A stretch of DNA of 64,000 nt, from assembly GCF_963921235.1 (NCBI RefSeq), contig NC_086108.1, positions 6,324,001 through 6,388,000 of the forward strand, in the 5' to 3' direction. Positions within the stretch are counted from its first letter, which is position 1, and every line of letters begins with the position of its first letter. Made by a program: the position numbers and the translations under genes. Below the pieces are notes generated by a model, which was not told the origin of the DNA, searched no databases, and was given only the letters and a program-made list of their open reading frames with translations. The stretch is from Mobula hypostoma (taxonomy: Eukaryota). Positions 1 to 64,000 of the stretch are shown piece by piece.

Positions 1-679
1 TCTTGGAAATTTTCTCTGCACTCTTTCAACCCTATTTACGTCTTTCCTGTAGGTAGGTGACCAGAACTGCACACAATACTCCAAATTAGGCCTCACCAAT
101 GTCTTATACAACTTCACCTTAACAGAATGGGGTAGAGCAGGAAATGGATCAGCCATGATGGAATGGTGGAGCAGACTCGATGGGCTGAATGGCCTAATTC
201 TGCCTCTCTATCTTATGGTCTCATGGTCCCAAAGGTGAGTTACTTTTAAGATACAGGCACGATTGGAATGGAGGGAATGCAGTAATTCCTACACAGAGAG
301 CTCCTGCAAACTCCAGTGAGATCCGTGATGGCAGTTCTAACTGAAGAATGGCATCAAACGGGGACTTTTCTGGTCGCCTCATTACAGGAAGGATGTGGAA
401 GCTCTAGAGAGGGTGCAGAGGGGATTTACCAGGATGCTGCCTGGATTAGAGAGCATGTCTTATGGGGATAGTTTGAGCAAGCTAGAGCTCTCCTCTCTGG
501 AGTGAAGGGGACTTGATAGATGATCAGAGGCATAGATCAAATGGACAGCCAGAGACTTTTTCCCACATAGTCCTCCTAAATACACTCCTCCAGTCCACAA
601 CATTGTGCCAACCTCTTAACCGACTCTAAAATCAATGTAACAATTCCCTCCTACATAACCCTCCATTTTACTATCATCC

Positions 680-1150
680 ATTGGAGAAAGGGAAGGAGGA
701 GGGGACCCAGAGGGAGGTAATGGGCAGATGAGGAGAAGGGATGAGAGGAACCTAAATCAGGAATGGAAAGGGGGGGGCGCTGTAGAAACTATCAGGTTAG
801 ATAATCAGGTATTTCCATCAGATTGGAGGTGACCTACAAGGAAGATGAGATGTTGCTCCTCCAGCCTGAGTTTGGCCTCATTATGGCAGTAGAGGAGACC
901 ACGGACAGGCATGCCAGAAGGGGAAGTCAGATTGAAATGGGAGGTCACTGTGAGATCCTGCACTAACTTGCGGCAGACAGAGCGAAGATGTTCCCCTGTC
1001 TACGTCGGGTCTGTACTGAGTCTATACAGGGACCATACTGGGAGCACCAGACGCAGTAGGCAACCCCGACAGACTCTCAGGTGAAGTGTTGCCTCACCTG
1101 GAAGAACTGTTTGAGGTCTTGAATGGTGGTAAGAGAGAAGGTGTAAGGGA
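680..1150 (-). mobile_element. Degenerate Penelope-like retroelement fragment (GIY-YIG endonuclease region)
   Basis: Minus strand reads FQVRQHFT*ESVGVAYCVWCSQ and GLLYCHNEAKLRLEEQHLIF; homologous to 62940-63100. Confidence 0.75.
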
Positions 1151-2349
1151 ACTCTTTTTGGAGTTTTGGCTTCATACTGAACCAGAAATTTTGTCAAAAA
1201 GGCTACTAACTATTAAATATCAAGTACACTTACTGAATAAGTTGATTTCTGGTTCTCTAATGTGTAACTTTCATCAATGTTTTTGGCAAAGCACAGTACT
1301 GTGGTAATTTTATGTATTGTGCTGTACTGTCGACACGAAAAAGACTAATTTCATGACGTATACGAGTGATGATAAACCTGATTCTGATCTGGGTCTCTAT
1401 TGTGGACTGAGAGTGGGAAGGGGGCCAGGAGAGGGGGATCATGTTTGGGAAAGGGGGAAGGGAGAGGGGAGGAAGCAGGAAGCACCAGAGAGACATCCTG
1501 TAATCAATAAAACAATTGTTTGGAATCAAGTGACCGTGCCTGGTGTCTCAGGGTTGGGTGTGTCTGCACCCACACCACCCCATGTCCCTGGCACTCCTTC
1601 TCTGCCACCTGTCCCACACCCCTCCCGCAGCACTCCACCCTCACCATTCCGCACATCCTTTGCTCCTCGAGTTTACAAACACGTTCACTGCCCCACGTTA
1701 CTGTACTGTGTAAAAGTCTTAGGCACATAGCTACAGGTACCTAAGACTTTTGCACAGTGCTGTAAAATCTATAACTGGCAAACATTTCTCTATGGAAATT
1801 AAAAAATACAAAACCATTTCAACACGAATGAAGTTTCACTAAAATGCAATCAATCTTAACAGAACCAAAATTCAAACTGCAGTTTTGGGTCTAATGAAAG
1901 CATTTCTGTAAAAGGCTACAGGATATTTTCCTTACTGAAGGTGCCATAGAAATACTTGTTGTTGTACTAGAAGAGATTTATAATTTGAATAGATAGTGAA
2001 CAGAGTTGAGGAGGAATTTCTTTAGCTAGAGGGTGGTGAATCTGCGGAATTCATTGCCACAGACGGCTGTAGAGGCCAGGACAGTGAGTATATTTAAAAT
2101 GGAGGTTGACAGGTTCTTGATTAGTCAGGGTGTCAAAGCTTTTGGGGAGAAGGCAGGAGAATGGGGTTGAGAGGGATAACAAATCAGGCATGATGGAATG
2201 GCAGAGTAGATTCGATGGGCCAAATGGCCTAATTCTGCTCCTATATCTTCAGGACCAGCTGTTGACATCCTGTACATTTCTTCCTGACTTGGATTTGTGA
2301 GGATTATGGAACAGTGAAAGGTAATTAGCAGATGTATTAATAGTGAACT

Positions 2350-2750
2350 CCAATAGTCAGCTCGATTATGGGAACTAGCCTGTCCAGCATCCAGGACATC
2401 TTCAAAGAGCGATGCCTCAAAAAGGCGGCATCCATCATTAACGGCCCCCATCACCCAGGACATGCCCTCTTCTCATCAGGGAGGAGGTACAGGAGCCTGA
2501 AGACACACACCCAACGATTCAGGGGCAGCTTCTTCCCCTCAGCCATCACTTTTGAATGGACATTGAACCCAAGAACACTACCTCAATACGTTTTAAAATT
2601 TCTATTTTGCACTACTTATTTAATTTATATATATACATACACACACACCTACTGTAATTTACAGTATTTATTATTAGGTACTGCTGCTGCAAAGACAACA
2701 AATTTCACGAGATATGCCAGTGATATTAAATCTGATTCTGATTCTGAAAA
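2350..2750 (+). mobile_element. Rex1/Babar-type LINE 3' end
   Basis: Reads [23 protein letters not shown], followed by a (GATTCT)n tail. Confidence 0.75.
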
Positions 2751-3049
2751 TTAACCATGTGGCATATCAGCATGAAGTCACGCTGAACCTGGAGGTAAAG
2801 GGTTAAACCTGATCAGTATTATGTTCATGAGAAAGATCCCAGGTTAACATATTGAGTTTTGAAAGGCCTTGAAAGAATGGATGTGGAGAGGATATTTCCT
2901 ATAGATTAACCTAGGTGAGCACATTAGTCGACATGGTTCAGTTGAACTGAATGACCAGTTTTCAAGCTGTAGTTCTCTTTTGCTCTAAGACACCTACTGA
3001 ATATTGAAAGGCCTGGATAGAGTGGGCATGCAGAGAATGTTTCTTGGAT

Positions 3050-3760
3050 AGTGGGATCCAATAGACAGTGCTGGAGGAGCCTCAGCCCTTAAGCTTGTCC
3101 AGCAGGTCTGAGATTCTTGCTCCCTGTGTGGATGAGAGTGGGGGCTGTAGGAAGGATGAGCAACATAATTGTGGCACTGTAGTTCAGGGAGCCATTCAAG
3201 AGAGGGGAGAGAAGAGAAATGCAGCGGTAATTGTCAGGGGAATAGACAGAGTTCTCTGTCGTGAGGATAAAGTATCCCAAAGACTGTGTTGCCTGCCTGG
3301 TACCCGGGTTTGGGACATCTTATCTGACCTGCAGAGGAATTTGCAGTGGGAGGGTAAAGATCCAGTTGTCGTGGTCCATGTGGGTACCAATGACGTAGGT
3401 AGAACGAGGAAAGAGGTCCTGTTGAGGGAATTTGAGCAGCTAAGAACTAAATTAAAAAGCAAAACCAAAAAGGTGGTAATCTCTGGATTAGTAACCGAGC
3501 CACGTGCAAATTGGCATAGGGTCAAGAAGATTAAAGAGTTAAATGCTTGGCTCAAGGATTGGTATGTGAGAAGTGGGTTTGAATTCATGGCAAACTGGCA
3601 CCAGTATTGGGGAAGGAGGGAACTTAACCACTGGGACGGGCTCCACCTGAACCATGATGGGACCTGGATCGTAGTGAATCGCATAACTAGGGTTGTGGGT
3701 AGAGCTTTAATCTGTACAGTAGGGGGTGGGTTCAACAGATTGGAGAAGTATGGATAAAGT
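3050..3760 (+). mobile_element. CR1 LINE ORF1 fragment (SGNH esterase domain)
   Basis: ORF 3068-3757 has CLPG, VVVHVGTND and DGLHLN motifs. Confidence 0.85.
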
Positions 3761-3989
3761 AAAAAAGAAAAGTGTGGATAAAGATAAAGAAAAAGCAAAA
3801 GATAAGAAGAGAAAAGTAAGAGTGGAGTGAAAAAAAGTCAAGTTCAAAAGAGTAAAAGATTTCAAGATTTTAAAAGCACAATGAGTGTAAGGGCCTGCCT
3901 TGCTGAATCCATGCTGCATCTGCCTGATAGCTCCATTTCTTTCCAGATGCCTTGCTCTTTCTTCTCACTCTTGCACTCACCACTCACTA

Positions 3990-6236
3990 CATTTAAAAAA
4001 AAATTATCTCTGACATCCCCTCTGTACCTACTTCCAATTACCTTAAAACTGTGCCTTCTCATACTAGCTATTTCAACCCTGGGAAAAAGCCTCTGAATAT
4101 CCACGCAACCAATGCCTCTTATCATCTTACACAGTACACCTTTATCCAGGACTCTCTTAAAAGACCCTATCGTATCCACCTCCAAAACCATCGCCGGCAG
4201 CTGACTCCACGCCCTCACCACTCTCTGCCATTAAAAAAAAAACTTACCTGACATCTCCTCTGTACCTACTTCCAAGCACCTTAAAACTGTGCCCTCTCAT
4301 GTTAGACATTTCAGCCTTGGGGAAAAGTCTCTGACTATCCACACGATCAATGCCTCTCAGCATTTTATACACCTCTATCAGGTCACCTCTCATCCTCCGC
4401 CACTCCAAGGAGAAAAGGCCGAGTTCACTCAACCTATTCTCATAAGGCATGCTCCCCAATCCGGGCAACATCCTTGTAAATCTCCTCTGCACCCTTTCTA
4501 TAGTTTCCACATCCTTCCTGTAGTGAGGCGACCAGAACTGAGAACAGTTCTCCAACTGGGGTCTGACCAGGGTCCTATATAGCTGCAACATTACCTCTCA
4601 GCTCTTAAACTCAATCCCACGACTGATAAAGTTCAATGCACTGTATGCCTTCTTGACCACAGAGTCAACCTACGCAGCAGCTTTGAGTGTCCTATGGACT
4701 TGGATCCCAAGATCCCTCTGATTCTCCACACTGCCAAGAGTCTTACCATTAATACTATATTCTGCCATCATATTTGACCTACCAAAATGAACCACCTCAC
4801 ATTTATCTGGGTTGAACTCCATCTGCCACTTCTCAGCCTAGTTTTGCATCCTATCAATGTCCTGCTGTAACCTCTGACAGCCCTCCACACTATCCACAAC
4901 ACCCCCAACCTTTGTGTCATCAGCAAATTTACTAACCCATCCCTCCACTTCCTCATCCAGGTCATTTATAAAACTCACGAAGAGCAGGGGTCTCAGAACA
5001 GATCCCTGAGGCACACCACTGGTCACCGACTCCATGCAGAATATGACTCGTCTACAACCACTCTTTGCCTTCTGTGGCAAGTCATTTCTGGATCCACAAA
5101 CCAAGGTCCCCTTGGATCCCATGCCTCCTTACTTTCTCAATAAGCCTTGCATAGGGTACCTTATCAAATGCCTTGCTGAAATCCATATACACTACATCTA
5201 CTGCTCTACCTTCACCAATGTGTTTAGTCACATCCTCAAAAAATTCAGTCAGGCTTGTAAGGCACGACCTGCCTTTGACAAAGCCATGCTGACTATTCCT
5301 AATCATATTATGCCTCTCCAAATGTTCATAAATCCTGCCTCTCAGGATCTTCTCCATCAACTTACCAACCACTGAAGTAAGACTCACTGGTCTATAATTT
5401 CCTGGGCTATCTCTACTCCCTTTCTTGAATAAGGGAACAACATCTGCAACCCTCCAATCCTGCAGAACCTCCCCCATCCCCATTGATGATGCAAAGATCA
5501 TCGCCAGAGGCTCAGCAATCTCCTCCCTCGCTTCCCACAGTAGCCTGGGGTACATCTCGTCCGGTCCCGGTGACTTATCCAACTTGATGCTTTCCAAAAG
5601 CTCCAGCACGTCCTCTTTCTTAATATAGTCATACTTTATTGATCCCAGGGGAAATTGGAATATCTATATGCTCAAGCTTTTCAATCCACTGTAAATCATC
5701 CCTACAATTGCCAAGATCCTTTTCCATACTGAATACTGAAGCAAAGTATTCATTAAGTACCTCTGCTATCTCCTACAGTTCCATACACACTTTTCCACTG
5801 TCACACTTGATTGGTCCTCTTCTGTCACATCTTATCCTCTTGCTCTTCACATACTTGTAGAATGCCTTGGGGTTTTCTTCAATCCTGCTTGCCAAAGTCT
5901 TCTCACAGCCCCTTCTGGCTCTCCTAATTTCATTCTTAAGCTCCTTCCTGCTAGCCTTATGATCCTCTAGATCTCTATCATTACCTAGTTTTTTGAACCT
6001 TTCGTAAGCTTTTCTTTTTTTCTTGACTAGATTTTCAACAGCCTTTGTACACCATGGTTCCTGTACCCTACCATCCTTTCCTTATCTCATTGGAACATAC
6101 CTATGCAGAACGCCACGCAAATATCCCCTGAACATTTCCCACATTTTTGCCGTACCTTTCCCTGAGAACATCTGTTCCCAATTTATGCTTCCATGTTCCT
6201 GCCTGATAGCTTCATATTTCCCCTTACTCCAATTAA
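3990..6236 (-). mobile_element. CR1 LINE ORF2, 3' part (frameshifted RT); belongs to an element whose 5' part is at 8800-10445
   Basis: [42 protein letters not shown] and LYRTLVRP motifs across ORFs 4244-5609. Confidence 0.92.
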
Positions 6237-7527
6237 CATAGAAACATAGAAAATAGGTACAGGAGTAGGCCATTCGGCCCTTCAAGCCTGAACCGCCATT
6301 CAGTATGATCATGGCTGATCATCCAACTCAGAACCCTGTACCAGCCTTCCCTCCATACCCCCGATCCCTTTAGCCACAAGGGCCATATCTAACTCCCTCT
6401 CAAATATAGCCAATGAACTGGCCTCAACATTTCCTGTGGCAGAGAGTTCCACAGATTCACCACTCTTTGTGTGAAGAAGTTTTTCCTCATCTCCGTCCTA
6501 AAAGGCTTCCCCTTTATCCTCAAACTGTGACCCCTCGTTCTGGACTTCCCCAATATCGGGAACAATCTTCCTGCATCTAGCCTGTCCAATCCCTTTAGGA
6601 TTTTATACGTTTCAATAAGATCCCCCCTCAATCTTCTAAATTCCAACGAGTATAAGCCTAGTCGATCCAATCTTTCATCATATGAAAGTCCTGCCATCCC
6701 AGGAATCAATCTGGTGAACCTTCTTTGTACTCCCTCTATGGCAAGGATGTCTTTCCTCAGGTTAGGGGACCAAAACTGCACATAATACTCCAGGTGTGGT
6801 CTCACCAAGGCCTTGTACAACTGCAGTAGTACCTCCCTGCTCCTGTACTCGAATCCTCTCGCTATAAATGCCAGCATACCATTCGCCTTTTTCACCGCCT
6901 GCTGTACCTGCATGCCCACTTTCAATGACTGGTGTATAATGACACCCAGGTCTCGCTGCACCTCCCCTTTTCCTAATTGGCCACCATTCAGATAATAATC
7001 TGTTTTCCTGTTTTTGCCACCAAAGTGGATAACCTCACATTTATCCACATTAAACTGCATCTGCCATGAATTTGCCCACTCACCCAACCTATCCAAGTCA
7101 CCCTGCATCCTCTTAGCATCCTCCTCACAGCTAACACTACCGCCCAGCTTCGTGTCATCCGCAAACTTGGAGATGCTGCATTTAATTCCCTCGTCTAAGT
7201 CATTAATATATATTGTAAACAACTGGGGTCCCAGCACTGAGCCTTGTGGTACCCCACTAGTCACTGCCTGCCATTCTGAAAAGTTCCCGTTTATTCCCAC
7301 TCTTTGCTTCCTGTCTGCCAACCAATTCTCTATCCACATCAATACCTTACCCCCAATACCGTGTGCTTTAAGTTTGCACACTAATCTCCTGTGTGGGACC
7401 TTGTCAAAAACCTTTTGAAAATCCAAATATACCACATCCACTGGTTCTCTCCTATCCACTCTACTAGTTACATCCTCAAAAAATTATATGAGATTCATCA
7501 GACATGATTTTCCTTTCACAAATCCAC
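6237..7527 (-). mobile_element. Young 5'-truncated CR1 LINE
   Basis: 356-aa RT ORF 6389-7459; (TTTCTATG)n tail at 6237-6252. Confidence 0.95.
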
Positions 7528-7544
7528 AAAACACTTTCCTATCT

Positions 7545-8799
7545 TAGAAACCATAGAAAACATCGAAACTACTGCACAGAAACAGGCCTTTCGGCCCTTC
7601 TTGGCTGTGCCGAACCATTTTCTGCCTAGTCCTACTGACCTGCACACGGACCATATCCCTCCATACACCTCCCATCCATGCATCTGTCCAATTTATTCTT
7701 AAATGTTAAAAAAGAACCCGCATTTACCACCTCGTCTGGCAGCTCATTCAATACTCCCACCACTCTCTGTGTGAAGAAGCCCCCACTAATGTTCCCTTTA
7801 AACCTTTCCCCCCTCACCCTTAACCCATGTCCTCTGGTTTTTTCTCCCCTTGCCTCAGTGGAAAAAGCCTGCTTGCATTCACTCTATCTATACCCATCAT
7901 AATTTTATATACTGCTATCAAATCTCCCCTCATTCTTCTACGGTCCAGGGAATAAAGTCCTAACCTATTCAACCTTTCTCTGTAACTGAGTTTCTCAAGT
8001 CCCGGCAACATCCCTGTAAACCTTCTCTGCACTCTTTCAACCTTATTTATATCCTTCCTGTAATTTGGTGACCAAAACTGAACACAATACTCCAGATTCG
8101 GCCTCACCAATACCTTATACAACCTCATCATAACATTCCAGCTCTTATACTCAATACTTTGATTAATAAAGGCCAAGATACCAAAAGTTCTCTTTACAAC
8201 CCTATCTACCTGTGACGCTACTTTTAGGGAATTTTGTATCTGTATTCCCAGATCCCTCTGTTCCACTGCACTCCTCAGTGCCTTACCATTAACCCTGTAT
8301 GTTCTACCTTGGTTTGTCCTTCCAACGTGCAATACCTCACACTTATCTGTATTAAACTCCATCTGCCATTTTTCAGCCCATTTTTCCAGCTGGTCCAAGT
8401 TCGTCTGCAGGCTCTGAAAACCTTCCTCGCTGTCTACTACACCTCCAATCTTTGTATCGTCAGCAAATTTGCTGATCCAATTTACCACATTATCATCCAG
8501 ATCATTGATATAGCTGACAAATAACAATGGACCCAGTACTGATCCCTGTGGCACACCACTAGTCACAGGCCTCCACTCGGAGAAGCAATTCTCTACCACC
8601 ACTCTTTGGCTTCTTCCATTGAGCCAATGTCTAATCCAATTTATCACCTCTCTATGTTTACCTAGTGACTGAATTTTCCTAACTAACCTCCCATGCGGGA
8701 CCTTGTCAAAGGCCTTACTGGAGTCCATGTAGACAATATCCACTGCCTTCCCTTCATCCACTTTCCTGGTAACCTCCTCGAAAAACTCCAATAGATTGG
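7545..8799 (-). mobile_element. 5'-truncated CR1 LINE (second subfamily)
   Basis: 323-aa RT ORF 7820-8791; tail repeat at 7545-7570. Confidence 0.93.
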
Positions 8800-10445
8800 A
8801 CTTGTCTGTTCCTATCCCTTTCCAATGCTATGGTAAAGCAGATAGAATTGTGGTCACTATCTCCAAAATGCTCTCCCACTGAGAGATCCTTCACCATTTC
8901 CCAATACCAGATCAAGTACAGCCTCTCCTTTTCTAGGTTTATCTACATATTGTGTCAGGAAGCCTTCCTGAACACACCTAACAAACTCTACCCCATCTAA
9001 ATCCCTTGCTCTAGGGAGATGCCAATCAATACTTGGGAAATTAAAAACTCCCACCACGACAACCCTGTTATTATTACACCTTTACAGAATCTGTCTCCCT
9101 GTCTGTCCTTCGATGTTACTATTGGGTGCTCTATAAAAAAACACCCAACAGAGTTATTGACCCCTTCCTGTTTCTAACTTCCATCCACAGAGACTCAGTA
9201 GACAACCCCTCCATGACTTCCTCCCTTTCTACAGCCGTGACACTATCTCTGATCAGCAGTGCCATGCCCCCACCTCTTTTGCCTCCCTCCCTGTCCTTTC
9301 TGAAACATCTAAAGCCTGGCACTCTAAGCAGCCATTCCTGCCCCCAAGCCATCCAAGTCTCTGTAATGGCCACCACATCATAGCTCCAGGTACTGATCCA
9401 CACTCCAAGCTCACCTGCTTTGTTTATGATACTCCTTGCATTAAAATAGACAAATCTCAAACCATCAGTCTGAGTGCTTCCCTTCTCTATCACCTACCTA
9501 TCCTCGCTCTCACACTGTCTACAAGCTTTCTCCATTTGTGAGCCAACAGCACCTTCCTCCATCTCTGCAGTTCGATTCCCACCCCCCAGTGATTCTAGTT
9601 TAAACTCTCCCCAGTAGACTTAGCAAACCTTCCCACCAGAATATTGGTCCCCCTCAGATTCAAGTGCAACCCGTCCTTTTTGTACAGGTCACTCCTGCCC
9701 CAAAAGAGGTCCCAATGATCCAGGAATCTGAATTCCTGCCCCTTGCTCCAATCCCTCAGCCATACATTTATCCTCCACCTCACTCTATTCCTATACTCAC
9801 TGTCATGTGGCACAGGCAATAATCCCAAGGTGACTACCTTTGAGGTCCTGCTTCTCAACTTCCTTTCTAACTCCCTGTAGACTCTTTTCTGGACCTCCTC
9901 CCTTTTCCTACGTATGTCGTTGGTACCAATATGTACCACGACCTCTGGCTGTTCTCCTACCCACTTCAAGATATTGTGGAACGTGATCAGAAACATCCCG
10001 GACCCTGGCACCTGGGAGGCAAACTACCATCCGTGTTTCTTTCCTGCGTCCACAGAATCGCCTGTCTGACCCCCCCCCCCAACTATAGAGTCCCCTACCA
10101 CTGCTGCCATCTTCTTCTTTTCCCTACCCTTTTGAGCCACAGGGCCGGACTCTGTGCTTCCCCCCAGGTAGGTCGTCCCCCCAACAGGAGTACTTATTGT
10201 TAAAGGGGACGGCCACAGGGGTACTCTCTGAGTATCTGACTCTTGCCCTTCCCTCTCCTGACTGTACCCATTTACCTGTCTCCGGAGGCCCCGGTGTGAC
10301 TACCTGCCTATAACTCCTCTCTATCACCTCCTCACTCTCCCTGACCAGACGAAGGTCATCGAGCTGCATCTCCAGTTCCCTAACCCGGTCCCTAAGGAGC
10401 TGCAGCTTGACGCACCTGGCGCAGATGCGGCCGTCCGGAAGGCTG
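8800..10445 (-). mobile_element. CR1 LINE 5' part: ORF1 (esterase) and APE endonuclease
   Basis: VVVHIGTND and DGLHLN (9595-10011); YFNARSI, VAITETW, RGGG and GDSDHN (8800-9493). Confidence 0.9.
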
Positions 10446-10454
10446 GGAGGCTGG

Positions 10455-11640
10455 CCTCACAGACAGAGTTCTTTGAGGATATAACGAGCGCAGTGGATAT
10501 AGGGGAACAGATGGATGTTATTTACTTGGATTTCCAGAAGGCGTTTGATAAGGTGCCATATAAAAGCCTTATCCATGAGATAAGGATGCATAGAATTGGG
10601 GATGATGTATTAGCATGAATAGAGGATTGGTTAGCAGAGTTGGAATACATGGGTGTTACTCTGGTTGGCAATCAGGGGTGTGCCGCAGGGGTCAGTACTG
10701 GGGCCCATAATTGTTCATGATACACATTAACGATCTGGAAGAGAGACTGAGTGTAGTGTATCTAAGTTTGCTGATGATACTAAATTGAGTGGAAAAGCAA
10801 ATTGTGCAGAAGTTATGCAGAGTCTGCATTGAGATAGAGATACGTTAAGTGAGTGGGCAAGGGTCTGGCAGATGGAGTACAATGTTGGTAAATGCGAAGA
10901 CATCCACTTTGGAAGGAAAAATGAAAGAGCAGATTATTATTTAAATGGTAAAGAACTGCTGTATGCTGCTGTACAGAAGGACTTGGGAGTGTTTGTGCAT
11001 GAATCACAAAAGGTTGGTTTGCAGGTGTAGCAGTCCATCAAGAAGGCAAATGGAATGTTGGTCTTCATTGCTAGAGGGATTGAAGTAAGAGCAGGGAGGT
11101 CATGCTGCAACTGTACAGGGTACTGGAGAGGCCGCACCTGGAGTACTGTGTGCAGTTCTGGTCTCCTTACTTGAGGGAGGATATACTGGCTTTGGAAGCG
11201 AAGCAGAGGAGGTTCACCAGGTTGATTCCAGAGATGAGGGGGTAGACTATGAGGAGAGATTGAGTCCCCCGGGACTGTACTCACTCGAATTCAGAAGAAT
11301 GAGAGGAGATCTTATAGAAACATAAAATTATGAAAGGGACAGATAACATAGAGGCAGGAAAGTTGTTTACACTGGTAGGAGAGACTAGAACCAGGGGACA
11401 TAGCCTCAAGATTTGGGGGAGTAGATTTAGGACGGAGATAAGGAGGAACTGCTTTCCCCAAAGAGTGGTGAATCTGTGGAATTCTCTGCCCAATGAAGCA
11501 GTGAAGGCTATCTTAATAAATATATTTAAGACAAGGTTGGATAGATTTTTGCATAGTAGGGGAATTAAGGGTTATGGGGAAAAGGCAGGTATGTGGGTAT
11601 GTGCAGACTTGATGGGCTCAATGGCCTAATTCTGCTTATG
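10455..11640 (+). mobile_element. Degenerate CR1 LINE 3' half
   Basis: YLDFQKAFDKVP, FADDTK and RTRGHSLK motifs plus CR1 3'UTR. Confidence 0.88.
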
Positions 11641-11689
11641 GTTAAGTCAGACCAAAGCAGCAGATGGTTCTGACCTTTGACTGGATAAT

Positions 11690-12350
11690 TGCAGACAGGT
11701 GTAATTTCCAGATAATTGTTAGTTGTATTGTAGATAAATGTGGATAAAACAAAAATGATGACAGCAAGCTGCACCAACTATAGACCCATAGTGATGTGAG
11801 ATACAACCCAGGAAGAAGTGACTTCCTTTGTCTATATGATGGAACAGATGAGGATGTCAAAGCCAGGATAAACAACAGCAGCCTAGTAGTCAACATCTTG
11901 AAGAAAGTGTGAACATCCAGAGTCACATCAAGGAAAACCAAAATCAGAATCTTCAACTCAAACGTTAAAACAGTGCTCCGTTGCGGCTCGGAAACTCAGA
12001 GAACAACAAAGACACTCCAAAAACTGCAGGCTTTCATCACCCAGTGCCTGAGAAGGATCCTAAACATTAGGAGGACTGTCAAACATCTAAACTCCAACCA
12101 GGAGTCCACAGAGATACAAATACACAAACAGAAAAGGAGCTGGATTGGCCACACCTTGAGGAAGGCAACCGACAACATCAGCAGGCAGGCATTAAAATGG
12201 AATTCCCAAGGAAAGAGGGAAAAGGGACGTCCAGAGAACACATGGAGGAGAAGCGTTGAGGCCAAGATTAGATGAGGGGGCACTCCAGAAACTGGATCAG
12301 AGCAGAGGACGATGGAGGAGAGAGATCATCAATGGCTTATGCTCTTTTGG
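11690..12350 (+). mobile_element. RTE-clade LINE 3' fragment
   Basis: Reads CLRRILNI...SWIGHTLRK...RQALKWNSQGKREKGRPENTWRRSVE. Confidence 0.85.
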
Positions 12351-13567
12351 GAGCTGGGGGGCCCCAAGAAGGACAAGTGTCAGTTGTAGCCCCACAGTCA
12401 GACCTTTGTCTGTGAGGGAGGATTGCGGCTTCGGGCCAGTGAGCTGAGCACAGAATCTGGGCCTAGGTCAGGTGCTCTCTGTTGGAGTTTGCACACTCTC
12501 CCTGTGGGTTTCCCAATGACGTGTGGGGTTGAAAGGTAATTGGCTACTGTGGAAGTTTAAAGATGAGGTCGACAGGCCCGTGAACAGTAAGGATGTCAAA
12601 AGTTATGGGGAGAAGGCGAGAAAATGGCGTTGAAAGGAATAATAAATCAGCCATGATTGAACGGTGAAGCAGACTCGATGGGCCGAATAGCTTAATTCTG
12701 CTCCCATGGTTTGTAAGACCATATGATATAAGATTATGGTTCATGGCCTCATGGAAACACTCAGCAGGTCAGCCAGTGTCTGTGGAGAGAGAAACAGCAT
12801 TATGTCTGATGAAAGGTCTTTAGCTTACACATGAACTCTGACCTTTATTATAGATTTTAGCATCTGCAAGGTTCCTTTTTGCATTTTCATATTATGTTGT
12901 TGAATGTATGAAAATAAACATACTCTAACAATAATTCATTCTATCTCATCGGATCAACTCTTAAGATCGCGACGGATTAGCAGTCGGTGTAATGCTTTAC
13001 AGCGCCAGGGATACAGGTTCAATTCCTCCTGCTGTCTTTAAGAAGTTTGTACATTCTCTCCGTGACCATGTGCATTTCCTCCAGGTGCTCTGGATTCCTC
13101 CCACAGTCCAAAGGTGTTCTGATTCGTAGGTTAACTCACAAGAATTCAGGAGAATGAGGGGTGCCCTAACTGAAACCTAGCGAATGGTGAAAGGCCTCGA
13201 TAGAGTAGATGGGGAGAGGATGTTTCCTATAGTGGGAGAGTCTAAGATCAGAGGACACAGCCTCAGAATAGAGGGAAATCCATTTAGAAAGGAGATGAGG
13301 ATGAATTTCTTCAGCCAGAGTGTGGTGAATCTGTGGCATTCATTGCTACAGGCCTTTATATTGGGGCTGAGGGAAAATGGATCAGCCATGATAAATTGTG
13401 GAGCAGACGGGTTGGGGTAAATGGCCCAAATCTGCTCCTATTTCTTACGGTCTTATGGTTAGTTGGTCACGTGGGTGTAACTGGGCAGCACAGGTTCGAT
13501 GGGCCGGAAGGACCTGTTACCGTGATGTATCTCCAAATAAATCAAAATACAGAAACTTTTCATAGTA

Positions 13568-13573
13568 TTTATT
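13568..13573 (-). promoter_or_regulatory. Candidate CLIP3 polyadenylation signal AATAAA (implies a 3'UTR of about 1.25 kb)
   Basis: TTTATT on the + strand; the first canonical hexamer I saw downstream of the stop, at the edge of unique AT-rich sequence. Confidence 0.45.
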
Positions 13574-13974
13574 TTGCTTTGATTTACTTTACATAATAAA
13601 CAGCTTTTTTTAAAATCTATCAGATCCCATTTGACATAAAGTGAATCACTCAGGAACACATCACCCTCAGAATCTCACCGGCCCAGTAAAATCTCCCATC
13701 ACCATCCCTTCAACTAAACTCCTTTGTACATAAGTGAAGCCATTGATGCCTTAATGGGATCTAAAAATGCAAAACAGAGGGACCACATATATTCTCGGTT
13801 TTAAGGTACACACCATAATTGTGACAATTAGTTTTTATCAGTATTTTCAGTCAATCGTTAAACAGAAACACAAACCAGCATCATATAGTTGTGCATATAA
13901 TATATATATTACATTTTATATATATATATTATATTATATTATATTATATTATATTACTTATATACGTGTGTGTA

Positions 13975-14560
13975 TAAACATAAGAGATTCTGCAGATGCT
14001 GGAAATCCCAAGGAGCAATACACACAAAGTGCTGGAGGAACTCAGCAGGTCAGGCAGCATCTATGGAGGGGACTAAATGGTCAATGTTTCAGGCCAGGGC
14101 TCTTCTTCAGGACTGGAAAGGAAGGGGGAAGACTCCAGAATAAAAGAAGTTGGGGAGGGGAAGGGAAGGAGGACTAGCTAGAAGGTAAACATGAGAGATT
14201 CTGCAGATGCCGGAACTCCAGGGCAACACAGACAAAATGGTGGAGGAGCTCAGCAGGTCAGGCAGCATCTGTGGAGAGGGATAAACAATCGACATTCAGG
14301 CTGAGACCCTTCATCAGGACTGGAAAGGAAGGGGGAAGAAGCCAGAATCAGAAGGTGGAGGGAGGGGGGAGGAGTCAGGTGTCAGGTGATAGGTGAGACC
14401 AGGTGAGGGGAAGGTGGGTGGGATAAAGTCAGAAGCTGGGAGGTGATAGGTGGAAGAGGTAAAGGGCTGAAGAAGGAGGAATCTGATAGGAGAGGAGAGT
14501 GGACCATTGAAGGAGGAGGAAGAGGGGAGCCAGAGGGAAGTCACGGGCAGGTGAAGTGAT
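13975..14560 (-). mobile_element. Two tandem Penelope-derived non-autonomous elements with hammerhead-like motifs, inside the probable CLIP3 3'UTR
   Basis: Repeated GATTCTGCAGATGC...GGAGGAACTCAGCAGGTCAGGCAGCATCT heads, the same family as 19850-20100 and 62560-63100. Confidence 0.7.
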
Positions 14561-14816
14561 AATATAATATAATATATATATCTTCCAGTCAGTGTATCAA
14601 ATGAATGGTTATTCCATCTACTGAAACGACTGTTAATGGAGGGATACGTCATTGGGATCAAGGCACTAGAGTCAACTATGTCTGTAACTGGGTGAACTAG
14701 TAACGAGACCGTTATCCACAGTCTGTTTCCGAAGCACAATAACGAACAGAAGTTGAGGAGGAAGAACAGAGGCTGAGGAGAAGAGTGAGGAGGTGGTGAG
14801 GAGGTTTTTGTTTGCT

Positions 14817-14871
14817 TTACGACTGCATTTCTGCTCTCAACATCCACGGAAACCAACAGCAGAATAGTAAT
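14817..14871 (-). CDS. CLIP3: CLIP3 last coding exon ([17 protein letters not shown])
   Basis: Acceptor atttcag, stop TAA at 14819-14817, conserved dicysteine C-terminus. Confidence 0.95.
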
Positions 14872-15119
14872 CTGAAATGAGAAGAGAGAGCAGAGAACAG
14901 CAAGTTGAGACTGAGAGCACAGAGCGATCAGAGATTGGAGAGGGTGCTCAAACCAACTAAAAGGAGGACGAGCCCAACTATCCCATTCACACCAATCTAC
15001 GTCCACATCATTCAAAGCTAACGTCAACGTAAATTTATTATCAAAGTATGTACATTTCACCACAGCTCCTTTTGCACTATTTACTTATATAGAGACAGAG
15101 ATAGATAGGTATACAGATA

Positions 15120-15158
<39 letters not shown>

Positions 15159-18100
15159 TCACTCACTCAGTGGCCACTTTATTAGGTACAGGAGTAGATC
15201 CTGGTGTGGTCTTCTGCTGCTGTAGCCCATCCACTTCAAGGTTGGATGTGCTGTGTGTTCAGGGATGCTGTTCTGCACACCACTGTTGTAACGTGTGGTT
15301 ATGTGGGTTACTGTTGCCTTCCTGTCAGCTTAAACCAATCTGGCCATTCTCCTCTGACCTCTCTCATTGACAAGGCATTTTCACCCACAGAACTGCCACT
15401 CACCAGATGATTTTTTTTTTGTTTTTCACACAATTCTCTGTGAACTCTAAAGACCGTTGTGTGTGAAAATCCCAGGAGATCAGCACTTTCTGAGATGCTC
15501 AAACCACCCCATCTGGCACCAACAATCATTCCACGGTCAAAGTCACTTAGATATTTCTTCCTCATTCTGATACTTGGTCTGAACAAAACTGAACCTCTTG
15601 ACCATATCTGTATGCTTTTATGCATTGACCTGCTGTCACATTAGATATTTGCATTAACCAGCAGCTGTACCTAATGGAGTGGCCACTGATTGTCTATTTT
15701 TAATTGTAATTCATTGTTTTTATATTGGAATGTACTGTGGTCACAAAACATCAAATTTCATGTCAAATGCAGTTAATAATAAACTTGTTTCTGATTCCTT
15801 TGAGGTGTTTTTTGTAGACGTTTACAGGAAAATGAAGAAATATAATAGAATTTATGAGTAACTGTACATAAACAAAGACTGACAAACAATGTGCAAAAGA
15901 AGACAAGTTTCATAATTGTCTCAGACAAAGTAATAACTTGTTTAAATAAAGTTCAGATATTCTAAATGAGGATGTAAGAAATAAAGTCAATTCAAATAGT
16001 CTTTGGGCCTTTCAACTGCCTGTACGGAGTTTGTACGTTCTCCCAGTGACTGCGTGGGTTTCCTCCGGGTGCTCCGGTTTCCTTCCACATTCCAAAGACG
16101 TACGGGGTGAGGATTTTTTGGGCATGCAGATTTAGTGCCAGAAGAATGGCAACACATTGTAGGCTGCCCTCGGCACATCTTCAGACTGTGCTGGTTGTTG
16201 ACGCAAAACCGACGCTCTCACCGGATGTTTCGATGTACATGTGACAAATAAAACTAATCTTTAACAAGCTTTATCTTCTTCACATACCGTAGGTGTTTCT
16301 TGAACCTGAAGGTGTAGTACAGTCCCAGGTGACTCAATTTCTCACGTTAGGCTAATCCTCGCATCTCTGGAATCAACTTGGTGAACCTCCTCCGCACCGC
16401 CTTCAAAGCCAGTACATCTTTCCTCAAGGAAGTTCAAAGTTTAAAGTGCATTCATTATCAAAGTATGTATACTTTATACAACCTTGAGATTCGTCTCACA
16501 ACAGGTAGCCGCAAAAGAAAGAAACCCAAAAGACCCCATTAAAAAAGAGCTTTGAGCACCCAGTGTTCAGGGAAAAGGAAAGAAAAAGCTACTCATACAA
16601 ACAATAACTGCAAGCAAATAGCGGTCTGAGTTGAGTTCCACAAAGAGAGTCCAAGACGCATAGTTCAGTGCAGAGCTGAGGAAACATCATGGAGCAGGGA
16701 GCTGAACCGGCCCATTGCTCGCCTCAGGCCCCAGCACCCTGACCTTTCCGATCTGGTCTAAATCATCGTCCAATCATTGTGTTCAGTCACCTTGATACAC
16801 ACTGGGGCCTGGGCCCAGGCACCTCGATTCGGCCTGTACCCAACCTTTCTGATTCGGCATGGTGCTTAAATCAATCGAACCTCGCTCTTGGCGATGGACC
16901 CACTGCCTTGGTTCTGCCGCATCAAATTGCCTCCAACGGGAAGTTACAGACTACTGCTTGCAATGATCGTTTGCCAGAAAAGAGAGTGATCAGCAAAGTA
17001 TTCAGTTGTTTTCCTCGTTTCGTTAGCTACCAGCCAGAAGTTGCTAAGATTCAACAGCGCCATCTTAAGCCACAGAAAGGAGACCTGACCTGCATTCAGT
17101 ACTCCAGGAGTGGCCTCACCAGTACCCTGTGATATTGCAGCATAACTCTCCTGCTCTTAAATTCAATCCCTCCAGCAATGAAACCGAACATTCCACTTGC
17201 CTTCTTGATAGCCTGCTGCACCGGCAAACTGTGATTCATGCTGAAGCACTCCCAAATTCCTCTGCATGACCGCACCATGCAATCTTTCACCATTTAAATA
17301 ATAATCTCATCTGCTACACCGCAGGTGTGAACGTGACATGGACAGCTGGCCCTCTCACGTCCCAAACCCCATCAGGAGCCGCGTTGACTCATGGTGAAGG
17401 AGCGTCCACGGGTCAGCGGCTGCTCTCTGAAGAAGAAGAAGCCCCACCTCCTGGGCTCCACTGAAATTCTACCCCCTGCCTCAACCCGCCTCATATATAG
17501 CCAATCACTGGCAAGTATAAGAACGGTATTTGTTTTTTGTGAATTCAGTGCTGAATTTTGCTCTGTAATGTTCTTTCTAAACCCTCTGTGGTACAAGTAA
17601 AGATTCTAAATTCACAAGCTGGGTGTCCCGTGATCCATTATCAGTCACACTTACCACTGGGACCGCGGTGTTAGTTTCATGCTGACAGGGCCTGAAACTA
17701 GAACTGCGTAGTATCTGAGCCTTTCAAAACTTGCCCTCAGTTCCCCAGTCCACCTGGGCGGTTTGAGGATTTTGGATTCAAATATACAAAGTCAAAACCA
17801 AAATCAAATTCATTATCAATGTATATGTTACCATACACTACCTTATGATTCATTTTCTTGCGGGCATTTACGGGGAAAAAAAGAAATACAATAGAATTTA
17901 TGATTTAAACAAACTATACAAAAGTAAAGACTGACAAACAACCAATGTGCAAAAGAATTGGAATCAGAATCAGGTTTAATAACACTGGCTTATGTTGTGA
18001 AATTTGTTGTTACGCGGCAGCACTACAATGTAATACATGATATAAGAAAAAAAATGTGAATTACAGGGAATATATATAAATATATAAATGGTTAAATTAA

Positions 18101-21100
18101 CTAAGTAGTGCAAAAATAGAAATAAAAAGGTAATGAGGTAGTGTTCATGGGTTCAATGTCCATTCAGAAATCGGATGGCAGAGGGGAAGAAGCTGTTCCT
18201 GAATCATTGAGTGTGTGACTTCAGGCTCCTGTACCTCCTTCCTGATGAGAACAAAGCACGTCCTGGGTGATGGGGGTCCTTTTTGAACAATTGCTCCTTG
18301 AAGCTGTCCTGGATACCACAGAGGATAGTGCTCACGACGGAGCTGACTGAGTTTACAACTCTCTGCAGCTTACAAATAGTGCAAACATTAATAAAAAAAA
18401 CTAAGTAATGAGAATCACAGCTGGGTCACAACCATTAGTGTCCAAATCCTCCATTCAGAATGTCACTGATTCTGCATTTTGGGGCAGGCAAAGAGGGTTA
18501 ATCCTGCGTCTCTTATGGGAAATTTCGGTGAAGGCTGAGTTCACTCATTAACAGGGTCTGACACTCGGGCAGGCGGGGGCGGGGGGCAGAGGGCGAGGGG
18601 GAAAGATGTGAACTGTGTACAGGTGGGAGAGAACGGGAAAGCGGCAGGAGAGTTGGGGTCACCCATTGTGTCAATGTTCTCCGATGCCTCTGCCTGCTAT
18701 TGAAGCCCAGGAGGCTAAAGGAGAGGTTCAACACACCAACAAAGTTCAAAGTAAACTTATTATCAAAGTACGTATATGTCACCATATACAACCCTGAGGT
18801 TCATTTCCCTGTGGACATTCACTGCAGAAGAAACAAATACAATTGAATTAGTGAAAAACTACATCAAACTCAGCGGAGCTAAGATGTTGCCAGAGAACGG
18901 CTTCTTCGAGCTCATCTGCGAAACAGCTTAACTTTTTCCCTTTAATGTCTTCTTTTCCTTTTCAAGGTGGACGGGGTTCTGTCAGAGTCTGTGATTTACA
19001 ACTGCACTCAAACTGTGGTCCTTTGCAACGGCAGTTCCTGCTTACCGAGCTTAACGACTGGCTGTTTTCCGATACCCCCAGGATGCGGCCTGGAAGACAC
19101 GCACCTTCGGGACGAGGCCCTGCAGTCCCACGGACCAACCAATTCCACGCTGGCGTCACCAGCTGAGGCGTCGCTGGAGAAACAGAGCGTCACGAACAGC
19201 GGATCAGCTGTTGGAGGCACCTGCTCTCGGGCGACCACTCACTTTCTCTCGATAGTAGGGGAGCTTGCTTCCGGTTCTCAAGTCAGAAACGCGACGTGGC
19301 AGACTTTAACGTCGTAATCAGCGAGCTGTTTTGTTTTGTTGGTCTCCCCTCTCGCTGTGGAAAAGAGGTGACATCTCTCCGTCCCTTGTTAGGGAGGGAG
19401 AGAGAGAGGGCCTATGGCATGTTGGACTGTTGGGTGACCAATAGATTTTATTGGACTGCAGATCATGGTTTCTCTTTGGGGGCTTTGCTATTGCTTGCTT
19501 GGTGGGTGCTGATGTTTTTGCTGTCAACTGGGGGAGGGAGAGGAGAAGGCTTGATGCTTTGCTGCTGCTTATGCCTGGGAGAGGAAAAGTTGGGGATCTA
19601 AAGTCTTTCTGTCATTCATTCTTTGGGGTTTTCTCCTGTTTCGTGGATATCTGTGGAGAGTAAGAATTTCAGGTTGTATACATTCTCCGATATGAAATTG
19701 AACCATTGAACCACTGAACGAAACGAAACTTGACAAACAAAAAAAAATATAATAAGGAGAAAAAAACAAGTACTTAAATAATACTGAGGACATGAGTTGT
19801 GAGGTCCTTGAAAGTGAGCAAACACCACATGGCAGAATTTAAAAACGTAAACACGAGGAAATCTGCAGATGCTGGAATTTCAAGCAACACACATAAAAAT
19901 TGCTGGTGAACGCAGCAGGCCAGGCAGCATCTATAGGAAGAGGTACAGTTGACGTTTCGGGCCAAGACCCTTCGTCAGGACAAACTGAAAGAAGGTTCTC
20001 TTCTTTAAGTTAGTCCTGACAAAGGGTCTCGGCCCGAAACGTCAACTGTACCTCTTCCTATAGATGCTGCCTGGCCTGCTGCGTTCACCAGCAACTTTTA
20101 CTACATGGCAGATGCTGTTACCTGGATATGGAGCTCTCTGATGCAATATCTTTGGGGGTTCTCACAGTCGCCAAGTTCCTCTTGGGTTGAGTCACTACAG
20201 AAATTGCCCACAAAAGCAGAGATCACCAAACGCTACACTGGACAATTGTACGCAACTCTACAACGCCCAGACCCCATGGGAACATGTTCAGTTCCGTTCA
20301 AGTACAGGACTGCTGTTCACAGTGAGCTAACTTCTCACAGCTCCCAAGGCTTGGGTCCCAAACAACTCAGTTAAAGCAATCTTGCAAGACTGTAGTCAGA
20401 ACCCCAGTGTTGTGTATTTAATATTTCAATAATATTTGAATAATCGTGGTTGATTAAGTATTCTTGTTTGTTTAAATAATTCATTACAGGTTATAGGCAT
20501 AAATACGTGAACTGCTTACACCATGACGCTACCACGTGATACACGTGCACCTCACTTAAAGTAAGTGCAAAGTTAAACCCACAATCCCAGACTCCCATAT
20601 CTTCCTTTGAATTAGTTTAATGTTTTGAAGTTATGAAATATAACACCCAGAACACAAAGCTATCTACATTGTAGTACATAGCACATAAAATTATACAGCA
20701 CAACAGGGGTCTTATAGCACCAAATGTTATGCTGACCAATTCCATTATCAATCTAACCCTTCCCTCCTATACACTGCCCATAATCCTCCAAAGGTTGGTC
20801 TTACACAGTGAAACGTAGGGCAGTCCTGAGTGTGCTACAATAGAGCAATCTGAGAGTACAGGTCCATAATTCATTGAAAGTGGTATCATAGGTTGTTAAG
20901 GTCGTAAAGAAAGCTTTTGGCACATTGGCCTTGATAAATCAAAGCATTGAATACTGGAGATGGGATTTTACACTGAAGTTGTATAAGATGTTCATGAGCC
21001 CTAATCTGGAGTATTGTGTGCAGTTTGGTCACCTACCTACAGGAAAGATGTAAATAAGGTTGACGGAGTGCAGAGAAAATTTGCAAGGATGTTGCCAGCT

Positions 21101-24100
21101 CTGGAGGACCTGACTTATATAGAAAGACTGAATAGATTAGGACTTCATTCTTTGGAACATAGAAGATTGAGAGGAGATTTGACAGAGGCGTACAAAATTA
21201 TGATAAGTATAGATAAGGTAAATTTGAGGCAGGCCTTTTTCCACTGAGGTTGGGTGGGACTACAACTGGAGGTCATGGGTTAAGGGTGAAAGGTGAAAAG
21301 TTTCAGGGGAATATGAGGAGGGTTTGAGAATGTGTCGAATGAGCTGCGGGCGCAAGTGATACATGTGTGGCCAATCTCAATGTTTAAGATAAATTTGGAT
21401 AGGTACATGGATGGTAGGGGTATGGTCCCGGTGCAGGTTGATGGGAGTAGTCAGTGTGGCATGGACTAGATGGGCCAAAGGGCCTGTTTCTGTGCTGTAC
21501 TTTTCTATGACGCTACCTTCATAACCCACCCGCCATTCTTTTAGAGTCTTGGAATTATGGAACACTTCCCAACTTTCATTAATATTGAACAATGTTGGTA
21601 CAAAAGAACGAGCCCTAGAAGGGAATTTTAAGGTGAGTGGAGGGAGGCTTAGGGGAGATGTCAGGAGTAGGTTTCTGGTGCCAGGAACGCACTGCCGGGG
21701 TGGTGGTGGTGGAGGTAGGTACATCAGGGAACTACATGAACTTTGCCGTGTATTTATTACGTGTACTATAGAAACTAGTCACGAGTTGGGGGTGTGGTAA
21801 AAGTGAAGGGAATAAGTTACGCATTCATGCTTACTTGGGGCAGTTTGTACCTTGGGACCGTGGAGGTCATATCTTTTGCAGACCGCTGGCATAATGCTCA
21901 ATAGTGCTTAACCGTATGTTTGCTAATTGCTAATAAAGGATCAAACTGGGGAATTCAACTCTTTGAAGCCATGGGTGTGTCACACACGTATAACAACTCT
22001 CTCTGGGGTCACAGGCTGGCAGCAATTGTCTTGTTTCGATTTTGGATCAATTTTGCCACTACAGGGACATTTAAAAGACTCTTAGGCACACGGATGAGAG
22101 AAAATGGAGGGTTATGGGCTGTAGGACACGAGGGGTTAGATTGACTGTGGAGTAGGTTAAAAGGTTGGCAGACCATCACGGCCTCCAAGAGGACCACAAC
22201 CTTGTCGTGGTTTGGAGGCTTACATGCCTGAATGACCTGGAGAGCTATGTTGACTGGAATCGGGGTTTTATGCTTTGACTCTTGGTAGGGTCACCCATGG
22301 CAAACAGGTCAAAGGGTAGAGGCCAGACTATGAGTGGTCAACCGGTCCTCCAGTTTCGGGGGTTCAGCTCAGAGCTAACAACCCTGACTGGTCAAACAAA
22401 ATTGTTACGGAAACAGCAATGAAGAATCCTTCTATATCTGAGTGTGACGGTACTCCTGAATCTCCACCCAGGACTTGCATAACTGACAGTAGTGAAAACT
22501 GAGAGGAACTACTGACACGATGAAGGAAGCCCTGAACACCGCCAGAGATGGAGGACATTCATTACCGTCCTTAACGTCAGTGGTGTAATGGGCAGTAACA
22601 CCATCGTGGGCTGAAGGCCTCATACTGTGGTCTAATGTTCTATATTCGGTTTGATTCCTCTTACGGTGAGCTAGACCAGGTATGGTGGGCCAGATAGCCC
22701 TGCTTCAGTGAACAATCTATTTCAAACCAACTCGCTCATATACCTGAAGTGATCTAAACGTACTTGTTACTTGGTGAATTTTTTTGTTGACAGCTCCATC
22801 ACCTGAAGGAGTTTTAGGGCCCCCAATCCTGAAAAAGAAGTGACAAGAAAAAGAAATTTAAAAAAAGAGAAAAAACCCTCCTTCCCCTCTGCCCACCAGC
22901 TTTTTAATTCCGACAACTTCCCCCTTCTTTCTCAGTCCTGAAGTAGGTTCTCGGCCTGAAACGTTGACTGTTTATTCATTTCCACAGTTGTGGCCTGACT
23001 GCTGAGTCTCTCCAGCATTTTGCATGTGTTGCAAAAGAAATTATCAGTTAGAAATCTCTCCCAGCAGCACCCCACGTGTGACCATGGTGATGAAAACCCT
23101 TAATGCTCCACGTAATAATCTGGAAGTGTAGCAAGAGCAGATTTTTTGGATTAATGTATGTTACTTTGGTTATGACTCCAAACACAAAAGTGACCAGTGT
23201 CTCTACTTCCCTGGGAGCCTTAAGAAATTCAACAAAGGATGTACTGATATTGGAGAGGGGTCAAAAGAGGTCTTGTCATATGCAGAGTGTTTGATGGCTC
23301 TGGGCCTCTACTCACTGGAATTCAGAATGAGGGGTGACCTCATTGAAATCTATCGAATGTTGAAAGGCCTCGATAGAGTGGATGTGGAGAGGATGTTTCC
23401 TATGGTGGGGCAGTCTAGGACCAGAGGACACAGCCTGAAAAATGAGGGGTGTCCTTTTGGAACAGAGATTAGGAGGAATTTCTTTAGCCAGAAGTGGTGA
23501 ATCACTGGAATTTGTTGTCACAGGCAGCTGTGGAGGCCAAATCACTGGGTATATTTAAGGCAGAGATTGATAGGTTCTTGATTAGTCAGGGCTTTAAGGG
23601 ATACGGGGAGAAGGCAGGAGATTGGGGCTGAGAGGAAAAATGGATCAGCCATGGTGAAATGGCGGAGCAGATTCGATGGGCCAAATGGCCTAATTCTGCT
23701 CCTATATCTTATGGTCTTATGACCCCTTTGAAACACCAGTTTTTAGTGATAAAACAGAAAACACCCTATCTTGATGCATAATGACTTAGTCAGGCAACTG
23801 CTCTGAATGTGACTGCAAGAAACTGCTGAAGGTTGTGGACATAGCTCAGCGCATCACAAAAAAACAGCTTCCCTCTATGGAATCCGTCTATACTTCTCAG
23901 CTGCCCGTACAATCCAAGACCATAAGACAGGAGCAGAATTAGGCCATTCGGCCCTTTGAGTATGCTTCACGATTTGATCATGGCTGATACATTTCGCCCC
24001 TCTCCTGCTCCTGTATTTTCCCCATAACCTTTCACACCCCGACATATCAAACACCTGTCAACCTCCACCTTAAATGCACCCCAGTGACCTGGCCTCCCAG

Positions 24101-27100
24101 GTGGCGAGATAAAATTCAAATTCACTATAATTCACCACCCTCTGGCTAAAGAAATTTTTCATCATTTTCCTTCTAAATATGTACGTCTTTACCAAAGTAA
24201 AGTGCTCCTTCCCTCCGCTAGCCTGCAGGTCACCCTGGGGCAAGGTGCAGCACCTGCTTAGCCCCCCACCTCGGATCAGGGTCACGTGAAGCCATGGGAG
24301 CAGGTGGTGGATGGTTGTATGAGCAGCCGGTGCAGATCACAAGTCCTGGTTATGCGACCACTGTCGCCAGGCAGACAATCTTTGAAGAGTATGTCACTGC
24401 CCAGAAGAAGGCAATGGCAAACCACTGCTGTGGAAAAATTTGCCAAAAACTATCATGGTCGTGGAAAGACCGTGATCGCCCACGTCATATGTCTTGGCAC
24501 ATAATGATGATGTCACACGATATGGCACAGAATGAATGAATGTCTTGGCCTCCATTGCCACCGGAGGCAATGCATTCCACAAATTCACCAGCCTCTGGCT
24601 AAAGAAATTCTTCCTCATCTTCATTCTAAACAGACGTCCCTCTATTCTGAGGCTGTGTCATAGAAACATAGAAAATAGGTGCAGGAGTAGGCCATTCGGC
24701 CCTTCGAGCCTGCACCGCCATTTATTATGATCATGGCTGATCATCCAACTCAGAACCCCGCACCAGCCTTCCCTCCATACCCCCTGACCCCCATAGCCAC
24801 AAGGGCCATATCTAACTCCCTCTTAAATATAGCCAATGAACTGGCCTCAACTGTTTCCTGCCGCAGAGAGTTCCACAGATTCACCACTCTCTGTGTGAAG
24901 AAGTTTTTCCTCATCTTCATCCTAAAAGGCTTCCCCTTTATCCTCAAACTGTGATCCCTCGTTCTGGACTTCCCCAACATCGGGAACAATCTTCCTGCAT
25001 CTAGCCTGTCCAATCCCTTTAGGATTTTATACGTTTCAATCAGATCCCCCTTCAATCTTCTAAATTCCAATGAGTACAAGCCCAGTTCATCCAGTCTTTC
25101 TTCATATGAAAGTCCTGCCATCCCAGGAATCAATCTGGTGAACCTTCTTTGTACTCCCTCTATGGCAAGGATGTCTTTCCTCAGATTAGGGGACCAAAAC
25201 TGCACCCAATACTCCAGGTGTGGTCTCACCAAGGCCTTGTACAACTGCAGTAGTACCTCCCTGCTCCTGTACTCGAATCCTCTTGCTATAAATGCCAGCA
25301 TACCATCTGCCTTTTTCACCGCCTGCTGTACCTGCATACCCACTTTCAAGGACTGGTGTATAATGACACCCAGGTCTCGTTGCACCTCCCCTTTTCCTAA
25401 TCGGCCACCATTCAGATAATAATCTGTTTTCCTATTTTCGCCACCAAAGTGGATAACTTCACATTTATCCACATTAAATTGCATCTGCCATGAATTTGCC
25501 CACTCACCCAACCCATCCAAGTCACCCTGCATCCTCTTAGCATCCTCCTCACAGCTAACACTACCGCCCAGCTTCGTGTCATCCGCAAACTTGGAGCTGC
25601 TGCATTTAATTCCCTCATCCAAGTCATTAATATATATTGTAAACAACTGGGGTCCCAGCACTGAGCCTTGTGGTACCCCACTAGTCACTGCCTGCCATTC
25701 TGAAAAGGTCCCATTTATTCCCACTCTTTGCTTCCTGTCTGCTAACCAATTCTCTATCCACATCAATACCTTACCCCCAATACCGTGTGCTTTAAGTTTG
25801 CACACTAATCTCCTGTGTGGGACCACTAATCTCCTGTGTGTGTCCTCTCCCCCACCAACAGAAACATCCTCTCCACATCCACTCTATCTAGGCTTTTCAA
25901 CATTCAATATGTTTCAATGAGATCCCCCCACCCATTCCTCTGAATTTGAGTGAGAAGAGGCCCGGAGCCATCAAACGCTCCTCATATGACAAGCCTTTCA
26001 ATCCAGGAATTATTTTTGTGAACCTCCTTAGAACCTACTCCAATGTCTTAACTTCTCACTGCTTCAGTAAAGTAACCAGCATAATGAAAGACCCCACCCT
26101 AACCCAGACATTCTCTCTCCTACTCTCGCCCATCAGGCAGAGTATTTAAAAGCCAGAAAGCACACACCACCAGGCACAAAGACAGCTCCAATCAAGCTGT
26201 TACAAGACTTCAGTGAAGCCCTAGTACGAAAAGATGGACTCTTGATCATACAATCTACCTGGTTATGACCTTGCACCTTGTCGTCTGCCTGCACTGCACT
26301 TTCTCTGTAATCATAACTCTATTCTGCAGACTGTTATTGTTTTTCTTTGTACAACCTCAATGCACTGTTGTGATGAAATGATCTGTATGAATGTGCAAAA
26401 CAAAAATTTTCACTGCATCTCGGTACATATGCCAATGATTAACCAATTTACCAATTTTGAATTGTTGCACTGAAGTCCAAAGTTCAATGTAAATTTATTA
26501 TCAGAGTGCATATATGTCACCATATACAACCCTAAGATTCATTTTCTTGCTGCATAATCTACAACAGGATCAATGAAAGATCAACCAGAGTGCAGAAGAC
26601 AACAAACTGTGCAAATGTAAATATAAATAAACACCAATTAATAACAAGAACATGAGATATTGAGATAAAGAGTCCTTAAAGTGAGATCAGTAGTTGTGGG
26701 AACATTCCAATGATGGGGTAAGAGAGTGAAGTTATCCCATTTTGTTCAGGAGCCTGATGGTTGAGGGGTAGGAACTGTTCTTGAACCTGGTGGTGTGAGT
26801 CTTGAGGCTCCTCTACCTTCTACTTGATGACAGCAGCGAGAAGAGAGCATGGCCCTGATGATGGATGCTGCTTTCCTACGACAGCGTTTCCTATAAACTT
26901 GCTCATTGGTTGGGAGGGCTTTACCTGTGATGTACTGGACTGAATCCTACCTTTTGTAGGATTTTCTATGAATACAGCAAGTTTAAAGTGAGCGGGGCCT
27001 GGGTCTACTTACATTTCTGACCATAACCCTAACCCCAGCCACACACCTGTCCCCAATTCTGTACATACACCCCGACTGCACTGGGACTTCTGGCTCACAT

Positions 27101-30100
27101 TCTGGACTAATGCGTGAACCACTGGGATTTCCAAACAATCAGATAGAGCCATAGAAAAGTAGAGCACACAAACAGGCCCTTTGGCCCTTCTAGTCTGTGC
27201 AGAACCATTTAAACTGACTACTCTCATCGATCTGCACCAGGACCATAGTCCTCCATACCCCTACCATCCATGTACCTAGCTAAACTTCTCTCAAATGCTG
27301 AAATTGAGCCTGTGTGCACTGGCAGCTCATTCTACACTCTCACAACCCGCTGAGTAAAGAAGTTTCCCCTCAAACATTTTACCTTTCACCCTTAACCCAT
27401 ACCTCAATCAAATCTCCCCTCAATCTTCTACAATAAAGTCCTAACCTATTCAATCTTTTCTTACAACCCAGGTCCTTCAGTCCCGGCAACATCTTGGTAA
27501 ACTTGCTCTGTACCCTTTCAACCTTATGTTGGAATATTCAGCGTTTACTCTAAGAAGTCAGTCTGTTTCTGTCATAAGCAGCACTGTAGTGTGGTGGTTA
27601 GCACAACACTTTACAGGACCGGTGACGTGGGTTCAATTCCCACTGCTGCCTGTCAGGAGTTTGTACGTTCTCCCCGTGATCTCGTGGGTTTCCCCTGGGT
27701 GCTCCGGTTTCCTCCCAAAGTCCAAAGCATACCGGTTGGTAGGTTAGCTGATCATTGTAAATTATCCTGTGATTAAGCTAGGGTTAAAATTGGGGGTTGC
27801 TGGGCAGTGTGGCTCGAAGGGCTGGAATAACATATTCCATGCTGTATCTCAATAAGTAAATAAATGAATGCCGCACACTGAGTGCCAGTTTATCTTTGCA
27901 CATTCAGAACAGACTTCTGCCCCACAACAGATGCTGACACTCTGCACAATGGGAACATAGCAGAGAAAGCTCTAAAGATGCTACAAACACCCGACAGGTT
28001 GGGCAGGAGCTGTGGAGAGGGAAACAGGTTTAACATTTCAGTTTGATGATCTTTTATTACTGCTCATTTAAGAGGCTGTTAGGATATGCAGGGGATGGAG
28101 GGGTTTGGCTATGTGCAGGCAAAAGAGGTTAAATTTGATTCAGCATTGTGTTCAGTACAGGCATTATGGGCCGAAGGGCTGTTCCCGTGATGTATTCTAT
28201 GTTTCACCATACACTCATTGGTCACTTTATTGGTACATCTGTACATCTCCTCATTAATGTAAATATCTAATCAGCCAATCATGTGGCAGCAACTCAATGC
28301 ACAAGAGCACACAGACATGGTCAAGAGGTTCAGTTGCTGTTTGAACCAAACGTCAGAATGGGCAAGAAATGTGATCTAAGTGGTGATAGTTGTGCTAGAT
28401 GGGGTGGTCTGAGTATCTTCTGGGATTTTCACACACAACAATCTCTAGCACTTTCAGAAAATTGTGCGAAAAACAAAAAATTATCCAGTGGGCAGTAGTT
28501 CTGTGGTAAAAACGCCTTGTTAATGAAAGAGGTCAGAGGAGAATGACCAGATTGGTTCAAGCTGACAGGAAGGCAAGAGTAACTCAAAACACCACATGCT
28601 ACAACAGTGGTGTGCTAAAGACATGGGCGATCATGGTCTTTCCATGGTCAAGATTGTTCTTGGCAAATTTTTCTATAGAAGTGGTTTGCCATTGCCAAGA
28701 CAGGCAACACCAGCCATTATCAATACTCTTCAGAGATTGTCTGCCTGGCGTCAGTGGTCACATAACCAGGACTTGTGATCTGCACCAGCTGCTCATAAGA
28801 CATAGAAACATAGAAATCCTACAGCACAATACAGGCCCTTTGGCCCACAAAGCTGTGCTGAACATGTCCTTACCTTAGAAATTACCTAGGCTTACCCATA
28901 GCCCTCTATTTTTCTAAGCTCCATGTATCCATCCAGGAGTCTCTTAAAAGACCCTATCGTTTCCGCCTCCACCACTGCCGCTGGCAGCCCATTCCACGCA
29001 CTCACCACTCTCTGCATAAAAAACTTACCCCTGATATCTCCTCTGCATCTACTTCCAATCACCTCGGAATCCACTGTGCCCTCTTGTGCTAACCATTTCA
29101 GCCCTGGGAAAAAGCCTCTGACTATCCACACGATCAAAGCCTCTCATCTTATACACCTCTATCAGGTCCCCTCTCATCCTCCGTCACTCCAAGGAGAAAA
29201 GGCCGAGTTCACTCAACCTATTCTCATAGGGCATGCTCCCCAATCCAGGCAACATCCTTGCAAATCTCCTCTGCACCCTTTCTGTGGTTTCCACGTCCTT
29301 CCTGTAGTGAGGCGACCAGAACTGAGCACAGTACTCCAAGTGGGGTCTCACCAGGGTCCTATATAGCTGCAACAACCATCCACCACCTGCTCACATGGCT
29401 TCACGTGACCCTGATTGGGGTGCTACACCTTGCCCAAGGGCGATCTGCAGGCTAGCGGAGGGAAGGAGCGCCTTACACCTTATTTGGTAGAGACGTATCT
29501 CATCCCGCCCCTCTGACATATATGTACTTTGATTATAAATTTACTTAGAACAGTGAGGATACCATCCATGGAGTCACGGCTGACAACACGACTGTTGAAG
29601 GTTACCTCTGCACTCTGGATGGAGGGGCAAACACTCCATACTTCGGGGAACAAGTGTAGTATCGAACTCCAAACACCGAGCCGTCATGCTTCCCGGTCGC
29701 CTTGTCCAGCTCTATCCCATACCAGTATCCTGAGGGGACAACAGGTGAACAGTGACAACGGTCAGTGGGAGATACTCCACACCAGCAAAGGTCAAGATTC
29801 AAGGTAATTTGTTACGTGTACATCAAAACATACAATAAAATACACTGTTTGCATTAACAACCAACACACCCAAGGATGTGCTGGGGGCAGCCCGCAAGTA
29901 GTGCCACACATTCCGGCGCCAATTTAACACATCCACAATGCTCGGCAGAACAACACAGAACACAACAGTTGCAGATACGGACAGAGAAACGGCAGATGGA
30001 GCTTAACCCAGATGAAGAAGATGGGGCAATGTTAAGATGGCGCTAAATGGCGACGTCTTTGCTTGACTCTTCAGAAACAGCTTTATTTCTATCTTTGACA

Positions 30101-33100
30101 TCTCTTTTTTTTTCCTTTTCAGGGTGTGGAGAGGTTCTTTTGAAGACCCTGACCTTGAGTTACACTCTGACTTTGGTTCTGTGCAGGAAAGGGACCCGCT
30201 CTCAGGGCCTCACAACCGGCCACTTTTTGATGTCCTAAGGACGCGGCCTGGAAGATGAGTATGCTTTCAGAGTTCCAGGATTTCATGGCTCTGGGGACAT
30301 GTTGATTCTCGGCCAGTGCCCCTGACTGAAGCGTCACAGGAGAACACGGAACATCAGGAGCAGCGGGTTAGCTGCCAGGGGTTTTGTGTCCAGAGAGCTG
30401 TGCCTTTTTGGTGCCGACTCTCTGGGCTCAGAGCTCAGAAAAAGTGACACAACAAATGTTTAACATTGTAAATCAGCCAGTTGTTTGTTGTGTCTCCCCT
30501 CTCGCTGTGAAATGGGAACACCTGTTTTTCCCTTACCAAGGAGAGAGAGAGAGCCTGTGGTATGTTGAAATATCAGGTGAATGTGCAGTTTTTAGGGTAC
30601 TGCAAGTCTGTGTCTTTATTGTTGCTATGATGTACGCTTGAGTGCTCGGTGGAGGGAGCTGATTTTTTTTTGCTAGTGGAGGTGAGGGGTTGTTGCTTTG
30701 CTGCTGCTTGTGCATGGGAGGGGGAGCTGGGGGGGACTTTGTGGTTCTAATGTTTTAACTGTCATTCATTCTACATGGATGTTTGCGAAGAAAAAGAATT
30801 TCAGGATGTATATTGCATACATTTATCAGACATGAAATATGCCTATTGAAACGTGAGGTGTTGCACCTCGGCAGGGCAAATGCAAGGAGACAGTACACTC
30901 TTAAGGGCAAGGTCCTTAACAGTGTTGCTAAGAAGAGAGATCTTGGAATCCAAGTTCATAGCTCCTTGAAAGTGGCTACACATGTCGATGAGGTGGTTAA
31001 GAAGGCTTATGGAATGCTTACTTTTATTAGTCAAGGCATTGAGTTCAAAAGTTAAGAGGTTATGTTGCAACTTTATAAAACTCTGGTGAGCCACAACTGG
31101 AATACTGCATGCAATTCTGATCGCCTCACTATAGGAAGCATGTTGGAGATCATGCAGAAAAGATTTCTGGTTTAGAGGGTATGTCATCAATATGTTGGGT
31201 CCAGGATAGATCCTCAGATATATTGACACCTAGGTCTATATCGGTTGTTTGTCAGTGAGTGCTTTCATAAATTCTATTGTGTTTCCTTATTCTCCTGTAA
31301 ACGCCTGTAAGAAAATGAATCTCGGGGTAGTATATGGTGACATATATGTACTTTAATAAAATTTACATTGTCTTATTCAATGCAGCTACAAAGAAAACAA
31401 TACATTAGGACTTTGACGAGATTTGGTATGTCACCAAAGACTCTTCCAACTTCCTGCAGACGTACTATGGAGGACATTCTAACTGGCTGCATCACTGTCC
31501 GGTATGGGTTGTCAGGGGGAGGGTGGAGGTTCTGCACAGGATTGAAATAAGCTGCAGAGAGTTGTAAACTCAGTCAGCTCCAATGTGGGAATTAGCCTCT
31601 GTAATACCCAGGACATCTTAAAGGTGTCTCAAAAAGCTGGCATCCATTATTAAAGACCCCCATCACCCAGGACATGCCTTGTTCTCATTGCTACCATCAG
31701 GTAGGAGGTACAGGAGCCTGAAGACACACACTCAATGATTCAGGAACAGCTTCTTCCCCTCTGTCATCAGATTTCCGAATAGAGACTGAATCCAAGAATA
31801 CTATCTCACCACTTTAATTTCTTTTTTTGCACTACTTATTTAATCTAACTATTTAACCGGAATCAGAATCAGCTTTATTATCACCAGCATGTGACATGAA
31901 ATTTGTTAACTTAGCAGCAGCAGCTCAATGCAATACTTAATATAGAAGAGAAAAAAAAATAAAATAAATACATAACTTACAGTATACATATATTGAATAG
32001 GTTAAAAAAGTGCAAAAAAACCCAGAAATAATGTATATTTTAAATAAGTGAGGTAGTGTCCAAGGGTTCAATGTCCATTTAGGAATCGGATGGCAGAGGG
32101 GAAGAAGCTGTTCCTGAATCGCTGAGTGTGTGCCTTCAGGCTTCTGTACCTCCTACCTGATGGTAACAGTGAGAAAAGGGCATGTCCTGGGTGCTGGAGG
32201 TCGTTAATAATGGATGCTGCCTTTCTGAGACACCGCTCCCTAAAGACATCCTGGGTGCTTTGTAGGCTAGTACCCAAGATGGAACTGACTAGATTTACAA
32301 CCTTCTGCAGCTTCTTTCAGTCCTGTGCAGTAGCCCCTCCATACCAGACAGTGATGCAGCCTGTCAGAATGCTCTCCACAGTACATCTATTGAAGTTTTT
32401 GAGTGTATTTGTTGACATGCCAAATCTCATCAAACTCCTAATGAAGTATAGCCACTGTCTTGCCTTCTTTATGACTACATCAATATGTTGGGACCAGGTT
32501 AGATCCTCAGAGATCTTGACACCCAGGAACTTGAAGCTCCTCACTGTCTCCACTTCTGATCCCTCTATGAGGATTGGTATGCGTTCCTTCGTCTTACCCT
32601 TCCTGAAGTCCACAATCAGCTCTTTCGTCTTACCGATGTTGAGTGCCAGGTTGTTGCTGCGACACCACTCCACCAGTTGGCATACCTCTCTCCTGTACAC
32701 CCTCTCTTCACTACCTGAGATTCTACCAACAATGCTTGTATTATCAGCAAATTTGTAGATGGTATTCGAGCTATGCCTAGCCACACAGTCATGTGTATAT
32801 AGAGTAGAGCAGTGGGCTAAGCACACACCCCTGAGGTGCACCAGTGATGTCAGCGAGGAGGATATGTTATCACCAATCCACACAGATTGTGGTCTTCCAG
32901 TTAGGAAGTTGAGGATCAAATTGCAGAGGGAGGTACAGAGGCCCAGGTTCTGCAACTTCTCAATCAGGATTGTGGGAATGATGGTATTAAATGCTGAGCT
33001 ATAGTCAACGAACAGCATTCTGACACAGGTGTTTGTGTTGTCCAGGTGGTCTAAAACCATGAGGGGAGCCATTGAGATTGCATCTGCCATTGACCTATTA

Positions 33101-36100
33101 TGGTGATAGGAAAATTGCAATGGGTCCAGGACCTTGTTGAGGCGGGAGTTCATTCTAGTCATGACCAACCTCTCAAAGCATTTCATCACTGTCGATGTGA
33201 GTGCTACCAGGCGATAGTCATTAGGACAGCCTACAATATTCTTCTTAGGCACTGGTATAATTGTTGCTTTTTTGAAGCAAGTGGGAACTTCCGCCCAAAG
33301 CAGTGAGAGGTTGAAAATGTTCTTGAATACTCCCGCTCGTTGGTTGGCACAGGTTTTCAGATATATACCTAATGTAAATTCACACCTTTTTTCTATATTA
33401 TTATGTATTACATTGAACTGCTGGGGTAAGGTCAACAAATTTCACAACATATGCTGATGATATTAAACCTGATTCTGATTCTTCAATGCAGCCAAACATC
33501 AAGCCCTTAAAAACTGGAATTCTCTTTATAAACCTCCCCCCCCCATCCCCGCTCTCTCCCTTTGTAAGTTGCTCCTTAAGGCTTACCCACTTTACCAATA
33601 AGTTGGTCAACAGTTCTTGGTTCGCTATGGGTCTTGATGTCATGACCTTTGATGTCACTACTGCAAAGCACCTTGGGACATTTTACCATATTAAGGTTGC
33701 TACAAAGGTTTAGATGCTACAAATAAAGAGGCTGCCTTGTGCTATTTCAGTTGCCACACTACAAGAAGAAAGTAGATGCACAGCAGAGAATCACCAGGAT
33801 ATTGCCTGGAATAGAGAATACTTGTAAAGAGAGGTTGGAAAAACTTGGGCAACACGCACAAAATGCTGGAGGAACTCAGTAGGTCAGGCAGCATCTACGG
33901 AGGGGAATGAACAGTTTTTCTTTAAGACAACCATGACCTCTTTGTTCCTTCTCTCTTTTCCTCTGCTTCTTAGCTCTTGTAATACTTAATAAATGGCCAT
34001 GAGCAGCAGGTTTATGCCTCTTTCTTGACTTCTAAGAAGAAGTGGCCAAGTGGTTAAGGCATTGGACTAGCAATCTGAAGGTTGTGAGTTCGAGCCCCAG
34101 CCGAGGCAGCATGTTGTGTCCTTGAGCAAGGCACTTAATCACACAGTACTCTGCAACAACACCGGTGCCAAGCTGTATGGGTCCTAATGCCCTTCCCTTG
34201 GACTACATTGGTGTCGTGGAGAGGGGAGACTTGCAGCATGGGCAACTGCTGGTCCTCCATACAACCTTGCCCAGGCCTACGCCCTAGAGAGTGAAGACTT
34301 TCCAGGCACAGATCCATGGTCTCGCAAGACTAACGGATGCCTTAAAAAGAAGAAGTGGAGAGGGTCAGTAACTTTCAATTCCTCCATGTTATCATTTCAG
34401 AGGAGCTGTCCTGGGCCCAGCACGCAAGTGCAATTATGAAGAAAGCAAAGGGGTTTGCTGGGATTTGACATGACACCTAAAATTGGTGATATATGTGTAT
34501 TTTGATTTTAAAATTTTCTTTGAACTTTTTCCAGATTATTAACCACTTGGATCCATAAAACCACAAGATATAGGAGCAGAATTAGGACACCTGGCTCATC
34601 AAGTCTGCTCCACCATTTGATCATGGCTGATCCATTTTCCTCTCAACCCATTCTCCTGCCTTCACCTCGTAACCTTTCGCACCATGGCTAATCTGACTGA
34701 AGAAATTTCTCCTCATCTCTGCTCTAAATGGACATCTTCGATTTTGAGGCTGTGCCCTCTGGCCCTAGAGGGCAAATTCCTCCTCATCTCCACTCTAAAT
34801 GGACATCCTTCTGTTTTGAGGCTGTGCCCTCTGGTCCTAGAGGGCAAATTCCTCCTCATCTCCACTCTAAATGGAAAACCCTCCATTTTGAGGCTGTGAC
34901 CTCTGATCGTAGAGGGCACAGCCTCAGCAAGGCCCCGGTTCTTAACAAAGAAAATTGCACTGTAGATTTTATTGCCCACTCATATCCTTTCTGCCAATCC
35001 CTGTACCCTGAAAGACAGGGGGGTGAACCCCTAGGAACCCCTCCGCCTTTCAAAGTGGTTCGTTTTCCATAGAACAAGGGCTCCAAAAAAAAAAACCGTC
35101 CCAATAGTGAACAACTAGAACACAGGAACTCACAAACACCACACCCCAGCTTCACACACCTGGTGCAAAGTCCGTTTTGCCATAATACCGAATAATTCCC
35201 GGCTTCTGCCCGGCCACCAGGACCTGGTCTCCAATCTTGATCTTCGTGCCCTCAGGGTCCAGGCTGCCCACCGACAGGGACTTTCTTCTCAAGGCTGTGG
35301 AGAGGTACAGGTATGGAGGAACAGGTACCAAGGTGAAATGGTTAGTAATCAAAGAGAGATCTCTGGCACAGTGAGTGTAATGCTTTATAGCATCAGCTGT
35401 ACGATCGGGGTTCAATTGCAACTGCTGTCTGTAAGGGAGTTTGTACATTCTCCCCATGGCTGCATGGGTTTCCCCCCAGTGCTTCGGTTTACAACCACAG
35501 TCCAAAGGCATACCAGTTAGGGGTTAGTAAGTTGAAGCCATGCTATGCTTGCACCAGAAATGTGGTGACACTTGCAGGCTGATTTGATTGGATGAAAATT
35601 ACACATTTCACTGTATGCTTTTATCATACAGCTGTCAGGCTCTTCAACCAAAGGGGATAACTTCACTCAAACTTTGCTTGCCTCGTCACTGAAATGTTCC
35701 CACAACCAAGGAACTCCCTTTCAAGGACTCTCCAGCTCATGTTCTCGATATTTATGGCTTATTTGTTTATTATTATTATTTCTTCCTGTTTATATTTGCA
35801 CAGTTTGTTGTTGTCTGCTCTCTGGCTAAATGCCCAAGTTGGGTGGACTTTCATTGATTCTGTTATAGTTATTATTCTACAGGTTTGTTGAGATTGCCCA
35901 CAAGAAAATGACTCTCAGGAATGGATATGGTGACAGATATGTTCTTTAATAATAAATTTACTTTGAACTTTGAGATAAACCTAATCTTTATAAAATTCAG
36001 TGTGCGGCCCCACTTTAAATAACAGGCCTCCTCCACTCCCCTCCTCCATCCCAACCCCTCAATACACATCCATCATTTGGGTATGGGTGCTTTCTTAGCC

Positions 36101-39100
36101 AATATTGGGGCCTTTGCAACTGTTAAACATTCAGGTTGTCAGTCAGCAGAGAGAACAAATAAAAAAGATGGCAAGGGAATATATCAGGGGTTTCACCACC
36201 CTCACTACATTGGATTTAACACTGAGGTTTCGGTTTCTTTAGTTAAAGTGATCATCATCCATTAACTAGACTCTGAAAACTTGCACTCACTGAACCACAC
36301 TTCATTTACTTTGTGCATAAGGAGCACAGCATGGGGGCCCCAAGCAGTTCGGAACATTGAACAGAAATATGTCAATTTTATACAGAAATTGACTGCTTAC
36401 ATCCTCCAAGAAGATCACAACCTTGTCGTAGGGTTTGGAGTCCCATGAGAGCCCTGACCTGGAGAGCTATGTTGGCAGGAATCAGGACATTATGCTTTGG
36501 TTCTTAGTAGGGTCACCCATTGCCAAACAGGTCAAAGGGAAGAGGTCAGACTAAGACTGGCCCACTGGTCCTCCATGTTCTGGGGTTTGTTTGACCCTAA
36601 CTGGTCAAACAAAACTGTTACGGAAACAGCAATGAAGAATCCTTCTACATCTGAGTGCGAGGGTATTCCTGAGTCTCCACCTGGGACTTTCCTGGCTGAC
36701 AGTGGTTAAAAACTGAGAAGAAGCTACTGGCATAATAAAGGCAGCTCCAAATACCAGCAGATATGGAGGACCTTCATTGCTGCCTTAAATGCCAATGGCA
36801 TAACATGCAGTAGAGTAGAGTGTCTAGTTGGATACAGGTATTGACCAATTGGTAACTTTCTGTATGTTCAAATTCTTACTTACATAATAAACCACCAATC
36901 ACACGCCAACACCACAGGTATTAATAGCCAATAGAATTTATGCATTAACATCCAAAAATACTTCAGAATTAGTAAAGTAACTGACCAATAGTAAGTGTCA
37001 TCCTAGAGTCCTTAATTTGCATCTTTATCTGGCCTCGGCATGTCAAATGACTCTGGTCCCTGCTAAGTACAGAGAAGCTATGCTCTTCAAGAGATCTTTC
37101 TTCAAAAGCCTCACTTGGCTGGATTGACTGCACACTAGATTCTACTGGATTGGACCATTGGTTAATCAGGCCAGCTTCTTATTTGGGACAACTCTTAAAG
37201 AACAAAAATGAAACAAGAAAATAGCTGGGATTCCCTCTACTTAATTGTGGTTGGTTGCTGCAGATTTGGCATTAAGCTGACAACTCGGCCTCATGAAACA
37301 GATAAAAGCCAAAGAAACAGGAAGGTTGTCACCCGATGCACCAAACAAGGTGTGGGGAGGAACTAATTAGGGCAGGAGACTTGCAGAGCTGTTTCTAACT
37401 TGCGTCAGTCGTGTGCACTTGTGTGCTCACTGTGCCTCAGCACAGTAACTGTACACAGTTTTTAAATAGCATCAGTCGAATGTACTTGTGTTCAAAAAGC
37501 AGAGATTTTTGTCACTAATAGTTGGCAAGAAATAAGCAGAGAGACAATTCAGGACTGTTGTGCTCATTGCGGTTTCAAGCATTCAGGCTTGGAGATGCCA
37601 CAGAGAAAATGAAACAATTTCTCTACTTCAACAAGTTAGGAACTACAAAGAAGAAGGCATCAACAATCATCTTGAATGTTACAATGAGAATGAAGATTTG
37701 GAGGATACAACCGTTGATAACAAGGTATGAAGGCAGTCCATTATCTACACTAGGTGTCTGCACTGATTTTGTTCATTTACAGTCAATCAAAAGAACACAG
37801 CAGATGAATTCTGTCAATAATTATTAGGAACTAATACAGTTTTATATTACTGTACGAGTATCAGTAGTGTTCTATTTTGTACTGTATTTCATTTAAATGC
37901 ATAATGTGTTATTCAGTTAAATGGTAGTGTGCCTTTTTTATACCTTTTTAAACTATTTTCATGAAAATTCAGCTAATTTGGGCAGCTGGTTAATTGCGCC
38001 AAAGTTGTACTGGTCCCGATATGTCCCTATTAACTGGAATCTACTCTATTTGTAAATTATCATTGCCTGGACATGACACTTTGCTGCCACTTCCACGAAG
38101 GCTCTTGGCTACAAAAGTGTTCATGTGTGGGTTACCAATGAACAAATAACAGTGGGCCTCTGGGTAGAGCCTCTGCCTTGGGTGCTGTCAATATGGAGTC
38201 TGTCCGTAGGTTTCCGCTGCATGGGGTTAATTGTGGAACAAACTTTTAATTGGCTATTTTTAGGTGGTACACATGGAATCACCCTTGGACAAGGTGTAGC
38301 ACCCGCTTAGCCCGGTTAGGGTCACATTAAGCCATGGGAGTTGGTGGTGGATGGTTGTATGAGGAGCCAGCGCAGATCTCCCAAGTCTTGGCTATGCGAC
38401 CAGGCAGACAACCTCTGAAGAATACTGATACTGGCTGGAGTCACTCGTCTTGCAAAGACACTGCCCAGAAGGCGGCAATGGCAAACCACTTCTGTAGAAA
38501 ACTTTGCCGAGAACAATCATGGTCATGATCGCCCACATCACACAACATGGCACATAATGACGATGAAGACATACGGAATGCTAAACTTTATGGTGAATTT
38601 ACATACTGACACCTAAATCCCTGGCTGCTCCCGTCTCCTCTCTCATCCCCAGGGCTTGCCGGTCAGTAGGTTCATTTGCACCTACTGGCAGGTGAGGGGC
38701 AGAATTTTGGGTGGAGGGATTGATGAGAATGTGGGGAGAGTACAAGGTGGGTTGAAGTAGAGTGAACGTGAAACTGATGGTCAAGCACAGACCCGATGGG
38801 CCGAAGAGCCTGCTTCCATGCCATGTGCATCTCTCTCTGGCTGAAATGGATTTAAACAGCCCATACAAACTGCTCACGTGATAAGTGCCCGATGCTTTTA
38901 TACCTTTCCTTACGTGCACACCAAATAAAATTACCTTTCTTGTCCTTTTTGGCCTTCCCCGTCATCCGTGCAAAATCCATCCGGGGCGTTTTGGGTGTCG
39001 ATGTGACCGAAGAAGGGGTTTGGTCAGGAATTTTGCTGATTTTAGACACGGGAGCAAAATAACCTGAGGAACAGATGCATAATAAAAGCATGAACGTTCT

Positions 39101-42100
39101 GCAAAGTGTTCTCGGGTGGCGGGGTGGAGATAAGATGACAAGATGTTTCATAAAGTGCTGGTGAACCAATTAGAAGCTGCAGATATTGGAGGAAGTATAT
39201 CTTACAGGGAGAGGGGTGGAAATATGTATCTACCAAAGGAGGTGTAAGGCACTCCTTCCCTCCATTTAAACTGACTGCTCCCATCGACCTACACTGGGAC
39301 CTTCCATACTCCTAACATCCAAACTTCTCTTAAACGTTGAAATTGAGCTTGTATGCACCTACTTGTGCTGGCAGCTCATTCCACACTCCATAAAAGGTCT
39401 CTATTCAATGAGGAAAATTAAAACAGATTTCTGTGGGGCGGCATGTTAGTGTAGTGGTTAGCCCAATGCTTTACAGTACTAGTGATCCAGGTTCAATTCC
39501 CACCACTGCCTGTAAGGAGATTGTACGTTCTCTCCCTGACCGCATGTGTTTCCTCCGGGTGCTCCAGTTTCCTCCCACAGTCCAAAGACATATGGATTAG
39601 GGTTACTAACATGCAGACTTGCTATGTTGATGACACCTGTTGAGCTACCCAGCGCAATCCTTACTGATTAGATTCGATCTGATGCAAACTGCACGTTTCA
39701 CTGTATGTTTCGATGTTTCGACATACACGTGACAAATAAAACTAATTACTCTAACAGAAGTATCTCGCGTTTCTGCCGGGCCTGATGCAGCTTCCCCAAG
39801 GGCAGGGGGATGTTCCCAGGACAGAGGCTCCTTCCTTACCGTGCTTGGGAGGGCAGATGAAGTAGCTTATCCCTCCAACACTTCCATCGTTCTTCCCCTC
39901 AGGCTCGTCCAGCTCCACACCGACCCACTGGCCGCTGGCAAACTCGGTGGTGCCACAGAACCGCAGAGTTCCGGCCTGCAAAGAGCATATGGCTGCAGTG
40001 AGGCATCCTGGGACAGAACCGGCTTCTGTACTCGGGCTGTGAGCCCCTTATTTCGGCAAGGATGTGCCAACTTTGGAGCGGGATCAGAGGAGGTTCACAA
40101 GAATGATTCCAGGAATGAAAGAGTTATCATATGAGGAGCATTTGACGACTCTGGGCCTGTACTTACTGGAATTTCGAAGAATGAGGGGGCAACATCATTA
40201 AACTCTATTGAATGCTTAAAGGCCTAATAGAGTGGATGTGTAGAGAATGTTTCCTATGGTGGGAGAGTCTAAGACCAGAGGACACAGCCTCAGAACAGAG
40301 GGGTGTCCCTTAGAATGGAGATGAGGCATTATCCAGAGATTGGTGAATCTGTGGAATTCATTGCCACAAGCAGCTGTGGAGGTCAAGTCATTGTGTATAT
40401 TTAAGGCAGAGGTTGATAGATTCTTGATTAGTCAGGGCATGAAGGGATATGGGGAGAAGAGAGGAGAATTGGGGCTGAGAGGAAAATGGATCAGCCATGA
40501 AGAAATGGCAGAGCAGACTCGATGGGCTGAATGGCCTACTTCTGCTCCTATGTCCCATGGTCTTATGGTCTTTTAAATAGCTCCTGGACTGGATTTTGGC
40601 CCATCAGATCCTTGCTGCTGTTGGCCACCTGTAATTCTTCAAATACACCCACAATGATTATCCAATCAAATATGTTTGCCTGTCCTGCCAAACACTGTGG
40701 TTTGCCATCAGGACTTGAAATCTTCCAGCATGTTGCAGGCAGGGTTGATTCAGGGGAACCTGTAGGTGGAGTATATTGAGATTGTTGGGCAGAGTGGTAA
40801 GCGCAACGCCATTACAGCCCAGGGCGTCGGATTTCAGATTAGGCTAGGATTAAATTGGACGACTGCTGGGTGGCACAGCTCAAAGGGCTGATTCCGTGCA
40901 GTATCTCAATAAATAAGTAAAAACATTGTGTGGGATCTGTTCCCTGGGAGGGCAGAATGGGCCTTAGTTCAACATTGTCCAGAAAAGAACTCTGTAATCC
41001 TTAGCAATATACTGCACATAAAATGCTGGAGGAACTGAGCAGGTTCGGGCAGCGTCTATGGAGGCGAGTAAACATTTCAGGCCAAGACCTTTCATTATGG
41101 GCTGAGCTTCCAGTAATTGCCCCCCTCTTCACTGTTCCCCATTTCTGTCTCCCTCTCTCTCAACTTCTCTCCTTCTCTGCCTGTAGCCTCTGTCTGGTGC
41201 TCCTCCTCCTCCTTCCCTTTCTTCAGTGGTCTTCCACCCTCTCCTGTCAGACTCCCCCTTCTCCAGCCCTGTATCTCTTTCACCCATCAACTTCTAGCTC
41301 TTTACTTCATCCCCTCCCCCCTCCCAGTTTCACCCATCACCTGCAAACTTGTACTTCTTCTTCTCATTCTGACCCCCGCCCCAACCTTCTTACTCTGACT
41401 TTTCCCCTCCTTTCCAGACCTGAAGAAGGGTCTCAGCCCAAAATGTTGTCTGTTCACACTATTCCATGGATGCTGCCTGGCCTGCTGAGTTCCTCCAGTA
41501 GTTTGTGTGTCCCGCTCTTGCCCCTTACCTTCTCCCCATCCACAAGGACGCGGTCCCCGAGTTTGAGGCCCAGCGAGGTGAGCATTAGGTTGCCGGGGAT
41601 GTTGTCGTAGTTGGGCAGGGTGACCTTGGGGAGGTTGCAGCTCAGGGGCACGGCGTCCAATAACAGCTGTTTCAGCTCCTTGGCCACCATGGCTGCCTCG
41701 GCCTTGTCCAGGCTCATGTCCATTGGGTCGGGAACGACATCGGCGGGAACTTGCCCCTTGCGGTTCTGTTGGGCGGGAAAAGAGAGGAGCTTAAGAACAA
41801 AGCGAGCCTTAGGGATGGCATTCCTGCTGGACAGAGTGGGATCTCCGCTCGAGTCAGGAGTATCAAGTCCCAGCACACAGGCACTAAGAGACGACAGACA
41901 GACAAACACTGGGGCTTCAGGCCTCAGGCTCCACCAGAGACCCTGGGAACTGCATCGACTGGAACTGCACAACCGTGCATGCAATGGACAGAATGGACTT
42001 TGTGGCAAAGAGTTAATGATGTTCAAAGGAGCAGGTAGGGATAGGGAGGGAGGTACACAGGAAAGGAGAGGGACAGGGAGAGATGGAGGGAGTGGGACAG

Positions 42101-45100
42101 AGGGAGATGGGGGTTGGAGAGAGGGATGGAGGGAGATGTGTGGGAGAGAGGGACAGAGGGAGACAGGTGGGAGAAAGAGAGAGAGATGAGAAAGATGGGG
42201 GGAGAGAGGGACAGTGGGAGATGGAAAGAGGGGAACAGAGGGATGGGGAGACAAGGGAGAGAGGGATGGGGGAGACAGGAGAAGAGAGAGATGGAAAAAG
42301 ATGGCAGGAGAGAGGTGGATGAAGGAAGGCGGGGCAGAGAGACGGGGAGATAGGGGAAGTGAGGGATGGTGGGAGATGGGGGAAGAGAGGGACGGGGAGA
42401 CAGGGAGAGAGAGGGAGGGGGATGGGGAAAGTGAGGGACAGGGCAGACGGAGGAAGGGGAGTTGGGAGAGAGAGGGATGGGGGAGACAAGAGGAGAGATG
42501 GATGGGGAGGCAGAGAGAGGGACAGAGGGAGAGGGAGAGAGGGTCAGAGGGAGACGAGGGATGTAGAGAGTAGGACGGATGAGACTGGAGGGGGAGAGAG
42601 GGATGGAGGGAGAGGGAGAAAGGGTTGGGGATATGGAGGAAGAAAGAGTTACAGGGTAGATGGGGGAGAGGAATGGAGGGAAGGGGGTAGAAATGGACAG
42701 AGGGCCATCTCATGCCATCTTTTAGCTCCTCATTTGTTCCTACTTGCCTATACCTGCAAAGCACCTCTTTTTTATTCTCAAGCAGGGCTCAATATCTCTT
42801 GAAAACCAAGCTTTCCTACACCTGTGATCTTTACCTTTTATTCTGACAGGCCCATACAAGCTTTGCACTCTCAAAATTTCACTTTTGTCCCAATCTACAC
42901 TTGTCATATCCTTCCAAAACAATCAAAAATGGCATTTCTCCAATTCAGAATCACAACCCACAGACCAGAAATAATTTTTTCCATATTTATTTTGAAACTA
43001 ATGGCATCATAATCACTAGATGCAAAGTGTCCCCCCTACACAAACTTCTGTCACCTGCCCTGTCTCATACCCTGACAGCAGATCCACTATCGCACACTCT
43101 CTCGTCGGGACTTCTATGTACTGATTAAGGAAACATTCCTGAACACGTCCTGACAAACTCTACCCTATCTGCCCCTTTTATGGATTCCCAGTCAATGAGA
43201 AAAGTTAAAATCACCCTTATAACAACTTTATGTTTCTTGCAACAGTCTGTGATCTCTTTACAGATTTGTTCCTCTAAGTCCCTAGGACTGTTAGGTGGTC
43301 TGTAATATAGCCCCATTAACGTAGTCATACCTTTTTTTATTTCTCAGTTCCACGCACAATGCCTCATTAGATGAGTTCTTCAGTCTGCCCTGACCGAGCA
43401 GTGCCGTGACATTTCCCCTGACTAGTAATACCACCCCTCCCTCTCTGTCAAGTCTAAAACAACAGAGCCCTGGAATATCGAGCTGCCAGTCCTGCCCCTC
43501 CTGCAACCAAGTCTCACTAATAGCTATTTAAGTCCTCGATCCAGGACTTATATGCATCTAGAGTCAGGAAGCGAGCAAGCAGCATCATTGTAGACCCATC
43601 ACACCCTGGACATCACCTGTTCCAACTCCTTCCTTCTGGTAGGCGCTTTAGATCACTGTATGCCAGGACAAATAGGTACAAGAACAGTTTCTTTCAGTAT
43701 GCCATCAGTCTTATAAACACTTGAATTTTAGTCTATTATAAACCAAGTCCACCTGTACATACACAGGTATACCTCATTGTATACAGTTCACAATTATTTG
43801 CACTATTGTTTTGTTTGCTTTTTGATTCTGTACAGCGAGAGCTCAGGAAAACCGGCATCAAATTCCCTGTATGTGTCCACATACTTGGCGATAATAAAGG
43901 ATTCTGATTAAATCATAATTCCACGTGTTGATGCATGCCCTGGCCTACCCAGAGAATAATCTAATAATTCCCTCCCACATAGCCCTCCATTTTCAAATCA
44001 TCCAAAAAGTTCAAAGTTCGAAGTACATTTATTATCAAAGTATGTATAACCTTGAGATTTGTCTCTCTACAAGCAACCACGAAACAAAAATACTCAATAG
44101 AACCCATAAAAAATAAAACCATCCGCAGAAAGAGAAAAAATATCGTGCAAGCAACATTCTAAGAGTGTCTCAAATCTCAGAATCAGAATTAGAGTTAATA
44201 TCACTGGCATTTGTCCTGAAATGTGTTGTTTTGTAGCAGAGGTACATTGAAGATGATGAATCTGCCTCTACCTCCTCCCCCAGCAGTGCTTTCCATGTGC
44301 CTCACAGCCTCTGTGCATAAAAACCTCCCTCTGACATCCCCCAGCACTTCCCTCCATTCACCTTAAAATTATCCTCCAAGCAGATGACAAACTTGTCGTA
44401 GGGTTTGGAGGTTTACGTGACCCGGAGAGCCATGCTGGCTGGAGTCAGGGCTTTGGCTGTTGGTAGGCTCACCCTTGCCAAACAGGTCAACGGGTAAAGG
44501 GCAGGCTAAGAGTGGGTCCTCCAGATGATCTGCCAGTCCTGGGGAGGTTCAGCTCAGGGCTAACAACCCTGACTGGTAAAACAAAATTTTTACGGAAACA
44601 GAAATGAAAATTTCTTCTACGTCTGAGTGTGACAGTATTCCTGAGTCTCCATCCAAGTGTTGTATGTCTGACAGGAGTGAAAACTGAGAGGAAGCTACTG
44701 ACACAATGAAGGAAGCTCTGAACACCACCAGAGATGGAGGATCTTCATTGCTGCCCTAAACACCAGCGGTGTAATGGGCAGTAAGTATCTTAAAATGATG
44801 CCCCCTTCTATTAGTCATTCTGCCCTGGGAAAAAGGCATTGGCTGTCCCCCTATCTATATCTCTAATCATCTTACACACCCCTATCCTCCTCCCACCTCT
44901 CACCCTCATTTACTCCAGAGAGAACAGTCCTAGCTGGCTCAAAAGTCCTAACCTCATAAGACACGCTCTCTAACCCATGCCTTAACCTAGGGGTGGCCAA
45001 CCTTTACATTCTATGCGTCAATTTTCTCATGCATGAGTTCAGATGCGATTTTTTTCACACACGAGTGCTATATTAACATATTTTTACAAGAATTGAATGG

Positions 45101-48100
45101 GGGTACAAGAGTTGTATGGCACATCTGAACTCGTGCGTGAAAAAATTGACGCATGGAATGTAAAAGGTTGGCCACCCCTGCAATCCATAAACCCTACACC
45201 TCTAAATAAATAATTCTCCTGTGACCTTCTCTAACAGGGGACGGGAAGTGGAAGAGGGGCATTAGGGGAAGGGAGGAGAGGAGGCGGGGATGTGGAGGGG
45301 AGGGGGAGAGTTGGTATGATGTGTTATGTGTTTAGGGAGGTGGGAAGAGGCTTTAACTTCACTGAACAGACAATCAGACACGTGCGCACGGTCGCTGCTT
45401 ACCCGGACGGCTGGATTCGCCCCGTGCTCCAGCAGACACTTGACTGCTCCCAGGCAGAGGTTGGAGGCAGCGATGTGCAGGGCCGTTCCATGGTTAAAGT
45501 CACTGCAGGTGGAATTCAACACTGCAAGCACAGGGGAGGCTGTAGTGAGTCCTGGTGTGTCCCGTGGATGGGGAGAAGATCAAGACCGACAGCCCACAGA
45601 AAGGCCCAGACATTACCAGCTGCACTCAAGCCGCCGGTACTATGGGGTGAATGGCCTACTACTGGGCTGGAGGAATCTCCAGTGGCTGAAGGAGAACCTT
45701 GGCATCAGAATGACAAGTGGCACATGGGTAGAACCAGTGCCTTGTATATACAGAGAGACCGAGACAGACAGACAGAGAGAAAGTCAGACAAAGAGACAGA
45801 GAGAGACAGTGAGACAGAGACACAGAGAGAGACAGAGAAAGAAAGAGATAGACAGAGAGCGAGAGAGCGCGAGAGAGAGAGAGAGAGATATGACCCTCCT
45901 CTCTTTTCATTGAATGGAAATCCCAAACTGCATCCAACCACACCAACCAGAAACTCCAGTGGAACAGAAACCTCACCCACCACCCAGAACACATGTGCCC
46001 TCCACCACCGCTGGGGTGGGTGCACCATCAACAAAATGCATGGTAGTTATGAGCCTGCTCTCCTCCCAGACCTGCAGCTCACCCAACGTGAAGGCTCAGT
46101 GAGCCCATGTGCACAAAGAGGCCCCTCTCCAAGTCACACCTGCTCCTGACTTGAAATATCGCCAGTCCTTCATTGTTGCCCGGGGTCCACATCCTGGAAA
46201 TTCCTCCCCAGTTTGCACCATGGGAGCACCTTCGCTGGGAAGGAAGCTTTGCTGAGGCTCAACGCCACCCTCCCCAGAAGGATAGGCTGGCCAGCCTAGG
46301 GCAGCCCATAATCCGTTGCCGATGCACCTACCTTTTGATTTGTGAGCCTTAAGCAAGATGCGCGTTATTTCCGGCACGTCGAAGTAAGCAGCATAGTGGA
46401 GGGCATTCATGTTCGTCCAACGACTGCGTAGACCGACGTCAGCCCCGAGGGAGATCAGCTGGTTGCAGAGGCGTGCCGCAGCTACAGGGTCCCCTGCACA
46501 GAAACAGCAACCTCACCTTCACCAAACAGACAACCAACCAACTGAACCTGACCCAGAATACATCGGGGAACCTAGGAGTCACAGAGCACTGGAACAGGCC
46601 CTTTGGCCCATCTAGTCCATGCTGCATGTTAATCTGCCCATTCCCATCGACCTGCACTCTCACACCACCCTCTGAGTGAAGTTGTTCCCCTCATGTTCCT
46701 CCTAAACCCATGACCTCTAGTTTTAGTCTCAGCCATTCTCAGTGGAAAAAGCCTGCTTGCACTTAATTTTGTATGCCTCTATCAAATCTCCCCTTACTCT
46801 CTTATGCTTCAGGGGATAAAATCCTGATTTATTCAACCTTTCCCTGTAACTCGGTTCCTCAAGTCCCGGCAACATCCTTGTAAATCTTCTCCGTACTCTT
46901 TCAACCTTCAAAGATTCAAAGCACATTTATAATTAAAGTATATAACCCTGAGATTCATCTCCCCCCACAGATAGTCACGAAACAAAGAAAGCCATGGAAA
47001 GGAAAAGAAAGTATCGAACACCCAACGTGGAAACAAAAAAGAACAAATGGCAAGAAAACAAGTGAAAAGCACAGAATATAAAACATCAAACCACAGAGTG
47101 ATCGAAACAGTCCAGCAATGTTGAAGTTAGCTCAGTTCAGTTCAGTTTAGCACTGTTGTTCATTGAAACAGTCCAGGAATGTTGAGTTTAGCTCAGTTCA
47201 GTTCAATCACTGAGTTGTTCGTTGACTGCAGGCCGCAGAGCTCAGTCCGCCCAAATAAACATCACACAAAGTAGCAACAAAAAATGCAGTAACCCGAAAC
47301 CAGGGACACATAACATGAACCACAGAGTCTTTTTGACACCTTTGCAGCAACTGATAAAAGCTTGGTCCAAGGGGCGTGCGGGTGTTTATGAAACAGCTGG
47401 AAGGAGGATGGAGAAGGATTAACAGCCACCATTATTGGAATACCTCTCCCTCTCCCTCTTGTTTGTTGCTGCCGGAGTCTTGGCACTGGACAGGGTTTGA
47501 TTGGCACGGTTTGTGGGGACTCATTTTTAGAGGACTCCACAGTTCATGTTATGATGACTGGTTTCTGGTTACCCCTTTTTCAAAAATCGCTATTTTGTGT
47601 GATTTTGATCAGGGCTGATTGGCTCTGAGGCCTATAGTCAATGAACAACACAGCCCTAACTTGAACAGAACTGAACATTCCTAGGCTCTGTGGTTTGACG
47701 GTTAATATTGTGTGTGTTATTCACTCATTTTTTTCTGCCGTTTGTGCGTTTGTTTTTTTTTTGCACGTTGAATGCTTGATTTTTTTTCTTCTTTGAATGG
47801 GTTCCATGGAATTTGTTTGCTTCGTGGCTGTCTGCATGAAGATGAATCTCAGGGTTGTATTCTGCATACATACTTTGTTAATAAATGTACTTTTGAATCT
47901 TTGGATAATCAAAACACAAAATGTAAGTGGTCAGAATTGCAAATGAACATCTCTAGAAGGTTACAGAGAGAGAGAGAGATAAGAAAATAAAAAGCTTTGA
48001 TAAAAAGGGCAAGAATCAATCTTTCTCTCTCCCTCCCTCCTTCCCCTTTCTCCCCCAGCTCCCTCCATGACCACTCCCCCTCTCCTGTTGGTGACACAGC

Positions 48101-51100
48101 AGATTGTAAGATTGGAACAGCGAGCTGTTCTCCCCTCTCACTGTTGCAGGAGCGATCTCTCTCTCTCTGTCCCTCGACAGTGATAGAGAGAGCTTGTCTG
48201 AGATGTCAAAGTGTTGGGATGGACAGTGGCGTTTGATGGACTCTAGATCATGGTCTCCAGAGGGCTTGCTGTTGCTTGATGGTGGGTGGAAGGGGGCTGA
48301 CCCTTTTGCTGGGCAAATGGGGGAAGGAGGAGGGGGTGTCGATGCTTTAACTGCAGCTTATGTATGGGAGAAGGAGAGTGGGCTTTGGGGTTCTGATGGT
48401 TCTGTCATTCACTCATTGGGATTTTTTTCCTGTTTCGTGGCTGCCCTGTGTAGAGTAAGAATTTCAGGTTGTATACAGTATACGCTCTCTGATATTAAAT
48501 TGAACCATTTGAATCTTTGACAAGTTTCAAGTTGGGGTGTTGGGAGCAGGGAAAGCACGAACAACGTACACGCTACTGGCAGAGCTCAGCAGGTCAGGCA
48601 GCATCAATGGAGGGAAATGGGCAGCTGACGTTTCCAGTTGAGGCCCTTTACTTGGACTGAAACTTCGAGGCGAGATGGCTGGTGCAGAGGTGGAGGAAAT
48701 GAGCGGAGTAAAAGCCAGCAGGTGATGGGTGGATCCAGGTGAGGAATGGTGAGAGGCAGATGGAGGAGGAGAGAGTGGGAACAGTGACAGAGGCTGGGAG
48801 GTGATGGGTGGATCCAGGGGTGGAGGGGCGAATAGTAGATGGGAGGGTGGGAACAGTGACAGAGGCTGGGAGGTGATGAGTGGATCCAGGGGTGGAGGGG
48901 CGAATAGTAGATGGGAGGGTGGGAACAGTGACAGAGGCTGGGAGGTGATGAGTGGATCCAGGTGAGGTGACTTGTGTTAATATTATTCTGTGTCTGTATG
49001 CACTGGATCGTAACTATATGTGCTGTGTGTGACTGTATGGGCTGTGTTTTACACCTTGACCCCGTAGTATGGAAGGTCTAGTTATTAGCCGATGGAAAAT
49101 TGTTCTGAAAGTGGCTTCCATGGTGCCAGTTAATGATGGGCCTGCTCAAGGTATGTAGCTGCCTTCCTATTGGTTAACTCCTGTGCCCTGAGGCACCCGT
49201 TTCTGCTCCTAAGCCATGTGCTGTGATACCTGTGGCTGCCTTTTGGTCCTCAGGTGTATAAAGGTGAGGGAGTGAGTCTCTCTCTGTTTTGGGACCCTGA
49301 GCTGCAGGTAGCACTGGCGAAACCATTTGGACGGTGTACTGCAGTTCCAAAGTGGTGTTAAGGTAGTGGCTGGATCCAAAGCAGTCTAAGAGCAAGGAAT
49401 GACACGCTGTTCAGCTGATTTAAGTGCCGGGCCAGGTTAAAAAGGTCAGGGTGCCGGGACTGGAGGCAAGAGCCGGGCTAATCCGCGACGTTTGCTCTGC
49501 TCTATGCTGGACTACAGTGACACCTGGCTTTGTGTCCATGGTCTCACGTCACTTACTCGGCTTTGGAATGGACGATGGCTGGTGTCTGTGCCAGCTGCAG
49601 CAACATCTGGCTTTGTGTCTTTCATAAAAACCAGTTCCGAAGCTACTTGATTACTTTTGATGTTTACATGTTTTTTTTACTCTTTCTCTCTGTGCATTGG
49701 GTCTTTTTTTTTGTTGGGTTCTTTTGAGGTTTCTTTGTTTTGTGGCTGCCTGTGAAGAGACGAATCTCAAAGCTGTATGATGTATATACGTGCTTTGATA
49801 ATAAATGTACTTTGAACTTTGAGTTAATAGGGGAGGAACTCATGTTTCAGGTAAATACCTCGTTAAGTAGTTGTTTATTGCTTGTTTGATGTTGTGTAAC
49901 TTGGACAGATTTAGCAAGTGCATGGAATGCGAGCAGTTTCTATAGTTTGAGTGACTTGGATGAGTGCTTGTTCGACTTACAGGCGTGTAAAGTGTTTCAT
50001 TGCTTGCTTGTGAATAAACAGTTGCTCACAATCAGCGTCTGCTGTTTCACTTACCAAACCCGCAAACCTGCTTTTGCACAACACCACCTCGGGAACGACG
50101 TTTCATTCAGTTCTATGCATGCGTATGGTTGAATGAAAATAAACTTGAAAGGCAGGGGTGACACCCTGCCACTTTTCCCTGCGATTATCTGCCCCATTTG
50201 GGAGCGAACACACAGACTCCGAAATCTGACCACTTTCACCACCTACCGACGCCGTGCGCTCCGGCCTTGCAGGCGTAGTGTAGCAGGGTCATGTCCGTCA
50301 GCCCATCACGGTCGTTGACGTGGCAACCTCGCTTGAGAATCTGTATTGGCAACAAAGATAAATCAGCAGGAGGCATTCTCAGTAATCGGGGGGTGGGGGG
50401 AATCTCATTCATCCCATGCTAAAGCAGGTCAGACGAGCATATTAACAAAAGGCAGAGGTTAACCTGGGTAAAAATGGACCACTGGATATTTGAACACCAG
50501 GTCTCAAATCCTGGATGCTCCCAGGACTTACAGACATGAGCTAAAGGGGGAGGCTGGGCAATCTTGGACTTTAGTCCTTGGAGCATGGGAGATGTATAAA
50601 GTCATGAGGTCCCTCATGATAGACCCAAATTCCCTTATTTTATCGCCTGTATGTCAAAACATCCCGTGCAGCACTCACAAAAAGCTGGAGCAATGCAAAG
50701 GAAAGAGATTTGGTGTTTCTGGCCGAGTCTCTTCATCAGGACAGGAAAGGAAGGCGGAAAAGGCCTGAATGGGAGGCAGAGGAGGAGTACAAACTGGAAG
50801 GTGATATAGAAAGAATAGGCTGAACGTGAAGCCAGGTAAAGGGGAATATTCAGTACTGTGCAAAGGTCTTAGCCATATACATATAGCTAGGGCAACTAAG
50901 ACTTCCGCACAGCACTGTAGTAATTTTATGTTTTGGACTGTACAACTGACTCAAAACCATAACAAATTTCATGACGTATGTGAGCGATGATAAACCTGAT
51001 TCTGATCTGGGTCTCTATTGTGGACTGAGAGTGGGAAGGGGACAGGGAGAGGAGAATCACGGTTGGGAAAAGGGGAAGGGAGAGGGGAGGGTGTGGGAAG

Positions 51101-54100
51101 CACCAGAGAGACATCCTGTCTGGAATCAAATGCCTTTGCCCGGTGTCTCAGGGTTGCATGTGTCTGCACCCTCACTACCCCCAACCTTAAACCTATTCTC
51201 TCCATATCACCTTCCAGCCCTCAATCGCCCAGTTCACGCCCTCTTCTCATTGCTACCATCAGGGAGGAGGTACAGAAACCTGAAGACACACACTCAACAA
51301 TTCAAAAACAGCTTCCTTTTCCTCTGTCATCCGATTTCTAAATGGACATTGAACACGTGAACACTACCCATTTTTATTTCTCTCTTTTTGCACTAGTCAT
51401 TTAATTTAACTTTATATATTTACTGTAATTCAGTTTTTATGTATTGCATTGTATATATTTACGGTAACTCAGTTTTTATTTTTATGTATCGCATTGTACT
51501 GCTGCTGCAAAGACAACAAAATTCATAATGTATGTCGGTGATACTAAACCTGATTCAAAAAGGCGGCATCCATCATTAAGGACCCCATCACCCAGGACAT
51601 GCCCTCTTCTCATTGCTACCATCAGGAAGGAGCTACAGGAGCCTGAAGACACATTCAATGATTCAGGAACAGCTTCTTCCCCTCTGTCATCCAATTTCTA
51701 AGTGGACATGAACACTACCTCACTACTTTTTATTCTCTTTTTTGCACAACTTATTTAATTTCATAAAACGCATATATCCTGTAATTCATAGTTTTTGTTA
51801 TTCTGTAATGCAATGTATTGCTACCGCAGAGCAACGAATTTTCCTACATGTGGCAGTGATATTAAACCTGATTCTGATTCTGAGACAGGATCACATGCAG
51901 CTGAAAAGCTTGCCTTGCACTCTATTGATACAGATCAAATCATTAAACAGTGCATTCAGCTAGAACCAGGTAAACCAATAACATAATACAGATCCAAGTG
52001 TAACAGCTACAGAGGAAGTGCACTGCAGTCAGACAATGAGATGCAGGCTCATAACGACATACGTAGTTTATGAGGTTGACAGACCCGAGGGGCACCTTCT
52101 TCACACAGGCAATGGTGGGTACAGGGACGAGCTGCCAAAGGAAGTCATTGAGGCAGCTACAGGACAATAAAACTCTCAGGGAACATTTGGATAAATTCAC
52201 AGATAGTAGGGTGTTTCGAAGGATGTGGATCAGACACCATGGATGAGTTGGGCCGAAGGGTCTGTTTCTAAGCTGTATGAGAAGGGGAGGGGGGAGGGTA
52301 GATGCTTTGCTGTTGCTTGTGCATGGGAGAGGGGGAGGACAGGCTCTGGGGCTTAAGCATTTTTTCCTGCCATTCACTCTTTGTGTTTTTTTTCTGTCTG
52401 GTGGATGTCTGTGAAGAGTAAGGATTTCAGGCTGTACACTGTATCCATTCTCTGACATTAAATTGAACCATTACTCTTTGAATTATAAGCTGATGGTCAA
52501 ACCAGAGACCGACAGATTCAGGTGGAGAGGGATATAGAAGGTTACAGAGCCAAGCAGGTAGGTGTGTTCAGGCACACATCATAGATGGGGTAGCTACCGG
52601 GAAACTTTGCCCCCCACCACCTGAGGCATCTAATATTTTCTGGCTTATATGATAGATGGAGCCCAAACAGCCTGAAGCATTGTTGGGGACCCCACCACCT
52701 GTCCCACAATCTCTTTGACCCACAACCGGCAGGAAGGAGGTACAGGAGCATCAGGACTCGGACTGCCAGGCTGGGCAACAGCTTCTTCCCTCGGGCTGTG
52801 AGAGTAATGAATACCCTGTCACTCCCGAGGTCTCGTCACTACCGCAGCGAGCTGTTTACTGCTTACCTTTGCTGCACACTACATGCACTTTGAACTATAG
52901 TTTATGAATTTATTTACGGTAATATATTGTTTTATGTACTGTGTGTGATATATGTTTTGCGTGTGCTCCACGGTCCAGAGGAACATCGTTTTGTTTGGTC
53001 GTATATATGTAAGTCAGATGATAATAAACTTGAACTTTGAATCTTCTAACACCTGCCAGCTTGTACTCCTTCCTCTCCCCCCCCCCCACCTTCTTATCCT
53101 GGCTTCTGCCCCCCTTCCTTTGCAGTCCTGACAGAGCAGAAGTTCTCAGCCTGGGGTCCATGGACCTCACAGCTAATGGTAAGGGTCCATGGCATAAAAC
53201 CCCTTGTGATAATAGGTCTCAGCTGAAATGTTGACTGTTCACTCCTCCCTACCACCGAAGTCTTGTCACTAGGGCAGTGAGCCATTTACTGTTTACCTGT
53301 GATGCATACTACATGCATTTGGAATATTTTATTAACTTATGGTAATTTATAGTTTTATGTGATGTATGTCATGTGGGTGCATTGATTTGTTTGGTTGTGT
53401 ATATGTACAGTCAGATGACAATAAACTTGAAACTTGAGCACTTGAAAGCACAGAAGGCAACAGCTGGTAAATGGGATTTGTCCAGGCTGGTCCTTGATGG
53501 CCACCATGGACGAGATGGGCTGAATGGCCTGTTCACAACAAATCAAAAGGAACACCAGGACGTACTCGTGTGCCTGACTCTGCCACATACTTTCCTCAAT
53601 TGTTCTATGACTTTGCTAAAAATGAACCTTAAAGACCAAGCCTGAAAACTAACTGGTTGTTAAGTTCACAAAGTTCCAAGTAGATTTATCATCAAGGTAC
53701 ATACTGTATAAAAGACCATAAAATATAGGAGCAGAATTAGGCTATTTGGCCCATTTCATCATGGCTGATCCAATCCTCCTCTCAGCCCCAATCTCCTGCC
53801 TTCTCCCCGTACCCCTTCACGCCCTGACCAATCAAGAATCTATCAACACACAAAAATAAAATGCCTTAAATACACTCAAAGACTTGGCCTCCACAGCCGT
53901 CTGTGAAAAAGAATTCCACAGATTCACCACTCTCTGGCTAAAGAAATTCCTCTTCATCTCCATTCTAAAAGGGCACCCCTCTATTCTGAGGCTGTGTCCT
54001 CTGGTCTAAGACTCTGCCATCATAGGAGACATCCTCTCCACATCCACTCCATCAGGCCCTGTCTCCATTCGATGGGTAACTTCATTGAAACCTCTCATTC

Positions 54101-57100
54101 TTCTGAATTATAGTGAACACAGACCCAGAGCCATCAAACATTCTTCACATGACAAGCCATTCAAAGAACATCCCTTGAACCCTCTCCAGTTTCAGCACAT
54201 CCTTTCTAAGGGGCCCAAAACTGCTGACAATACTGCAAGTGAGGCCTCACCAGTGCTTTATAAAGTCTCAACATTACACCTTTGCTTTCATATTTCAGTC
54301 CTCTTGAAATGAACGCTAACACTGCATTTGCCTTCCTCACCACAGACTCGACCTGCAAATTAACCTTTAGGGAATCCTGCACAAGGACTTCCAAGTCCCT
54401 TTGCACCCCAGGTTTTTGTATTTTCTCTCCATTTAGAAAATAGTCAACTCTTTCATTAATTCTACCAAAGTGCATGACCATACACCTCCCGACACCATAT
54501 TCCATCTGCCACTTCTTTGCCCATTTTCCAAATCCGTCTAAGTGCTTCCATAGCCTCTCTACTTCCTCAAAACTACCTGCCCCTCCACCTATCTTCATAT
54601 AGTCTGCAAACTTTGCAACAAAGCCATCAATTCCATCATCCAAATCATTGACATGTAAAGAGAGTCTATCACAACACCGACCCCTGTGGAACACCACTAG
54701 TCACTGATACATGTCACCAAATACTACCCTGAGATGCATTTCCTTGCAGGCATTCACAGTCGAACACAGAAATCCAATAGAGTTAATGAAAAACTACACG
54801 CAGACTGAAAAACAATCAGTGAGCAAAAAGAAGACAAACTGTGCAAATAAGTAAATAAAATAAATAATACTGAGAACATAAGTTGTTGAGCCCTTGAAAG
54901 TGAGTCTGTAAGTTGTGGAATCATTTCAGAGTTGAGGTGATTGGAGTTATCCACACTGGTTCAGGAGCCTGATGGCTGTGGGGTAATAACTGTTCCTGAA
55001 CCTGGTGGTGTGGGACCTGAGGCTCATTGTGGGAGGTGAAGTTATCCACACTGGTTCAGGAGCCTGATGGTTGTGGGGTGATAACTGTTCCTGAACCTGG
55101 TGGTGTGGGACCTGAGGCTCATTGTGGTGAGTGAAGTTATCCACACTGGTTCAGGAGCCTGATGGTTGTGGGTTAATAACTGTTCCTGAACCTGGTGGTG
55201 TGGGACCTGAGGCTCATTGTGGTGAGTGAAGTTATCCACACTGGTTCAGGAGCCTGATGGTTGAGGGGTAATAACTGTTCCTGAACCTGGTGGTGTGGGA
55301 CCTGAGGCTCATTGTGGTGAGTGAAGTTATCCACACTGGTTCAAGAGCCTGATGGTTGTGGGGTAATAACTGTTCCTGAACCTGGTGGTGTGGGACCTGA
55401 GGCTCATTGTGGTCAGTGAAGTTATCCACACTGGTTCAGGAGCCTGATGGTTGTGGGGTAATAACTGTTCCTGAACCTGGTGGTGTGGGACCTGAGGCTC
55501 ATTGTGCTGAGTGAAGTTATCCACACTGGTTCAGGAGCCTGATGGCTGTGGGGTAATAACTGTTCCTGAACCTGGTGGTGTGGGACCTGAGGCTCATTGT
55601 GGTGAGTGAAGCTATCCACACTGGTTCAGGAGTCTGATGGTTGAGGGGTAATAACTGTTCCTGAACCTGGTGGTGTGGGACCTGAGACTTCTATGTCCCC
55701 TGCCCAATGGCAGCAGCGGGAAAAGAGCTTGGCCTGGATGGTGGGGTCCTGACAACGGATGCTGCTTCCTTGCAGCAGCACCACAAACTGGATGACGCAA
55801 TACACAAGTTCTGCCGGCCTCCCTATCCAACACTTCATCACACCTGACTGTACTCCTGAAGGTCAGATGACCCTGTTCAGACTGAGCTTGGGTCTGTTTA
55901 AAAGCAGCAATCGATCACTAATACACAGCTGGACTGGGGTTAACTGAGTCATGCACACGGTGTATCAGGAGATATATGGCTCTGAAGAATCAATGCTCCC
56001 TTGGGCTTTCAACCACCAATATTCATCACTGCCCCAGTAATGCTTCATAAATAACCTCATATTTCTCCCTTTGCATTGCTACACAGGTTTAGTTATCGAT
56101 GCCTTTTTCAGAGAGAAAAGAGAGGCTCACATACAAAATGTGTGGCACGTGGCCAAGTGGTTAGGGTGTTAGACTAGTGATCTGAAGGTTGTGGGTTCGA
56201 GCCTCGGCCGGGGCAGCGTGTGTGTCCTTGAGCAAGGCACTTAACCACACAATGCTCCAGTCTACCCAGCTGAGAATGGGTGGCAGCAAAAATGCTGGGG
56301 GTTAACCTCGTGATAGACTAGCGTCCTATCTGAGGGGGAGTCTCGTACTCTCAGTCGCTTCGTGCCACGGAAATCGGCATAAGCACGAGCCTGGTGGGCC
56401 ACAAGGCTCGTGACAGACTTTAATTAACACACAAAATGCTGGAGGAATACAGCAGGTCAGGAAGCATCTGTAGAGAAGAATAAACAGTCAATGTTTCCGG
56501 CCGTGAAGGGTCTCGGCCCAAAACCCACCTTCTCACTCTGGCATCATCACCCTTCCTTTCCAGCCTGATGAAGGGTCTTGGCCCGAAATGTCAACTGTTT
56601 ATTCATTCCTATATATTCTGCCTGACCTGCTGAGTTCCTCTGTGTTGCTCTGGATTTCCAGCATCTGCAGAATCTCTTGTGTTTGAGATTTATGGCCAAA
56701 TACTGAATTAACTTTATCACTAAATTTGTCCCACACACAGCACCGCCATTCCCAGAGAGAGATATATGAAAAGGCTGTTGCCCTGTCAAACGACAGTCAC
56801 TTCATCCTCCCCAGTTTCCTGAATCATGATTAGAGGTTCTCTGTCTTTACAGCTCTCCCCACCATTGAGCACATCTACAGTTTGTACATTGAGCACTGCC
56901 ACAAGAAAGCAGCATCCATCATCAAGGACCTCACCATCCTGGCCATGAGCTCTTCTCACTGCTACCCTTGGTCAAGTGGTACAGGAGCTTTAGGTCGCAC
57001 ACCACCAGGTTTAGGAATGGTTACCTAACAACCATCAGGCTCCTGAACCAGTGTGGATAATTTCATTGACCACAATGAGCCTCAGGTCCCACCACCAGGT

Positions 57101-60100
57101 TCAGGAACAGTTATTACCCCACAACCATCAGGCTCCTGAACCAGTGTGGATAACTTCACTCACCACAATGAGTGTCAGGTCCCACACCACCAGGTTCAGG
57201 AACAGTTATTACCCCACAACCATCAGGCTCCTGAACCAGTGTGGATAACTTCACTCACCACAATGAGCCTCAGGTCCCACATCACCAGGTTCAGGAACAG
57301 TTATTACCCCACAACCATCAGACTCCTGAACCAGTGTGGATAACTTCACTCACCACAATGAGCCTCAGGTCCCACACCACCAGGTTCAGGAACAGTTATT
57401 ACCCCACAACCATCAGGCTCCTGAACCAGTGTGGATAACTTCACTCCCCACAATGAGCCTCAGGTCCCACACCACCAGGTTCAGGAACAGTTATTACCCC
57501 ACAACCATCAGGCTCCTGAACCAGTGTGGATAACTTCACTCACCACAATGAGCCTCAGGTCCCACACCACCAGGTTCAGGAACAGTTATTACCCCTCAAC
57601 CATCAGGCTCCTGAACCAGTGTGGATAACTTCACTCACCACAATGAGCCTCAGGTCCCACACCACCAGGTTCAGGAACAGTTATTACCCCACAACCATCA
57701 GGCTCCTGAACCAGTGTGGATAACTTCACTCAGCACAATGAGCCTCAGGTCCCACACCACCAGGTTCAGGAACAGTTATTACCCCACAACCATCAGGCTC
57801 CTGAACCAGTGTGGATAACTTCACTCAGCACAATGAGCCTCAGGTCCCACACCACCAGGTTCAGGAACAGTTATTACCCCACAACCATCAGGCTCCTGAA
57901 CCAGTGTGGATAACTTCACTCCCCACAATGAGCCTCAGGTCCCACACCAGCAGGTTCAGGAACAGTTATTACCCCACAACCATCAGGCTCCTGAACCAGT
58001 GTGGATAACTCCACTCACCTCAACTCTGAACTGATTCCACAATGTACAGACTCACTTTCAATAACTCTACAACTCATGTTCTCAGTATTACTATTTTTAT
58101 TTGCACATCGGTTATTTGTCAGTCTTTATGTGTATATTTATTTATTTATTTGTGTTTTTAGATGCAGTGCGGAATAGGCCCTTGTGGCCTTTGAGCCACG
58201 CCGCCCAGCAACCCTCGATTTAATCCCAGCCTAGTCACGGGGCAATTTACGATGACCAATTAACCTACCAACCAATACTGAGTACAGCTGACAATAATAA
58301 AAGTAATCATCAATCTTTTATTTTAAAATTCTGCCGTCTTGAAATTTAACTCTTTTTTTGTTCACAGAATCAGGGAGCACTACAGTACAGAAACAGGCCC
58401 TTCAGCCCATCTAGTCTGTGTCAAACTATAATTCTGCCTACTCCCATCAGCCCGCACCTGGACGACAGCCATCCGTACACTTCATTCATGTACCTATCCA
58501 AACTTCTCTTAAATGTTGGAATCGATCCTGCGTCCACCACGTCTGCTGGCAGCTCGTTCCACACTCTCAGCTTCATCTGAGTGAAGGGCTCCCCTTCAAT
58601 ATTTCACCTTTCACCCTTAACCCATGACCTCCAGTTCTAGTCTCACTCAGGGGAAAAGCCTGCTTGCATTTACCCTATCTCTACCCTTCATAATTTTATA
58701 TCATCATCACCATCATCGTTGTGTCATATGACGTGGATGATCATAGGCTTTCCACGACCATGATTGTTCTTTGCTCATACGGCCATCCACCACCTGCTCC
58801 CATGGCTTCACGTGACCCTGATTGGGGGTGAGGGGCTAAGCAGGTGCTACACCTTGCCCAAGGGTGACCTGCAGGCTAGCGGAGGGAAGGAGCACCTTAC
58901 ACCTCCTTTGGTAGAGATGTAGCTCCACCCCACCACCCAATTTGTATACCTCTATCAAATCTCCCCTTCTTCTCCTACACTCCAAGGAATAAAGTCCAAA
59001 TTTATTCCGCCTCTCCCTGTAACTGAGGTCCTCAAGTCCCGGCAACATCCTTGTCAATCTTTCTGCAATCTAATTGATTTTGTTAGTTTGAGGGGTGTGG
59101 CTGTGATAACATATTTGCTGCCTGTCCCCTACTGAATCTGCCATCTGCCTGCTTTTGTTTGTTTATTTATTTATTTATTGAGATACAGCACAGAATAGAA
59201 CCTTCCAGCAATCCCGATTTAATCTACAGTGGCCTTATCTTAGGGCAGTTTACAATGACGAATTAACCTGCCAACCGGTACGTCTTTGGACTTTGGGAGG
59301 AAACCGGAGCACCCGGAGGGAAACCCACGTGGTGACGGGGAGAACGTACGAACTCCTTACAGGCAGCGACGGGAATTGAACCCGAGCCGCCGGCACTGTA
59401 GAGTACTGTGCTCACCACTACGCCACCGTGCCAACCCTGCACTGCTGTAGTCCGTGTGGTGTACACCCCTCATGGAGCATGATTCGGATTAACGAGTTCG
59501 AGCACCGACTCACTTCGTTTCCGATGGTGTCAATTTTGTGTTGCACTTGGGGAACCCACTGCCGGATGATTGCAAAGAGCTCAGGGATGGTCGTCTGCGG
59601 GTTGAAGAGGATTTCCTGACAGGCCGGGTCATTCGGATCAAAGAAGGTGAAGGCTGTTCAGAACGGGGAGAATAACATTTCAATCAAACACTGGAGATGC
59701 AGGTGAAAGCGTCTCATCTCAGAGGAGAGGAGGGTGGGTGGGGAGGGGGAGCGTGTGGAGGGGCAAGGAGGATGAGGGGCGCAGAGGCGAGGGGCAGGGT
59801 GACCACGTGGGTCGGGGTAAAGGAGACGGTGAGGGGAGAAGGGAAGATATTGGAGGAAGGGTGAGGGCAGACATGGGATGAAAGGGGTGTGAGGGATAGT
59901 GGCTGGGAGGTGGGGGGGTGAAAGAGAGGGATGCAAAGAAGGGTGGAGGAGAGGGGAGGAGGTGGGGGAGGGTGGGAGGCAGGAGATAAGGAAGGTATGA
60001 AAAGAGGAAGAGTGAGGGAGGAAGTGATGGATGGAGGGAAGGCAGGTGGGGAGGGAAGACAGGAGGTGAGGGAGGGAATGGGGCATGAGATGAGGGAGGG

Positions 60101-60409
60101 TGGTAGGCAAGAGGCAAAGGAGAGGGAGGGACGGAGGGGGAGGAGGTGACAGAGGGAGAGGCTTTGAGGAAAGAGGCGAGAGGGGAAGGACGGGAGGAGG
60201 CAAAGGGAGGGAGGGGAATGAGGAAGTGTGGACGGGGCTCAGATGATTGAAGAGCTACCATAGTCCTTGGGCAGTGGTGCTGGGGCCGAGGGGTGAACCA
60301 TGGGCTTCTTGCGTCTCTCCATCACCGGGCTGTGGAAATCTGTGGGCTGCTCTTGGGGCTCAAGGGGCTCCTCCTCGGAAGCCACATCTGCCACGTTCTC
60401 CTTCGTCAT
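14817..60409 (-). CDS. CLIP3: CAP-Gly domain-containing linker protein 3 (CLIP3/CLIPR-59), 13 coding exons, 539 aa. Join: 60409-60259, 59653-59514, 50340-50247, 46493-46332, 45521-45403, 41765-41529, 39975-39840, 39063-38935, 35294-35160, 29729-29606, 22828-22764, 20194-20122, 14871-14817
   Basis: The spliced translation matches remembered vertebrate CLIP3 from end to end ([28 protein letters not shown], ankyrin repeats, GKNDG and GKHDG CAP-Gly motifs, C-terminus [18 protein letters not shown]). All introns are GT-AG, phases agree, total is 1620 nt. Confidence 0.97.
15120..15157. repeat. (CA)n microsatellite
   Basis: About 18 CA units. Confidence 0.95.
15164..15690 (-). mobile_element. Internally deleted Tc1/mariner element
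   Basis: TIRs CAGTGGCCACTTTATTAGGTACAG and CTGTACCTAATGGAGTGGCCACTG; transposase HTH remnant [33 protein letters not shown]. Confidence 0.85.
19848..20100. mobile_element. Palindromic Penelope-derived element (two inverted termini, each with a hammerhead-like core)
   Basis: Inverted arms of about 100 bp at 19893-19994 and 20000-20100. Confidence 0.8.
19946..19983 (-). ncRNA. Minimal type I hammerhead ribozyme motif (Penelope type)
   Basis: Minus strand reads gtc CTGACGA A GGGTCTTGGCCC GAAAC GTC aactg: intact core, stem II, palindromic ACGT mini stem III; helix I imperfect. Confidence 0.6.
20122..20194 (-). CDS. CLIP3: CLIP3 coding exon 12 ([25 protein letters not shown])
   Basis: 73 nt, acceptor ctgtag, donor GTAACA. 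Confidence 0.94.
20408..20645. mobile_element. Probable solo LTR
   Basis: TGTT...AACA ends with a short imperfect inverted repeat, flanked by a 5-bp direct repeat CCCAG (20403-20407 and 20646-20650). Confidence 0.7.
20795..21510 (+). mobile_element. Degenerate CR1 LINE 3' fragment
   Basis: Reads [24 protein letters not shown]...RRLRGDL, then CR1 3'UTR. Confidence 0.85.
22190..22600 (+). mobile_element. About 400-bp non-autonomous RTE-like element; further copies at 36410-36810 and 44385-44785
   Basis: Three copies share CTTGTCGT(A/G)GG...GGGTCACCCATG...AAACAGGTCAA heads and AGATGGAGGA...GGGCAGTAA tails; RTE assignment is from memory. Confidence 0.6.
22764..22828 (-). CDS. CLIP3: CLIP3 coding exon 11 ([21 protein letters not shown])
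   Basis: 65 nt, acceptor tttttcag, donor GTACGT; resembles remembered human IGG...KKVHQVT. Confidence 0.92.
23225..23720 (+). mobile_element. CR1 LINE 3' end
   Basis: Reads [16 protein letters not shown]...RTRGHSL; (TATGGTCT)n tail. Confidence 0.85.
24190..24530 (+). mobile_element. Short interspersed repeat of about 340 bp; copies at 28620-28800 plus 29374-29500 (-), 38280-38570 (+) and 58700-58935 (-)
   Basis: Shared CCGCTAGCCTGCAGGTCACCC...GGGTCACGTGAAGCCATGGGAG core and (ATG)n tail. Confidence 0.7.
24659..25840 (-). mobile_element. Young 5'-truncated CR1 LINE, same subfamily as 6237-7527, inserted into an older CR1 fragment
   Basis: 358-aa RT ORF 24750-25826 nearly identical to ORF 6389-7459; (TTTCTATG)n tail. 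Confidence 0.95.
27578..27860 (+). mobile_element. tRNA-derived HE1/Mermaid-like SINE; other copies near 12970-13135, 16015-16260, 35365-35620, 39435-39745 and 59150-59435 (-)
   Basis: A/B-box-like head (GTGGTTAGC...GGTTCAATTCC) followed by the core GGAGTTTGTACGTTCTCCCCGTG...GGGTGCTCCGGTTTCCTCCC. Confidence 0.75.
28210..28615 (+). mobile_element. Tc1-like element fragment (same family as 15164-15690)
   Basis: TIR-like CACTCATTGGTCACTTTATTGGTACA and remnant MGKKCDLS...ARWGGLSI. Confidence 0.7.
28801..29373 (-). mobile_element. CR1 LINE 3' end inserted into a short interspersed repeat
   Basis: Reads [21 protein letters not shown]; (TTTCTATG)n tail; the host repeat resumes on both sides. Confidence 0.88.
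29606..29729 (-). CDS. CLIP3: CLIP3 coding exon 10, CAP-Gly 2 ([42 protein letters not shown])
   Basis: 124 nt, GKHDG motif, acceptor cctcag, donor GTAACC. Confidence 0.96.
30035..30850 (+). mobile_element. About 800-bp non-coding interspersed element; related copies at 18875-19715 (+), 16430-17070 (-) and 48090-48520 (+)
   Basis: AAGATGGCG start, shared CTCCCCTCTCGCTGTG and GGAGAGAGAGAG internal blocks, AAGAATTTCAGG...TATA tail. Confidence 0.55.
31860..33360 (-). mobile_element. Rex1/Babar-type LINE, 5'-truncated
   Basis: RT motifs [31 protein letters not shown] and KFADN; C-terminus [15 protein letters not shown]; (GATTCT)n tail. Confidence 0.9.
34041..34345 (+). mobile_element. tRNA-derived SINE with target-site duplication; related head at 56143-56425
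   Basis: A box TGGCCAAGTGG and B box GAGTTCGAGCC; direct repeat AAGAAGAAGTGG on both sides. Confidence 0.8.
34690..34905. repeat. Tandem repeat of about 71-72 bp, about 3 copies, derived from CR1 3' sequence
   Basis: AGGCTGTG.CCTCTG recurs at 34748, 34819 and 34891. Confidence 0.8.
35160..35294 (-). CDS. CLIP3: CLIP3 coding exon 9 ([45 protein letters not shown])
   Basis: 135 nt, acceptor ccacag, donor GTGTGT. Confidence 0.93.
38935..39063 (-). CDS. CLIP3: CLIP3 coding exon 8 ([43 protein letters not shown])
   Basis: 129 nt, acceptor cctcag, donor GTAATT. Confidence 0.94.
39840..39975 (-). CDS. CLIP3: CLIP3 coding exon 7, CAP-Gly 1 ([45 protein letters not shown])
   Basis: 136 nt, GKNDG motif, acceptor ttgcag, donor GTAAGG. 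Confidence 0.96.
40050..40572 (+). mobile_element. CR1 LINE 3' end
   Basis: Reads [11 protein letters not shown]1 3'UTR and (TATGGTCT)n tail. Confidence 0.85.
41529..41765 (-). CDS. CLIP3: CLIP3 coding exon 6 ([31 protein letters not shown]...[11 protein letters not shown])
   Basis: 237 nt, acceptor caacag, donor GTAAGG. Confidence 0.95.
42030..42690. repeat. Purine-rich (G/A) low-complexity tract
   Basis: About 660 bp that are almost only G and A on the + strand. Confidence 0.9.
42700..43525 (-). mobile_element. Degenerate CR1 endonuclease-region fragment
   Basis: Reads [18 protein letters not shown] and [12 protein letters not shown]. Confidence 0.75.
44988..45180. mobile_element. hAT-like MITE
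   Basis: Imperfect TIRs of about 60 bp beginning (T/C)AGGGGTGGCCAACCTTT; no clear TSD. Confidence 0.75.
45403..45521 (-). CDS. CLIP3: CLIP3 coding exon 5 ([40 protein letters not shown])
   Basis: 119 nt, acceptor ttgcag, donor GTAAGC. Confidence 0.95.
46332..46493 (-). CDS. CLIP3: CLIP3 coding exon 4 ([54 protein letters not shown])
   Basis: 162 nt, acceptor gtgcag, donor GTAGGT. Confidence 0.95.
48765..48965. repeat. 72-bp minisatellite, about 2.7 copies, inside a Penelope-derived element
   Basis: ACAGTGACAGAGGCTGGGAGG at 48781, 48853 and 48925. Confidence 0.85.
50247..50340 (-). CDS. CLIP3: CLIP3 coding exon 3 ([31 protein letters not shown]), ankyrin repeat
   Basis: 94 nt, acceptor atacag, donor GTAGGT. 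Confidence 0.95.
53715..54705 (-). mobile_element. Degenerate CR1 LINE 3' part
   Basis: [16 protein letters not shown] and [10 protein letters not shown] motifs plus CR1 3'UTR. Confidence 0.85.
54945..55687 (-). repeat. 95-bp tandem array 1 (about 7.8 units), derived from a Rex/Babar LINE 3' end
   Basis: Exact 95-nt periodicity, also seen in the ORF track; unit reads [25 protein letters not shown]. Confidence 0.97.
56990..58018 (+). repeat. 95-bp tandem array 2 (about 10.5 units), inverted relative to arrays 1 and 3
   Basis: Same unit with 95-nt periodicity from 57051 to 58001. Confidence 0.97.
59514..59653 (-). CDS. CLIP3: CLIP3 coding exon 2 ([47 protein letters not shown])
   Basis: 140 nt, acceptor gaacag, donor GTGAGT. 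Confidence 0.95.
59720..60235. repeat. Purine-rich (G/A) low-complexity tract filling most of a 605-bp intron
   Basis: Mostly G and A on the + strand, with many G runs. Confidence 0.9.
60259..60409 (-). CDS. CLIP3: CLIP3 coding exon 1 (MTKENVADV...[12 protein letters not shown]); the exon starts at 60422 with 13 nt of 5'UTR
   Basis: ATG at 60409-60407, acceptor ttctgcag upstream of 60422, donor GTAGCT, phase 1. Confidence 0.93.
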
Positions 60410-60809
60410 GTTTGAAGGTGGCCTGCAGAACACAGAGAGACGGCGACATTAGAACCAACAGCCACGGGTATAAAGAGGATCAGAAACGTGCTGAGGATAA
60501 AAACCACACAGGGAACTACTCTCTGTCGCTTTAACAGCAAGCACTGGAAAAGGAACGTTCAAAACCTATTCCTCAAAGTACAAAGTACATATATGTCACC
60601 ATATACAACCCTGACATCTGTTTTCTTGCAAACATTCACGGTAGAACAAAGAAATACAACAAATCAATGAAAACCTGCACAGAAACAAATCACCATTGGG
60701 CAACAGAGGGCAAACTATGTAAATAGAACAATTAAATATTACTGAGAACACGAGTTGTAGAGTCCCTGAAAATGAATCTGCAGGCTGTAGAATCAGTTCA
60801 GAGTTGCGG

Positions 60810-61555
60810 TGAGTGAAATTATCCACACTGGTTCAGGAGCCTGATGGTTGTGGGGTAATAACTGTTCCTGAGCCTGGTGGTGTGGGACCTGAGGCTCATT
60901 GTGGTGAGTGAAGTTATCCACACTGGTTCAGGAGCCTGATGGTTGTGGGGTAATAACTGTTCCTGAGCCTGGTGGTGTGGGACCTGAGGCTCATTGTGGT
61001 GAGTGAAGTTATCCACACTGGTTCAGGAGCCTGATGGTTGTGGGGTAATAACTGTTCCTGAGCCTGGTGGTGTGGGACCTGAGGCTCATTGTGGTGAGTG
61101 AAGTTATCCACACTGGTTCAGGAGCCTGATGGTTGTGGGGTAATATCTGTTCGTGAACCTGGTGGTGTGGGACCTGAGGCTCATTGTGGTGAGTGAAGTT
61201 ATCCACACTGGTTCAGGAGCCTGATGGTTGTGGGGTAATAACTGTTCCTGAGCCTGGTGGTGTGGGACCTGAGGCTCATTGTGGTGAGTGAAGTTATCCA
61301 CACTGGTTCAGGAGCCTGATGGTTGTGGGGTAATAACTGTTCCTGAACCTGGTGGTGTGGGACCTGAGGCTCATTGTGGTGAGTGAAGTTATCCACACTG
61401 GTTCAGGAGCCTGATGGTTGTAGGGTAATAACTGTTCCTGAACCTGGTGGTGTGGGACCTGAGGCTCATCGTGGTGAGTGAAGTTATCCACACTGGTTCA
61501 GGAGCCTGATGGTTGTGGGGTAATAACTTCCTGAACCTGGTGATGTGGGACCTGA
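60810..61555 (-). repeat. 95-bp tandem array 3 (about 7.7 units)
   Basis: Same unit with 95-nt periodicity from 60819 to 61484. Confidence 0.97.
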
Positions 61556-62559
61556 CACTCTGATACCTCCTGTAGAATGGTAGTAGTGAGTAGGGAGCAT
61601 GATCTGGATGGCGGGGGTGGAGGGTCCTTGATGCTGGAAGCTGCTTTCCTGCAATAGCGCTCCATGCAGATATGCTCACTGGTGGGAAGGAATTTTCTGT
61701 GAAGAACTGGGCTGTATCCACTTCTTTTTGTAAGCCTTTTAGAACTGGTGCAGGAGCAGGCCATTCCACTCATCAAGCCTGCAGTCAGAACAATAACACA
61801 AGTGTTGTATGCCAGCTCGATTTCAAAGTTTAAGAGAAGCTTGGATAGGTGCATGAATGGTAGGGGTATAGAGGGTTATGGTCCCGGTGTAGATTGATGG
61901 GCGTAGGCAGTTTAAATGATTCGGCATGGACTAGATGGGCCAAAGGGCTTAGATAGGAACATAAAAACATAAGAAATAGGATCAGGAGTCGGCCATCCAG
62001 CCCGTCGAGCCTGCTCCACCATTCAATAAAATCATGGCTGATCTGGCCATGAACTCACCTCCACCTACCTGCCTTTTCCCCATAACCCTTAATTCCCCTA
62101 CTATGCAGAAATCTATCCAACCTTGTCTTAAATATATTTACTGAGGTAGCCTCCACTGCTTCATTGAGCAGAGAATTTCACAGATTCACCACTCTTTGGG
62201 AAAAGCAGTTTCTCATCATCCCCGTCCTAAATCTACTCCCCCGAACCTTGAGGCTATGTCCCCTAGTTCTAGTGGAAACAACTTTCCTGCCTCTTCCTTA
62301 TCCATCCCTTTCAAAACTTTACATGTTTCTATAAGATCCCCTCTCATTCTTCTGAATTGTACTTTTTGATGTTGTATTTTTCTATGACTCTATTTCTGAC
62401 TTCTCATCTTAATTCCCCTTTAAAATACTATAAAAATAAAATCATGGCTGATCTGGCCATGAACTCACCTCCACCTACCTGCCTTTTCCCCATAACCCTT
62501 AATTCCCCTACTATGCAGAAATCTATCCAACCTTGTCTTAAATATATTTACTGAGGTAC

Positions 62560-63100
62560 CCAACACACATCAAAGTTGCTGGTGAATGCAGCAGGCCAGG
62601 CAGCATCAGGTACAGTCCACATGTCGGGCCGAGACCCTTCGTCAGGACGAACTGAAGGAAGAGTTAGTAAGAGATTTGAAAGTGGGAGGGGGAGGGGGAG
62701 ATCCAAAATGATAGGAGAAGACAGGAGGGGGAGGGATGGAGCCAAGAGCTGGACAGGTGATTGGCAAAAGGGGATACGAGAGGATCATGGGACAGGAGGT
62801 CTAGGGAGAAGGAAAAGGGGGAGGGGGGAAATCCAGAGGATGGACAAGGGGTATAGTCAGAGGGACAAAAAGGAGAGAGAGAAAAAGAATGTGTGTATAT
62901 AAATAAATAACAGATGGGGTACGAGGGGGAGGTGGGGCATTAGTGGAAGTTAGAGAAGTCGATGTTCATGCCATCAGGTTGGAGGCTACCCAGACGGAAT
63001 ATAAGGTGTTGTTCCTCCAACCTGAGTGTGGCTTCAATCTTTACAGTAGAGGAGGCCGTGGATAGACATGTCAGAATGGGAATGGATGTGGAATTAAAAT
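62560..63100 (-). mobile_element. Penelope-like element 3' end: GIY-YIG C-terminus plus terminal repeat with hammerhead-like motif
   Basis: Minus strand reads FNSTSHSHSDMSIHGLLYCKD and ATLRLEEQHLIFRLGSLQPDGMNIDFSNFH*, followed by GTCCTGACGAAGGGTCTCGGCCCGACATGTGGACTG. Confidence 0.85.
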
Positions 63101-63109
63101 AACCAATAA

Positions 63110-63820
63110 AAATAACCAGTAGGTTACATCACAGTCAGTATGGACTGGAAATAACATCTCATCCTCACTGACAATTAACGCCGGCACTTCTCAAGAATGT
63201 TCCTCTCTCAACATTCACTACTGCGTGGTTAGGCACAGTTCAAAAGGTGTCAAAAATTTGCCGATGACACAACAGTTGTCAGCAGGATCTCCGATGGTGA
63301 CGAGGAGGCGTACAGGAGTGAGATAGATCAGCTGGTTGAGTGGTGTTGCCCCAACAGTTTTGTATTCAGCATCAGTAAGATCAAGGAATTGAGTGTAGAC
63401 TTCAGGAAGGGAAGGTTGAGGGAACAAACACCGGTCCTCATTGATGGATCAGCAGTGGAAAGGGTGAGCAGCTTCAAGTTACCGGGCATTAATTTCTCCG
63501 AAGATCTCTCCCAGACCTGGTTTAGAGGTTCCAATGCACAAGATCGCAAGAGGCTGCGAAGTCACAGGCTCAGCCGGTTCCATCTTGGACGCACCATCCC
63601 TCCCACCACCAGCACTACCAAGGACATCTACGAGAGGCAGTGCCTCAAGAAGGCGATATCCACCTCCAAAGATCTTCAACATCCTGGACATGCCCTCTTC
63701 TCATTGCTACCATCGGGGAGGAGGTACAGGGGCCTGAAGGCACACGCTCAACATTTTAGGAACAGTTTCTTCCCCTCTGACATCTGAATGGACATTGAAC
63801 CCATGAACACCACCTCACTA
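63110..63820 (+). mobile_element. Degenerate Rex1/Babar LINE fragment
   Basis: KFADDTTVV, VDFRK and [21 protein letters not shown] motifs. Confidence 0.85.
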
Positions 63821-64000
63821 TTTCAAGGGTATTGGTGTTTCCATTCCAGGCTGTGATGCAGCCAGCCAATATACTCTTCACCACACATCTATAGAAGCTT
63901 GTCAAAGTTCACGCTGAATCTTCGCAAACTCCTAAAGTTTTTGAAATTACACTTACGTGCTGGGCCGTGGACAGGTCCTCTGAAGTAATGACAATGAGGA

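What the first reader, a model, noticed from the sequence alone, without database searches (positions are those of the whole stretch)
54945..61555. Three near-identical 95-bp arrays in alternating orientation, each inside a different LINE-tail copy: candidate concerted evolution
Seen: arrays at 54945-55687 (-), 56990-58018 (+) and 60810-61555 (-) share one 95-nt unit, including the same junction ...TTCACTCACCACAATG|AGCCTCAGGTCCCACA..., with only about 0-3 differences per unit. The LINE 3'-end sequences flanking each array are visibly more diverged from one another. Arrays 1 and 2 share minor variants (CACTCAGCACAATG at about 55500 and at 57728/57823; TACCCCTCAAC at about 55262/55641 and 57590). 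Array 3 has a private CAGGCTCAGGAAC variant in four units. Inference: a minisatellite arose in one Rex/Babar tail and spread into neighbouring homologous copies by gene conversion or template switching, i.e. a satellite at an early stage.
Basis: partly seen in the sequence, partly recalled or inferred. Interest (0 to 1): 0.72.

Follow-up and report, generated by a model that had tools for sequence, protein, structure and literature searches.

The report
LINE-derived minisatellite arrays homogenised locally
Three short tandem arrays made from the tail of a jumping gene sit in three old neighbouring copies of that element and are kept almost identical by copying between them, a clear new example of a known process rather than a newborn satellite.

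Summary
The three 95-bp arrays are real and lie in three old LINE tails in introns of CLIP3 of a cartilaginous fish. All three have the same majority unit, while their flanks differ by 22-27%. Arrays 1 and 2 share 5 minor variants in shuffled order, so sequence exchange between arrays is well supported. "Born here, early-stage satellite" is not. Contigs crossing the same junction in the same phase occur in all 4 runs laid, from 4 organisms, and three from the window's own species match none of its 24 junctions. The unit is also nearer the LINE family norm than the one surviving host unit. Best reading: an old, dispersed LINE-derived repeat was recombined into one old copy here, expanded, then passed to its neighbours by conversion or inversion-type crossover. 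How the first array arrived is inferred, and no genome was available to count loci. Arrays 2 and 3 are inverted around two exons and could pair in the pre-mRNA; untested.

The parts
54932..55686 (-). Array 1, about 8 units of 95 bp
56985..58023 (+). Array 2, 11 units including the diverged host unit
60804..61555 (-). Array 3, about 8 units, private variant C21 in 4 units
56990..57081 (+). Surviving host unit of array 2: 7 substitutions and a 3-base gap in positions 1-42, none in 43-74, 3 in 75-82
54707..55778 (-). Host LINE tail 1 (approximate ends), end of the reading frame plus 3' untranslated part
56855..58102 (+). Host LINE tail 2 (approximate ends)
60580..61732 (-). Host LINE tail 3 (approximate ends)
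55779..56854 (.). Intronic spacer between inverted hosts 1 and 2; a crossover between arrays 1 and 2 would flip it without moving an exon (inferred)
60259..60422 (-). First coding exon found of the CLIP3 gene, between arrays 2 and 3; its assignment to CLIP3 rests on position, strand and a recalled peptide likeness
   Evidence: covered by low-depth contigs in 3 of 4 runs
59514..59653 (-). Next coding exon, between arrays 2 and 3 (boundaries read from the sequence)
26574..26958 (-). Related LINE tail with a single unit and no junction (control)
35635..35972 (+). Second related LINE tail without junction (control)
32040..33441 (-). Related LINE with reverse transcriptase (PF00078) and PF09004; its tail matches the hosts at 72-74%

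Best explanation
The unit is the last 24 codons, stop codon and about 20 further bases of a high-copy LINE. A tandem duplication of this piece arose long ago and is dispersed at low frequency in this group of fishes (shown: junction outside the window and in other organisms; inferred: single origin). Because the unit is homologous to thousands of LINE tails, a junction-bearing donor can recombine into an old single-unit copy and turn it into an array (inferred). This happened to one copy in CLIP3; the array grew by slippage or unequal exchange, then passed to the two neighbouring copies and has kept exchanging short tracts with them (exchange between arrays 1 and 2 shown; direction and order not shown). 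Arrays 1 and 2 are inverted in one intron, so either gene conversion or a crossover that flips the spacer can move units between them at no cost. Array 3 is separated by two exons, can only exchange safely by conversion, and is drifting apart.
For: Same majority unit against 22-27% flank divergence, P below 1e-9. Arrays 1 and 2 share 5 variants of 12 and 9; P 6e-6 uniform, 1e-5 with change types kept, 0.001 after dropping T42 and G82. Order of shared variants is not collinear and the longest exact run shared is 170 bases, so one array is not a plain copy of the other. Their last units also share C77 and T86. Arrays 1 and 2 are not differentiated (0.057, P 0.17); array 3 is (0.12, P 0.004 and 0.026). 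Array 2 keeps an old host unit in front of the first junction. Junction-crossing pieces without phase shift in runs X1, X5, X9, X15; X1 records 6, 7, 8 fit none of the 24 window junctions. Three-way distances 0.125, 0.154, 0.227 give, by my arithmetic, about 2.6% for the unit and 10% for the host unit from their common ancestor.
Against: With very uneven site rates the sharing is not significant (P up to 0.14), and 3 of the 5 shared variants lie at positions 82-84. Given 6 shared variants, 5 falling in one pair has P 0.077. Only 32 of about 72,800 pieces were listed. The 2.6% estimate is biased low because part of the host unit is already converted. The 3' flank of host 1 is only about 6% from the ancestor, so its own unit could have been near-ancestral by chance. 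No genome was available to count array loci, and arrays at the orthologous site of other species were not shown.
Confidence: 0.55

Rival explanations
1. Each of the three hosts was seeded separately from a dispersed pool of arrays (DNA circles or reverse-transcribed multimers recombining into LINE tails); the shared variants come from the pool.
For: Junction present elsewhere, one variant in run X5 at depth 283 against 8.76 for the exon. T42 is the state of the non-array copy at 26.7 kb. Array 2 has the host-then-donor first unit that a single crossover leaves.
Against: Three adjacent hits need a high seeding rate, but two related copies in the window have no junction and the junction bin has 16-19% of the peak depth in the three runs computed, much of it overhang from ordinary copies (rough). 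G82 lies among host variants of A2_1 and recurs in A1_3.
Confidence: 0.13
2. One reading: the duplication arose in one of these three tails and spread to the other two; the junction copies elsewhere are exports from here or independent events.
For: Tight clustering and local exchange. The same LINE piece forms other tandem joints often (tables 5 and 5c), so recurrence is conceivable.
Against: Same-phase junction in four organisms and in diverged forms, up to 5 differences in 65-79 letters. I see no microhomology in the 95-base register that would make it recur (read). The unit does not carry host-like decay.
Confidence: 0.12
3. A LINE subfamily carries the array in its tail, and three copies simply inserted near each other.
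For: Junction occurs outside the window; the three hosts share a 3' region that differs from the two control copies.
Against: Copies inserted whole should age evenly, yet flanks differ by 22-27% and majority units by 0. Variant order is not collinear. This model still needs later exchange between arrays.
Confidence: 0.1
4. Selection keeps the arrays alike because arrays 3 and 2 pair in the CLIP3 pre-mRNA around two exons, with array 1 competing, and so tune back-splicing, skipping or editing.
For: Predicted duplexes of 740 and 739 pairs (about -1580 kcal/mol) against -406 for the same-orientation control. Reverse-complementary intron matches are thought to aid back-splicing (PMC6376117, passages).
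Against: Pairing follows from any inverted near-identical pair and says nothing on function. No RNA data were examined. Selection on a duplex would not hold 700 bases at 98% identity without exchange.
Confidence: 0.05
5. The likeness or the copy numbers are an assembly or polishing artefact.
For: The best run holds only 0.69 of the sampled words; no listed piece spans an array.
Against: Each array has private variants and its own edges. Unique sequence next to array 3 is matched without difference in run X1 (363 and 74 letters), and the junction exists in independent studies. X1 may be the source sample.
Confidence: 0.05

Closest known systems
Rsp-like repeats seeded into 1.688 clusters on the Drosophila X (PMC7403614; listing and passages read)
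   Same: A repeat appears as near-identical arrays at loci that already held a homologous, older repeat; a shared junction marks common origin; interlocus gene conversion or circle reintegration are the proposed routes.
   Different: There two unrelated satellites are joined by microhomology and spread over a chromosome. Here the repeat is a piece of the LINE it sits in, the landing sites are single retrotransposon copies, and the shown exchange spans 7 kb.
Minisatellites and satellites derived from transposable elements: Alu-, B1- and MaLR-derived minisatellites, CR1-derived chicken satellites (review PMC6947457; passages and table read)
   Same: A short piece of a retroelement is duplicated in tandem and amplified by slippage, conversion or unequal crossing-over.
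   Different: The passages seen describe origin and growth of arrays, not the same array standing in several old, diverged host copies.
Short tandem arrays inside Ogre LTR retrotransposons of Lathyrus (PMC7004042; abstract and section list only)
   Same: Arrays live inside dispersed retrotransposon copies and sometimes expand.
   Different: There the array is part of the element and travels with it; here the arrays look younger than their hosts and most family copies seem to lack the junction.

Membership tests
Transposon-derived minisatellite | Head-to-tail array of a 10-100 bp unit | tested here: met
   period 95, 8-11 copies
Transposon-derived minisatellite | Unit homologous to a single-copy part of a transposable element | tested here: met
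   single unit in copies at 26.7 and 35.6 kb; tail homology to an RT-coding LINE
Inter-array concerted evolution | Arrays more alike than their flanks | tested here: met
   0 majority differences against 22-27%
Inter-array concerted evolution | Minor variants shared between arrays beyond chance, in patchwork order | tested here: met
   arrays 1 and 2, P 6e-6 to 0.001; weak under extreme rate variation. Array 3 shares only one
Inter-array concerted evolution | Species-specific fixed variants in orthologous arrays | tested here: inconclusive
   X5 record 24 has 1 difference at high depth, but its locus is unknown
Newborn, locus-specific satellite | Junction confined to this locus and species | tested here: not met
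LINE subfamily with a built-in array | Array and flanks of equal age | tested here: not met
LINE subfamily with a built-in array | Junction in most copies of a subfamily genome-wide | not testable with these tools
   no genome held; summed depth is no copy number
Rex1/Babar LINE | Reverse transcriptase grouping with Rex1/Babar | not tested
   only PF00078 and PF09004 shown in a related copy; the label is recalled
Retrozyme-like repeat (ribozyme, circular RNA intermediate) | Self-cleaving ribozyme in the unit | tested here: not met
   no Rfam match near a gathering score, best E 0.55; fold z -1.9 as RNA

The most novel reading that the evidence does not exclude
A homing minisatellite: a piece of a LINE that, once duplicated, uses the thousands of dead copies of its parent as landing sites, turning single copies into arrays across the genome through DNA circles or reverse-transcribed multimers, and then spreads to neighbours. 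At CLIP3 it has built a 740-bp near-perfect inverted pair around two exons that could switch on circular RNA or editing.
Probability: 0.15. Interest if true: 0.68.

Novelty: new member of a known kind. Interest (0 to 1): 0.38.

Why it matters
It is a compact, countable case of how a tandem repeat moves between dispersed transposon copies: 27 units, three hosts, two orientations and exons between some of them. It makes two things testable in ray genomes: whether arrays colonise old copies of their parent element, and whether orientation and intervening exons set the rate of exchange. If the repeat proves widespread it would be a route from LINE to satellite that needs no new insertion. Without that genome-wide count it remains a local curiosity of a known kind.

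Tried and rejected
Own genome: not held. Exact-pattern scans found nothing in metagenome contigs, viral contigs or prokaryote genomes, as expected for fish DNA. Earlier findings by sequence, relatives and words gave nothing on this repeat (18 and 47 returned other features). The share of about 0.25 of words in seven further organisms (C, E-J) equals the array's share of distinct words (429 of 1690), but only C and E were laid and any high-copy repeat could give it, so it is not used. Run X9 had no cover of the exon, which proves nothing. Ribozyme or known RNA family: none; the unit's hairpin is not significant (z -1.35 DNA, -1.92 RNA). Target-site duplications that would show swapped flanks: best 8 bases, lying inside other repeat sequence, rejected. 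The two-base change at the end of A2_2 equals the 5' flank of host 3, but a CpG-creating change followed by decay gives the same letters, so it is weak. The test dropping positions 81-84 was run with 8 variants for array 1 where 7 is right; P is about 0.01 either way. A structure search of one exon was run in the wrong frame and is void; the Atlas gave no useful hit in the right frame. Paper searches listed no description of this repeat; the library lacks most subscription journals and no supplements were read.

Full report
Observation. Tandem Repeats Finder reports three arrays of period 95 at 54932-55686, 56985-58023 and 60804-61555 with 7.9, 11.0 and 7.9 copies. The junction motif occurs 24 times in the window, only in the arrays, against 0.02 expected. 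I cut the arrays into 27 units. Leaving out the first unit of array 2 and the last 22 columns of the three terminal units, they differ from the majority at 33 of 2404 sites. The majority is the same in all arrays, with array 3 split 4:4 at position 21. The flanks differ at 22%, 27% and 26% of about 165 sites.

What the unit is. In one frame it reads as 24 codons and a stop, the end of a LINE reading frame plus about 20 bases. Two other copies in the window, at 26.7 and 35.6 kb, hold the same piece once, without a junction. A more distant copy at 32-33.4 kb codes for a reverse transcriptase (PF00078) with PF09004 and matches the hosts at 72-74%. The name Rex/Babar is recalled and was not tested; a review describes Rex1 as mostly truncated with a conserved 3' region (PMC6274825, passages), and L2/CR1/Rex is the main LINE group in batoids (10.64898/2026.10.27.761883, passages).

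Setting. The host gene lies on the minus strand, has ankyrin and CAP-Gly exons, and its CAP-Gly exons match CLIPR-59 (CLIP3) best. Two coding exons, 60259-60422 and 59514-59653, lie between arrays 2 and 3. Arrays 1 and 2 are inverted in one intron, 1.3 kb apart. That the animal is a ray rests on earlier notes of the scan and was not checked.

Exchange between arrays. Array 1 has 12 distinct substitutions, array 2 has 9 and array 3 has 6. Arrays 1 and 2 share 5, arrays 2 and 3 share 1, arrays 1 and 3 none. Five shared has P 6e-6 under a uniform null, 1e-5 with change types kept, and 0.001 when T42 and G82 are dropped. With strong site-rate variation P rises to 0.004-0.14, and three of the five lie at positions 82-84, so a mutable patch cannot be excluded. 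The shared variants are in different order and the longest exact run shared is 170 bases. Arrays 1 and 2 are not differentiated (P 0.17) while array 3 is (P 0.004 and 0.026). This fits repeated short exchanges, most often between the two arrays in one intron.

The junction is not private. No genome was held, so I laid contigs of 4 of the 23 listed runs on 60240-60935, which holds an exon, the tail of host 3, one unit and one junction at 60898. The exon has depth 20.2 in X1 (0 differences in 363 letters), 8.76 in X5 (14 in 371), 7.14 in X15 (7 in 169) and none in X9. Summed depth on the unit reaches 1.5-3.8 million, so the family is very abundant; the tool warns that this is no copy number. Of 32 listed pieces (about 72,800 more not shown), 8 cross the junction with at least 22 letters on each side: three in X1, two in X5, two in X9, one in X15, seven of them without a gap. 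Two meet the tool's 31-letter rule (X1 record 6, X5 record 23); the rest show only that junction-spanning words exist in the run. The three X1 pieces (5, 5 and 3 differences plus a gap; depth 22.9, 36.8, 93) fit none of the 24 window junctions, whose largest count is 4. X5 record 24 has one difference at depth 283. X1 may be the source sample; the others are separate studies. Where these junctions lie is unknown. The same LINE piece also shows other tandem joints, one at depth 1438 in X1 (table 5c), and the unit holds one five-base word three times, so the piece is prone to duplication.

The array looks younger than its hosts. The first unit of array 2 has 7 substitutions and a 3-base gap in positions 1-42, none in 43-74 and 3 in 75-82: an old host unit, partly overwritten, followed by the junction. 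Distances among the majority unit, this host unit and the 26.7-kb copy (0.125, 0.154, 0.227) give by my arithmetic 2.6%, 10% and 13% from their ancestor. The flanks are 12-17% (5') and 6-14% (3') from theirs. Peak depth on the unit is 42-76 times the best flank bin in the three runs computed. An array born by duplicating a host's own unit should carry that host's decay, and neutral concerted evolution does not stop drift from the ancestor (established theory). The estimate is biased low by the converted patch, and host 1 is only about 6% diverged on its 3' side, so this argument is suggestive, not conclusive.

Mechanism. Shown: three arrays, one unit, old hosts, exchange between arrays 1 and 2, junction elsewhere. 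Inferred: a junction-bearing donor recombined into one old copy, the array grew, and it passed to the neighbours. Between inverted arrays 1 and 2 a single crossover would split one array into two and flip only intron; conversion would do the same without a flip. A crossover with array 3 would invert or delete exons, which may be why it is more distinct. I give this 0.55. Rivals: separate seeding from a dispersed pool 0.13, local birth 0.12, array-bearing subfamily 0.10, selection on an RNA duplex 0.05, artefact 0.05.

Possible consequence. On the transcript, arrays 3 and 2 can form 740 pairs across the two exons and arrays 2 and 1 can form 739 within one intron; the same-orientation control is far weaker. 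Complementary intron matches are thought to aid back-splicing (PMC6376117, passages). No RNA was examined, so this is a prediction only. The unit is no known RNA family.

Comparison. The closest process is the seeding of Rsp-like repeats into existing 1.688 clusters by interlocus conversion or circle reintegration (PMC7403614, passages). Minisatellites from retroelements are well known (PMC6947457, passages; PMC7004042, abstract). Searches listed no paper on this repeat; supplements, where repeat libraries of ray genomes might list it, were not read. Verdict: real, a new member of a known kind, interest 0.38. The most novel reading not excluded is a minisatellite that homes into copies of its parent LINE genome-wide (0.15).

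Noticed in passing
window 62025-62151 and 62435-62561: A 127-base stretch is repeated at 99.2% identity 410 bases apart; a recent duplication, a long target-site duplication or an assembly slip.
   Followed up: no
window 60840-60897, runs X1, X9, X15: The same LINE piece forms other tandem joints elsewhere: one of about 70 bases at depth 1438 in X1, one of about 48 bases in both X9 and X15 (table 5c).
   Followed up: partly
window 19894-20100 and 44989-45179: Self-inverted stretches of about 200 bases, 92.8% and 71.3%.
   Followed up: no
window 34703-34918 and 48771-48962: Two unrelated 72-base tandem repeats of about 3 copies; the first lies in LINE sequence, another small LINE-derived duplication.
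   Followed up: no
window 24750-25883 and 6389-7483: Two CR1-like reverse transcriptase frames with near-identical peptides, about 18 kb apart; probably a young family.
   Followed up: no
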